Shown one piece after another: positions 1 through 49,603 of a stretch of DNA of 49,603 nucleotides. Position 1 is the stretch's first letter. The number at the start of each line of letters is the position of its first letter. This stretch comes from Gammaproteobacteria bacterium (lineage in GTDB: Bacteria; Pseudomonadota; Gammaproteobacteria; JBPCXB01), in assembly GCA_051008935.1 (NCBI GenBank), contig JBPCXB010000144.1:1-49603 (forward strand). Reading direction: 5' to 3'. The notes below the pieces were generated by a model. The model was not told the DNA's origin, did no database searches, and saw nothing but the letters and a program-made list of their open reading frames with translations. The position numbers were made by a program, and so were the translations under genes.

Positions 1-2631
1 CGCGAAAGAATACGCGCCCGATGGAAGGTGGTGTTGATCGATGAGTCTCAAGACAATAGCCCCATCCAATTTGAAATATTCCGCCAGTTATTTGGGCCAC
101 CCGGCAAACGCTGGCTGTTTTTCATCGGCGACCCCAAACAGGCCATCTATTCATTCCGCGGGGCTGACCTGCAACAATGGCGCCAGATTGCTAACCCGCC
201 ACCCGACCAACCGCCTCCCTTCAAAACCGAACTGACCGAGAACTGGCGTTCGTGCAACGAGCAAATACAGGCAGTCAACCAAGTGTTCGGTCGCGCGCGT
301 GAACAGGGCGGGCAATCCTTCGTACAGAGTGCACAGAGTGTACAGAGCGAAGGCGACCAGTCTGACCTCCACTATGCGCCTTCTAAACCTGCCACTCAGG
401 TCGATCCTGCTCGGCTTATCAGCCATGCGCTAGAAGAACAGCATTCCGGCACAGGATCAGCGCCGAAAAACGGGCTGGAAGTCCTGACACTAGCCATACC
501 GGAAGCAACGAAGGGGATCGACGCGGTGCGAAAATACTTCGCTCGAGTATGCGCAGCAGAAGTTGCGGCCCTAATTCAAACAGAGCGCCAAACGGAGAGT
601 CAGAACCAAACGCTGATCAAAGATCGAAACCAAACACAAACCCGCCCACTGGTACCCAGAGACATTGCCATTCTGGTACCCGAAAACAAGCACAGCCTGC
701 TGGTGCAACAAGCCTTGATGGAACACGGCATTCACAGCAGCCTGCGCAATACAGAATCGGTACTGCGCAGCCAAGAGGCCTTCTGGCTCTGGCACCTACT
801 ACGCGCTCTGGAGACGCCTGACCGCCCCGAAACAGTAGCAGCTGCCATAGCAACTCCTTTGATGGCACCGCCCCAGAATCTAACAGAGCAGAATCAGGCC
901 AGCGAGCGGTTGATTCACTATGCCCACAAGTGGCAGAGACATGGCATCTATGTAACCCTGATGGCACTCTTCAAGGAAGAGCGCATCTCCCACCGGCTGA
1001 TTGGTCAGCCTCAAGGAGCGCGTACTCTGACCAATCTACTCCATCTCAGCGATATCCTCCAGCAGCAACAACAAGAACTCCTGACCAGATCCGCCCTAGT
1101 GCAATGGCTCGAAAATGCTCTGGCAAGCGACTCTGACACCAAACAAGACGCGCGCATGCGTCTAGAGAGCGACGAACATCTGGTCAGCATCATGACCATA
1201 CACAGTTCCAAAGGGCTGGAATTCCCGCTGGTTTATATGCCCTTTGTCTGGGACTACACTGTTAAAAGGCAGTCCGACGCACTGATCAAGACCCGTGATG
1301 ATCAATTGCGGCCTGCACTCTATCTGCCAGACCCACAGCATCCACCTAGCGCAGCAGAGCTCCAAAAGCAACACGCCATCTCTACCACTGCAAACACCGA
1401 TGAGCGCATCAGGCTACTCTATGTAGCAATGACCCGTGCTTTATGCCGCACCAGCCTGCTCTGGCCACACGAGCTGCCTTCCAAAAAGCCACCGCCCTAT
1501 ATCCAAAACATCCTGGGCACCGCTGCAGATTGGCAGAGCAGCCTAAAGGCTTGGGGAAAACTGGCAGCAAACAGCGCCGGCTGCATCTGGATCAAACAGT
1601 TATCAGACGCTGATTCTGTATGGAGTTCCCGCAAAACGCATCGGCCTGCACACGAACCGCAAAAACAATCCGGCACCTCTGGGGGGCAGGCGCGATCTTT
1701 GGGCAAAAAATACCCCCCCAGCCTTTTTGTAACCAGCTTCAGCCAAATCAAATCCGAACTGGACCAAAAGGCGCGTGCCCAACAGAATCACTATGCCGAT
1801 AACGAAGACACGCACCTCAAGCTCGACCCCATGGAGCAACTGCAAGCAGGCCATATGCGCAGCAGTACCGACTGGCATGCACACTCCGAGCTGCTGGATT
1901 TCCCGGGAGGCACACAAACAGGCCTGTTTTTCCACCATGCACTCGAATGTATCATCGAACAGCATCTAACTGCATGCAACGCACAGGATATTGAGCACAT
2001 GATCCAGCAGATGCAGCTGTGTGAACGCTACCAACTGCCGCCCGATGCCGCTGTTATCGCCGCCTCTGCCCTGCATCAACTCTTGCATTTGACGCTGGAA
2101 CCTGCGCCTGTGTGTCTGGCGGATTTACCCCCTGACCATACCGCCAGCGAACTCGAATTCGACCTGCCCCTCAGTCCAGACTGGCATCGCAAACTGCACG
2201 CCCTGAACCTACTATCCGGAAACCTCTCCCCGCTTGGGCGCACAGGGGGCCGGCACTACATGAAAGGTTTTATCGATTTGACCATTGTCCACAACAACCG
2301 TTACTATCTGGCCGATCTAAAAACCAACTGGCTGGGTGACGATATCGCCCATTACCAAACCGAAAACCTTGCGCAAACAGCACAGCAACAGCACTACGAT
2401 ATGCAATTAAACCTGTACGGGCTGGCTCTGCACCGTCACCTGCAACTGAGGCTACCCGATTACGACTACGACCGCCATTTCGGCGGCAGCTTTCTCCTGT
2501 TTATTCGCGGCTTAAATCCGAAACAGGAAGGCTCTCAAGGCATCTGGTTTCACCGGCTCGAGAAGCAGAGAATGCTCGATTTAGACAACGCAATTGGCCG
2601 CGACATCCCACCTGCAATAACCCATGACTGA
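1..2631 (+). CDS. recB: Exodeoxyribonuclease V beta subunit (5' end outside window)
   Basis: Frame is open from base 1 (RERIRARWKVVLIDESQD). UvrD-type motifs IGDPKQAIYSFRGAD, MTIHSSKGLEF, RLLYVAMTRA and C-terminal nuclease MKGFIDL..YYLADLKTNWLG. Overlaps recD by 8 nt. Confidence 0.95.
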   Translation, partial: RERIRARWKVVLIDESQDNSPIQFEIFRQLFGPPGKRWLFFIGDPKQAIYSFRGADLQQWRQIANPPPDQPPPFKTELTENWRSCNEQIQAVNQVFGRAREQGGQSFVQSAQSVQSEGDQSDLHYAPSKPATQVDPARLISHALEEQHSGTGSAPKNGLEVLTLAIPEATKGIDAVRKYFARVCAAEVAALIQTERQTESQNQTLIKDRNQTQTRPLVPRDIAILVPENKHSLLVQQALMEHGIHSSLRNTESVLRSQEAFWLWHLLRALETPDRPETVAAAIATPLMAPPQNLTEQNQASERLIHYAHKWQRHGIYVTLMALFKEERISHRLIGQPQGARTLTNLLHLSDILQQQQQELLTRSALVQWLENALASDSDTKQDARMRLESDEHLVSIMTIHSSKGLEFPLVYMPFVWDYTVKRQSDALIKTRDDQLRPALYLPDPQHPPSAAELQKQHAISTTANTDERIRLLYVAMTRALCRTSLLWPHELPSKKPPPYIQNILGTAADWQSSLKAWGKLAANSAGCIWIKQLSDADSVWSSRKTHRPAHEPQKQSGTSGGQARSLGKKYPPSLFVTSFSQIKSELDQKARAQQNHYADNEDTHLKLDPMEQLQAGHMRSSTDWHAHSELLDFPGGTQTGLFFHHALECIIEQHLTACNAQDIEHMIQQMQLCERYQLPPDAAVIAASALHQLLHLTLEPAPVCLADLPPDHTASELEFDLPLSPDWHRKLHALNLLSGNLSPLGRTGGRHYMKGFIDLTIVHNNRYYLADLKTNWLGDDIAHYQTENLAQTAQQQHYDMQLNLYGLALHRHLQLRLPDYDYDRHFGGSFLLFIRGLNPKQEGSQGIWFHRLEKQRMLDLDNAIGRDIPPAITHD

Positions 2632-4474
2632 AAGCACGCAAAACTTCGCAGAGTGCTTGTTTGAACTGACAATGAGCCTGACCCCCGAGGCCACAATCGA
2701 ACAACGCAACCTGTGCCAGCTATGCTGCTCTGAACTGGCAGCAGCCTTCAGCCTCTTCGAGACCAGTTGCACGCTCCCCGCTCAGCTTGCGGGCATGAGC
2801 CCTGCGGCTATCGCCGATAAGCTGATACAAATGGGCGCCGCTCTACCCGCCGATACGCAAAAAATGGCCGCTGCTCTTTTTGAATCCAGTCCGTTTTTAA
2901 TCATTACCGACCAGCAGAAACTGACCCTTAAAAGCCTGTATGCCCAGCAGCTCGACACGGTGCGCAGATTAAATCAGCTGGCAATCAGTCGGCCCACTGA
3001 TGCCAGCATCCTGCAAGCCTGTGAAGAACCACAGGGCTGGCTCGATCAATACCTACCAGCGGCCGAATTTACTGCCTGCCAGCGCGCAGCAGCGCAATCG
3101 GCATTAACAGGGAAACTGACGCTGGTATCCGGCGGTGCAGGTACCGGCAAAACTACAACTATGGTACGCATAGCCGCGATGTTTATGCAGCTGACAGGAC
3201 AAACGCAATCTGTGGCTCTAGCTGCCTTCACCGGCCGAGCGGCACTGAGGCTCGGGCTGGCTGCCGAAATGAACCGCGATCATTCACCAGAATCACATGG
3301 TGTTTCGCTCTACAGACAGTGCTTTACCCTCCACCGCCTGCTGGGCTTAAACACACCTTCTGCACCAGCCGAGCTGCAAGCAGTCAAGCTGCTGATTGTC
3401 GATGAAGCATCTATGATTGATGCAGCCATCTTTCAGCAACTACTCATACAGCTGCCCACGGATTGCCACTTAATTCTGGTCGGCGATGAAAACCAGCTGC
3501 CTCCTATCAACCTAGGCCGCCCATTTTCCGAGCTGGTCTCGGCTTCCGAAGCTCAGAACCTGCCATCCGAAGACCTACAGAAATCTGCACTGGGCCGACA
3601 CATCAAGCTCACCCGCCCTTTTCGATTTCAGGCGCGCTCTGAGCTGGGGCAACTGGCCGACGAAATACTTCACGAACCTGCCAAGGCGCTGGATCGCCTG
3701 CTAAATAGCCCCAGTGATGAATCAGAGGCAAATATCCGCTGGTTGCCGCTACCGGACGTCGAAAACAATAGCCCGCAACACCGACAGGCACACCGCCATC
3801 TGCTCCATATACTCAGCCACCATTGGCGCACCGAACGCTTCGCTACAGATCCCGAACAGGCCCTGGATCAACTGCAAAACATGCGCATCCTGTGCCGTCG
3901 CGAAACAGGCCCGCTGGGATACAAAAACATCAACCGCGACATCACTCTGGCCCTTGGGCAGGCAGGCGCGCTTGATCTGCCAGCTGATGCCACCAATACA
4001 ACTAATACAACCAATACATCCACTACACCTAACTCGACGCAGCTTCCTTGGATGGCACACTGCCCCATTTTGATCCAAGAAAACGATCGCATTCTGGATC
4101 TGCGCAACGGCGAAATGGGCATTGTTCTAGATACCCCCGAGGGCTTGCGTGCATTTTTCAAAAGCCAGAACACCCTTCAGGTTTTTGCACTCTGGGAGTT
4201 GCCTGCCCATTCGTTGGGATGGGCCATCAGCATTCACCGCAGCCAAGGTAGCGAATACGACCGTGCAGCGGTCATCGTGCCGACACTTGATGACCATCCG
4301 TCCTCCGCTTGCGCTGAACTCTATACGGCCATCACGCGCGCCCGCAAGCAAGTTCTAGTAGTAGCCACAGCCAACAACCTCGAACGCCTACTCCTCGAAA
4401 GCAGGCCTACCTACTCAGACCTCACCCCTCTGCTGACAGCTGTGCCTACTACTCCCACCTCTATTCCAAGTTAA
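2624..4474 (+). CDS. recD: Exodeoxyribonuclease V alpha subunit
   Basis: Walker A GGAGTGKTT, IVDEASM, LVGDENQLPP, NGEMG, SIHRSQGSEY, LYTAITRAR; directly after recB. Confidence 0.93.
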   Translation: MTESTQNFAECLFELTMSLTPEATIEQRNLCQLCCSELAAAFSLFETSCTLPAQLAGMSPAAIADKLIQMGAALPADTQKMAAALFESSPFLIITDQQKLTLKSLYAQQLDTVRRLNQLAISRPTDASILQACEEPQGWLDQYLPAAEFTACQRAAAQSALTGKLTLVSGGAGTGKTTTMVRIAAMFMQLTGQTQSVALAAFTGRAALRLGLAAEMNRDHSPESHGVSLYRQCFTLHRLLGLNTPSAPAELQAVKLLIVDEASMIDAAIFQQLLIQLPTDCHLILVGDENQLPPINLGRPFSELVSASEAQNLPSEDLQKSALGRHIKLTRPFRFQARSELGQLADEILHEPAKALDRLLNSPSDESEANIRWLPLPDVENNSPQHRQAHRHLLHILSHHWRTERFATDPEQALDQLQNMRILCRRETGPLGYKNINRDITLALGQAGALDLPADATNTTNTTNTSTTPNSTQLPWMAHCPILIQENDRILDLRNGEMGIVLDTPEGLRAFFKSQNTLQVFALWELPAHSLGWAISIHRSQGSEYDRAAVIVPTLDDHPSSACAELYTAITRARKQVLVVATANNLERLLLESRPTYSDLTPLLTAVPTTPTSIPS

Positions 4475-4503
4475 GACAACCAGCAAAACTAATCGCGCAA
4501 CGG

Positions 4504-4532
4504 TTGCACATTGCTAAATTGCGCTCTAAAAT
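4504..4532 (+). promoter_or_regulatory. Putative sigma70 promoter of the infC operon
   Basis: TTGCAC (4504-4509), 17-nt spacer, TAAAAT (4527-4532) in the recD-infC gap. Confidence 0.55.
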
Positions 4533-4671
4533 GGCTCATCGTAATGCAATACCTTACAGAAGGTGCGCACATCGCTACCATCCGACACTATCTAATGGTG
4601 ATACCATGGCAAGCTCAGCGCCCAATACCTACCTCTGTATCCTTCCCTTTTCATCACTCAGGTAATCAATC

Positions 4672-5286
4672 ATAGCGAGCAATCGTAAGGCTCTGGTCAA
4701 CGATCAGATTAAGGCAGACCAAGTCCGACTCATCAGCGCCGATGGCGAGCTTATGGGCATTCTTTCCCTGTCCAAAGCGCGCGAAAAAGCCGAGCAACAG
4801 CAAATGGATCTGGTGCAGATGCCCAACAGCGGCAACCCCATTGTCTGCCGCCTGATGGACTACGGCAAGCATTTGTTTGAACTCAAAAAAAATCAAGCTT
4901 CATCACGTAAGCGCCACAAAAAAACCCAGATCAAAGAAATCAAATTCAGACTGAGTACAGAAGAAGGCGATTACCAGGTCAAACTCCGGAAAATGAAACA
5001 GTTTCTCTCTGCAGGCGATAAAACCAAAGTCAGCCTACGCTTGCGCGGGCGCGAAGCACAACGCCAAGACCATGCGCTAACCCTGTTAAGCCGCATCAGC
5101 GAAGATATGAAAGAGTACGGGAGTGTCGAGCAGGCACCTCAACGTATGGAGAATCGCCAATTCATACTCACTCTGGCGCCGACGCGCAAAGCAGGAACAA
5201 CCGCTAAGAAAACCAGCGACGCTATCGATAGCAAAACTGCTAAAATGGAGTCCGGTACCAAAGTTGCGGCGCCTACACAGTCATAA
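4672..5286 (+). CDS. infC: Translation initiation factor IF-3, non-canonical start (ATA 4672 or ATC 4669)
   Basis: The frame upstream of the track's ATG 4753 encodes the IF3 N-terminus ([27 protein letters not shown]) back to an in-frame TAA at 4663. AGGT at 4660-4663 precedes ATC/ATA. Also CRLMDYGK and IKEIKFR. Confidence 0.92.
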
Positions 5287-5381
5287 CATCATCGATATCT
5301 GACTCCATCAGGCCCGTACAACCGATTCCAAACCCCGCCCTCGCCCCGACCCTATCGTATTCTGCAAACCCGAATCTGGCC

Positions 5382-5576
5382 ATGCCCAAACTCAAAACCC
5401 ACAAAGGCACTGCCAAACGTTTTCAGGTTACAGGTTCTGGCATCAAGCGCAAACAGGCGAATAAGCGCCATAACTTCACCAACAAAAACCAAAAATCCAA
5501 ACGGCAGTTGCGCGGAACTGTAGCACCCTCAGGTGCTGACATGCCCCGCATTGGCCGCTTATTAAAAATCTGCTGA
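5382..5576 (+). CDS. rpmI: 50S ribosomal protein L35
   Basis: [20 protein letters not shown]; position between infC and rplT. Confidence 0.97.
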
Positions 5577-5582
5577 CCTATC

Positions 5583-5936
5583 ATGACTAGAGCTACGCAA
5601 GCTGTCGTTCGGCGGAAACGACACAAAAAAATCCTACAACAGGCATCGGGCTATCGTGGAGCGCGTAGCCGCAATTTCCGTACCGCCTTGCCTGCCGTTA
5701 TCAAGGCGTCGCAGTACGCTTACCGCGACCGACGCCAGAATAAGCGCGAATTTCGCCGACTCTGGATCCAAAGATTGAATGCTGCCTGCCGCCTAAACGG
5801 CACCAATTACAGCCGCTTCATGCACCAGTTAGGGCAATCAGGCATCGAACTGGATCGCAAAGTACTGGCCGAAATGGCCGTCCACGATGCTAAAAACTTT
5901 GCGAACCTGGTCAAACAATTGAATCTAAGCGGCTAA
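5583..5936 (+). CDS. rplT: 50S ribosomal protein L20
   Basis: GYRGARSR, YAYRDRRQNKREFRRLWIQRLNAA, LDRKVLAEMA. Confidence 0.97.
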   Translation: MTRATQAVVRRKRHKKILQQASGYRGARSRNFRTALPAVIKASQYAYRDRRQNKREFRRLWIQRLNAACRLNGTNYSRFMHQLGQSGIELDRKVLAEMAVHDAKNFANLVKQLNLSG

Positions 5937-5946
5937 AACCGATTCA

Positions 5947-6999
5947 ATGCCCGATTCATCGCCAACCGACCGCCTTCCCCCCACCAACCAATCCTCTCTC
6001 GACAACCTGAGCCAGCTTGCGCTACAGGAAATTTCCGAAGCAGGCACCACTGACCAGCTGCATAGCATCCAAATCAGCTATCTGGGCAAAAACGGCTCCG
6101 TCAATCAAGTCATGCGCACCATCGGCCAGATGGAAGCGAGCCAACGCCCCCTCATGGGCAAAAAAATGCAACAGGTGCGTCACAGCATCGAGCAGGCACT
6201 GAACCAGCGCGTGACGCACCTGCAACAGCAGTTAGACGCCGACCGCATCGCATCCGAAACTCTGGATGTTACCCTGCCAGCACGTCTGGACTCTGTAGGC
6301 TCAATCCACCCGGTCAGCCAAATGATGCAGCGCATCTGTAGTTGGTTCTCGGCGCGCGGTTACCAACTGGCCACTGGGCCAGAAATAGAAGATACCTGGC
6401 ACAACTTCACCGCCCTCAATATGGGCGAAGACCATCCGGCACGTGCCATGCACGATACCTTTTACTTCAACCCAGAGCTACTGCTGCGTACCCACACATC
6501 CCCGGTACAAATCCGCGCGCTACTGGCGCAAAAACCCCCGCTACGTATCATCTGCCCGGGCAAAGTATACCGGCGCGATTCCGACCTCACCCACACCCCC
6601 ATGTTTCATCAGGTTGAAGGGCTAGTAGTCGATCGGGATATCAGCCTCGCACAACTCAAAGGCACCCTGCAAGAATTTCTGCATTACTTGTTCGGCGCAC
6701 ACAAAGAACTGCGCTTTCGCACCTCTTTCTTTCCCTTCACAGAGCCTTCTGTCGAAGTAGACGTGCAATGCATGCAATGCACCGGTTCAGGCTGCCGAGG
6801 CTGCAAAGACGGCTGGCTAGAAATTCTGGGCGCAGGTCTCGTACATCCACAGGTGCTGGAAAACTGCAATCTGGATAGCGAACAATGGTCGGGGTTTGCC
6901 TTCGGCATGGGGATAGAACGTTTGATTATGCTGTTTCACGGTGTCGCCGACATGCGCCTGTGCTTCGAAAACGACCTGCGTTTTCTCCATCAGTTCTGA
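5947..6999 (+). CDS. pheS: Phenylalanine-tRNA ligase alpha subunit
   Basis: HPARAMHDTFY, LLRTHTSPVQ, HTPMFHQVEG, FPFTEPS, GFAFGMGIERL. Confidence 0.98.
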   Translation: MPDSSPTDRLPPTNQSSLDNLSQLALQEISEAGTTDQLHSIQISYLGKNGSVNQVMRTIGQMEASQRPLMGKKMQQVRHSIEQALNQRVTHLQQQLDADRIASETLDVTLPARLDSVGSIHPVSQMMQRICSWFSARGYQLATGPEIEDTWHNFTALNMGEDHPARAMHDTFYFNPELLLRTHTSPVQIRALLAQKPPLRIICPGKVYRRDSDLTHTPMFHQVEGLVVDRDISLAQLKGTLQEFLHYLFGAHKELRFRTSFFPFTEPSVEVDVQCMQCTGSGCRGCKDGWLEILGAGLVHPQVLENCNLDSEQWSGFAFGMGIERLIMLFHGVADMRLCFENDLRFLHQF

Positions 7000-7005
7000 T
7001 CTGCC

Positions 7006-9537
7006 ATGAAAGCCCCCCTGTCGCTTTTGCGCACCTTTGCGCCTGATTTGCCCAGTGCTAGAGACCTCGCCTCTGTCATGACAGTTGCTGGCCTAGAAGT
7101 AGACAGCATCGAAGCAGCTGCCCCGGATTTTTCACAGGTCGTGGTGGGGCGCATTCTCTCGGCAGAAGCCATCAAAGGAAGCCGCAAGCTCAGCCTCTGC
7201 CAAGTGGCACTAAGCGACGCTAAGCATGCCAAAACCGCCGCAATTGTCTGCGGTGCTGATAATATCGAGACGGGGGCACTCTACCCCGTGGCTCTGCCCG
7301 GTAGTACGCTGCCCCAAGGCTTTCTGATCGGCCGACGCAAAATGGCGGGCGTCGAATCCGAGGGTATGATCTGCTCAGAATCCGAGCTGGGCATCGGTAC
7401 CGACAGCGATGGCATCATGCGCCTTCCAGACCATCTGCAGCCGGGAATTGACCTCAGAAAAGCTCTGGATCTAGATGATGAAATACTGCATTTTGACATT
7501 ACCCCCAACCGCGCCGATTGTTTCAGCCTCGAGGGTTTGGCGCGGGACGCAGCAGCGCTCTTAGGCCTCAAATTCCACCCCTGGAAGCCCAGTGCCCGCA
7601 GCACCAAGCAGCTGACACCAACCTCAGAAGACGATGCACAACTATCGATACAATCTGAATATGCGAGTGGCTGCCCGCGCTACCTCGGCGCCGTCATCCA
7701 GAACTGCCAACCTGGCCAAAGCTCCCCTTACTGGCTGCGCGAACTGCTTCGCAGAATGGGGCACAACAGTATTAACGCAGCCGTAGACATCACGAACTAC
7801 GTCATGCTGGAACTCGGCCAGCCGCTCCACGCTTTTGACTTCGACAGGGTACAGGGCGGTATTTGCATTCGCAAACCCCACCAAAACGAGACCCTCAAAC
7901 TCCTGAACGGAACAGACTATACGCTACACCCAGAAGATCTGCTCATTGCCGATCACCACAAACCTCTAGCACTGGCAGGCGTCATGGGCGGTATGGATTC
8001 AGGGATTCAGCCCGAAAGCCGCTCTATTTTGCTGGAGAGCGCTTGGTTCAAACCCTCCATGATAGCAGCCACTTCGATGCGCTACCATCTCATCAGCGAA
8101 GCATCCCGCCGCTTTGAACGTGGAGTCAGCCGGCAACTACAGCAACGCGCCCTCATACGGGCACTGGGACTTTGCGCAGACATACTCGGCAGCACGCCAA
8201 CCCACCGAGGGCACTATTCCAACGACTCTGCCTTCCCCACCTTCCCACCTATCCATCTGCACGACAATAAATTGCGCCGGATTCTGGGCACCAAGCCCGA
8301 TCAAAAGAAACTAACCGCTGGATTCAAACGTCTAGAATTGCAACCTGTGCGCAAAGATTCCGGCTGGCAAGTGCAGCCCCCAGCGCATCGGTTCGACCTC
8401 AACATAGCCGAGGATGTGGCTGAAGAAGCGGCGCGATTGATAGGCTACGACCAGCTCCCCAGCGCACCATCTGTCACCACAACTGCCGCCACTGAAGCAC
8501 AGGATAGCGCCGTCCAAACACGCCAACAAGCCTACGGACACATCCGCCAAAACTTAGTAGCACAGGGCTTTAGCGAAATCCTGAGCTACAGCTTTATCGA
8601 CCCGGCATTGCAAAAAGAGCTGATACCGTCAGCACGCCCTCAGGAAATCCTCGCGCTAGCAAGCCCACTTGCCAGTACCCAATCGGAGATGCGTATCAGC
8701 CTCATCCCCGGTCTGTTACAGGCTGCCGCCCATAATCTGGCCCACCAGTACGAACGCATCCGACTCTTTGAATTAGGACATTGCTTCCGGCGCACCCTTT
8801 CTGAGCCAAGCGAGCTCAGTCAACCCAAACATCTGGCTGGGCTCATGCTAGGCAACCGACACCCTCGGTCCTGGGCTTGGCAGCAGCAAGACGCCTTCGA
8901 TTTCTACGATGCCAAAGCCGTACTGGAAAAACTGCTCTCGGTTCGGCTGAGCTACCGCAGCCCCAGCCACATATCCGAATTGCCCGAATGGCTGACACAT
9001 TGGCTGCAGCATCCACAAGACAGCGATAGCTGCCACGACGCCAACCTGCATCCAGGCCAATGCGCTCTGATTCTGGCGCACCCAGAAGCGCACGCCAGCC
9101 CTCAGGCATTGGGCTGGGTCGGCAGGCTGCATCCAGACAAAATGCCCTTACTCGGTGGCACCAAGCACCCGGCCATCTGCTTTGAGATCCATCTAGACGC
9201 ACTGCCCAGCCTGGCAACTAGTTCCGTTCGCCCCGGCCCCGTCCGCTTTAAAAAATTCGACCGCTTACCGCGCATCAAGCGTGATCTGTCGCTGAAAGTA
9301 CCCTGGGAAACCACAGCAGCCACCCTGATACAACTGGCCTCTGAAGCAGCCGGCTCCGAACTACTGAACTGCCAGATCTTTGATGTACATATCCCCCCGG
9401 AACCGAGCTTCAGATATCTGGCTTTGAATCTGGAATGGCAACCCATAGAAAACAGTTGGACCTCTACACAAATAGATCAAAAGGTCGGACGCATTCTGAA
9501 GCATCTGCAACAGCATCAGATACAACTGCGCACCTAG
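7006..9537 (+). CDS. pheT: Phenylalanine-tRNA ligase beta subunit
   Basis: GVESEGMICSESELG, ITPNRADC, VDITNYVMLELGQPLHAFD, RFERG, HRFDLNIAEDVAEEAARLIGYD; follows pheS. Confidence 0.97.
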   Translation: MKAPLSLLRTFAPDLPSARDLASVMTVAGLEVDSIEAAAPDFSQVVVGRILSAEAIKGSRKLSLCQVALSDAKHAKTAAIVCGADNIETGALYPVALPGSTLPQGFLIGRRKMAGVESEGMICSESELGIGTDSDGIMRLPDHLQPGIDLRKALDLDDEILHFDITPNRADCFSLEGLARDAAALLGLKFHPWKPSARSTKQLTPTSEDDAQLSIQSEYASGCPRYLGAVIQNCQPGQSSPYWLRELLRRMGHNSINAAVDITNYVMLELGQPLHAFDFDRVQGGICIRKPHQNETLKLLNGTDYTLHPEDLLIADHHKPLALAGVMGGMDSGIQPESRSILLESAWFKPSMIAATSMRYHLISEASRRFERGVSRQLQQRALIRALGLCADILGSTPTHRGHYSNDSAFPTFPPIHLHDNKLRRILGTKPDQKKLTAGFKRLELQPVRKDSGWQVQPPAHRFDLNIAEDVAEEAARLIGYDQLPSAPSVTTTAATEAQDSAVQTRQQAYGHIRQNLVAQGFSEILSYSFIDPALQKELIPSARPQEILALASPLASTQSEMRISLIPGLLQAAAHNLAHQYERIRLFELGHCFRRTLSEPSELSQPKHLAGLMLGNRHPRSWAWQQQDAFDFYDAKAVLEKLLSVRLSYRSPSHISELPEWLTHWLQHPQDSDSCHDANLHPGQCALILAHPEAHASPQALGWVGRLHPDKMPLLGGTKHPAICFEIHLDALPSLATSSVRPGPVRFKKFDRLPRIKRDLSLKVPWETTAATLIQLASEAAGSELLNCQIFDVHIPPEPSFRYLALNLEWQPIENSWTSTQIDQKVGRILKHLQQHQIQLRT

Positions 9538-9667
9538 ACGCTGCACCAGCATATCCAATATTTCTCCGCAAGCAACCCTTGCTGCTATTTTTTGCTATCG
9601 GATATCGGCGGAAACTGAGGCGATTTTGGTATAAAATTCGCAACCAGCCCTACAGTCCCACCACCCC

Positions 9668-10162
9668 ATGCCCACAAACAACCTCTCAGTCGCACAGCCC
9701 CGTGCGCTGCCAGAGCCGGTTCCCCAGACCGCTCCCCAAGCTGGCACAGTCACTAGTACTACTAACAGTCCTATCAACGGCCAAACACTCACACGTGTCG
9801 ATATCGTTCAAAGCCTGAAACTCAATTCAAACCTATCCAAACAACAGCTTCGCTTAATAGTCGACCGATTTTTTGAAATCATCATCGACGCACTTGAGCA
9901 AGACGACCAAGTATCCCTTTCGGGTCTCGGCAAATTTCTACCTGTAAACCGTATCAGCAGGCCCGGGCGCAACCCAAAAACCGGCACCTACCACCTCATC
10001 CCTGATCATAAAACGGTAGTTTTCAGAACTGGATCTCGGCTCAAGCGCCGCTTCGACAAGACGCGCCTATTCCCGGCTATACAAAAATTCCAGCACGAAA
10101 GCCAAACAACGACTGCCCACCCAGACGAGACACCTCCTTCGCTCCTGCAGCATAAAGCCTGA
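9668..10162 (+). CDS. ihfA: Integration host factor alpha / HU-family protein with low-complexity terminal extensions
   Basis: VSLSGLGKF..RPGRNPKTG..VVFRTGSRLK core; conserved position after pheT. Start uncertain. Confidence 0.85.
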   Translation: MPTNNLSVAQPRALPEPVPQTAPQAGTVTSTTNSPINGQTLTRVDIVQSLKLNSNLSKQQLRLIVDRFFEIIIDALEQDDQVSLSGLGKFLPVNRISRPGRNPKTGTYHLIPDHKTVVFRTGSRLKRRFDKTRLFPAIQKFQHESQTTTAHPDETPPSLLQHKA

Positions 10163-10205
10163 ACCTTCAGAGGCTAAAATCGGACTGAAAACCGCACTCA
10201 AATAA

Positions 10206-10282
10206 CGGGATGTAGCGCAGTCTGGTAGCGCACCACACTGGGGGTGTGGTGGTCGTCGGTTCAAATCCGGCCATCCCGACCA
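10206..10282 (+). tRNA. tRNA-Pro(GGG)
   Basis: 77-nt cloverleaf CGGGATG...CATCCCG-ACCA, anticodon arm CCACA-CTGGGGG-TGTGG, T-loop GTTCAAATC. Confidence 0.97.
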
Positions 10283-10449
10283 AAACCGCCCCACAACTCC
10301 CCTAGCTTACAAGCTAAAACCAGAGAGATAGTCTGCATTTGCTCTATATAATAGAGACAATACGCACTGGGCACTGATACATCAGCAGGCCACAGCGCAC
10401 TACAAACCTATCTCCATAAAAGCCCCTAAAGCCAACTACAAAAAAATCC

Positions 10450-13125
10450 GTGTCCAGTTCCGACCCTCTGCCCCCTACTGCAATCCCTGCACAAGAAGAT
10501 GAACAGGAAATGCAAGAATGGCTAGACGCACTAGAATCCGTCATCCACCACAGCGGCCCCGAACGAGCCGATCAGCTACTGCTCAAGATGGCCCAGAGGG
10601 TTGCTCTAGAGGGCCAGCTCCCTTCTTACAACCTGACCACCCCCTTTAGAAACACCATTTCTCTAGCTCAAGAGACCCCCTTTCCGGGCGACTTTTTTCT
10701 AGAGCGGCGCATCCGAGCGATCAATCGCTGGAATGCGCTAATGATCGTCATGCGCGCCAACACCGCTGAACCTTCGCTAGGCGGCCATATATCTTCCTAC
10801 GCATCCTGCGCCACCCTCTACGAGATCGGCTTCAATCACTTCTTCCACGCCGACGACCTGATCTACTTTCAAGGCCATGTATCGCCGGGCATTTATGCAC
10901 GCTCTTTTCTAGAAGGACACTTCCAAGAAGAAGACCTCGATCGGTTCAGACGCGAAATATCCGGCGGATTGTCCTCTTATCCGCACCCCTGGCTCATGCC
11001 CGACTACTGGCAATTCCCCACGGTATCTATGGGGTTGGGTCCGATTCAGGGCATTTACCAAGCCTATATCATGCGCTACCTGCAGGCGCGCTCGCTCATT
11101 GAACCCTCTGACCGGAAAGTCTGGGTGTTCTGCGGCGACGGCGAAATGGACGAGCCCGAATCTCTGGGGGCTATTTCCATGGCAGGGCGCGAAAATCTAG
11201 ACAATCTGATTTTTGTCATCAACTGCAATCTCCAGAGGCTGGATGGCCCAGTGCGCGGCAATGGGCAAATCATCCAAGAACTTGAAGGGGTATTCCGGGG
11301 CGCTGGCTGGAATGTCATTAAGGCCATCTGGGGGCGGCACTGGGATCCACTGTTCGCAGCTGATCGCAGCGGCCAGCTGCAAACCCTGATGGACGAAACG
11401 GTAGACGGCGAATATCAAAACCTGTCGGCACAAGATGTCTCTTATATACGCAAGTTCTTTGCACGCACGCCAGAAACGCAGGACTTAGCCGACCGGTTAT
11501 CCGATGCAGAGATAGCCAAACTCAACCGAGGCGGACATGACCCGCACAAGATTTACGCTGCCTATGCAGCTGCTACCAAACAAAAATCAGCGCCCACAGT
11601 CATCCTAGCCTTTACCATCAAGGGCTATGGCATGGGACAGTTCGAAGCCGAAAACCAGACCCATCAGGCTAAAAAGCTGAACATGGAAGATCTGAAGCAG
11701 TTTCGCGACCGGTTCAATCTGCCCATACCCGATTCAAAACTGGCAGATATGCCTTACTACCGCCCCTCACAAGACAGCCCCGAGTACCGCTACCTGATGG
11801 AAAGGCGCGAGCTTCTGGGCGGCTGCATGCCCAGAAGGCGCAACACGCGATTTGAAAGCTTCAAATCGGCCAATCAAGACCATTTCAGCCCACTGAAAGC
11901 CGGAAGCGGCAAACGCAGCTATTCCACAACCATGGCCTTTGTACGCATTCTGAACTCCCTGCTGAAAGAGCCCGTTTTCGGAGCCAGCGTAGTACCCATC
12001 GTTCCCGACGAAGCCCGCACTTTTGGCATGGAAGCCATGTTCCGCTCTATAGGCATCTACTCGGCACAAGGCCAGCTCTACGAACCGCACGACGCGGGCG
12101 ATCTAGCTCCATACAAAGAATCGCGCGACGGCATCATGCTGGAAGAAGGCATCACTGAAGCCGGCTCCTTCAGCGCCTGGTTGGCTCTGGCTACAGCCTA
12201 CAGCAACTACAACAAACCGATGCTGCCCTTCTACATCTTCTATTCCATGTTCGGCTTTCAGCGCATACACGATCTGGCCTGGGCCGCAGGTGATTCGCAG
12301 GCCAGAGGCTTTTTGATCGGCGCCACCTCGGGGCGCACGACGCTGAACGGCGAAGGATTGCAACATCAAGACGGCCACAGCCACACCCTAGCCACCACCA
12401 TCCCCAACTGTATCAGCTACGATCCAGCCTATGCTGGCGAACTGGCGGTCATCATAGAAAACGGCATCGAGCGCATGTATCGCCGCCAAGACAAGGTGTT
12501 CTATTACATTACCGTCAACAATGAAAATTACCACCAACCGGCCTTATCGAAGCAACCGGAGCAGGCCAAACAGATCGAAGAAGGCATCATCAAAGGCCTG
12601 TATCTGTTTCGCGCCGCCAAAAGCAAGACCCCCTTACGGGTGCGGCTCATCGGAGCCGGTGCCATTATGAACGAAGTCCTGAAAGCCGGCGAACTGCTAG
12701 AAGCTCAGAACATTGGCTGCGATATTTTCAGCGCCACCAGCCTGACCGAACTGCGCCGAGAAGCCCTAGAAAAAGAGCGCATGAACCAGCTAAACCCCAT
12801 GCGCCCACCAGAACAACCCTGGGTGCATCAGATACTGGAGCAGGGGCAGGGGCCAGTCATCGCCGCCACTGACTATATTAAAGCACTGCCCGACGGCATC
12901 CGCCAATGGGTCCCCGCCGATTACAGCGTGTTGGGCACCGACGGCTTCGGCCGCAGCGATACGCGCCCTTCTTTGCGGAGCTTCTTTGAGGTAGACTGCC
13001 CGCACATAGCGGCGGCTGCTTTTTCTGCACTGGCACGCACAGGGCAGATCAGCGCCGAAAAAGCAGAACAAGCCATCAAAGATCTGGGGATCAAACGGCC
13101 CGATACCCCTCCAGAACACAACTGA
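10450..13125 (+). CDS. aceE: Pyruvate dehydrogenase E1 component (homodimeric type)
   Basis: YPHPWLMPDYWQFPTVSMGLGP, GDGEMDEPES, NCNLQRLDGPVRGN, GRTTLNGEGLQHQDG, LGTDGFGRSD. Confidence 0.98.
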   Translation: MSSSDPLPPTAIPAQEDEQEMQEWLDALESVIHHSGPERADQLLLKMAQRVALEGQLPSYNLTTPFRNTISLAQETPFPGDFFLERRIRAINRWNALMIVMRANTAEPSLGGHISSYASCATLYEIGFNHFFHADDLIYFQGHVSPGIYARSFLEGHFQEEDLDRFRREISGGLSSYPHPWLMPDYWQFPTVSMGLGPIQGIYQAYIMRYLQARSLIEPSDRKVWVFCGDGEMDEPESLGAISMAGRENLDNLIFVINCNLQRLDGPVRGNGQIIQELEGVFRGAGWNVIKAIWGRHWDPLFAADRSGQLQTLMDETVDGEYQNLSAQDVSYIRKFFARTPETQDLADRLSDAEIAKLNRGGHDPHKIYAAYAAATKQKSAPTVILAFTIKGYGMGQFEAENQTHQAKKLNMEDLKQFRDRFNLPIPDSKLADMPYYRPSQDSPEYRYLMERRELLGGCMPRRRNTRFESFKSANQDHFSPLKAGSGKRSYSTTMAFVRILNSLLKEPVFGASVVPIVPDEARTFGMEAMFRSIGIYSAQGQLYEPHDAGDLAPYKESRDGIMLEEGITEAGSFSAWLALATAYSNYNKPMLPFYIFYSMFGFQRIHDLAWAAGDSQARGFLIGATSGRTTLNGEGLQHQDGHSHTLATTIPNCISYDPAYAGELAVIIENGIERMYRRQDKVFYYITVNNENYHQPALSKQPEQAKQIEEGIIKGLYLFRAAKSKTPLRVRLIGAGAIMNEVLKAGELLEAQNIGCDIFSATSLTELRREALEKERMNQLNPMRPPEQPWVHQILEQGQGPVIAATDYIKALPDGIRQWVPADYSVLGTDGFGRSDTRPSLRSFFEVDCPHIAAAAFSALARTGQISAEKAEQAIKDLGIKRPDTPPEHN

Positions 13126-13126
13126 C

Positions 13127-14473
13127 ATGACCGATCAACCCCGCAATCTACTGCTGCCCTCCATGGGCGAAGACGATATGCAAGCCGAGGTCATCGAATT
13201 GCCGCTCGCACCAGGCACCCCCTTTGCCAAAGGCGACGTGCTGGTCATCATCGAATCCGACAAAGCGACACTGGAAGTGCCGGCACCAGATGATGGCAGT
13301 ATTGTCGCACTCAAGGTACAGGTCGGTAGCACCGTTCAAAAAGACAGCCTATTGCTGGAATACCAGGCCAGCACTGCCAGCCAAGCAACACCTACAAGCA
13401 CTCCTCAACGCAACGACTCACAGCCTGACTCGGCACCTGCTAGTACCAGCCCTCCGGCTTCGCCAGCGTCGACACCAGCGCCTGCGCCTGCGGCTGCACC
13501 GCATCCCGCCTCTCAGCCCGCCCGCACATCTGGCCCTGTCTATGCAGGTCCAGCCGTACGGCGGCTGGCACGCCAGCTCGGCATCGATCTAACCCAGGTA
13601 TCTGGCACTGGAAACCGCAGCCGCATCCAGCTCGAAGACCTGCACCTGTGGGTACGTACAACGTTGCAAAAAGGGGCGGCAGCAGCACCAGCGCTACCTG
13701 CTACCGAATGGCCGGATCTGAGCCAGTATGGTGCTATTAAAGAGATACCGCTGTCGCGCATCCAAAAGGTCAGCGCCCGCAGGCTGCATGCCAGTTGGGT
13801 CAATATCCCCCATGTATGTCAGCACGATCAGGCCGAAATCAGCGCTATGGAACAGTTGCGCGCCCAAATAAATAAGGCAAATCAGGCAAGTCAAGCGAAA
13901 CAGCACGAGCAGAAAGCTCGGCTCACGCCGCTGCCTTTTCTGATTAAAGCCTGTGTGGCAGCCCTGACTGAATTTCCGCTGTTCCGCTCTGCCCTCACCC
14001 CAGATGGCACCACGCGCATCGAGCGCGACAGCTACCACATCGGCATCGCAGTAGATACTGAAAAAGGACTACTAGTCCCTACCATTCGCGATGCCGACCA
14101 GCGCAACTTGCACGAATTGGCCACCGAAGCAGCACAACTGGCTCAACAGGCCCGTGACGGCAAACTGAGCCCAGCGCAAATGGCGGGCGCCGTCTTTACC
14201 ATCTCGAGTCTGGGCCATCTAGGCGGCACCGGCTTTACCCCCATCATCAACCCGCCTCAGGTAGCCATTCTGGGCGTGTCGAAAATTCAAGAACGCCTGG
14301 CCCCAGCCAAAAACAGCACTTCCGAAACCTCTTTCAGAGTGGAACGGCTCCTCCCTCTGTCTTTATCCTACGACCACCGTCTGATTAACGGAGTCGATGC
14401 CGTGCGCTTTACCCGCGCCATCTGCCAAGCTCTGGAACAGCCAGAAACGCTGGCTATCGATCCCACAGGCTAG
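13127..14473 (+). CDS. aceF: Dihydrolipoamide acetyltransferase E2, single lipoyl domain
   Basis: Lipoyl motif IESDKATLEVPAP, Pro/Ala linker, E3-binding YAGPAVRRLARQLGIDL, catalytic SYDHRLING. Confidence 0.95.
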   Translation: MTDQPRNLLLPSMGEDDMQAEVIELPLAPGTPFAKGDVLVIIESDKATLEVPAPDDGSIVALKVQVGSTVQKDSLLLEYQASTASQATPTSTPQRNDSQPDSAPASTSPPASPASTPAPAPAAAPHPASQPARTSGPVYAGPAVRRLARQLGIDLTQVSGTGNRSRIQLEDLHLWVRTTLQKGAAAAPALPATEWPDLSQYGAIKEIPLSRIQKVSARRLHASWVNIPHVCQHDQAEISAMEQLRAQINKANQASQAKQHEQKARLTPLPFLIKACVAALTEFPLFRSALTPDGTTRIERDSYHIGIAVDTEKGLLVPTIRDADQRNLHELATEAAQLAQQARDGKLSPAQMAGAVFTISSLGHLGGTGFTPIINPPQVAILGVSKIQERLAPAKNSTSETSFRVERLLPLSLSYDHRLINGVDAVRFTRAICQALEQPETLAIDPTG

Positions 14474-14535
14474 CGCCTAATGCCTAACACCCTTGGCATC
14501 TTTTCGGCAATCGAATCGACCTAACTCGGTAACCC

Positions 14536-16335
14536 ATGCCATCCACACGCCCCGCAAAGCGAATCGTGCAAAGCGGCCGAGCTCTCAACCTGAAGCTCAA
14601 AACCCACCTCCAAACCGCCGCTGCCCTGTGGCATAACCACCCCAGTTCACCAGCACTCTGGGGGCCTCGGCTGTTTCACTGGCTCGAACACAGCCATCTA
14701 CGCTTTGCGCAAGCCACCGACCGCATAGAACCCGCTATCTTCTTCAGCATACTTGCCCTGATGCTGATCTGGATTCTAGGCACTTGGAACATCAGCCCCA
14801 ATCCAGATGCCTACTACCACATGGGAGTAGCTGCTTCCTACATGGCTGCCTGGGTAAACGATCAATGGCTGCGCCTGTTCCCTATGCTGCCGTTTACTAT
14901 TCTGGCTGCCGACCCATTCCCCAACGCTTACCTGCTACAACACCTACTGCTTTCTGGCCTCACGCGCGTATTGCCAGCCGATCAAGCACTTTTTGCCGGT
15001 ATGGGGCTGACTGGCTTTGCCCTAATCGCCAGCCTGTATCTGGTATTGAGAGGCTGTCAGGTACGGGGGGCGATATTCTGGGCGCAACTGGGCTGGCTGG
15101 CATCCCCTTCGTTGTTCACTTACACCCTGTTCCTGAAAGGCGCCTCAGTCTTTCTCATCCTAACCGTCTGGCTCATCAATGCGCTGATACGTAAACGCAA
15201 TCTGCACATTTTCCTCATCAGCCTGGCCATAGGCTACTCTTATGTAGCGGCTTATCTGATCATACCTATAGCCGCTTGCTTTACGCTTGCGGCTCTGTTG
15301 TACGAGCGCCGATGGCAGTGGCAACCTGTTGCCATCACCACAGGTGCCTATTTGCTGGCCACGCTCATCAACCCGGGTTTCCCCAGCAATATACAGCTGA
15401 TCCTGCTTGAATTCGGCCATGCGCTGAACTTCCCCGGCGATCGAGCTGCCGGCATCTGGATCGGTGCCGAATGGTCTCATATCTCGCTGCACTCTCTGGT
15501 ACAGTCGCTGGGCTTTGCGCTCGGCCCTTGGCTGCTGCTAACCTTACTATTGCCTTTTAAAGGCCCGGTGTTATACCGGTTGGGTAGCTGCCTGACGCTG
15601 TCGATATTCTCTCTGGCTATCGCTTTCTATGCCGGCAGTAAAGGTATTGCTCTAGCAGCCATATTGATGAGCTTGGCACTGCCAATAGCCCTGCAAGAAC
15701 TCAACGGACGCCCTTGGACTGTCTGGGCAACTGCCTTATGGCTGCTGGCCATAGTCAGCCTCGTGCAACCACAAATCATGCAGTTTAAAAGCGACCGCCC
15801 CAGCTTCATTCATCAGGCAGCCTACATGGCGCGCCAGGCCAATGCCCACGCCGGCGATAATCGGGTCATCCTAGCCGGCTGGTCGGATTTTCCTTGGCTG
15901 TTGTATTTCAACCCCCGCAACTACTATGTGGCCGGCATGAACCTGCTATTCCTTCAGGCCAGCCCAGAGCGGCTGCACGCCTACCAAAAGCTGCTCTCAG
16001 GCCAGATCAAACACCCGGAAATTCTCATACCCCGTTGCTTCTATGCCGACCTCGTCATTACAGACCGCCAACAGCGCCCCATCAGACCCAGCCTCTACCA
16101 GCAATTGCGCCAAAATCCCTTCTTTACTGAGCTGCAATTGGAGCATCCCATGCCGCGGGCATTTTTTCTGCTGGACCGCACAAAGGTTGAACCCGAGCTG
16201 GCGCGCTTCAGCACTCTGCAATCGACAACACAGACCGAAGCTACCGCAGAACCTGCCAATAGCCGCAGCACGCTACCGGCCTGTAGCGAGCCAGATCCAG
16301 CACACGCAACCCCAGCAACCCCAGCAACCCCATAA
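14536..16335 (+). CDS. Polytopic membrane protein, probable GT-C-fold glycosyltransferase
   Basis: About 11-13 hydrophobic segments, PDAYYH motif in the first extracytoplasmic loop, GAEW loop, soluble C-terminal domain starting VILAGWSDFPWLLYFN (ArnT/PMT/STT3-like layout). Start uncertain. Confidence 0.6.
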   Translation: MPSTRPAKRIVQSGRALNLKLKTHLQTAAALWHNHPSSPALWGPRLFHWLEHSHLRFAQATDRIEPAIFFSILALMLIWILGTWNISPNPDAYYHMGVAASYMAAWVNDQWLRLFPMLPFTILAADPFPNAYLLQHLLLSGLTRVLPADQALFAGMGLTGFALIASLYLVLRGCQVRGAIFWAQLGWLASPSLFTYTLFLKGASVFLILTVWLINALIRKRNLHIFLISLAIGYSYVAAYLIIPIAACFTLAALLYERRWQWQPVAITTGAYLLATLINPGFPSNIQLILLEFGHALNFPGDRAAGIWIGAEWSHISLHSLVQSLGFALGPWLLLTLLLPFKGPVLYRLGSCLTLSIFSLAIAFYAGSKGIALAAILMSLALPIALQELNGRPWTVWATALWLLAIVSLVQPQIMQFKSDRPSFIHQAAYMARQANAHAGDNRVILAGWSDFPWLLYFNPRNYYVAGMNLLFLQASPERLHAYQKLLSGQIKHPEILIPRCFYADLVITDRQQRPIRPSLYQQLRQNPFFTELQLEHPMPRAFFLLDRTKVEPELARFSTLQSTTQTEATAEPANSRSTLPACSEPDPAHATPATPATP

Positions 16336-16381
16336 CCAGATATAATGGCTAGCCTACGCATGAAATGCCCCTGCAAAAAAT

Positions 16382-16390
16382 TGCTATAAT
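16382..16390 (+). promoter_or_regulatory. Putative extended -10 promoter upstream of the autotransporter triplet
   Basis: Perfect TGnTATAAT (TGCTATAAT) in the intergenic gap; a second TATAAT lies at 16341. Confidence 0.45.
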
Positions 16391-16619
16391 ACATCAGCAA
16401 GTATAAAGTCACATTCAAGCCATTGCAGACGGTATCCATCTACAGACTGAGTACTCTCTAAAATACCTGTATCAGCATACCTCTACCCGCACATGCGCAT
16501 CTGCTGTGCGTTTGCGTAAAGGCCCCATCAAGTAACCGCTTATGACCATCCATTTCTATTCCCCTGCTGCTTCCTGTGCGCTGGCAACTGCGCCAGCACA
16601 CCAACCAAGAGCCATCGCC

Positions 16620-17627
16620 ATGAAATCACTTGCTATTATGGGCCTGATCGGGCTGGTACTCGTTTCAGCAACCCCCGCCGCCTTTGCGATAACGAACATA
16701 GGTACCTCCCCATCCTGTTTTTCCGATAGTACTGGTGTTCGTTACGACAATTGGTTCTCTTGGAATGCCTGTACCAATAGCAACTCCGATTATTACGACT
16801 ACAACAATATTAAAAGAGACTTCGCCCCGATTAGAGCATATCTTTCAGTCTTGGAGAATTCCGGCTTGCAAGCTGCCCGTAACAGCATCTCAAATTTGGA
16901 ACTACTAGATGAAAGCTTTCTAGCGATTGAGACGGCTGCGTTTGTGGCCCCTAACAGGCTGTTGGGAAATGAGTTTGCCGTATCCTCCGACGGCACCGGC
17001 TTTGGCGTAGGCGACTTTTTGAACGCGATGGCGCTGTCGCTGTATGGTGTACACGGCGGCGATACCGACCAGACGCTGATGGCTGCTGTGCAACAGGGGC
17101 AAGCCATCACTCTGGCTCAGTACGCACAGCCCAATACCGTGCCCATCGACAGTTCTTCTGCTGCTGGCCGCACAACAAGCAGCACGTTGTCAGTCCAGCA
17201 ATTGGACGATGGTGTTACTTTGATAGAGCGCTCCAACTACTGGGCTGCGCGCATCGGCCTCGACCCCAACGAAGCAGCCGACCCCAACGGCACCATTCAA
17301 GCGCAGCTCAACTGGGCCAAGAGCTTTTTTAACTATACTCCCCCTGAAGACGGAGAATCCGGATCCGGATCCGGACTGGCGCGCGCTAGCTATCACGATG
17401 AATACATCATCGGCGCGGCCATGGCGGCCTCTCTGGGCGATCCGCACGTGCCAGCGGGTAAAAATACCGCCGTTTCTATCGGCCGCAGCTTCTACAAAGG
17501 TGAAACGCCCACTTCAATGGGGGTGGCCATGCGCGTGGGTTACGCCGGCCGTATGAGTCTGGTGGCGGCTTTTAGCGAAGACCGCAACCGCAGCCTGTAT
17601 CGATTGGGCTATTCCACTGCTTGGTAA
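16620..17627 (+). CDS. Short trimeric autotransporter-like protein, paralog 1 (YadA-type C-terminal anchor)
   Basis: Signal peptide MKSLAIMGLIGLVLVSATPAAFA (upstream ATG 16542 also possible). C-terminal GAAMAASLGDP..G..AVSIGRSFYKGE..SMGVA..YRLGYSTAW fits a helix plus 4 beta-strands ending in an aromatic residue. Confidence 0.72.
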   Translation: MKSLAIMGLIGLVLVSATPAAFAITNIGTSPSCFSDSTGVRYDNWFSWNACTNSNSDYYDYNNIKRDFAPIRAYLSVLENSGLQAARNSISNLELLDESFLAIETAAFVAPNRLLGNEFAVSSDGTGFGVGDFLNAMALSLYGVHGGDTDQTLMAAVQQGQAITLAQYAQPNTVPIDSSSAAGRTTSSTLSVQQLDDGVTLIERSNYWAARIGLDPNEAADPNGTIQAQLNWAKSFFNYTPPEDGESGSGSGLARASYHDEYIIGAAMAASLGDPHVPAGKNTAVSIGRSFYKGETPTSMGVAMRVGYAGRMSLVAAFSEDRNRSLYRLGYSTAW

Positions 17628-17687
17628 CACAGGCCTTAGCACACAGGCACAATTATGTACACAAGAACACACGCACGAGGAACCACT

Positions 17688-18539
17688 ATGAGGCAGCTGT
17701 CACTACTGAGCCTGAGCATTCTGATTCTGGGCACCCTGCCGCCTCTGGATGCCAATGCTCAATCTGCCTGTGCATTTACCAGCGTTGAAGGCGACACCTC
17801 ATACGGCAGCCTCAGCGCTCTGATGGCGCCCTGCCAAAACGAACTGGACGACCTGCAAGGCGCAGTGCGCGATGCCCATGAAAACGTAATTTCTGCGGGT
17901 ACCGGCGTGACTGCGGATCAGACCGCAGCTTTAGAAACGGCCGAAACAAACCTGTTGACCGGGCTGCAGTCTTTTGCCACCAGCTTAAATGCCCGCGATG
18001 ACGATCAGGCAGCTGGCGCCAGTTGGATTGCTTTGGCTGTCGACCTGCTGGGTTTTGACAATTACGATACCAATCCAAACCTAAGAGCCAATAGAAGCGT
18101 CAGCCAAGCGGATTACCAGTCTTCTAACCTGATTCAACGGCGCAACTACTGGGGCGAACGGATTGGCCTGGATGAGCTTGCCGCACCCGACCCCAGCGGC
18201 AGCATCCAAAGCCAGCTCAACTGGCTAAAAGGCAATTTAGGTGTCGATATCACAGCGGCGCAGCAAGACTCAGAGGCGGCCACGCTGGCTGCAACCGGCC
18301 TGAGTGTTGGGGATTATTACCGCAGCGTTGCCTTATCAGCCAGCATCAATGACCCCTACGTACCCGCAGGGGCTCGCGGCAGTTTTGCCATCAATTTCGC
18401 CTCTTTTGAGTTGGCCTCCGCGCTGTCTTTCGGCTTTGCTTCTGCCATCGGTCGCAACTCCCGCCTGTCGATCAGTGCGGCTGTCACGCGTGATGAACAA
18501 GAAAACCTGATGCGCGCCACCTACTCAATCAACTGGTAA
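17688..18539 (+). CDS. Short trimeric autotransporter-like protein, paralog 2
   Basis: GAGG RBS before ATG 17688; signal peptide MRQLSLLSLSILILGTLPPLDANA; anchor SVALSASINDPYVPAG..FAINFASFE..ALSFGFA..ATYSINW. Confidence 0.72.
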   Translation: MRQLSLLSLSILILGTLPPLDANAQSACAFTSVEGDTSYGSLSALMAPCQNELDDLQGAVRDAHENVISAGTGVTADQTAALETAETNLLTGLQSFATSLNARDDDQAAGASWIALAVDLLGFDNYDTNPNLRANRSVSQADYQSSNLIQRRNYWGERIGLDELAAPDPSGSIQSQLNWLKGNLGVDITAAQQDSEAATLAATGLSVGDYYRSVALSASINDPYVPAGARGSFAINFASFELASALSFGFASAIGRNSRLSISAAVTRDEQENLMRATYSINW

Positions 18540-18560
18540 CCCCAGATTTTTGCACCTGCT

Positions 18561-19568
18561 ATGAGAGTACCTATGATCCATCTGCCTGCTCCCCAGCCCG
18601 TTTTCGCACGGCGCCAGTTGCTGACTGTCATGATAGCAATAATGGCCATGACTATTGCGCTAATTGCGCCCAACTGGGCGGCCGCTCAGGCTCAGAATAT
18701 TGACCGAGGCAGCACCGCTTGTACAGACCTAGCCGATGTGGATGTGTCGCTGCTGCATGGGGATGAAAGCGTATCGACCTCCACCGATACTGGTATTGCG
18801 CATTTTAACGAGTGCCGCGGGGTTGACATGCGCTACACCCGCAACCAAATTAGCGCCGCTGCTGCAGATTCAGCAGCTCTGGATGCCCTGTATAGCGAGT
18901 TGGAAACTCAGGAACTGAATGTAAAAAATTATCTAACGGGCGCCTACACCGACTATGCCCGCAATCTAATCCAACTGTACGGGCACAATTCGGGCCCCTA
19001 TGGCTGGTCAGCCACCTCCTTCGACAATAACACCGGCGACTTCGCCTTTCTGTTCCAAGATTGGGCTTTGGGCAATACCATCAGCCGCTACCGCTACCGC
19101 ACGCAACCTCTGACCGACACCAGCCTCTATTGGGCCTATCGCATCGGGTTGGACCCCAATGTAGCCGCCAATGCACACGGCAGTATCCAAGAGCAGCTCA
19201 ACTGGGTCAAGCAAACGCTAGTTGGAGTGGGTGCCTCGGCCGGTTCCATTGACGTAGATGATGCAGATGCTTCTTCCCCCAGCGCAACAGGAGCAGACAC
19301 CAGCCAGCAAACTGCAGTCAGCAACCTGCTGGATAGCTTCAGACGGGGTACCGCTATTGCCGCTGCCCTGCAAGACCCCTACATACCAGTTGCCCGCCGT
19401 TCGGCGTTCAGCATTCATTTTGCAACTTATGAACAAGAAACCGCTATGTCATTTGGGCTGGCTTCGATCGTAGGTACCAGAGGCCGGTTTAACTTTTCGG
19501 CTTCGATGCACACTCAGCTAACAAAAGAAACCCTGTATCGAACCGGTTACAGCATATTCTGGTATTGA
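18561..19568 (+). CDS. Short trimeric autotransporter-like protein, paralog 3
   Basis: Signal peptide ending near NWAAAQA; anchor RRGTAIAAALQDPYIP..FSIHFATYEQETAMSFGLA..YRTGYSIFWY. Confidence 0.72.
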   Translation: MRVPMIHLPAPQPVFARRQLLTVMIAIMAMTIALIAPNWAAAQAQNIDRGSTACTDLADVDVSLLHGDESVSTSTDTGIAHFNECRGVDMRYTRNQISAAAADSAALDALYSELETQELNVKNYLTGAYTDYARNLIQLYGHNSGPYGWSATSFDNNTGDFAFLFQDWALGNTISRYRYRTQPLTDTSLYWAYRIGLDPNVAANAHGSIQEQLNWVKQTLVGVGASAGSIDVDDADASSPSATGADTSQQTAVSNLLDSFRRGTAIAAALQDPYIPVARRSAFSIHFATYEQETAMSFGLASIVGTRGRFNFSASMHTQLTKETLYRTGYSIFWY

Positions 19569-19645
19569 GCACCGCTAGCCGGTGTATCGACCAGCCGTTC
19601 TGGGCATTATTGCCGTTATTCCTCTTATTCAGCGAGTACTATTGA

Positions 19646-20401
19646 TCAGCGCTGGATAGGTGCCATACGCCTTCTCAGCCGGATCAGCTCAACCAGAGTA
19701 GCCATCAGCGCCCAGGGGCTGAAACGTGAGCCCCCTCGGTTGGCCCAAGATACGCCGCATTCCCCAACCTTTAGTCCGGCACGTTCAGCCATCCAGATCA
19801 GTTCCACATCAAAACCAGCACCGCATAGCTGCGTTTGAGCCACCAACGGCTTGACTCGGCTGCTGTTGAGCAATTTAAAGCCGCATTGCGTATCCCGATA
19901 GGTCAAGCCAGTCAGCCTGCGCACAACTCGGTTGCCACACCAGCTGATGCAGCGCCGCCACAGCGGCGGCTGAACCTGAATACTAGCAGGCTGCATGCGC
20001 CTCGAACCAATGACCAGATCGCAACCTTGCAGGCGCTGACGCAACCTAAAGTACTCGTTCAACGGAGTAGATAGGTCGCAGTCACTCACCAGTATCTGTT
20101 TGCCGCACGCTGCCAAAATACCCGCTCGGCAGGCAGCCCCTTTACCCAGATGGGCTGGTAACTTTACAGCGCGTACGGCAGCGTATTGTGCCGCCAAAGC
20201 CTGTATTTGCACAAAGGTATCATCTGCTGACCCATCATCGACCAGCACCAGCTCACTGTCCGCTACTTGATCCAAGAACTCCAGATAGCAGGGGGTATAG
20301 CGGCTGAGGCGCTTTTTTTCGCAATAGAGGGGAATGACCAGAGAGACAGCACAACCGCCATCTGTAACGGGGATGCCGTCTGAAGCCTGCCTTGGCTTCA
20401 A
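19646..20401 (-). CDS. GT2 glycosyltransferase, dolichyl/polyprenyl-phosphate glycosyltransferase (DPM1/ALG5-like)
   Basis: SLVIPLY, VDDGSADDT, HLGKGAACRAG, SDCDLSTP (DxD), IGSR, DTQCGFKL, GFDVEL. Confidence 0.88.
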   Translation of the reverse strand: MKPRQASDGIPVTDGGCAVSLVIPLYCEKKRLSRYTPCYLEFLDQVADSELVLVDDGSADDTFVQIQALAAQYAAVRAVKLPAHLGKGAACRAGILAACGKQILVSDCDLSTPLNEYFRLRQRLQGCDLVIGSRRMQPASIQVQPPLWRRCISWCGNRVVRRLTGLTYRDTQCGFKLLNSSRVKPLVAQTQLCGAGFDVELIWMAERAGLKVGECGVSWANRGGSRFSPWALMATLVELIRLRRRMAPIQR

Positions 20402-20410
20402 TCCGCCAGC

Positions 20411-21697
20411 TCAGAGGCCAAAATCCCAACCCAATGCATCCGCGTCATCATTTCCTTCATGATTCTCTGCATAGCGGCGCAAAATGTGCTTGGCAATGAG
20501 GATGCGGTGTACTTCATCGGGGCCATCTGCCAATCGTAAGGTTCGAGCTCCTGTGTACATGCTGGCAAGAGGGGTATCTGAGCTGACCCCTTTTGCGCCA
20601 AACACCTGAATGGCTCGGTCGACGACGCGCTCAAAAGCAGCCGGCACAAAGACCTTGATGGCAGATATATCGATACGGGTATTCTGCTCGCGCGCCATCA
20701 AGTCAGCACAACGCAGGGTCAGCAACCTAGCAGCCTGTATATCTGTATAAGAATCGGCGATAAAGCCCTGGATGAACTGTTTGTCGGCCAGCAGGCCTCC
20801 GTGCACTTCGCGGCTTTTAGCGCGCATACACATCAAATCAAAGGCGCGCCACATTTGGCCGATTGAATTCATGCAGTGGAAGACGCGGCCTGCCCCCAGC
20901 CTGTCTTGGGCAGCTTGATGCCCAGATCCACGGGCACCCAGCTGATTTTCAGCCGGCACCCGCACCTGATCATAGATGATTTCACAGTGGCTACCGTGGC
21001 TGTGCCCCCACACCGGCACCGCACGCACAATCTCTAGACCTGGGGTATCCATGGGTACGATAAATTGCGTCAGATTGCCCTTTTCTCCGCCTTGAGTTTC
21101 AGTGCGGGCGACAACAATAGCAAAATCGGCACGCTTGGCATTAGAAGTGAACCATTTGTGTCCGTCAATGATCCAGCTGTCTCCATCACGCCTAGCCGTT
21201 GTGCGAATAGAACGGGGGTCTGAACCTGGGGAATCCGGTTCGGTCATCGAGAAGCAGCTCTCCATATCGCCGCGTACCAAAGGCTCCAGCCAGCGCTTCT
21301 TCTGGTCGTCTGAACCGTAGCGCAACAACAACTTCTGGTTGCCAGAATTGGGCGCTACTACGCCAAATAGACGCGCGGAAAAACCACTGTAAGCCAATAT
21401 TTCATTCATATAGGCATGTTGCAGGAAGCCGATGCCCATCCCTCCATATTCGGGAGGGAGATGGGGTGCCCAGAGCTTTTCTTGCTGCACGCGCTGCTTG
21501 ATTTTTCGGCGCGTATCGCTGGCTTCAGAGCTACCCACACGGCTTAATACAGGCTCGGCAGGAACAATAAGCTCATTGACGATAGCGGCAGTGCGCAACC
21601 TGATATCGTTGATGCCGTCTGAAAGCCCTTCGATAGGCGACACGTTCATACGCACACGGCCAGAAGGGGCAGCATGGGAATTAGTTCGAGTTGCCAT
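20411..21697 (-). CDS. Acyl-CoA dehydrogenase (ACAD10/11-like bacterial family)
   Basis: APNSGN, FSMTEPDSPGSD, IDGHKWFTSNA, AQDRLGAGRVFHCM, RLADGPDEVH. Confidence 0.93.
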   Translation of the reverse strand: MATRTNSHAAPSGRVRMNVSPIEGLSDGINDIRLRTAAIVNELIVPAEPVLSRVGSSEASDTRRKIKQRVQQEKLWAPHLPPEYGGMGIGFLQHAYMNEILAYSGFSARLFGVVAPNSGNQKLLLRYGSDDQKKRWLEPLVRGDMESCFSMTEPDSPGSDPRSIRTTARRDGDSWIIDGHKWFTSNAKRADFAIVVARTETQGGEKGNLTQFIVPMDTPGLEIVRAVPVWGHSHGSHCEIIYDQVRVPAENQLGARGSGHQAAQDRLGAGRVFHCMNSIGQMWRAFDLMCMRAKSREVHGGLLADKQFIQGFIADSYTDIQAARLLTLRCADLMAREQNTRIDISAIKVFVPAAFERVVDRAIQVFGAKGVSSDTPLASMYTGARTLRLADGPDEVHRILIAKHILRRYAENHEGNDDADALGWDFGL

Positions 21698-21988
21698 GGT
21701 ATAACTCCAGCTTCAATGCAAAGGAACCTCTGAACATTGTATACAAAGCACATACTAAGCCAGCAGCGATAGCAGGAGCAAAAGTGGTATTGCATACAAT
21801 TCCCGCACCATTCTAATCATGAACCCCCTGATACAACACACAAAATAGCAGTGCGTGTAAAATAAAGGCATTGGGCCGGCTTCTGCCTTGTGTAGATACG
21901 CCGCAAAACCTGTATTGGGCCTGTACTAGCTGGCTGCCCATATCCAGACAATCATTCCCCGACAAAATCCGACAAAAGGTACACTTTC

Positions 21989-23215
21989 ATGGTCGTTGAC
22001 ATTCTAGGTTTTATTATCGGCACTCTCGCCAGTGTCGAGCTATCGGCACTTCTGATCACCGGCATGTTTGTGCTGGCTTTGATGGGGCAGCTGGGTTATT
22101 CCTCTCGCCCCTTCCTCGCTGGCTTGGCACGCAACGCCCCCACCTTGCTGACCTCCTTGGGCATTACCTTTACCTTTATGGGTGTGCTGCGCGGGCTGCT
22201 TGATTTTGACCTTGACAACATAGATGTGGGCATCAGCGAGCTTCTGGAAGGGCTAAAAGTGGCCTTTATGTCCAGTGTTTTGGGTATTTCCTTTGCCTTT
22301 ATATTTCGTCTGGTCGCTATCAACGATAGCGAAGAGGCACTGAGTTCAGATGACCCAATCGACATCATGCGCAACGGCCTGCAAGGTATTATCGATGCTA
22401 TTAAAGGAAGCGAAGAAGGCAGCATGGTTAATCAGATGGAAGCACTCAGAGAGACCTTTGAAAGCCAGACCCAGCACCTCCATCAGTCGTTCAAAGAATT
22501 CACCCAGAGTGTCGTTGACTCTGGTACCGAAGCCATGATGCAGTCACTGACCGACATTGTCACCAACTTTAATGGCCAAATCACCGATCAATTCGGCGGC
22601 AATCTGGAACAGTTCAACGGCGCAGTCACCAACCTGATGAAATGGCAGCAGGACTATAAAGTGGAGCTGGACGGCGTTATGGGCAACATGGGCAACATCC
22701 GCGATGCTCTGACGACCTCTACCAACCGCATGGAATCCGTTTCTCAAGAGACAGGTAACCTATCTGCCGGGCTTTCTGCGATGCAAGACGCCTTGGCTAC
22801 TTTCCGATCTGAAATTGAAAGTATGGAGTCGGGTATGCGCACTTTGTCAGATGTTAAAGACAAAGCGCAAGAAGCTCTGCCAGAAATGTCCAAAGGTCTG
22901 GATGCCGCTCTTACCAAGATCACAGCGGTCAACAAATCGGTTGCCGATGGACTACAAAAAAGCTCTGATTTGCAGACTCAGGCCGCTCAATTAATAGCCG
23001 CTACTGCCGAGAAGTTGGAAGAACGTATCCAGCAATCTCAGGCCGCTATGCAGAAAACCAGCGAAGAGTCTGTGTCTATAGTCAGCGCTAATATCGAACA
23101 ACTAGACCGCAGCATGCAAGACGAGATCCAGCGTTGTGTACAGGCAATGGCCAATAACATTACCCGCATCACAGAAGAATTTGTCAAGCAGTACGAAAGA
23201 CTGGCAAAAAGCTGA
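21989..23215 (+). CDS. zorA: ZorA-like MotA/TolQ/ExbB channel protein with helical cytoplasmic tail
   Basis: Three N-terminal TMs with APTLLTSLGITFTFMG..GL..FD..ISELLEGLKVAFMSSVLG, then about 290 aa of heptad-like helix (FNGQITDQFGGNLEQFNGAVTNLMKWQQDYK). Confidence 0.82.
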   Translation: MVVDILGFIIGTLASVELSALLITGMFVLALMGQLGYSSRPFLAGLARNAPTLLTSLGITFTFMGVLRGLLDFDLDNIDVGISELLEGLKVAFMSSVLGISFAFIFRLVAINDSEEALSSDDPIDIMRNGLQGIIDAIKGSEEGSMVNQMEALRETFESQTQHLHQSFKEFTQSVVDSGTEAMMQSLTDIVTNFNGQITDQFGGNLEQFNGAVTNLMKWQQDYKVELDGVMGNMGNIRDALTTSTNRMESVSQETGNLSAGLSAMQDALATFRSEIESMESGMRTLSDVKDKAQEALPEMSKGLDAALTKITAVNKSVADGLQKSSDLQTQAAQLIAATAEKLEERIQQSQAAMQKTSEESVSIVSANIEQLDRSMQDEIQRCVQAMANNITRITEEFVKQYERLAKS

Positions 23216-23248
23216 CCTTGCAAAACAGATGACTACGCAGTACAAGCT

Positions 23249-23926
23249 ATGATTTATAACAACGCCAAGAGCGAAGAAGATAATTGGGTATCAACCTCTG
23301 ACCTGATGGCGGGGCTGATGATTATCTTTCTGTTTATTGCCATCGCCTACATCAAAAGCATCGGCCAAGAAGAAAAGCAGGCAGCAAACGACATCTGCAA
23401 CCAGTTGGAAAGCGCTTTTGAAGATTTCAAGTGGCGGGATCGGATTGAAGTCTGTATCGAGCCTCTGGTTGTGCGCTTTACAGACCCTGAAACCCTGTTT
23501 GAACGAGGCAGCGCCAGCCTGACACGGGACTTTCAACAGATGCTGGAGGCCTTCATACCACGCTACATGAGCGTAGTGGATAGCCATCAGAGCCAGATCG
23601 GCAAAATTCGTATCGAGGGCCATACAGACGATGCCTGGGGCAACGAACAAGACCCCATCGCCAAGTTCTACAACAATATGTACCTCAGTCAGAGCCGAAC
23701 CTACTCAGTACTGCATTTTTCGTTGCAGCAAAAAGAGCTGCGCAAAGAACCCGAATGGGCCATCAAGCATCTGGAATCAGTCGGCCGTTCGTCCAGCGAC
23801 CCCATTGTTGCAGAAAACGGTGGTGTCGACCACGACCGCTCCCGACGGGTAGATTTCCGCATCCAACTCAATATCCGTGCCAAACGTCTGGGGCAACTGG
23901 CGGGCGTTGATATCGCTACCAATTGA
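23249..23926 (+). CDS. zorB: ZorB-like OmpA/MotB-family protein
   Basis: WVSTSDLMAGLMIIFLFI single TM with conserved Asp; OmpA domain IRIEGHTD, NMYLSQSR, SRRVDFRI; follows the zorA-like gene. Confidence 0.88.
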   Translation: MIYNNAKSEEDNWVSTSDLMAGLMIIFLFIAIAYIKSIGQEEKQAANDICNQLESAFEDFKWRDRIEVCIEPLVVRFTDPETLFERGSASLTRDFQQMLEAFIPRYMSVVDSHQSQIGKIRIEGHTDDAWGNEQDPIAKFYNNMYLSQSRTYSVLHFSLQQKELRKEPEWAIKHLESVGRSSSDPIVAENGGVDHDRSRRVDFRIQLNIRAKRLGQLAGVDIATN

Positions 23927-23978
23927 AGGCAGCTTTAAGGCAAATTGCAGGCACATTAAACTTACGGGGCAGCCCCTG

Positions 23979-24575
23979 ATGCGCATTTACATAGACCTCA
24001 CCAAACTGGATAGACTCGCTAACCGAGTCAGCGCCAACAATACCAATATCGCAGCAACGCCTCAGATAGATGTGCAACCGCTGCCGCCTTTGGCGAGCCA
24101 GTCTGCACAGCTGCTCCAACTGAAAGAGGGTCTTAAGGTTTCAGCTCTTGAAGCCAATATGCAGTCCAAGGGCTATCTCAACTACCGAGGTATACAAGCC
24201 AGCCTGTATATCTGGCAATACACCCAAAATGCACAAAAAATTCGGCAACGCGATTCCTTTGATAAAAGGTACCATATCACTTGGTGTAAGGATGTGCAAT
24301 ACTTGGCTAGAAAAAAAAGCTATCAAGGCCGGATGAAGCTCATCCATACCACCGACGAGACCTTTGCTATCGAAGGCAACAGCCGCTCTAAACAGCCCGA
24401 GACGGCTGACATACGCATACCAGTATGCCGTAAATGCCTGAAAAAAATAAAATTTCTGCGTTTCTGGCACCTATTCCCCGGCCAGATCAGAACGCGCATA
24501 GCGAGCTGGGAATTGCCCGAATTCGTGCAAAAGGCGCAACACGAGATCAGCCGCAACCTAGGGAAAAAGTCCTAG
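23979..24575 (+). CDS. ZorE-like protein, N-terminal Cys/His domain only (no HNH domain visible; possibly truncated)
   Basis: QASLYI, KRYHITWC, PVCRKCL, WELPEF resemble the N-terminal part of HNH proteins I recall downstream of zorAB. First non-overlapping ATG is at 23979. Confidence 0.55.
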   Translation: MRIYIDLTKLDRLANRVSANNTNIAATPQIDVQPLPPLASQSAQLLQLKEGLKVSALEANMQSKGYLNYRGIQASLYIWQYTQNAQKIRQRDSFDKRYHITWCKDVQYLARKKSYQGRMKLIHTTDETFAIEGNSRSKQPETADIRIPVCRKCLKKIKFLRFWHLFPGQIRTRIASWELPEFVQKAQHEISRNLGKKS

Positions 24576-24598
24576 GGAAAAAGTCTTAAAGCAAAAGT
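24557..24598. repeat. 14-bp tandem repeat spanning the stop codon of the zorE-like gene
   Basis: CCTAGGGAAAAAGT x2 exact, plus degenerate CTTAAAGCAAAAGT. Confidence 0.85.
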
Positions 24599-24915
24599 CC
24601 CAGACGTCTCGACCTCCTGACTTCTGTAGCAGCTGCCGCTTGCAGCTGGCTCACCCGATAGTGTCAGCAAGATAGATTAAACTTCAGCCCGACAGAATGA
24701 GTCGGACTAGCCCCTTTGCACTCTCGACCCGCATCTATACATCTGTGCATCTAGGCATCTACCAGAACAAAATGTCGGATGTCCGCACCTCTCAGATTTT
24801 ATGAACGCCGCTTCACGAATGGTAGAGACTAGAGACCTTTCTGGGCCCATCTGTACGATACCGACAGCCTGACCCTCTGGCAAAATACCGAAACACCAGC
24901 GCACTGAGGATAGCA

Positions 24916-26721
24916 ATGAACCCCGCGATTAGAACCAGTCACAAAATCTTCTACCCGATAGTATGCGCCGCTCTCATAGCAATGCTGAGTGCCTGTAGCC
25001 CAACCGAAGAAGAACCATTACCGCAAACGCACCAAGATCTGATCCGAGCTACCAGCCAAGGGTTAGTGGCTGGCTTCAAGGCTGCCAATAGCCATCAGTG
25101 GCTGGGTATTCCCTTTGCAGCCCCGCCAACTGGGGAGCTGCGCTGGCGCGCACCGCGGCCAGCACCCGAATGGCAAGGAACTCTTAAAGCCGTATCTTTT
25201 GCGGATTCCTGCAAACAAATCGGCGGCCCTTTGGGTGGATCGCCCAGCGAATATTACGGCAAACCTTTCGGCAGCGAAGACTGCCTGTATCTCAATATCT
25301 ATACCCCCACTGATTCCAGCAGTACCGAGTTACCTGTGATGCTCTGGATACACGGAGGCGGGAATATCGCAGGCAGCGCCGCTTCCTATGACTTTTCTCG
25401 GCTGGCGCAGGAAGAAAAAGTCATCGTTGTCAGTAGCAATTACCGCTTGGGCGTATTCGGCTGGCTGGATCATCCGCACCTTGCGGACAGCGCCTCTTCA
25501 GAACTCGATCGGTCGACCAATTACGGCATCCTCGATCTGATAGCTGCACTGCAATGGGTTCAGCACAATATCGAAACCTTCGGCGGCAATCCGGAACAGG
25601 TAACCATTTTTGGCGAATCAGCTGGGGGGCGCAACGTACTGGCGCTATTGACTAGCCCACACGCAAAGGGGCTGTTTTCTGGCGCTATTTCCCAAAGCGG
25701 TAGCACCTATTCATTTACTAGTGCTCAAGCGCAAGGAACAGACGATGATCCCATACCCAATCTGATCAATGCGCGTATGCTCATCGAAAAACTGCAACAC
25801 ATGCACCCTGCTGAACCCGCAACCAGCGATAACGCGCAAACGCAGGTGGCATGGATGCAATCCCTGTCAGCCGATGATATTCTGAAAGCCCTGATCCAAC
25901 TGCGGGATCCAGATCAAGAATTCTTTATCTGGCCTGCCATCACCCAAGATGGCATTGTCATCCCTGCCGAGGGCATCAGAAGCGCTCTTTTACAAGGGCA
26001 ACACCCCGACATCCCCTTGTTGCTGGGAACCACGCGCGATGAAACCCGTCTTTTTGCTGCATTCGACCCCAAACTGGTCAGCAATTGGGGGTTTCAGTAC
26101 TTCATACGCGACCCAAGCTACTACGATCGCCTCAATAGCTACAGCAGCAGGGTATGGAAAGAGACCGGCTCTGACCAGATCGCAGCTGCCTACAAAAACC
26201 CCGCCTGGGTTTACCGCTTTGACTGGGATGAATTGCCCACTATTCTCTGGACCGATTTCCAACAGCTTTTCGGTGCAGGGCATGCCTTTGATATCCCTTT
26301 TGTGAGCGGCTCGCTATCGCTCTCTGAGGGCATTGACCAGATTCTGTTCAATGATGAGAACAAAGCACAGGCCCGCGCATTGTCAGACGCTATGATGGCA
26401 TACTGGGCCGAATTTGCCTATTCAGGCACACCAGGCACTGCCCAAGGGCGGCTACCTGAGTGGAAGGCCTACTCGATATCAAAATCCTATATGGTGTTCG
26501 ATACGCCTGCAGATGGCGGCCTACGCATGGAGCGCGATCTGGAGCACGCCGACGGCCTGCTCAGCGCATTGGCTACCGATGCCGCCATAGCGGACGCACA
26601 GCAACGGTGTGCGATACTGGCGGTGGTACTCAGCCGCCTGCATGCCAACCGGCAGGTCGCACGCACTCAATACAGCAGCTGGCAAAATGAATTGTGCACC
26701 AACTACAGTGCCGAGTTCTGA
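24916..26721 (+). CDS. Type B carboxylesterase/lipase, predicted lipoprotein
   Basis: Lipobox LSAC; GIPFAAPPTGELRWRAP, SEDCLYLNI, WIHGGG, FGESAG, catalytic His in GAGHAFD. Confidence 0.93.
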   Translation: MNPAIRTSHKIFYPIVCAALIAMLSACSPTEEEPLPQTHQDLIRATSQGLVAGFKAANSHQWLGIPFAAPPTGELRWRAPRPAPEWQGTLKAVSFADSCKQIGGPLGGSPSEYYGKPFGSEDCLYLNIYTPTDSSSTELPVMLWIHGGGNIAGSAASYDFSRLAQEEKVIVVSSNYRLGVFGWLDHPHLADSASSELDRSTNYGILDLIAALQWVQHNIETFGGNPEQVTIFGESAGGRNVLALLTSPHAKGLFSGAISQSGSTYSFTSAQAQGTDDDPIPNLINARMLIEKLQHMHPAEPATSDNAQTQVAWMQSLSADDILKALIQLRDPDQEFFIWPAITQDGIVIPAEGIRSALLQGQHPDIPLLLGTTRDETRLFAAFDPKLVSNWGFQYFIRDPSYYDRLNSYSSRVWKETGSDQIAAAYKNPAWVYRFDWDELPTILWTDFQQLFGAGHAFDIPFVSGSLSLSEGIDQILFNDENKAQARALSDAMMAYWAEFAYSGTPGTAQGRLPEWKAYSISKSYMVFDTPADGGLRMERDLEHADGLLSALATDAAIADAQQRCAILAVVLSRLHANRQVARTQYSSWQNELCTNYSAEF

Positions 26722-26760
26722 GCAGACCCAGCAGCTCTGTACGGTGCTATCATTAGCACT

Positions 26761-28020
26761 ATGAACTCAAAATTAATTCGCCCCGCTATTCAGGAAGCTG
26801 GTAGCTATCTGCGCTCCATGGCCAATCAGCACATGGTCGTTCATCTGCCAATTGAACAACAGAGCTCCTCAGCCCTCCAGGAGCATCTGGCTGACCTGAG
26901 CCTGCTGGCAAGCTTGCATGTACACCTGACTCTGGTATTTTCTCCGCCACAGCTGCTGCCTGAAAAGGCGATGAGCGAAAGTCAGCTGCAAAGCTGGATT
27001 CTGGATGTACAAAAAACCCAGTTGGAGCTAGTGGGCCGCCTGAGCCGCGCACTGCCAGATTTCAAGCCCTCAATCGTGCACAGCAATGCGGTCACAGCCC
27101 GCCCGGCGGGTGTATCTGAAGGCCAACATGCCGGCCATCTGGGTACCATCCGCTCTATCCACAGCCAAGACATACTGAATTTGGCACGCCCGGGCCGCCT
27201 GATTCTGATGCCGCCTCTGGCCGCCTCGCTGCTGGGCAACTATTATGCGCTCGACCCACTGCGCCTTGCCGTATGCTTGGCTAAAGAGCTAAAAGCACGC
27301 AAGCTGCTGTTGTTGACTCAAGGCATTGACCGCATTACCGGCGGCAAGCCACTCGGGCCGTTATCGGTCACAGAAGTAGAGCAGCTCATACACAGCAACA
27401 GCTTGGCCCCACAAACAATCAAGGCCCTTGATGCGTCCATTCAGGCCGGCGATGTAGGCATCGAACGCGTACACCTTCTGGATATCAACAAAAAAGGCGT
27501 GCTGATCGATGAACTGTGCACACGTCAAGGAGCAGGCGCTCTGCTAGCTGCCCACAACCCCGAACGCATCCGCCCGGCCAAGCCAGAAGACGCCTCTGCC
27601 ATTCTCAGGATCATCGAACCTCTGGAGCAAGACGGAACGCTGATCCAGCGTGGGCGCACTCAGCTCGAACAAGAGCTTGAGCAATTCTGGGTGATGGAAA
27701 TGGATTCCCAGATCATTGGCTGCTGTGCGCTGCTAGATCTGGGTACCGAAATGGAATTAGCTGCCCTTGCCGTAGACCCTGCTTATAGAGGCCAGAGCTA
27801 TGCACACCAACTGGTACAACGCGCCGAACAAAAAGCACGCGCTCAGGGTGCAAAGCGCATATTCGTCTTCACGACAGTAGCTGAAGATTGGTTCTTGGAG
27901 CGCGGCTTTACCAAAGGCAGCATCAAGGATCTGCCGGCCCAAAGAGCGGCACTTTACAACTACAGCCGCCACTCGGTGGTCTTGATCAAACACCTCAGCG
28001 AGCCAGCAGCAGCTAGCTAA
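26761..28020 (+). CDS. argA: Amino-acid N-acetyltransferase (N-acetylglutamate synthase)
   Basis: Kinase-like N-domain plus GNAT C-domain: IIEPLEQDGTLIQR, IFVFTTVAEDWFLERGF, LPAQRAALYNYSRHSVVLIK. Confidence 0.88.
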   Translation: MNSKLIRPAIQEAGSYLRSMANQHMVVHLPIEQQSSSALQEHLADLSLLASLHVHLTLVFSPPQLLPEKAMSESQLQSWILDVQKTQLELVGRLSRALPDFKPSIVHSNAVTARPAGVSEGQHAGHLGTIRSIHSQDILNLARPGRLILMPPLAASLLGNYYALDPLRLAVCLAKELKARKLLLLTQGIDRITGGKPLGPLSVTEVEQLIHSNSLAPQTIKALDASIQAGDVGIERVHLLDINKKGVLIDELCTRQGAGALLAAHNPERIRPAKPEDASAILRIIEPLEQDGTLIQRGRTQLEQELEQFWVMEMDSQIIGCCALLDLGTEMELAALAVDPAYRGQSYAHQLVQRAEQKARAQGAKRIFVFTTVAEDWFLERGFTKGSIKDLPAQRAALYNYSRHSVVLIKHLSEPAAAS

Positions 28021-28110
28021 AATGGTATCCGGACTGTAACGGGCGGTTTCTATCTGAACCGTCTGTCTGCTGACCCGCAACCCGATAACCAGCAATGAGA
28101 GACTGAGATA

Positions 28111-29793
28111 ATGCCCCAAGATCCTCTGAGAAAATTTTCAGCCCCCCTCTTGGACGGCGCCGAACGCGCGCCTGGGCGGGCCATGCTGCGCGCCACTGGC
28201 TTCACAGACTCGGACTTCAAAAAACCTTTGGTCGGCATTGCCAGCACCTGGGGAACAGTATCTCCATGCAATATCCATCTGGATCAGCTGACAGATCGAT
28301 GCACGGATAGCCTGACACAGGCGGAATGCAAACCGATGCCCTTCAATACCATCACGGTTTCTGATGGCATCTCTATGGGTTCTACCGGCATGCGCTATTC
28401 GCTGGTATCCCGCGAAGTCATTGCAGACTCCATCGAAACAGTCGGAGGCGCTCAGGGCTTTGATGCTCTGGTTGCAATAGGTGGCTGCGATAAAAATATG
28501 CCCGGATGCATCATGGGGCTTTTACGGCTGGATCGCCCGTGTATTTTTATCTACGGCGGTAGCATCCGACCGGGCAAAAACCACACAGATATCGTGTCGG
28601 TCTTTGAAGCAGTGGGTGAACACGCCAAAGGCGAAATAGACGATCAGGAGCTTTTAGCCGTCGAGCGCGTTGCCATACCGGGGCCCGGAGCCTGTGGCGG
28701 CATGTACACAGCCAACACCATGGCTTGCGCCATTGAGGCAATGGGGCTGGCATTGCCCGGGTCATCCTGCCGCGATGCCCTCAGCGAGGACCAGACAACC
28801 GATCTGGCACAAATGGGCAATACCATGCGCACCCTGCTCGAACGAGACCTGCGCCCCTCCAACATCCTGACACGGGCGTCTTTTGACAACGCGATTACCA
28901 TAGTTATTGCCCTGGGCGGCTCGACCAACGCCGTGCTCCACCTACTGGCCATGGCCAGCACAGCCGGTATCGATCTGGAACTGGACGATTTCACGCGTAT
29001 CGGTCAGCGTGTACCGGTACTGGCCGATCTGCGCCCCTCCGGTCGGTACCTGATGTCTGAATTCAACGCACTGGGTGGCATCAAGCCTCTGATGCGCACC
29101 CTACTCGATGCCGACCTACTGCAGGGGCAATGCATGACCATCACCGGAAAGACTCTGGCAGAGAACCTAGAAAACACCGCTCCTTATCCGTCTGGGCAGC
29201 AGATTATCCAGCCCCTCAGTGCCCCTCTCAAACAAACGAGCCATATCTGTATCCTTAGAGGCAATCTGGCACCTGAAGGCGCAGTTGCCAAAATATCGGG
29301 CAAAGAGGGCGAGGTATTTTCGGGCCGCGCACGCACTTTCGATTCCGAAGAAGAAGCCATGCAAGCCATTCTGGAACAAAAAATAGAGCCAGGGGACATC
29401 GTTGTCATACGCTACGAAGGGCCTGTAGGAGGGCCGGGCATGCGCGAAATGCTGGGGCCGACATCGGCCATCATGGGCTTAGGGATGGGCGATTCAGTGG
29501 CTCTAATTACGGATGGGCGCTTTTCGGGGGGAACGCACGGATTCGTAGTGGGGCATATCACTCCCGAAGCAGCATTGGGCGGCCCGCTTGCGCTGGTTGA
29601 AGAAGGCGACACCATCACCATCGATGCCCGATGCAATGAGCTGACGCTATTGCTGGATGACCAAGAGCTCAAAGCCCGAAGGGCCAGCTGGAACCTACCC
29701 AAACAACCTCCGCAACGGGGGGTGTTGGCCAAGTACGCGCGCCAGGTTCAATCGGCTTCCGAAGGAGCCATTACCGACTCAGACCGCAGTTAA
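28111..29793 (+). CDS. ilvD: Dihydroxy-acid dehydratase
   Basis: [63 protein letters not shown]. Confidence 0.98.
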
Positions 29794-29795
29794 AG

Positions 29796-30776
29796 TTAGA
29801 TCCAACCTTGATCCTGATACCATTTCAAGGTCTGTTTCAGACCCTCGGCTAGCAACGTCTGCGCGCGCCAACCGATGCGCTGTTCAGCGATGGAGGCATC
29901 ACAGGTCCAAGTATTGACTGCTATATCCCGTCCCCGACGCAAATCCAACTCGGGCGCCACACCGCGCATCCTGCCAAACCAATCGCTAATCCGTGCTACC
30001 GTCACAAACACCGCAGGCGGTAGATGCAGTACTCTGAGCTTCCCATCCATCTGAGCACGAAACAGCTCGGCTACTTGTTGCCAACGGTACTGCCCAGGCT
30101 CGCAGATATCTAGAGGGATGCCGGATAGACCCGGTGCAGCGGCTGCACAGGCAGCAACTATAGCAGCACCTGCATCGTCGGAATAAACAGGCTGCAAAAT
30201 CTGATGAGCAGGAGGAAGCAAAGCAAAACCGGTGCGCTTGGCAATAGCGAACAGGCTCAGTAAATCCGAATCGCGCGGGCCATAGACGCCTCCCAGACGC
30301 AGCAGGATCTTCTCCATATCGCCGCCCTGAGCGACAATGCCATCTTCTGCTTGCAGTTTGCTCACCCCATACGGGCTATCAGGCCCGCTGCCACCGTCTG
30401 GTCCACGGGCAGCCAGACTGCTGACGAATACAAAGCGCCGCACACCGGCTGCAGCAGCCAGACGTGCCAGTTCAACGCTGGCATCTGTATTCATCACCAG
30501 ATAATCTTGATCTTTGGCAGCACGAGTGATGGCAGCACAATGCAGCACGATATCGGCACCCTGCACAAGCTGTCCATAGTTTGATGCATCGTCCAGCCGA
30601 AAAGGCTGGCGGTCAAAATCCACCCCCTGAAGCCATTTGAGCGAGCTACTCTTACGCAAACCCAATGTCAGCTGCGCACCCTGTTGTGCCAACCCACGCG
30701 CCACAGCCGAGCCAACCAAACCGCTGGCTCCGGTCATAAAAATCCGCTTACCCGCAAGAGGCGATGCATTGGTCAT
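29796..30776 (-). CDS. NAD-dependent epimerase/reductase (extended SDR), candidate ceramide reductase CerR
   Basis: TGASGLVG, VSSLAARGP, YGVSK (YxxxK), VYGPRD; third gene of the spt operon. Confidence 0.75.
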   Translation of the reverse strand: MTNASPLAGKRIFMTGASGLVGSAVARGLAQQGAQLTLGLRKSSSLKWLQGVDFDRQPFRLDDASNYGQLVQGADIVLHCAAITRAAKDQDYLVMNTDASVELARLAAAAGVRRFVFVSSLAARGPDGGSGPDSPYGVSKLQAEDGIVAQGGDMEKILLRLGGVYGPRDSDLLSLFAIAKRTGFALLPPAHQILQPVYSDDAGAAIVAACAAAAPGLSGIPLDICEPGQYRWQQVAELFRAQMDGKLRVLHLPPAVFVTVARISDWFGRMRGVAPELDLRRGRDIAVNTWTCDASIAEQRIGWRAQTLLAEGLKQTLKWYQDQGWI

Positions 30777-30785
30777 GGAATTCTC

Positions 30786-31928
30786 TCAGCCTAACTTTTT
30801 CTGATACAAACCATATCTTTGATAGATATCGCCACCCGCACCAGCAATGACTTGATTGGCCAGCTGATTGTCTTCAAGCACCCAAGAGCACTCGGCCCCC
30901 TCATAGTCGGATTGATCGAAGGCCTGCATGGAATGCCAGATCAGAGCGGCTTCCAGCCCCTTGCCCCGCCATTCCGGCAACACGCCCATAATGGCCATAC
31001 GCATCCTCTTAATAATGGTACTTTTACGCAGAAAGTGCCACCAACCAAAGGGCAGGATATGGCCGTTCATTTTCTTGGTCAGCTGATTGCCATCGGGTAT
31101 ACACACCATGGCGGCTACTGGCTGACCATCAATTTCAATAATTGCGGTAAATCGAGTGTCCAATACCAACCTCAGATCGGCAGCTACAAACATATATTCC
31201 TGCTTGCTTTTGGGTCTTGCCCCCCAGTTTTCTTGCCACGCCTGATTGTAGAGCGAGAAGACAATATTCATATCTCGGGAGAATCGCAGGAGATTGACCT
31301 GCCTCATCGATACTCTGTCGCCCAGCCTTTTGAATATGCGCTCTGAAATACTACGCATACGCCGGCGCCCTTGCGGCTCGCCATAATAGCTCCAAGCATA
31401 GAGTTGCTTGATGATCTGATAATCCGACTCTTGCATCCATTGCGGATAGTCAGGCCCGTTGTAGGGCATCATGACATAGGCTGGGATATGAAAGCTATCC
31501 AGCTTGAAGCCAACGCCTTCTTCCATCGTCAGCGAAATAGGGCCACGTAACTGCTGAGCCGAGTGTGATTTGGCCCATCCTTCAGCGGCCGACAGCAATT
31601 GACGGGCAGCGGCGGCATCGGCTGCCTCAAACAACCCGAACATGGCGGTATTTTCGTTGTGGGTTTTATTGTGTACTGCATCCACAAACACAGCAATGCG
31701 ACCACATACAGTACCTTGAGCAGTGCGCGCCAACAGAAATGCAATTTCAGCATTCCGAAAAAACGGATTGTGGGCTGGATCGAGCCGGTGTGATTCTGAC
31801 AGCATAAATGGCGGCGCCCAAAGCGGGTCATCGCGGTATTTTGCAAAAGGGTAATACAAAAATTCCCGCTTTTGCCGGCGGGTTTCGACCCGCTCAATCG
31901 CTACGCTGCTATTCATATCCATAACCAA
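30786..31928 (-). CDS. Tandem-GNAT acyltransferase, candidate bacterial ceramide synthase bCerS
   Basis: Y..DPLWAPP, HNPFF, GRIA, FGLFEA, LRGP, MMPYN..Y, YNQAWQENWG, MGVLPEWRGKGL, ECSWVLEDN; lies between spt and the SDR. Confidence 0.75.
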   Translation of the reverse strand: MVMDMNSSVAIERVETRRQKREFLYYPFAKYRDDPLWAPPFMLSESHRLDPAHNPFFRNAEIAFLLARTAQGTVCGRIAVFVDAVHNKTHNENTAMFGLFEAADAAAARQLLSAAEGWAKSHSAQQLRGPISLTMEEGVGFKLDSFHIPAYVMMPYNGPDYPQWMQESDYQIIKQLYAWSYYGEPQGRRRMRSISERIFKRLGDRVSMRQVNLLRFSRDMNIVFSLYNQAWQENWGARPKSKQEYMFVAADLRLVLDTRFTAIIEIDGQPVAAMVCIPDGNQLTKKMNGHILPFGWWHFLRKSTIIKRMRMAIMGVLPEWRGKGLEAALIWHSMQAFDQSDYEGAECSWVLEDNQLANQVIAGAGGDIYQRYGLYQKKLG

Positions 31929-31942
31929 TACCTACAGCCCTG

Positions 31943-33184
31943 CTATAGAATCTCAGTTTGACGCCCAGCATCCTCAAAACATGTCAGCAGCTTTGCTAAT
32001 TCAGCATCGGTATGGCTGGCATTGATGCTGGCGCGTATCAAGCATTGCCCGGGCGGTACTCCAGGCGGCACCGAGGGTGTCGAAAAGACCTGCATATCCC
32101 ACAGCAACTTCCAAAAAATCGCTGTCAATTCAAGAGTCCCCGTCAATACGGGTACCACCGGAGTCTTAGTACCCATAATATCGAAGCCCAGATCCAACAA
32201 GCCCTGATGAAAAGTGAAGGTGTTACGCCAGAGTTTCTCCAGAAGTTCTGGCCTCTCTTGCATTAGTTCCAATGCCTTTAAAGCAGCGGCTACTTGGCTG
32301 GCCGGGCCGGCCGCATTGAACAGAAAAGGTCGAGCGCTGTGGCGAATATAGTTAATCACTTTTGCCGGACCGGCAATATAACCACCAACCGACGCCAAAG
32401 ATTTAGAAAAAGTACCCACATACAGATCCACGCGCTCATCCAGCCCGAAATAATTGGCCGTGCCGCGGCCCTGGTCGCCTAATACCCCCAGTGCATGAGC
32501 ATCGTCAACCAAAATCTGCGCGCCATATTTTTCGGCCAGATCGACTATCGTCGGCAGATCGGCAATATGCCCCACCATCGAGAATACCCCATCCACTACG
32601 ATCAATTTGCCGCCTTTCTTTTGTCCCTGATCTTTTTGCAGATAGCTCTCCAGAAGATCCAGGCGGCCATGGTGATAGCGTCTGAGCTTGGCGCCTGACA
32701 AGATAGCACCGTCATACAAACTGGCGTGGTTGTCTTTGTCGAAGTAGACAATATCATTGCGATCTACCAAGCCACTGAGCGCCGATAGGCTGGCCAGATA
32801 CCCAGCCGATGTAATCAGCACTGCCTCCTTGCCCAAAAATGCAGCCATCTTCTGCTCCAACTCGGCATGGATAGGCAAGCTACCGGTCAAAAGACGCGAG
32901 CCCGTGCAACTAGTGCCGTATTGTTCTATGGCTTTCTGTGCTGCCTCTTTGACCTCTGGTGCTTGGCTCAACCCCAAGTAATCATTGGAACCTGTAGCCA
33001 AATACTCCCTGCCTTCTATCTGGAGCGTGCCTCCATTAAACGCACTAATCGGCTGGAAAAACGGATAGGCACCCAGCACGGCACGGGCTTCTTCATCCCG
33101 TCGAAACTCTTGAGCACGTGCAAAAACACCTTGACCTGAATCTGATTGCAAAGGAATCCTCCTAATAGTACACTGATGATACAC
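31943..33184 (-). CDS. spt: Serine palmitoyltransferase-like alpha-oxoamine synthase
   Basis: GSNDYLGL, YGTSCTGSRLLTG, HASLYDG, VDDAHALG and PLP-lysine motif GTFSKS (SPT-type rather than BioF/Kbl TLGKA). Start uncertain. Confidence 0.8.
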   Translation of the reverse strand: MYHQCTIRRIPLQSDSGQGVFARAQEFRRDEEARAVLGAYPFFQPISAFNGGTLQIEGREYLATGSNDYLGLSQAPEVKEAAQKAIEQYGTSCTGSRLLTGSLPIHAELEQKMAAFLGKEAVLITSAGYLASLSALSGLVDRNDIVYFDKDNHASLYDGAILSGAKLRRYHHGRLDLLESYLQKDQGQKKGGKLIVVDGVFSMVGHIADLPTIVDLAEKYGAQILVDDAHALGVLGDQGRGTANYFGLDERVDLYVGTFSKSLASVGGYIAGPAKVINYIRHSARPFLFNAAGPASQVAAALKALELMQERPELLEKLWRNTFTFHQGLLDLGFDIMGTKTPVVPVLTGTLELTAIFWKLLWDMQVFSTPSVPPGVPPGQCLIRASINASHTDAELAKLLTCFEDAGRQTEIL

Positions 33185-33472
33185 CCCTAGGAACTATATT
33201 TTTCACCGCCCTCTCATCAAAAAAAGCCGCTGTTTTAGATCCTCTGCACTCACACGGATGTGTGCAAGTGGTCAGAATTATAATGCTTATATCTCATAGG
33301 CTTGCTGAAGCTAAACTAGAAATGGAACCTTTGTGGTTTCAAAACACAGCGGCCCCATAATTTAATGACCCACTGATCTCTCACGGGAACCCCCCTATCG
33401 ACTGCATGACAGACTCCGGCACCCCTTACAGCATAGCTGACAGGTCCTGCGCCCGATTCTGATACCCTTAAT

Positions 33473-35695
33473 ATGGCCTCCGAATCTCACCATAAGCGTA
33501 TTTCCTTTCTGGCGCATCTGCAACTGGAGATAGAGGGCCTGCTGGCTCCGGTCGGAAAATTTATTGTCCGCCATACCCCTGAATCCGTCCGCAATAATCT
33601 TTCTACCTTTGGCGAACTCATCTGGCAACTGCCACTTCTGACGCTTTGCTGGCTATCGATACTCCTTATACTGGTCATCGAAAAGGCAACTTGGGTAGCC
33701 AACGATCCAAGAGGCCTGATCAGCTGGACAAATTCCGTCACCAGCGACGGCCTACCGGTATTCCTGTGCGGCGCCCTGTTGCTGGCATCTTGCTTCCTGC
33801 GTCAAAAATGGGCACGTTTTCTGGTGCGGCTGCCAGCTCTTTTGATCCTGATCGCCATGCTGGCCGATATGAATATCCGAGATCTGTTCTCCACGCGCAT
33901 GAATTGGGACGATGTGCTGCCCTATCTGGATATCAGCTCTAGCCTAACAGTGCTCATTCAGGACAAGCCGCTGCTATTGATCGTCTTGCTCGCACTGCCG
34001 GTAGCCATACCTATCGTACTCACACGCCGGATGGGCCAAGTTCCCTACGAGACCATTGCTCTGGGATCCGCCACCGCACTTTCCCTGCTGCTATTTATGT
34101 TCAATAATGACAGCAGCACCTCGCCATCGGCTTGGCAATGGAAAAATATCCTTACTTTTAACAACAGGGATATTGATCGCAGCTACAGCCAATATAACCC
34201 CGACGAATACTGGTATCCGGTATCCGGTTGCACCGCTCTACCGGGGCAAATACCTCAATACGACAAAATCATGCTGGTCGTGGTCGAGTCGTTATCGTCT
34301 TATCAATCCATGTACTTTTCAGGGCTCAATAATTGGACCCCCGAATTGGACGCACTGGCCGAGAAGGGCCAGAGCCTGAACAATTTCCACGCCAATGGTT
34401 TCAACACTGCCGGCGGCCTAGTGGCCCTTCTAGCTGGCGACATACCGATACAACCACCAGCCAAAATCGAATGGCGCTTCAGCTTCTCGTTTCTCAGCCC
34501 GCTCTCTGCTGTTTGGGGCTACATAGCCAGCATACCCAGTTATCTAGGGGATTTATTCAGACCCGCGATTCAGGCTATAGGGCGGGAAATGATAGCAGCC
34601 GATCAAATTTTCTTGCGCTCAGGGGTGGATTTGAGGGATATTGGCTTGGATCTGAAAAGCGCAGGCTTGCTGTTGATCGGTGCAGTAGCAGAAGACCCAA
34701 CAGAAACAGAAGAAACGCCAACCGAAGCAACAACAGATGAGCCTGCGGACGAACTTACGGACCAAACCGCCGCCTATGGTCAGATACCCATACTGAATCG
34801 CCTACCCACAGACCAGAACGATAGCCTGCTGAACCTACTCAGACGCCAAGGCTACAGAAGCCACTTCGTCACCTCAGGCAATCTGGATTTCTCCGGCAAA
34901 GCAGATTGGCTCAAACTCATTGGCTTTGATGAGCTCGAAGGCGATGAACATGCAGCCTACGACGGGCACCGAAAATTTATATTCAACAGCTCTGCCGATG
35001 AACATTTGTACCGAAGGGTACTACGAAAGCTAGAGGAAGTCGATGATTCTTGGTTCATGGTGATCGAAACGACCAGTTCTCATGCACCTTATATTGATCC
35101 TGTAAGCGGCCAAGCTTCTCTCGAAAAAACAATCCGATACGCCGATCAGCAATTGGGAACCTTTGTGCGCCAGCTTGAGCAAACCGATTTTTTCATCCAA
35201 GGCGGTCTACTTATTGTCACCAGCGACCATCGAAGCATGAATCGCATAGGCCCAGAAGAATTCAATCTGCGTAAAGGAAGGGCAGAAAGTTGGATTCCTC
35301 TTGTTATGTACGACCAGAATCAAAGCAGATGGCTACGAAGCCAGAATGCGCGCCTGTACCGACCCGGAATACAGCCGGCATACCAGCAAATTGACCTCTA
35401 CAATGGGCTGAGAAGCCTGATTTCGCAAGAAAGCTGCCCGACCCCATGGCGCGGCGATCTCATTAGCAAAAAACCCGCTCAATGCCAGCTCTATACCCCA
35501 ACCGGCGAGCGTAGCCACCTCTACGTCAACTGCACACGCCAGCAGTTCATAGTCAACCTAAAAGGCGACCAAACAGAATCCTTACTGAAAAAACAACTTC
35601 CAGACTGGCTGAATGGACAAATAGCATACTGGCGAAACAATCCGCCTCTGTACCGCCATGAGGCACTGGAGCAGGAAGTTGCAGAAGAGTTGTAA
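33473..35695 (+). CDS. LTA synthase / alkaline-phosphatase-superfamily membrane phosphotransferase
   Basis: 4-5 N-terminal TMs; LVVVESLS, ANGFNT (Thr nucleophile), TTSSHAPY, VTSDH. Confidence 0.82.
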   Translation: MASESHHKRISFLAHLQLEIEGLLAPVGKFIVRHTPESVRNNLSTFGELIWQLPLLTLCWLSILLILVIEKATWVANDPRGLISWTNSVTSDGLPVFLCGALLLASCFLRQKWARFLVRLPALLILIAMLADMNIRDLFSTRMNWDDVLPYLDISSSLTVLIQDKPLLLIVLLALPVAIPIVLTRRMGQVPYETIALGSATALSLLLFMFNNDSSTSPSAWQWKNILTFNNRDIDRSYSQYNPDEYWYPVSGCTALPGQIPQYDKIMLVVVESLSSYQSMYFSGLNNWTPELDALAEKGQSLNNFHANGFNTAGGLVALLAGDIPIQPPAKIEWRFSFSFLSPLSAVWGYIASIPSYLGDLFRPAIQAIGREMIAADQIFLRSGVDLRDIGLDLKSAGLLLIGAVAEDPTETEETPTEATTDEPADELTDQTAAYGQIPILNRLPTDQNDSLLNLLRRQGYRSHFVTSGNLDFSGKADWLKLIGFDELEGDEHAAYDGHRKFIFNSSADEHLYRRVLRKLEEVDDSWFMVIETTSSHAPYIDPVSGQASLEKTIRYADQQLGTFVRQLEQTDFFIQGGLLIVTSDHRSMNRIGPEEFNLRKGRAESWIPLVMYDQNQSRWLRSQNARLYRPGIQPAYQQIDLYNGLRSLISQESCPTPWRGDLISKKPAQCQLYTPTGERSHLYVNCTRQQFIVNLKGDQTESLLKKQLPDWLNGQIAYWRNNPPLYRHEALEQEVAEEL

Positions 35696-35826
35696 CGACA
35701 CAAGCTACAAATAATAAATCTGTGTCATGGCGGAACACAGATTAGGCACCATACGCACTAAAATGACTAGTCGACTGTCAAGTATCTGTGCTCTAAAAGC
35801 CTAGATACCAAACGGAGAATAGATCC

Positions 35827-36975
35827 ATGAAAATCACCAAACTCAACAAAACGCCCGACGAGCTCATACATTTCGATTTGGAAGAGCGTATGTCTCAAAC
35901 CGACATTGAAGATATCGTTGAAATTTTCAAGACCCCTATAGTCGGCTCTTACAACTGGGACTATACCGACGCCGACAATCGCATCAAACGCCTTTATGAA
36001 CTGGGCAAAAAGCTCAACTGGAATGCTTCAGATGATCTGGATTGGTCAATTAATTACCCCAAAGATCAAAAGCCCTCCAAAGCCAATCTGGAAGAGCATC
36101 TGTTTGAAGGCTGGGATTCTTTCCATAACCTCAGTGAAGAAGATCGACTGCAACTCGCTTGGCACGATTATTCCTGGACACTGAGCCAATTCCTACACGG
36201 CGAACAGGGGGCCTTGCTGGTCGCATCCCAGCTTGTGTCCTGTGCGCCTACCTACCAAGCCAAACTCTACGCTGCTTCACAGACCTTTGATGAAGCGCGC
36301 CATGTCGAAGTATTCAACCGCTATCTCCAGCAGAAAGTCGGCTTCTCATACCCTATCAATCCCAACCTCAAAATGCTTCTGGATAAGGTGCTAACTGATG
36401 AACGCTGGGATCTGAAATTCATCGGCATGCAAATCATTATCGAGGGCTTGGCGCTAGCAGCGTTCAACTCTATGAAAATGACGACCAATGACGAGTTGGC
36501 ACGCAATATCGTCCATTATGTCATTCGTGATGAAGCGCGCCATGTCACTTTCGGAGTCAACTATCTGGAAGAATTTGTAGCGACTCTCACCGAGAAAGAA
36601 CGCGAAGATCGGGCTCAGTTTGCCTTCGAAGCCTGCATGATTATGCGCGACCGCATTATGGCCATTGATGTCTATCAAAGATTCATGCCTCATGAAACAA
36701 CGGAAAACATCCGATCCAGAATATTCGGCACAGACCCGAATGTTCAATTCCGCAACTTGCTGTTTTCACGCGTTGTCCCCAACCTATCGCGTATTGGCCT
36801 GATCACAGATTCAATCAGAGAGCGCTACGATCAAATCGGCCTGCTGGACTTTGAACAAGCGCCCAGTGACTGGGAAATCGACTGGAGCGAGATGGAAAAG
36901 CCGCTTGAAAGCAGCGAAGACATAGCCACACAGGCTACCCGCCAGTCAGAAGCCCTATTCGGAAGCAGCGACTAA
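35827..36975 (+). CDS. Ferritin-like di-iron protein (AurF/R2-like oxygenase family)
   Basis: Two E..DEARH pairs: HGEQGAL..DEARH and IEGLA..DEARH; GGAG RBS upstream. Confidence 0.85.
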   Translation: MKITKLNKTPDELIHFDLEERMSQTDIEDIVEIFKTPIVGSYNWDYTDADNRIKRLYELGKKLNWNASDDLDWSINYPKDQKPSKANLEEHLFEGWDSFHNLSEEDRLQLAWHDYSWTLSQFLHGEQGALLVASQLVSCAPTYQAKLYAASQTFDEARHVEVFNRYLQQKVGFSYPINPNLKMLLDKVLTDERWDLKFIGMQIIIEGLALAAFNSMKMTTNDELARNIVHYVIRDEARHVTFGVNYLEEFVATLTEKEREDRAQFAFEACMIMRDRIMAIDVYQRFMPHETTENIRSRIFGTDPNVQFRNLLFSRVVPNLSRIGLITDSIRERYDQIGLLDFEQAPSDWEIDWSEMEKPLESSEDIATQATRQSEALFGSSD

Positions 36976-37010
36976 CACACCAACACGCGCCAGCCGCTCC
37001 ACCTGTACCA

Positions 37011-37451
37011 ATGATCTACAGGCTCTTGCACAAGCACGCTGACAGCATCGGCATCTCTGCATCCGTGATCTGTCTAGTGCACTGTCTGGCGTTACCCGTC
37101 TCTGCCGCCATTGCCCCCCTTGTTTTGATCACATGGATGGCATCTCCTTGGTTCCATCTGACACTCCTGTTTCTAGTACTGCCTGTAGCTACCTGGGCAC
37201 TCATCTCCGGCTATCTAGAGCATCAGGACAAGAAGGTACTCTACGGCGGGCTATGGGGAGGAAGCACACTGATTATTGGCAGTTTTATCCCCGAGCTGCT
37301 CCATTCCGGGGCTCAACAATTGCATGCAGGCCCAAAACACTACAGCTTTTGGCTCGAATTCGGCCTGATGGCAACAGGTAGCCTGTTGCTCATTCATGCA
37401 CATGTCAAAAACTTTCAGCAGCGCCTGCACTCGGGGCATCACCAGCACTGA
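37011..37451 (+). CDS. MerC-domain membrane protein
   Basis: DSIGISASVICLVHCLALP, 4 TMs, terminal AHVKN and His-rich tail. Confidence 0.82.
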   Translation: MIYRLLHKHADSIGISASVICLVHCLALPVSAAIAPLVLITWMASPWFHLTLLFLVLPVATWALISGYLEHQDKKVLYGGLWGGSTLIIGSFIPELLHSGAQQLHAGPKHYSFWLEFGLMATGSLLLIHAHVKNFQQRLHSGHHQH

Positions 37452-37522
37452 GCACACGCTACCTAAGCGCTCCCTACTAATACTAAGTCCTGACTATTAC
37501 TAGACGCTGCCCGCCGGCGTCT

Positions 37523-39877
37523 CTATTGCGCTTTGCGCAGCGGATTATCCGGGACTTCTTGCTTGACGGGGATCACCCGCTGTTGCTCAATCTGTCTGGG
37601 GTAGATATTATCGGTAGCATCTACATCTGCGGTAGTCCGCTGCGGGTCAAATTCCACTGAAGACACCGCCTGTTCGGTCAACAGTGCATAGCGCGCCCGT
37701 TTTTCGTTATAACGCCAGACCTGAGCCGGCAGCAGAATATCTCGGCTAGCGCCGTTTTGCAAATAAATACGCAAGGGCACAGGGGTGATCATGGTACCAG
37801 TATTTTCAAGCTCCACCACATAGATGTGGGGCTGTTCCTGTTCAAACAGTTTGCGGTCTATATCCGTCAACCGATCCAGCAGTTTTTGATAGGTTCGGCG
37901 ATCCAAGGTGGTAGGCTGCTCGGGGTCATAGCTGTCGTAAAAATCGCGCAATTCGGGCTTGCGCTCAACCAAGGTCTTGATGTCGGCATTGCGCGCGTCA
38001 ATCAGCCGCAAGGGGCGTTGGCGTTTCTGCTCAGCGGCCAAAGCACTTTCCGTATCAGGATCGCCCGACACCGGCAACAGAGCCTGCACCGAGTGAATAC
38101 CTACAGAAACATATCCGTGGCGGTAGAACCAAGTGTTCCAGAACCAATCCAGATCCTGCCCAGACGCATCCTCCATGGTGCGGAAAAAGTCAAACGGCGT
38201 AGGGCGCTTAAATTTCCAGCGGCGGGCATACTCCTTGAACGCAAAATCAAAAACCTTGCGTCCGAGCACTAGCTCTCGAAGCACATTCAAGGCCACAGCC
38301 GGCTTGTTGTAAGCGTTAAAACCACGGTGCCTCAGCCTATCGCCATTGGACATGATAGGCAGTGCATCGAGGTTTTTCATATCCTGAGCAGTGGCATCGA
38401 TCCAGCCGCGCCTAGAGGGGTAATTCTTGGACCATTCCTGTTCCGTTAGAAATTGCAAAAAGGTATTCAGGCCTTCATCCATCCAAGTCCATTGCCGCTC
38501 ATCGCTGTTGACGATCATCGGAAAAAAATTGTGTCCTACTTCATGAATAGTCGTTGAAATCAAGCCGTATTTGGAATACTTGAACGTCTCAGAGATTGCA
38601 GGATCAATAGCCCCCCAATAGGTCTTATCTGGGTAGGGGCGCGAAGACATCATAGTCAGCATGGGGTACTCCATACCGAACACAGGCCCGTTGACCTGCA
38701 CAGAGGTTGGATAAGGATAAGGGAACGTCTGACGCGAATACACCTCCAGTGCCAGAGCGGCGGATTCAGAAGCATAAGGCCGCCAGAGTACGGCAGATTC
38801 TTCTGGATAAAACGACATGACCGACACCCACTGCTCGTCGATCTTAACGCCACGCATATCCCAGAGGAAAGCGCGCGAAGCAACAAAAGCAAAATCACGC
38901 ACCGAAGAAGCGCTGAATTGCCATGTTTTCTTTTTAGTCGAAGGCTTGCGCCCGATCAAAGTGCGCACCTCTTCCGTATCATAGATCATGACAGGCTTTT
39001 TCGACCTCTGTGCCCGCACATACAGCTTGCGCTTTGAGCCAGAGAGCACCTCAGTGAAATTGGTCAACTCGCCAGTAGCGGCAACCAAATAGTCATCCGG
39101 AAGGGTAATTGCAACCTTGAAATCGCCAAATTCCAAACTGAATTCAGCCACACCCAAGAAACTATGATTCTGCCAGCCTTTATAGTCCGTATAGGCGGCT
39201 ACCCGTGGATACCACTGCGCCGCCATGAACACCAATTCGTTGTTCTCAAATCTGGAATAGCCAGACCGTCCGCGCATACGGTCCAGATCGACCATTTGAT
39301 ACCACCAATCGATCTCCACAACAATATCATCCCCAGTTTCTAGAGGCGCAGGCAGATCAATACGCAACATCGTATCGACCAGCTGATAGGATAATTCCTG
39401 TTCGCCGCTGGCAACCCGAGTTGTATTCATCCTGCCATAGAAAAAATAGCTGCTGATCATGTTGGTTAGATCACTGTAGCTAAGCTTGGATGCTTCACCC
39501 TTGAGAGTACGGCTGCGATTAGCCAACGAATCTGCATGGAAACGGTTCTGATCGAGCTGAACCCAGATATAGGTCAATTTATGGGGCGATCTGTTGTGGT
39601 AGCGGATAGACGCCGTTCCATACACATATTTACTGGCAGGATCCAGCTCAACCTGAATATCGTAATCTACGCGCTGCTGCCAGTATCCGGGCCCGGGTGC
39701 GCCAGACCCTAAACGTTCCGCCCCCGGAGCAGGCCAGACGTATTCGAGCTGCTGAAAGTCTGAGTCAGCACTCTTGGTATTTGCGCCCTGCGTTAACCCT
39801 AGGCTTGGCATCAGCAGGCCCACAGCCAGCATGGTGCCGTATACATATCTCAATCGGTCCTGCATGGGCCTCCTCAT
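37523..39877 (-). CDS. Secreted M1-family zinc aminopeptidase
   Basis: Signal peptide, PGYWQQRVDY, GMEYPM, HEVGHNFFPM..WMDEGLN (HExxH..E). Start may be 39865. Confidence 0.93.
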   Translation of the reverse strand: MRRPMQDRLRYVYGTMLAVGLLMPSLGLTQGANTKSADSDFQQLEYVWPAPGAERLGSGAPGPGYWQQRVDYDIQVELDPASKYVYGTASIRYHNRSPHKLTYIWVQLDQNRFHADSLANRSRTLKGEASKLSYSDLTNMISSYFFYGRMNTTRVASGEQELSYQLVDTMLRIDLPAPLETGDDIVVEIDWWYQMVDLDRMRGRSGYSRFENNELVFMAAQWYPRVAAYTDYKGWQNHSFLGVAEFSLEFGDFKVAITLPDDYLVAATGELTNFTEVLSGSKRKLYVRAQRSKKPVMIYDTEEVRTLIGRKPSTKKKTWQFSASSVRDFAFVASRAFLWDMRGVKIDEQWVSVMSFYPEESAVLWRPYASESAALALEVYSRQTFPYPYPTSVQVNGPVFGMEYPMLTMMSSRPYPDKTYWGAIDPAISETFKYSKYGLISTTIHEVGHNFFPMIVNSDERQWTWMDEGLNTFLQFLTEQEWSKNYPSRRGWIDATAQDMKNLDALPIMSNGDRLRHRGFNAYNKPAVALNVLRELVLGRKVFDFAFKEYARRWKFKRPTPFDFFRTMEDASGQDLDWFWNTWFYRHGYVSVGIHSVQALLPVSGDPDTESALAAEQKRQRPLRLIDARNADIKTLVERKPELRDFYDSYDPEQPTTLDRRTYQKLLDRLTDIDRKLFEQEQPHIYVVELENTGTMITPVPLRIYLQNGASRDILLPAQVWRYNEKRARYALLTEQAVSSVEFDPQRTTADVDATDNIYPRQIEQQRVIPVKQEVPDNPLRKAQ

Positions 39878-39911
39878 CTATCTCTTGTCTCTCTTATAGC
39901 CGATGCTATTT

Positions 39912-39988
39912 TGGTCGGAGTGACTGGATTTGAACCAGCGGCCCCTGCCTCCCGAAGACAGTGCTCTACCAAGCTGAGCTACACTCCG
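39912..39988 (-). tRNA. tRNA-Pro(CGG)
   Basis: Reverse complement CGGAGTGTAGCTCAG...CTGTC-TTCGGGA-GGCAG...GTTCAAATC...CACTCCG-ACCA, 77 nt. Confidence 0.97.
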
Positions 39989-40073
39989 TCAATGTCAATA
40001 CGATGCTTCTATAGCTTTTTTTATGCACAAACGAAACCGACCCGCACTTATTATTGCCATCGATCCATCCTGT

Positions 40074-41147
40074 TTACAGCCCCTGTAGCATCGCTGCCTG
40101 CTCACGCATGCGTTCCGGGCTGCCCAGCAGTTGCCGATTGACACCCATTCTTTTATACCAAGCGTGCAAGCCATATTCTTGCGTAAAACCTATACCGCCA
40201 TGCACCTCTGTAGCCGTGCGCGCAATAAACGACCCCACCTCGGCAGCAAGCGCACATAACTGGCAAGAGAGCCAAGCTGCTTGCTCGTTCTTTATATCCC
40301 AATAATGGGCGGCCAGCCAAAATAGCGAACGCAGCGGCTCAAGCTCAGCTGCCATTTCAGCACACAGATGCTTGACGGCCTGAAACGAGCCGATGACTTG
40401 GCCAAATTGCTCACGCTCCAATGCGTATTCAACGGCACGATACATCATGTGTTCGGCAGCACCTAAAGTCTCTGCTGCCAGCGCAATGCGCCCAGCCTGC
40501 ATAATCGTCTGAAACTGCTGCTGATCCGTCAACTGCACTGCAGCAACCTGCTCCAACAGCAACTCAGAAAACGCGCGCTGCTTGTCGATACTGGGCATTG
40601 GCCGAGTGCTCAAACCAGCCGCCTCGGGTTCAACCAGATACAGCCCGGCTTCCGTGCTGATCAACCACACATCCGCACCGGCATCCGCACTCGGGGAGTC
40701 AATAGCCATCAACGAACGGCCCGAAAGCCTATTATTACCCCTATCCAAATCCACGCCAAAACCGGCCCTGTCAACGATTGAGTGCGAAACAGCCAAGCCA
40801 AAGCGCAGCTCAGAATGCATCATTTTGGTTGCATAATCCTGTGCAATAGGCGCTTTAAAAGCATTCAGAGCCAGCGGGATCATCACTCCGGCACTGTGCC
40901 AGCTGCACGGCGCGCAGGCGCGCCCGATCTCCTCAGAGATCAGCGATGCTTCCAGCAGCCCTAAGCCACTGCCACCATGGCTTTGACCGACCAGAGCGCC
41001 AAAGGCACCAATCTCGGCCAGCTTGGTACTGTACTCAGCGGCTCTTTCCAGTGCAGGTGCCTGACCAGGCAGATGCGCAGCATCCTTGAGCATACGGCGC
41101 AGCGACTGTTGCAACAGCTGCTGCTCCTCAGTCAACGCAAATTCCAT
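40074..41147 (-). CDS. Acyl-CoA dehydrogenase, short (beta-type) subunit of a heteromeric pair
   Basis: MEFALTEEQ, REQFGQVIGSFQAVKH, VHGGIGFTQEY..KR..LLGSP; start overlaps the stop of the upstream ACAD. Confidence 0.88.
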   Translation of the reverse strand: MEFALTEEQQLLQQSLRRMLKDAAHLPGQAPALERAAEYSTKLAEIGAFGALVGQSHGGSGLGLLEASLISEEIGRACAPCSWHSAGVMIPLALNAFKAPIAQDYATKMMHSELRFGLAVSHSIVDRAGFGVDLDRGNNRLSGRSLMAIDSPSADAGADVWLISTEAGLYLVEPEAAGLSTRPMPSIDKQRAFSELLLEQVAAVQLTDQQQFQTIMQAGRIALAAETLGAAEHMMYRAVEYALEREQFGQVIGSFQAVKHLCAEMAAELEPLRSLFWLAAHYWDIKNEQAAWLSCQLCALAAEVGSFIARTATEVHGGIGFTQEYGLHAWYKRMGVNRQLLGSPERMREQAAMLQGL

Positions 41148-42328
41148 CAGCGTTTTCCTCTCGGCATATTCAGCCCTCTTTCACTGATGATATTTTTCTG
41201 AATCTGCGCCGTACCGCCACCAATGATCAGACCCAGCTGAAACATATTCTGCCACTGCCAGCTGCCTCGGTCGCGCAAATGCTCGCCCGCTTCATACAGA
41301 ATACCCACCTCTTCCAGGGCATCGATAGCCAGTCTGGAAATCTGATAGTTCAACTCGCAGCCATTCAGCTTGACCGATAAACGAGCCAGAGTATCGCTCT
41401 GATCCGGCTTGTGCGAGCACAAAAGACGCATAGCATTGGCGCGCATAGCCCAGAGCCGAGCCTGCAACTGCATCAGCCGGTCTCTAATGAGGGGCTTTTT
41501 AATCAAAGCTTCGCCTTCGGGTGACTCGTTTTGCAGTAGAGCCACCAAGCGATTGAAGCGCATCAGAGCAGCATCTGGATCGCCCAGCATCCCCCGTTCA
41601 TGTTTGAGGGTATTGTTGGCAACCACCCAGCCTTGCCCCCGTTCGCCCACCATACTTTCTGCCGGAATACGAACATCCGTAAAAAACACTTCGTTAAATT
41701 CAGACGCACCAGTCATAGTCACCAGAGGGCGGACCTCAATACCGGCACTATCCATAGGGATCAAAAGATAGCTGATGGCACCATGCTTTTTGACCTCCTC
41801 GTCTTCCGTACGCACCAAACAAAACATCATGTCGGCAAACTGAGCGGTGCTGGTCCATATCTTATGGCCGTTGATAACCCACTCATCACCTTCAAGCACA
41901 GCTTTCGTCCGCAGGTTCGCCAGATCCGACCCAGCACCCGGCTCCGAATAGCCCTGACACCAGACGGTATCACCGGTGATAGTAGAGCGCACCCAACGCT
42001 CTTTCTGGAGTTCAGTGCCATAGGCCAACACCGTAGGCACCAGCATGGAAATGCCCTGATTCGACAAGCCCGGCAGCATCTGCATACGCGCAAATTCTTC
42101 AGCAATAATAGTGCCGATCAAAGGATCTGGGTCAGCACCAAAGCCGCCGTAAAGCGCCGGAACCGTTCGGCAGGCATAGCCTTTCTCTATTAACAGCTTC
42201 TGCCAACGCAACCCATCACCCTGCGGCCTAGCCCCTCCAGTGCGCGGGGCCCAATCGGCATGCTGCTGCAGAAAAGCGCACAGCTCCGTGCGAAAAAGCT
42301 CATGCTGTTTTGACCAATTCAGGTTCAT
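41147..42328 (-). CDS. Acyl-CoA dehydrogenase, catalytic (alpha-type) subunit
   Basis: WCQGYSEPGAGSDLA, INGHKIWTS, FNEVFF, TLKHERG, IGGGTAQIQKNIISER; ATG at 42328 with GAGG upstream. Confidence 0.92.
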   Translation of the reverse strand: MNLNWSKQHELFRTELCAFLQQHADWAPRTGGARPQGDGLRWQKLLIEKGYACRTVPALYGGFGADPDPLIGTIIAEEFARMQMLPGLSNQGISMLVPTVLAYGTELQKERWVRSTITGDTVWCQGYSEPGAGSDLANLRTKAVLEGDEWVINGHKIWTSTAQFADMMFCLVRTEDEEVKKHGAISYLLIPMDSAGIEVRPLVTMTGASEFNEVFFTDVRIPAESMVGERGQGWVVANNTLKHERGMLGDPDAALMRFNRLVALLQNESPEGEALIKKPLIRDRLMQLQARLWAMRANAMRLLCSHKPDQSDTLARLSVKLNGCELNYQISRLAIDALEEVGILYEAGEHLRDRGSWQWQNMFQLGLIIGGGTAQIQKNIISERGLNMPRGKR

Positions 42329-42392
42329 ACCACCCTCGTATAATCCGTTTCGCTTCAAGCACCCGGCAACAAGTCATTTTATCTTGTACTAA

Positions 42393-42822
42393 TTACTCTT
42401 TTTCTAAAGGCGGACTGGTACTTTTTTTCTAAAGGCGTTTTGAGTCGAGCTCAAAACGCGTAGTAGTGTAGAAGGAATCTGAGCTCAAAGCTATCTAGTG
42501 CACAACGTTGCCTGAACTTGTTTCAGGCAACCTTTAGTGAAAAAACCAGTAAAAAAAGCCAGCAATTAGCTCCAAGCGCATTCCCCCCACAGCGTCATGC
42601 TGCGCGGAGTGAAACGGAGTCGCAGTATCCAGCCAACCTTTACTCAGGTTACGCTTGTGTAAGACGTATCGCTTCTTTTTCTAAAGGCGTTTTGAGTCGA
42701 GCTCAAAACGCGTGGTGGTGTAGAGGCGGTTGTGTTTAAGGCGCGTAATGGTGTAGCAGGAATTTGTGTTTAGGTCTGTCTAGTGCCCTACGCTGACCGA
42801 ACTCGTTTCGGTCAGCCTTTAG
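42393..42822. repeat. Left cluster of REPIN/MITE-like modular repeats (units 42429-42537 and 42681-42822)
   Basis: Units bounded by CTAAAGG...CCTTTAG, each end containing a 10-bp-stem hairpin, with 1 or 2 internal ~33-bp modules. Confidence 0.85.
42594..42630. repeat. Isolated REP-like palindrome of a second type
   Basis: GTCATGCTGCG-CGGAGTGAAACGGAGT-CGCAGTATCC: stem ATGCTGCG/CGCAGTAT; resembles GTCAT-starting REP families. Single copy in the window. Confidence 0.45.
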
Positions 42823-42953
42823 TAATAGCAAAATCAAAAAGTCACGCAAAATATTAGGTAACATAGGTATTGCAACAGAGTCTTGCGTCCGTGGCTGAAA
42901 AGTGTGCAGCCAAACGCAAACACAGTATGAATAGGGCAAGGGAGAAAACAACA

Positions 42954-45900
42954 ATGCATGCAATAGTTAACCACTACCACCGGTTTACAAACCTGGTATC
43001 AGGCACGTTACTATTCCTGATTACCGCACTGGTGTTAGCCGCCTGTAGCAGTGGTGGTGGCGGCGGCGGGGGCGGTGCCGATCTAGTCATTGAGCCAGCC
43101 AATGAGGGTTGGGACTTTCAGGTCACCGCATCGGTCAGTAGTGCGGTTGTAGCAGTTGGCGACTCTTTCACTCTGACTGCTATGGTGAGCAATGCCAGCG
43201 ATGCTAGCGCGCCATCACCTGCAAACACACTGACTTATTACCAGTCAAGCGATGCAACTATTGACTCAAGCGATACCGAGCTGGCTACGGATGCAGTGGC
43301 TAGTTTGGCTGTGGGCGCTTCAGACACTCAAGATATAACCCCAACGGCACCAACCGCTGCTAGTACATACTACTATGGGGCCTGTATGCCGGCCACTGGT
43401 GACGAACTGAATGCATCGGATAACTGCAGTTCAGGAGTGGCCGTAACTGTTACCGCTGGTTGGGACTTTCAAGTCACCGCATCGGTCGATAGTGCTAATG
43501 TAACGGGTAGTACCCCTTTCACGCTGACCGCTGTCGTCAGCAATGCCGGCAGTGCTAGTGGACCAACTCCTACTAGAACGCTGAGCTATTACCAGTCCAG
43601 CGATGCCACTATCGACTCAAGTGATACCGAGCTAGACACGGCTGCAGTGGCCAGCTTGGCGGCGGGCGCTTCGTCGAACCAAAGCATTGATGTAACCATT
43701 GCATCGGCTTCTGGCACCTACTATTACGGGGCCTGTATGCCGGCTGACTCTGGTGATGTAGATGCGTCTAATAATTGCAGTTCTGGGGTAGAAGTTACTG
43801 TTACCAGTGGTTGGGACTTTCAAGTCAGCCTATCGGTCAGTAGTGCTAGTGTAGAGGTCGAAGAGGCTTTTACAGTGACTGCTGTAGTGAGCAACGGCGG
43901 TTTTGCCAACCAACCATCACCTGAAAGCACACTGAGCTATTACCAATCCAGCGATGCCACCATCAGCTCAGCCGATACCGAGCTAGACACGGATGCAGTG
44001 GCCAGCTTGGCTGTAGATGCTTCGGACACTCAAAGTTTCAACGCAACGGCACCATCAGTTGCTGGCACCTACTACTATGGAGCTTGTATACCAAACACCG
44101 GTAACGAATTAGAAACGTCTGATAACTGCAGCGCCGGAGTGGCCGTCACTGTGGGCGGTTGGGACTTTCAAGTCACGGTATCTGCTGATAGTGTTGTAGA
44201 GGGTGGTCAATTTTTTGTGCTGACTACTGTTATTAGCAATGCTAGCGATGCTAAGGGCCCAACACCTGCAAGCACACTGACCTATTACCAGTCCAGCGAT
44301 GCCACCATCGACTCAACCGATACCTCGTTAGGCACGGATCCAGTGGCGTCTTTAGCTGTAGATGCTTCGGACACTGAAAATATCACCCTAACGGCACCAG
44401 CGGCTACTGGCACCTACTATTACGGGGGCTGTATGCCGGCCACCGGTATCGAATTGAATGCGTCTGATAACTGCAGTCTCGGTGTAGCCGTAACCGTTTC
44501 CACAGGTTGGGACTTTCAAGTCACCGCATCGGCCAGCAGTGCGAGTATATTGAAGGGCAAAGATTTGACGCTGACTGCTGAAGTAAGCAATGCCAGTGAT
44601 GCGCTTTCACCATCACCTGCAAGCAGGCTGAGCTATTACTACTCCAGCGATGCCACCATTGACTCAAGCGATAGTTTTCTAGCTAGTAACGCAGTGCCTA
44701 TCTTGACAGTGGGTGCTTCACTCACCGACGCTATCACAACAAATACCGTGTTTCTTGCTCATGGCACCTACTATTTCGGAGCCTGTATGCCAGCTACTGC
44801 AGGTGATGCAAATGCGTCTGATAACTGCAGTGCCGGGGTGGCCGTAACCGTTACCGGTGGTTGGGACTTTCAAGTCAACCTATCGGTCAGCAGCGCTAGC
44901 GTAGAGGTGGGCGACTCTTTGACGCTGACTGCTGTAGTGAAAAATGCCGACGGTGCGGCTCTACCAACACCTGAAGGCACACTGCTCTATGAAGAACTGG
45001 ATAGTGATTATAATGTCACCCTCATTGGAATGGATACAGTGCCTATCTTAGCAGTGGGGGATTCGTCCACCCAAGATTTCAGCACAACGGCTCCAGCGAC
45101 TGCTGGTTCTTATACTTATAGAGCTTGTGCGCCATTCGGTGGAATGGAACAACTTCCTGGTGATAACTGCAGTTCTTTGGTGGCCGTTACTGTTACCAGT
45201 AGTTGGGATTTCACAGTCACCGCATCGGTCGACAATACCAGTGTAGCGGTCGGCGACTCTTTCACGCTGACTGCTATGGTGAGCAACGCCAGTGATGCTA
45301 GCGCGCCAACACCTGCAAACACGCTGCGCTATTACCAATCCAGCGATGCAACCATCAGCTCAGCCGATACCGAGCTAGACACGGATGCAGTAGCTGTCTT
45401 AGCTGCGGGCGATTCGTCCAGTCAAGATACAACCCCAACGGCACCAGCGACTGCTGGCACTTACTACTACGGGGCCTGTATGCCGGCCACCGGTGATGAA
45501 GCAAATGCAGCGGATAATTGCAGTGCCGGGGTGGCCGTTATCGTGGGGGGGTGGGACTTTCAAGTCACCGCATCGGTCAGCAGTGCTAATGTATCGGGTA
45601 GTACCCCTTTCACGCTGACTGCTATGGTGAGCAACGCCAGCAGTGCTGATGGATCAACTCCTACAAGTACGCTGACCTATTACCAATCCAGCGATGCGAC
45701 TATCGACTCAAACGATACCCCGCAAGGCACGGATCCCGTGGCTAGTTTGGCTGCGGGTACGTCAGACACTTACAGCATCGACCCAACAGCACCAACCGCT
45801 TCTGGCACCTACTATTACGGGGCCTGTATGCCGGCTACCGGTACCGAATTGAATGCAACGGATAACTGCAGCTCTGGGGTGGCCGTCACTTTTACCAGTG

Positions 45901-47996
45901 GTTGGGACTTTCAAGTCGCCGTATCGGCCAGCGGTGCTAATGCACTGACTAACCAAACTTTCACACTGACTGCTGAAGTCAGCAACGCCGGCATTGCCAA
46001 CCAAGCAACATCTGCAAGCACGCTGACCTATTACCAATCCAGCGATGCGACCATCAGCTCAAGCGATACCTCACTAGGCACGGATCCCGTGGCTAGTTTG
46101 GCTGTTAATGCTTCGGACACTCAAGATATAACTCCAACGGCACCAGCAACTGCTGGCACCTACTATTACGGCGCCTGTATGCCGGCCACTGGTAACGAGC
46201 TGAATGCATCGGATAACTGCAGCTCTGGGGTGGCCATTACCGTGCGTGGTTGGGACTTTCAAGTCACCGCATCGGTCAGCAGTACCAGCGTAGAGGTTGC
46301 CGAAATGTTCACGCTGACTGCTGTAGTGAGCAACGCCAACGATGCTAGCGTGCCCGCATTTGCAAGCACTCTGAGCTATTACCAATCCATCGATGCAACC
46401 ATCGACTCAACCGATACCGAGCTAGACACGGATGCAGTAGCTACCTTAGCTGCGGGCGATTCGTCCACTCAAGATACAACCCCAACGGCACCGGTAACTG
46501 CTGGCACATACTACTACGGGGCCTGTATGCCGGCCACCGGTAGCGAATTGGATGCATCGGATAATTGCAGTGCTGGGGTAGCCGTAACTGTTACCGGCGA
46601 TTGGGACTTTCAAGTCACCGCATCAGTCAGCAGTACTAGTGTAAAGGGTAGTCAACCTTTCACACTGACTGCAGAAGTGAGTAACGCCAGCAGTGCTAGC
46701 GGGTCAGCACCTGCCAGCACACTAACCTATTACCAATCCAGCGATGCAACCATCAGCTCAGCCGATACTGAGCTAGACACGGATCCAGTAGCGATACTGG
46801 CTGCGGGTAATTCGTCCACTCACAGCAGCAGTGTAAGCATTTTCATGGCTTCTGGCACCTACTATTACGGGGCCTGTATGCCGGCCACCGGTGATGAAGC
46901 AAATGCAACGGATAACTGCAGTTCTGGGGTAGCCGTTACCGTTACCAGTGGTTGGAACTTCGCAGTCACCTTAGAGGCCAACAGTACCAGCCTAGAGGTC
47001 GGCGAAACTTTGACGCTGACTGCTGAAGTGAGCAACGCCGGCATTGCCAACCAACCAACACCTGCATCTACACTGACCTATACCGTAAATGAAAGTGGTA
47101 GTACTACGTTTGATACAATAGGCACGGATCCCGTAGCGATACTGGCTGCGGGCGATTCGTCCACCGAGACTATCGACACCATGGCCCCAGCGACGGCTGG
47201 TACGTACATAGTCATAGCCTGTATGCCGACCACCGGTGACGAATTAGATTCAGCGGATAACTGCAGTTCTGGAGTGGCCATTACCGTTACCGCTGGTTGG
47301 GACTTTCAAGTCACCGTATCGGCTAGCAGTACCACTATAGGGGGTACTGAATCTTTGACGCTGACTGCCGAAGTAAGCAACGCCAGCAGTGCAAACGGAC
47401 CAGCACCAGTAAGCACTCTGAGCTATTACCAATCTAGCGATGCAACCATCGACTCAACCGATAGCCTGCTAGATACGGATGCAGTGGCCAGCTTGGCGGT
47501 GGGCGAGTCGTCCACCCAAAGCGCGGTCATAATGGCTACAAATACTGCACCTGACACATACTATTTCGGAGCCTGTATGCCTGCCACTGGTGACGAATTG
47601 AATGCAACGGATAACTGCTCTGGGGTGGCCGTTACTGTGAGTGGTTGGGACTTTCAAGTCACCATATCGGTCAGCAGTACCAGCGTAGAGGCCGGTGACA
47701 CGTTGACGTTGACTGCAGTAGTGGGCAATGCCAGCCATGCTAGCGAGCCAACACCTGCAGAGACATTGACCTATTATCTACACGATGGTAGTAGTTTTAC
47801 CAGTGTAGGCACGGATCCAGTATCCATGATAGCTGTGGGCGAGTCGTCCACCCAGACTATCGACGTAATGGCTCCAGCGACTGCTGGCACTTATGTGTAC
47901 CACGCTGATATCTCAAATGGCGGTAGAGAATTAGCTGGTGATGATAACTCTGACAATACGGCCGATGTTACTGTCACGGCATCTACTGGCGGCTGA
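42954..47996 (+). CDS. Giant surface lipoprotein with 14 tandem Ig-like (CARDB-like) repeats
   Basis: GGAG RBS before ATG 42954; lipobox LAAC then a Ser/Gly8 linker; 14 repeats of about 116 aa starting W[DN]F.V, typically with YYYGAC..DNCS. Confidence 0.88.
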   Translation: MHAIVNHYHRFTNLVSGTLLFLITALVLAACSSGGGGGGGGADLVIEPANEGWDFQVTASVSSAVVAVGDSFTLTAMVSNASDASAPSPANTLTYYQSSDATIDSSDTELATDAVASLAVGASDTQDITPTAPTAASTYYYGACMPATGDELNASDNCSSGVAVTVTAGWDFQVTASVDSANVTGSTPFTLTAVVSNAGSASGPTPTRTLSYYQSSDATIDSSDTELDTAAVASLAAGASSNQSIDVTIASASGTYYYGACMPADSGDVDASNNCSSGVEVTVTSGWDFQVSLSVSSASVEVEEAFTVTAVVSNGGFANQPSPESTLSYYQSSDATISSADTELDTDAVASLAVDASDTQSFNATAPSVAGTYYYGACIPNTGNELETSDNCSAGVAVTVGGWDFQVTVSADSVVEGGQFFVLTTVISNASDAKGPTPASTLTYYQSSDATIDSTDTSLGTDPVASLAVDASDTENITLTAPAATGTYYYGGCMPATGIELNASDNCSLGVAVTVSTGWDFQVTASASSASILKGKDLTLTAEVSNASDALSPSPASRLSYYYSSDATIDSSDSFLASNAVPILTVGASLTDAITTNTVFLAHGTYYFGACMPATAGDANASDNCSAGVAVTVTGGWDFQVNLSVSSASVEVGDSLTLTAVVKNADGAALPTPEGTLLYEELDSDYNVTLIGMDTVPILAVGDSSTQDFSTTAPATAGSYTYRACAPFGGMEQLPGDNCSSLVAVTVTSSWDFTVTASVDNTSVAVGDSFTLTAMVSNASDASAPTPANTLRYYQSSDATISSADTELDTDAVAVLAAGDSSSQDTTPTAPATAGTYYYGACMPATGDEANAADNCSAGVAVIVGGWDFQVTASVSSANVSGSTPFTLTAMVSNASSADGSTPTSTLTYYQSSDATIDSNDTPQGTDPVASLAAGTSDTYSIDPTAPTASGTYYYGACMPATGTELNATDNCSSGVAVTFTSGWDFQVAVSASGANALTNQTFTLTAEVSNAGIANQATSASTLTYYQSSDATISSSDTSLGTDPVASLAVNASDTQDITPTAPATAGTYYYGACMPATGNELNASDNCSSGVAITVRGWDFQVTASVSSTSVEVAEMFTLTAVVSNANDASVPAFASTLSYYQSIDATIDSTDTELDTDAVATLAAGDSSTQDTTPTAPVTAGTYYYGACMPATGSELDASDNCSAGVAVTVTGDWDFQVTASVSSTSVKGSQPFTLTAEVSNASSASGSAPASTLTYYQSSDATISSADTELDTDPVAILAAGNSSTHSSSVSIFMASGTYYYGACMPATGDEANATDNCSSGVAVTVTSGWNFAVTLEANSTSLEVGETLTLTAEVSNAGIANQPTPASTLTYTVNESGSTTFDTIGTDPVAILAAGDSSTETIDTMAPATAGTYIVIACMPTTGDELDSADNCSSGVAITVTAGWDFQVTVSASSTTIGGTESLTLTAEVSNASSANGPAPVSTLSYYQSSDATIDSTDSLLDTDAVASLAVGESSTQSAVIMATNTAPDTYYFGACMPATGDELNATDNCSGVAVTVSGWDFQVTISVSSTSVEAGDTLTLTAVVGNASHASEPTPAETLTYYLHDGSSFTSVGTDPVSMIAVGESSTQTIDVMAPATAGTYVYHADISNGGRELAGDDNSDNTADVTVTASTGG
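43110..47990 (+). repeat. Intragenic tandem repeats, 14 units of about 349 bp
   Basis: Recurring TGGGACTTTCAAGTCACC, TATTACCAATCCAGCGATGC, GGGGCCTGTATGCCGGC, GATAACTGCAG; first unit at 43110, last at 47646. Confidence 0.95.
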
Positions 47997-47997
47997 T

Positions 47998-48472
47998 GAC
48001 TGGTACTCTGTTTCTCTTTCTCTAAAGGCGTGACTGGTACTTCTTTTCTAAAGGCGTGACCTTTACTCTTTTTCTAAAGGCACTCCTCGACAAGCTCGAA
48101 GTGCGTAGTGGAGTAAGAGAAGTTTATGTTTAAGTCGTGTGGTGGTGTAGCCGGACTGGTGCTTAAGTCTGTCTAGTACACAACGCTGGACGAGCTTGTC
48201 TCGTCCAGCCTTTAGAAATAAAAAAGTAAAAAAAAGCCAGCGGCAAGCTCAAGACGCGTAGTGGAGTAGAGGGACTGGTGTTTAAGGCTATCTAGTGCCC
48301 AACGCTGACCGAACTTGGACTGTTACTCTTTCTCTAAAGGCACTCCGACTGGTACTTTTTCTCTAAAGACGCCCCTCGACACGCTCAGGGCGCGTAGTGG
48401 AGTAAGAGAAGTTTATGTTTAAGGCGCGTAATGGAGTAGAAGGAATTTATGTTTAAGGCTATCTAGTACACA
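47998..48472. repeat. Right cluster of the same REPIN/MITE-like repeats (full unit 48074-48215; partial units about 48244-48317 and 48363-48472)
   Basis: Same GACTGGTACT..CTAAAGG ends, hairpins, ~33-bp modules and CTRTCTAGT motif, in the same orientation as the left cluster. Confidence 0.85.
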
Positions 48473-48597
48473 GACGCCCTACAAACTTGAAAACATCCTA
48501 AAATGCATCTTTTGAATCTTGCAATTGCACCAGAGCAGATCGCCGTGAAGCCTCAAGAGCAGCATATAGTGCACGCAACGCCCAGATACTGACCGCC

Positions 48598-49449
48598 ATG
48601 AAAATCGCTATAGACTTTGGCATCAGCACCAACGATCTGGTCATCCAAACTGGGGAACAGCTCAATACCGAACAGCTGCAATACTACAATTTCCCCTCCA
48701 GCCAGCCTGCAAGCACTGAGTATCTGGAGCTATTACTCAAGCAGACCGGCGTGGATCTGGATCGAATCAGCCATATTGCGGTGACAGGGGGGCACTCAGC
48801 CCGCATTGCAGATCGATGGAGAGATCTGCCCATAACTAAGGTCAACGAAATTGACGCGCAGGGGGCCGCTTGCGCAGTACTGGAACCGGCTTCTGCCGAC
48901 TGGCAGAAACCTTTGTTGATAGTCAATACCGGCTCTGGCACTACCTGTGTGCTGGTATCTGATAAAGGCACATTGCACGTCGGCGGCACCGCTATGGGCG
49001 GCGGCACGCTGGTCGGGCTGTGCAGCCTGTTGCTAAATACCAAAGACCCGGAAGAAATCGCCCAGCTTGCAGAGTCCGGGCAAAGCCAATCCGTAGATCT
49101 GACCATCCACGATGTTGCTTCAAACCCTGTAGGCACCCTGCCACCCGACGCCACTGCCGTCAATTTTGGCCAATTGATTCACCAGAGCCCCACCCTGAGC
49201 CGTCAGGATATAGCTGCCGGCTTAGTCAACCTGGTAGGGCAATCCATTGCTCTGACTGCTCTTTCGGCCGCCCTAATGACCGATGCTAAGACGATCTGCG
49301 TAATCGGGCGCACCAGCAGCCTGAAAGCGATACGCCACTCTATGGAGCGCGTATTCTCTTTGCCCTGGGGTAAAAAACAGCCGATCATCTTCCCCCGCCA
49401 TGCTGGCAGCGCCAGTGCGCTCGGTTGCCTGAGCCTGAGCAACGGCTAG
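48598..49449 (+). CDS. Type II (Fumble/CoaW-like) pantothenate kinase
   Basis: IAIDFGIS, VTGG, VNEIDAQG, NTGSGT, VGGTAMGGGTLVGL, VDLTIHD, AVNFG. Confidence 0.82.
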   Translation: MKIAIDFGISTNDLVIQTGEQLNTEQLQYYNFPSSQPASTEYLELLLKQTGVDLDRISHIAVTGGHSARIADRWRDLPITKVNEIDAQGAACAVLEPASADWQKPLLIVNTGSGTTCVLVSDKGTLHVGGTAMGGGTLVGLCSLLLNTKDPEEIAQLAESGQSQSVDLTIHDVASNPVGTLPPDATAVNFGQLIHQSPTLSRQDIAAGLVNLVGQSIALTALSAALMTDAKTICVIGRTSSLKAIRHSMERVFSLPWGKKQPIIFPRHAGSASALGCLSLSNG

Positions 49450-49455
49450 AAACCT

Positions 49456-49531
49456 TGGTGGAGCCAGTCGGGATCGAACCGACCACCTCCTGCTTGCAAA
49501 GCAGGCGCTCTACCAGATGAGCTATGGCCCC
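49456..49531 (-). tRNA. tRNA-Ala(TGC)
   Basis: Reverse complement GGGGCCATAGCTCA...CCTGC-TTTGCAA-GCAGG...GTTCGATC...TGGCTCC-ACCA, 76 nt, G3:U70 pair. Confidence 0.97.
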
Positions 49532-49603
49532 GTGCTAACAATTTTACGCCCGATTGACCCGCCGGACTAGTCTGCACGCCAGCCATAGCAGCCAGTGCCA
49601 CCC

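Follow-up and report, generated by a model that had tools for sequence, protein, structure and literature searches.

Three tandem genes in the window (the whole 49,603-nucleotide stretch that was analysed, contig JBPCXB010000144.1 of the gammaproteobacterial assembly GCA_051008935.1) encode type Vc, or trimeric, autotransporters of a rare and undescribed subfamily. This is confirmed for gene structure, anchor family and fold. Trimeric autotransporters (TAAs) are textbook obligate homotrimeric outer-membrane proteins, in which the anchor contributes four strands per chain to a 12-stranded trimeric barrel. The first-pass annotation had read the three chains, here called A, B and C, as a possible type Vc system forming a 1:1:1 heterotrimer or mixed trimers. 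The type Vc structure stands, on the matches to PF03895 (Pfam YadA_anchor) and the predicted fold; the heterotrimer and the mixed trimers are not demonstrated, with circumstantial points both ways. Separate homotrimers of A, B and C are given an even chance, which makes them slightly likelier than co-assembly.

The three-gene locus and its products

The arrangement that had been described, three co-oriented and closely spaced genes of the same architecture, is borne out. The longest open reading frames, all on the + strand, lie at 16542-17627 (361 aa), 17655-18539 (294 aa) and 18561-19568 (335 aa). Gene A likely starts at 16620 (MKSLAIM), which gives a mini trimeric autotransporter of 335 aa at 16620..17627, identical to P0001 as called in public data. 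The likely start of gene B is the ATG at 17688 (MRQLSLL), preceded at 7 nt by GAGGA, for a product of 283 aa (17688..18539). Gene C likely starts at 18573 or 18561, and its product is taken as 331 aa (18573..19568). The gaps are short, 60 nt between A and B and 21-33 nt between B and C, and a site scan found no terminator-like site in either, so that a single operon is the best explanation. Its promoter is presumed to lie in the 284-nt intergenic leader 5' of gene A (16336..16619, + strand), where a consensus scan detected no sigma-70-like site and the regional counts were at chance level.

The locus was also looked for in assembled sequencing runs (Logan). Run X2 carries the whole three-gene arrangement on one 21,116-base contig with 0 differences, and in run X1 a 9,040-base contig is contiguous to 19275 while a second continues to 19700. 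Both are DNA runs from the same study, from which the window itself may derive, and are therefore not independent evidence. Run X3 has just a 241-base piece of the locus, and no RNA run is listed among those that carry it. A foreign island was considered and rejected, since the GC content around the three genes is even (0.51-0.58) and the neighbours are housekeeping genes. No match to the related protein P0007 was found when 72,556 plasmids were searched with tblastn.

The three proteins have a common layout, encoded throughout on the + strand. The signal peptide is followed by an N-terminal loop between two cysteines, then by a helical passenger, a single copy of a conserved module, a linker of low complexity and the YadA-type anchor. 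The signal peptides were read from the sequence as MKSLAIMGLIGLVLVSATPAAFA in A (16620..16688), MRQLSLLSLSILILGTLPPLDANA in B (17688..17759) and MIHLPAPQPVFARRQLLTVMIAIMAMTIALIAPNWAAAQA, with a long n-region, in C (18573..18692). As read by eye from the translations, the hydrophobic leaders end in AFA, ANA and AAA/AQA; the cleavage site of C, after AAA or AQA, is uncertain. The mature proteins have 312, 259 and 291 aa for A, B and C, and the passengers are about 200 aa long, acidic and mostly helical. A, B and C match one another over the C-terminal 150-200 residues with 36-37% identity (E 1e-21 to 1e-23), far above chance.

The conserved pre-anchor module has the form YWxxRIGLD...GxIQxQLNW. 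It is found once in A as NYWAARIGLDPNEAADPNGTIQAQLNWAK (17208..17339; module HMM 70.0 bits, and alignments), once in B as NYWGERIGLDELAAPDPSGSIQSQLNWLK (18117..18248; 62.1 bits) and once in C as LYWAYRIGLDPNVAANAHGSIQEQLNWVK (19098..19229; 64.3 bits). In the AlphaFold model of B the module forms a helix-loop-helix over residues 148-184. It is followed by the low-complexity linker. In A this segment, PPEDGESGSGSG... with the start of the anchor helix (17340..17441), has an insertion that is missing from 11/11 other rows of alignment A8. Linker and anchor helix span 18249..18353 in B, from the model, in which residues 181-210 have pLDDT 51-71, and 19230..19397 in C, from the alignments; the linker of C is the longest of the three.

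The anchors themselves lie at 17442..17624 in A (four β-strands, ending in ...GYSTAW), 18354..18536 in B and 19398..19565 in C (ending in ...YSIFWY). The YadA-like anchor with a DP[HY][VI]P motif and an aromatic C-terminus, as claimed in the first-pass annotation, is present in each chain: the motif reads DPHVP, DPYVP and DPYIP, and the C-terminal residues are W, W and Y.

Anchor identity and known systems

All three C-termini match PF03895, a comparison that had been proposed as a check. With a cut-off of 22.7 bits, hmmscan placed A over it (23.4 bits) and C and B under it (20.7 and 16.5 bits); in a six-frame search, A and C were over it (27.5 and 23.0 bits) and B under it (19.4 bits). The same search showed that A, B and C are the sole YadA anchors in the 1.87-Mb genome (G000). 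The AlphaFold model, which covers B, has an anchor helix at residues 207-219 and strands at 231-240, 243-253, 258-267 and 273-281, with strand pLDDT 94-97; for A and C the same anchor fold is predicted by alignment. Foldseek gave as top matches of the B anchor Hia (3emo, 2gr7, 2gr8), AtaA (9vnj) and YadA (2lme), and the superposition on Hia 2gr8 has a TM of 0.79 and an rmsd of 2.2 Å over 78 columns. The genome holds one Omp85 gene (187.7 bits). It is these results, the PF03895 matches, the four-strand fold, the matches to Hia, AtaA and YadA, the aromatic ends, the signal peptides and the Omp85 gene, that identify the proteins as type Vc.

YadA of Yersinia, Hia of Haemophilus and AtaA of Acinetobacter share with the window proteins the signal peptide, the helix plus four strands, the aromatic C-terminus and the predicted anchor fold. 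Unlike them, the window proteins have neither the Hep_Hag head nor the HIM neck/stalk repeats. The absence that had been claimed for such repeats thus holds in the Pfam hmmscan, where Hep_Hag (PF05658), HIM (PF05662) and other adhesin families gave no match in A, B or C at E≤10; the Hep_Hag and HIM families were also missing from 8 relatives at E≤0.01. These families mark common passenger types and do not define type Vc membership. The window proteins differ further in the short helical passenger, in a module absent from Pfam, in the low-complexity insertion between passenger and anchor helix, in anchor scores at or under the Pfam cut-off, and in being three diverged copies in one operon.

A different reading is that A, B and C are not working autotransporters; they would be decaying paralogs, or small outer-membrane proteins that reuse the anchor, for instance to tether a passenger that stays inside and faces the periplasm. 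Two of the three anchors are under the cut-off in hmmscan, as such a reading would have it, and the low-complexity linker breaks the coiled coil that normally runs on into the barrel. The passenger is also without a family or fold match in Pfam, the Atlas or the PDB profile search. For that of A (residues 24-200) there was no usable Atlas feature match and all structural neighbours had TM <0.41; NCBIfam gave no match; and the PDB profile search left module and anchor without a match and yielded a single weak hit, between repeats in the heads of the relatives and 9eg4_H (E 0.01). Against this, each of the three frames is intact and encodes a signal peptide, a module with a full score and the conserved residues of the anchor. 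The predicted anchor fold has a pLDDT of about 95, with matches to Hia, AtaA and YadA, and relatives with the same anchor bear long fibre-like passengers. Loss of function or a reused anchor is accordingly considered very improbable.

Distribution of the subfamily

The family is very rare, with 37 matches among 1.84 billion representative proteins. The module-bearing subfamily is defined by profile A8, which comprises the module and the anchor. Over profile positions 1-121, C, B and A score 153.4, 150.5 and 148.8 bits, a match that holds by construction since all three sit in the profile; independent support comes from the A1 search, which detected P0003 and P0005 to P0009 with E of 1e-26 to 1e-52. 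In about 800 genomes surveyed (in the class, 400 scored genomes with G000 itself counted in addition; in the phylum, 401 genomes), full-length A8 matches were found in just G000 and G122, each with exactly three tandem genes. The family is absent from 40/40 class-level relatives of G000, and among 61 genomes around G122 the matches were G122 itself and weak repeat matches in G055. Each of the two genomes, G000 and G122, is alone in its family. Locus searches at the DNA level added nothing: of 29 pattern stretches in genome contigs and 66 in metagenome contigs from alignment A3, 0 were confirmed, and the 15 + 18 loci found with a degenerate DNA pattern for YWxxRIGLDP were rejected, 33/33 being chance matches by ORF reading.

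G122 belongs to the same class and also has three co-oriented paralogs with a distant version of the module and anchor. They lie on L041 at 7177-9522, 4958-7183 and 2775-4964, on the minus strand, and encode co-linear proteins of 740 (from an internal Met), 741 and 729 aa that are 32-38% identical and score 146.5, 140.8 and 135.1 bits against A8. Unlike the window proteins, these chains of about 730-740 aa have long repeat passengers and are without the low-complexity linker and the N-terminal cysteine pair. The genes differ from those of the window in that neighbours overlap by 7 nt, with stop/start overlaps ATGGTAG and ATGGTGA, an arrangement read as translational coupling. The tree makes this triplication lineage-specific.

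A metagenomic sister clade contains three conserved paralog types, T1, T2 and T3, each with clade support of 100 and at least 98 in the tree. Two anchors of the same type share 93-99% identity, and anchors of different types 50-59%. The proteins were grouped into organisms X, Y and Z by equal source-contig size alone, adjacency not being seen; the suggested check for triplets with position-specific clades was run by this indirect route. With this grouping, the paralogs of X have 7/7/7 modules, those of Y 7/7 and those of Z 5/5, and the matched counts in T1 and T2 were reached through different indels, a co-variation that amounts to a single event pair. Three paralogs of the family (P0005, P0045 and P0185) are assigned to one contig, 36615; P0185 appears to be truncated at the N-terminus and has no signal peptide. 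P0006 and P0068 are paired on a contig of 10,440 bases, and P0067 and P0186 on that of 2,357,027 bases. On contig 10322, T3 appears as two pieces, P0013 and P0011, and T2 of Y (contig 2357027) was not found. For P0003, P0007, P0008, P0009 and P0012 no co-located paralog appeared among the contig sizes that could be compared. In the trees the triplications of G122 and of X, Y and Z form separate clades. A monophyletic group of A, B and C received neither support nor rejection (p-AU 0.43 and 0.354).

Composition of the trimers

In the proposed mechanism each precursor would be exported by Sec and its signal peptide removed. The C-terminal helix and four β-strands would then join those of two further chains to form the 12-stranded barrel, which the cell's single Omp85/BamA would insert into the outer membrane. 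The acidic passenger of about 200 aa would be threaded outward through the barrel to give a short surface fibre, for which adhesion or a surface coat is the most plausible role. Each of A, B and C would trimerise with copies of itself, the trio being an old tandem triplication that yields three fibres distinct at the tip. All of these steps are predicted, from export and trimerisation to surface display, as are the function and the homotrimeric composition.

To our knowledge, all TAAs that have been studied are homotrimeric. The homotrimeric default is favoured in the window by the chains themselves, none of which looks degenerate, as each retains the residues conserved in the family's anchors and has a module that scores in full (62-70 bits). 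Lengths and linker lengths are unequal among A, B and C, and indels are uncompensated, with P 0.58-1.0 for the window pairs. Length compensation elsewhere gave P 0.17-0.47 in G122, 0.02-0.28 in X, 0.52 in Y and 0.90 in Z. Over all 11 pairs, 1 reached P<0.05, so that residue lengths are not matched beyond chance. The truncated, split and unfound paralogs of the sister clade point the same way, as do clusters and tandems of TAA genes elsewhere, such as the tandem pairs in G122 and G596 and the cluster BCAM0219, BCAM0223 and BCAM0224 of Burkholderia cenocepacia J2315/K56-2 (PMC3404963). The cluster resembles the window in having three clustered TAA genes, two of them co-transcribed as a bicistronic operon. 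It differs in that the proteins are large Hep_Hag/HIM adhesins encoded in two divergent units with regulators between, not co-linear mini-genes, within a genome with seven TAA genes; they are treated there as separate homotrimeric adhesins with single-mutant phenotypes (PMC3404963). Reviews likewise describe TAAs as three identical subunits, and one such text states that mixing two different trimeric autotransporters is lethal.

Co-assembly is the main alternative, and a serious one, held at somewhat less than even probability. One mRNA would give one fibre, with one A, one B and one C per 12-stranded barrel, or mixed trimers; the anchors and the common module would be the trimerisation core and the diverged N-terminal parts an asymmetric tip, and a triplicated homotrimer subunit would be fixed since each chain fills one position. 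This is consistent with exactly three paralogs that are the genome's sole YadA anchors, in one operon, where three homologous anchors made from one transcript would have the greatest chance of assembling with one another. Sets of three paralogs recur by separate triplications (G000, G122 and contig 36615), with overlapping stop and start codons in the G122 trio. The T1, T2 and T3 types are well supported and have matched module counts, although these come from contig size and a single event pair, and a common need for a given fibre reach could equally match module numbers. Different passengers on one transport domain are reported in a review to form mixed trimers that are exported (PMC3297439). 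A complex prediction for mature A+B+C with C as partner scored 0.51, against 0.19 for the best of 3 controls, with contacts agreeing at least 45% between runs and partner pLDDT of at least 48. The mark for this score was reached by 116/157 solved complexes and 2/215 mismatched pairs, and scores of 0.60 or less comprise 18 of those 157 solved complexes and both mismatches that passed. The result gives co-assembly weak support, but the score may mirror likeness to solved YadA-type trimers and does not separate ABC from AAA. Co-assembly is further opposed by the unmatched residue lengths, by the sister-clade paralogs that lack a signal peptide, are split or were not found, by the five relatives for which no co-located paralog appeared, and by trees that do not support monophyly of A, B and C; a natural heterotrimeric TAA was not found in the literature searched. 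The strongest form of the idea, in which A, B and C are a dedicated heterotrimeric type Vc autotransporter, the first natural one, evolved repeatedly by independent triplication (the window, G122 and T1/T2/T3) with module number kept equal since each module layer needs all three chains, is rather doubtful.

The separate homotrimers preferred here would still define a rare, unannotated TAA subfamily. Its pre-anchor module is new, and the flexible linker that precedes the anchor in this genome is unusual. A natural A-B-C version, if true, would pose a problem of chain selection in the periplasm or at BAM that is new compared with homotrimers. It would give bacteria asymmetric fibre tips, and would be a ready-made scaffold on which three different passengers could be displayed at a fixed ratio. 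Complement C1q A/B/C and the heterotrimeric collagens are built in this manner, with three homologous chains, selected through a C-terminal domain, in a single asymmetric trimeric fibre. The analogy with the heterotrimer is one of function; these are eukaryotic secreted proteins that are not homologous to the bacterial ones and have no outer-membrane barrel. The heterotrimer question now has three concrete gene sets, those of the window, of G122 and of the metagenomic T1/T2/T3 clade.

GT-C-like and GT2 genes flank the three-gene locus. Putative periplasmic glycosylation of the linkers by these flanking genes has been considered.

Gene organization and anchor fold

The three trimeric-autotransporter genes A, B and C occupy open reading frames at 16542-17627, 17655-18539 and 18561-19568 of the forward strand, and are thus co-oriented and closely spaced as the first-pass annotation had described them. 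Public gene calls and the surroundings of the start codons place the likely start of A at 16620 (MKSLAIM), that of B at 17688 (MRQLSLL, with GAGGA 7 nt upstream) and that of C at 18573 or 18561, giving proteins of 335, 283 and 331 residues separated by gaps of 60 nt (A-B) and 21-33 nt (B-C). In a consensus scan, promoter-like sites (3 versus 2.6 expected) and terminator-like sites (3 versus 3.1) occurred at chance level; since neither gap contains a terminator-like site, one operon is the simplest reading. A genomic island was rejected on the even GC content over the region and the housekeeping neighbours (infC, pheST, an HU-like gene and the genes for pyruvate dehydrogenase E1 and E2).

A YadA-like β-barrel anchor had been anticipated for each protein. 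The Pfam YadA_anchor model (PF03895) matched all three; against a cut-off of 22.7 bits, only A exceeded it at protein level (A 23.4, C 20.7, B 16.5), and both A and C did so in six-frame translation (A 27.5, C 23.0, B 19.4). In the AlphaFold model of B (mean pLDDT 73.5), residues 211-280, at pLDDT 94-97, form a helix followed by four strands. Among PDB structures, Foldseek matched the model best to the transmembrane domains of Hia (3emo, 2gr7, 2gr8), AtaA (9vnj) and YadA (2lme), which share this anchor fold; for Hia 2gr8 the TM score is 0.79 with an rmsd of 2.2 Å over 78 columns. The Pfam matches and the predicted fold together confirm A, B and C as type Vc autotransporter genes. A six-frame search of their genome (1.87 Mb, 97% complete) found no other credible YadA anchors, and the genome has one Omp85/BamA gene.

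The common architecture and high divergence noted at first reading hold up: six parts are shared by proteins that are pairwise only 28-30% identical across their whole length and find one another at E values of 1e-21 to 1e-23. Hydrophobic leaders, read by eye, end in AFA (A), ANA (B) and AAA/AQA (C). Near the mature N-terminus are exactly two cysteines, at positions 10/28 (A), 4/25 (B) and 10/41 (C) in mature numbering. The passengers are acidic (net charge -12, -16 and -12 for A, B and C) and mainly helical; for B, modelled helices span residues 42-70, 76-103 and 107-120. Each chain then has a single strongly conserved module, [NL]YW..RIGLD(7-9 residues)G[ST]IQ.QLNW.K, for which the model gives a helix-loop-helix, then a G-, S-, A-, D- and T-rich low-complexity stretch, and finally an anchor with DP[HY][VI]P, four strands and a terminal W, W or Y. 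Hep_Hag, HIM and all other adhesin families were absent from the three proteins in Pfam at E ≤ 10, in agreement with the first-pass view that head and neck repeats of the Hep/Hag kind are lacking.

Gene structure and fold come directly from the present analysis, and for the steps after translation family knowledge offers a guide. Sec would export each chain, BAM would help three chains assemble into a 12-stranded barrel, and the short acidic helical passengers, capped by the cysteine loop, would be displayed as surface fibres, probably for adhesion.

Distribution of the subfamily and its triplets

A, B and C are genuine type Vc genes, and the subfamily to which they belong is rare and unannotated. 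NCBIfam gave zero matches for them, and the module has no Pfam model and no match in a PDB profile search. None of the 40 nearest genomes, all related at class level only, contains a match. When 1.84 billion representative proteins were searched with a profile built from A, B and C, 37 matched at E ≤ 0.001 and 12 at E ≤ 1e-10, the window's own three included; no family member emerged when species-genome and metagenome collections were scanned twice under protein guidance and twice with DNA patterns. The informative relatives, P0003 (626 aa), P0005 (805), P0006 (581), P0007 (210), P0008 (370), P0009 (750) and P0012 (602), are all from ENA or Logan assemblies. Long relatives have head repeats of an 11-residue type (e.g., IADEAVTTEKI) followed by the same module, either as a single copy or as five to seven copies. 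Measured to the C-terminus from a point 10 residues ahead of the motif, the distance of the last module is 114-135 residues in every relative and 139, 140 and 156 in A, B and C, the longer spacing being due to a low-complexity insertion between module and anchor helix that, among the family proteins compared, only A, B and C possess. The head repeats of P0003, P0008, P0009 and P0012 resemble those of numerous phage tail-fibre-like proteins, the search matches including PF03906, PF03406 and PF10651; a weak PDB match of the relatives' head repeats was 9eg4_H (E 0.01).

PF03895 anchors occur in 15 of 400 scored genomes of the class. One of these, G122 (1.47 Mb in one contig, 89% complete), carries at 2775-9522 on the reverse strand of locus L041 three co-oriented, co-linear genes whose products have 781, 741 and 729 aa (740 for the first when counted from an internal Met), adjoining surA and pdxA and 32-38% identical. 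Like the window's trio, these paralogs combine a module, here in the distant form ANYLA..VG...GTL.QR.NW, with the same kind of anchor; unlike it, the chains are longer and the genes overlap. At both junctions the downstream ATG overlaps the upstream Trp and stop codons (caATGGTAG, caATGGTGA), on sequence grounds a translational-coupling arrangement. Full-length matches to a module-plus-anchor profile were confined, in the class sample, to the window's genome (three) and G122 (three), so that exactly three tandem copies are present in both genomes where the subfamily can be counted; in the phylum sample (401 genomes) only the window's genome matched at full length, the best other score being 41.7 bits. 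A second locus of G122, L042 (865-6471, forward strand), holds a tandem pair of another adhesin type, 888 and 975 aa with a 12-nt gap and no third member on either side. A small β-barrel outer-membrane protein, P0042, precedes this pair.

Further sets were recognized from proteins reporting source contigs of identical base count; as a control, the public calls of the window's proteins (P0001, P0002, P0004) all report 49,603. On this basis P0005 (805 aa), P0045 (736 aa) and P0185 (547 aa) probably share the 36,615-nt contig of organism X, P0067 and P0186 the 2,357,027-nt contig of organism Y, P0006 and P0068 the 10,440-nt contig of organism Z, and P0013 and P0011 a contig of 10,322. In a module-plus-anchor tree of 19 proteins, the G122 trio forms one clade (100/100) and the seven X, Y and Z proteins another (98/97), the latter divided into types T1 (P0005, P0067, P0068; 100/99), T2 (P0006, P0185; 100/98) and T3 (P0045, P0186; 100/100). 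Anchor identity in this sister clade is 93-99% among proteins of one type and 50-59% across types, and each type is conserved across organisms. From the separate clades the triplications are therefore lineage-specific, with at least two independent events and possibly a third. A grouping of A, B and C as one clade was neither supported nor rejected (p-AU 0.354 in this tree, 0.43 in another).

A near-identical small YadA-anchored trio of 300, 380 and 290 aa (P0016, P0050, P0051), noted alongside P0049, forms one 90% cluster on what is apparently one contig (reporting 20,655). Its called open reading frames lack a signal peptide, and it may reflect either recent amplification in tandem or a repeat-rich gene array seen as fragments.

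Homotrimers or mixed trimers

The first-pass annotation proposed that A, B and C could form a 1:1:1 heterotrimer or combinatorial trimers. We give three separate homotrimers roughly an even chance, because homotrimers are the family default, the chains are of unequal length and the sister-clade sets are imperfect. There is a precedent in the Burkholderia cenocepacia cluster described in the available text of PMC3404963: three clustered genes, as in the window, two in one bicistronic operon, are treated there as separate homotrimeric adhesins. The same family default and unequal lengths weigh against co-assembly in mixed trimers, which is plausible at somewhat short of even chances; it draws on the recurrent independent triplets, the translationally coupled gene junctions of G122 and the agreement in module number within the sister clade. 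A dedicated A-B-C fibre, counted within co-assembly, carries most of that probability. Against an obligate fibre of this kind, P0185 has no signal peptide and is about 180 residues short at its N-terminus, the 10,322 contig has its T3-type gene split into P0013 and P0011, and no T2 of Y was listed by a protein search that also missed the existing P0045 and P0068, both within its length range; each may be an artefact of gene calling, assembly or searching. That the genes are non-functional or repurposed is highly improbable.

Matched module numbers reached through separate indels are a prediction of co-assembly. By the module HMM, X has seven modules in T1, T2 and T3 (the seventh starting 523, 513 and 522 residues from the C-terminus), Y has seven in T1 and T3, and Z has five in T1 and T2. 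In Z T1 about 112 internal residues, modules 5-6 of X, are missing and a hybrid module marks the joint, and in Z T2 the head end runs straight into the module corresponding to the fifth of X; the two-module difference thus arose differently in the two types. This co-variation is a single pair of events, depends on the co-location deduced from contig sizes and would also be explained by a shared need for a given fibre reach. A sign-randomisation test gave no general residue-length compensation of indels, with one of 11 pairs at P < 0.05 (X T1-T3, 0.020); P was 0.17-0.47 in G122, 0.90 in Z and 0.58, 0.81 and 1.0 for the window pairs.

Complex prediction of mature A+B+C from family alignments, with C as partner, scored 0.51 (best of three controls 0.19), classed as 'weak support'; at least 45% of contacts are shared between runs, and partner pLDDT is at least 48. 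Of 157 solved complexes, 116 attained the pass mark, as did 2 of 215 mismatched pairs, and passing scores of 0.60 or less comprised 18 of the 157 and both passing mismatches. As a model, the pass shows compatibility with a common barrel and not preference for ABC over AAA, because YadA-type trimers are solved structures and A, B and C are cousins.

In the text available, PMC3297439 (section 5) reports that different passengers on the same transport domain give mixed trimers that are exported, PMC5670179 describes trimers of differently tagged versions of one adhesin, PMC6604945 cites Mikula et al. on adhesin heterotrimers, and PMC13721041 uses 'heterotrimer' only of SecYEG and sortase pili. 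No natural heterotrimeric adhesin was found, which is weak evidence since most subscription journals lay outside the search. The main value of the present finding is that it provides three candidate systems in which a simple experiment can ask whether a trimeric autotransporter can be a natural heterotrimer.

Neighbouring genes

On either side of the trio lies a possible glycosylation gene. At 14536-16335 (forward) is a 599-aa polytopic membrane protein with zero Pfam matches even at E ≤ 1, whose Atlas structural neighbours are of GT-C type (STT3 cluster, TM 0.68; Dpy19 cluster, TM 0.69); at 19646-20401 (reverse) is a GT2 glycosyltransferase (PF00535, 7.7e-13). They look like a periplasmic glycosylation pair. 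The cysteine loop of A contains WFSWNAC (WxxW), and the linkers of all three chains are rich in S, T and G; a link between these features and the flanking genes is a lead only. The alignment of Logan contigs from sequencing runs X1 and X2 to the window ends at 16315, beyond which the contigs continue with sequence left unaligned. This break, at about 16300-16315, falls where the upstream membrane protein has its (Ala-Thr-Pro)n tail and may reflect a different number of repeat copies or an effect at the alignment edge.

Downstream, a 408-aa protein at 21989-23215 (forward) has membrane segments at its N-terminus, with MotA_ExbB matching at no better than E 0.34, and ends in a long coiled coil. 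The gene immediately after it, at 23249-23926 (forward), encodes an OmpA-family protein (PF00691, 1.5e-8), and the two together resemble a stator or anchor. The 1708-aa product of 42870-47996 (forward), with CARDB (2.3e-54), BatD and DUF6386 matches, is a predicted giant surface or secreted repeat protein.
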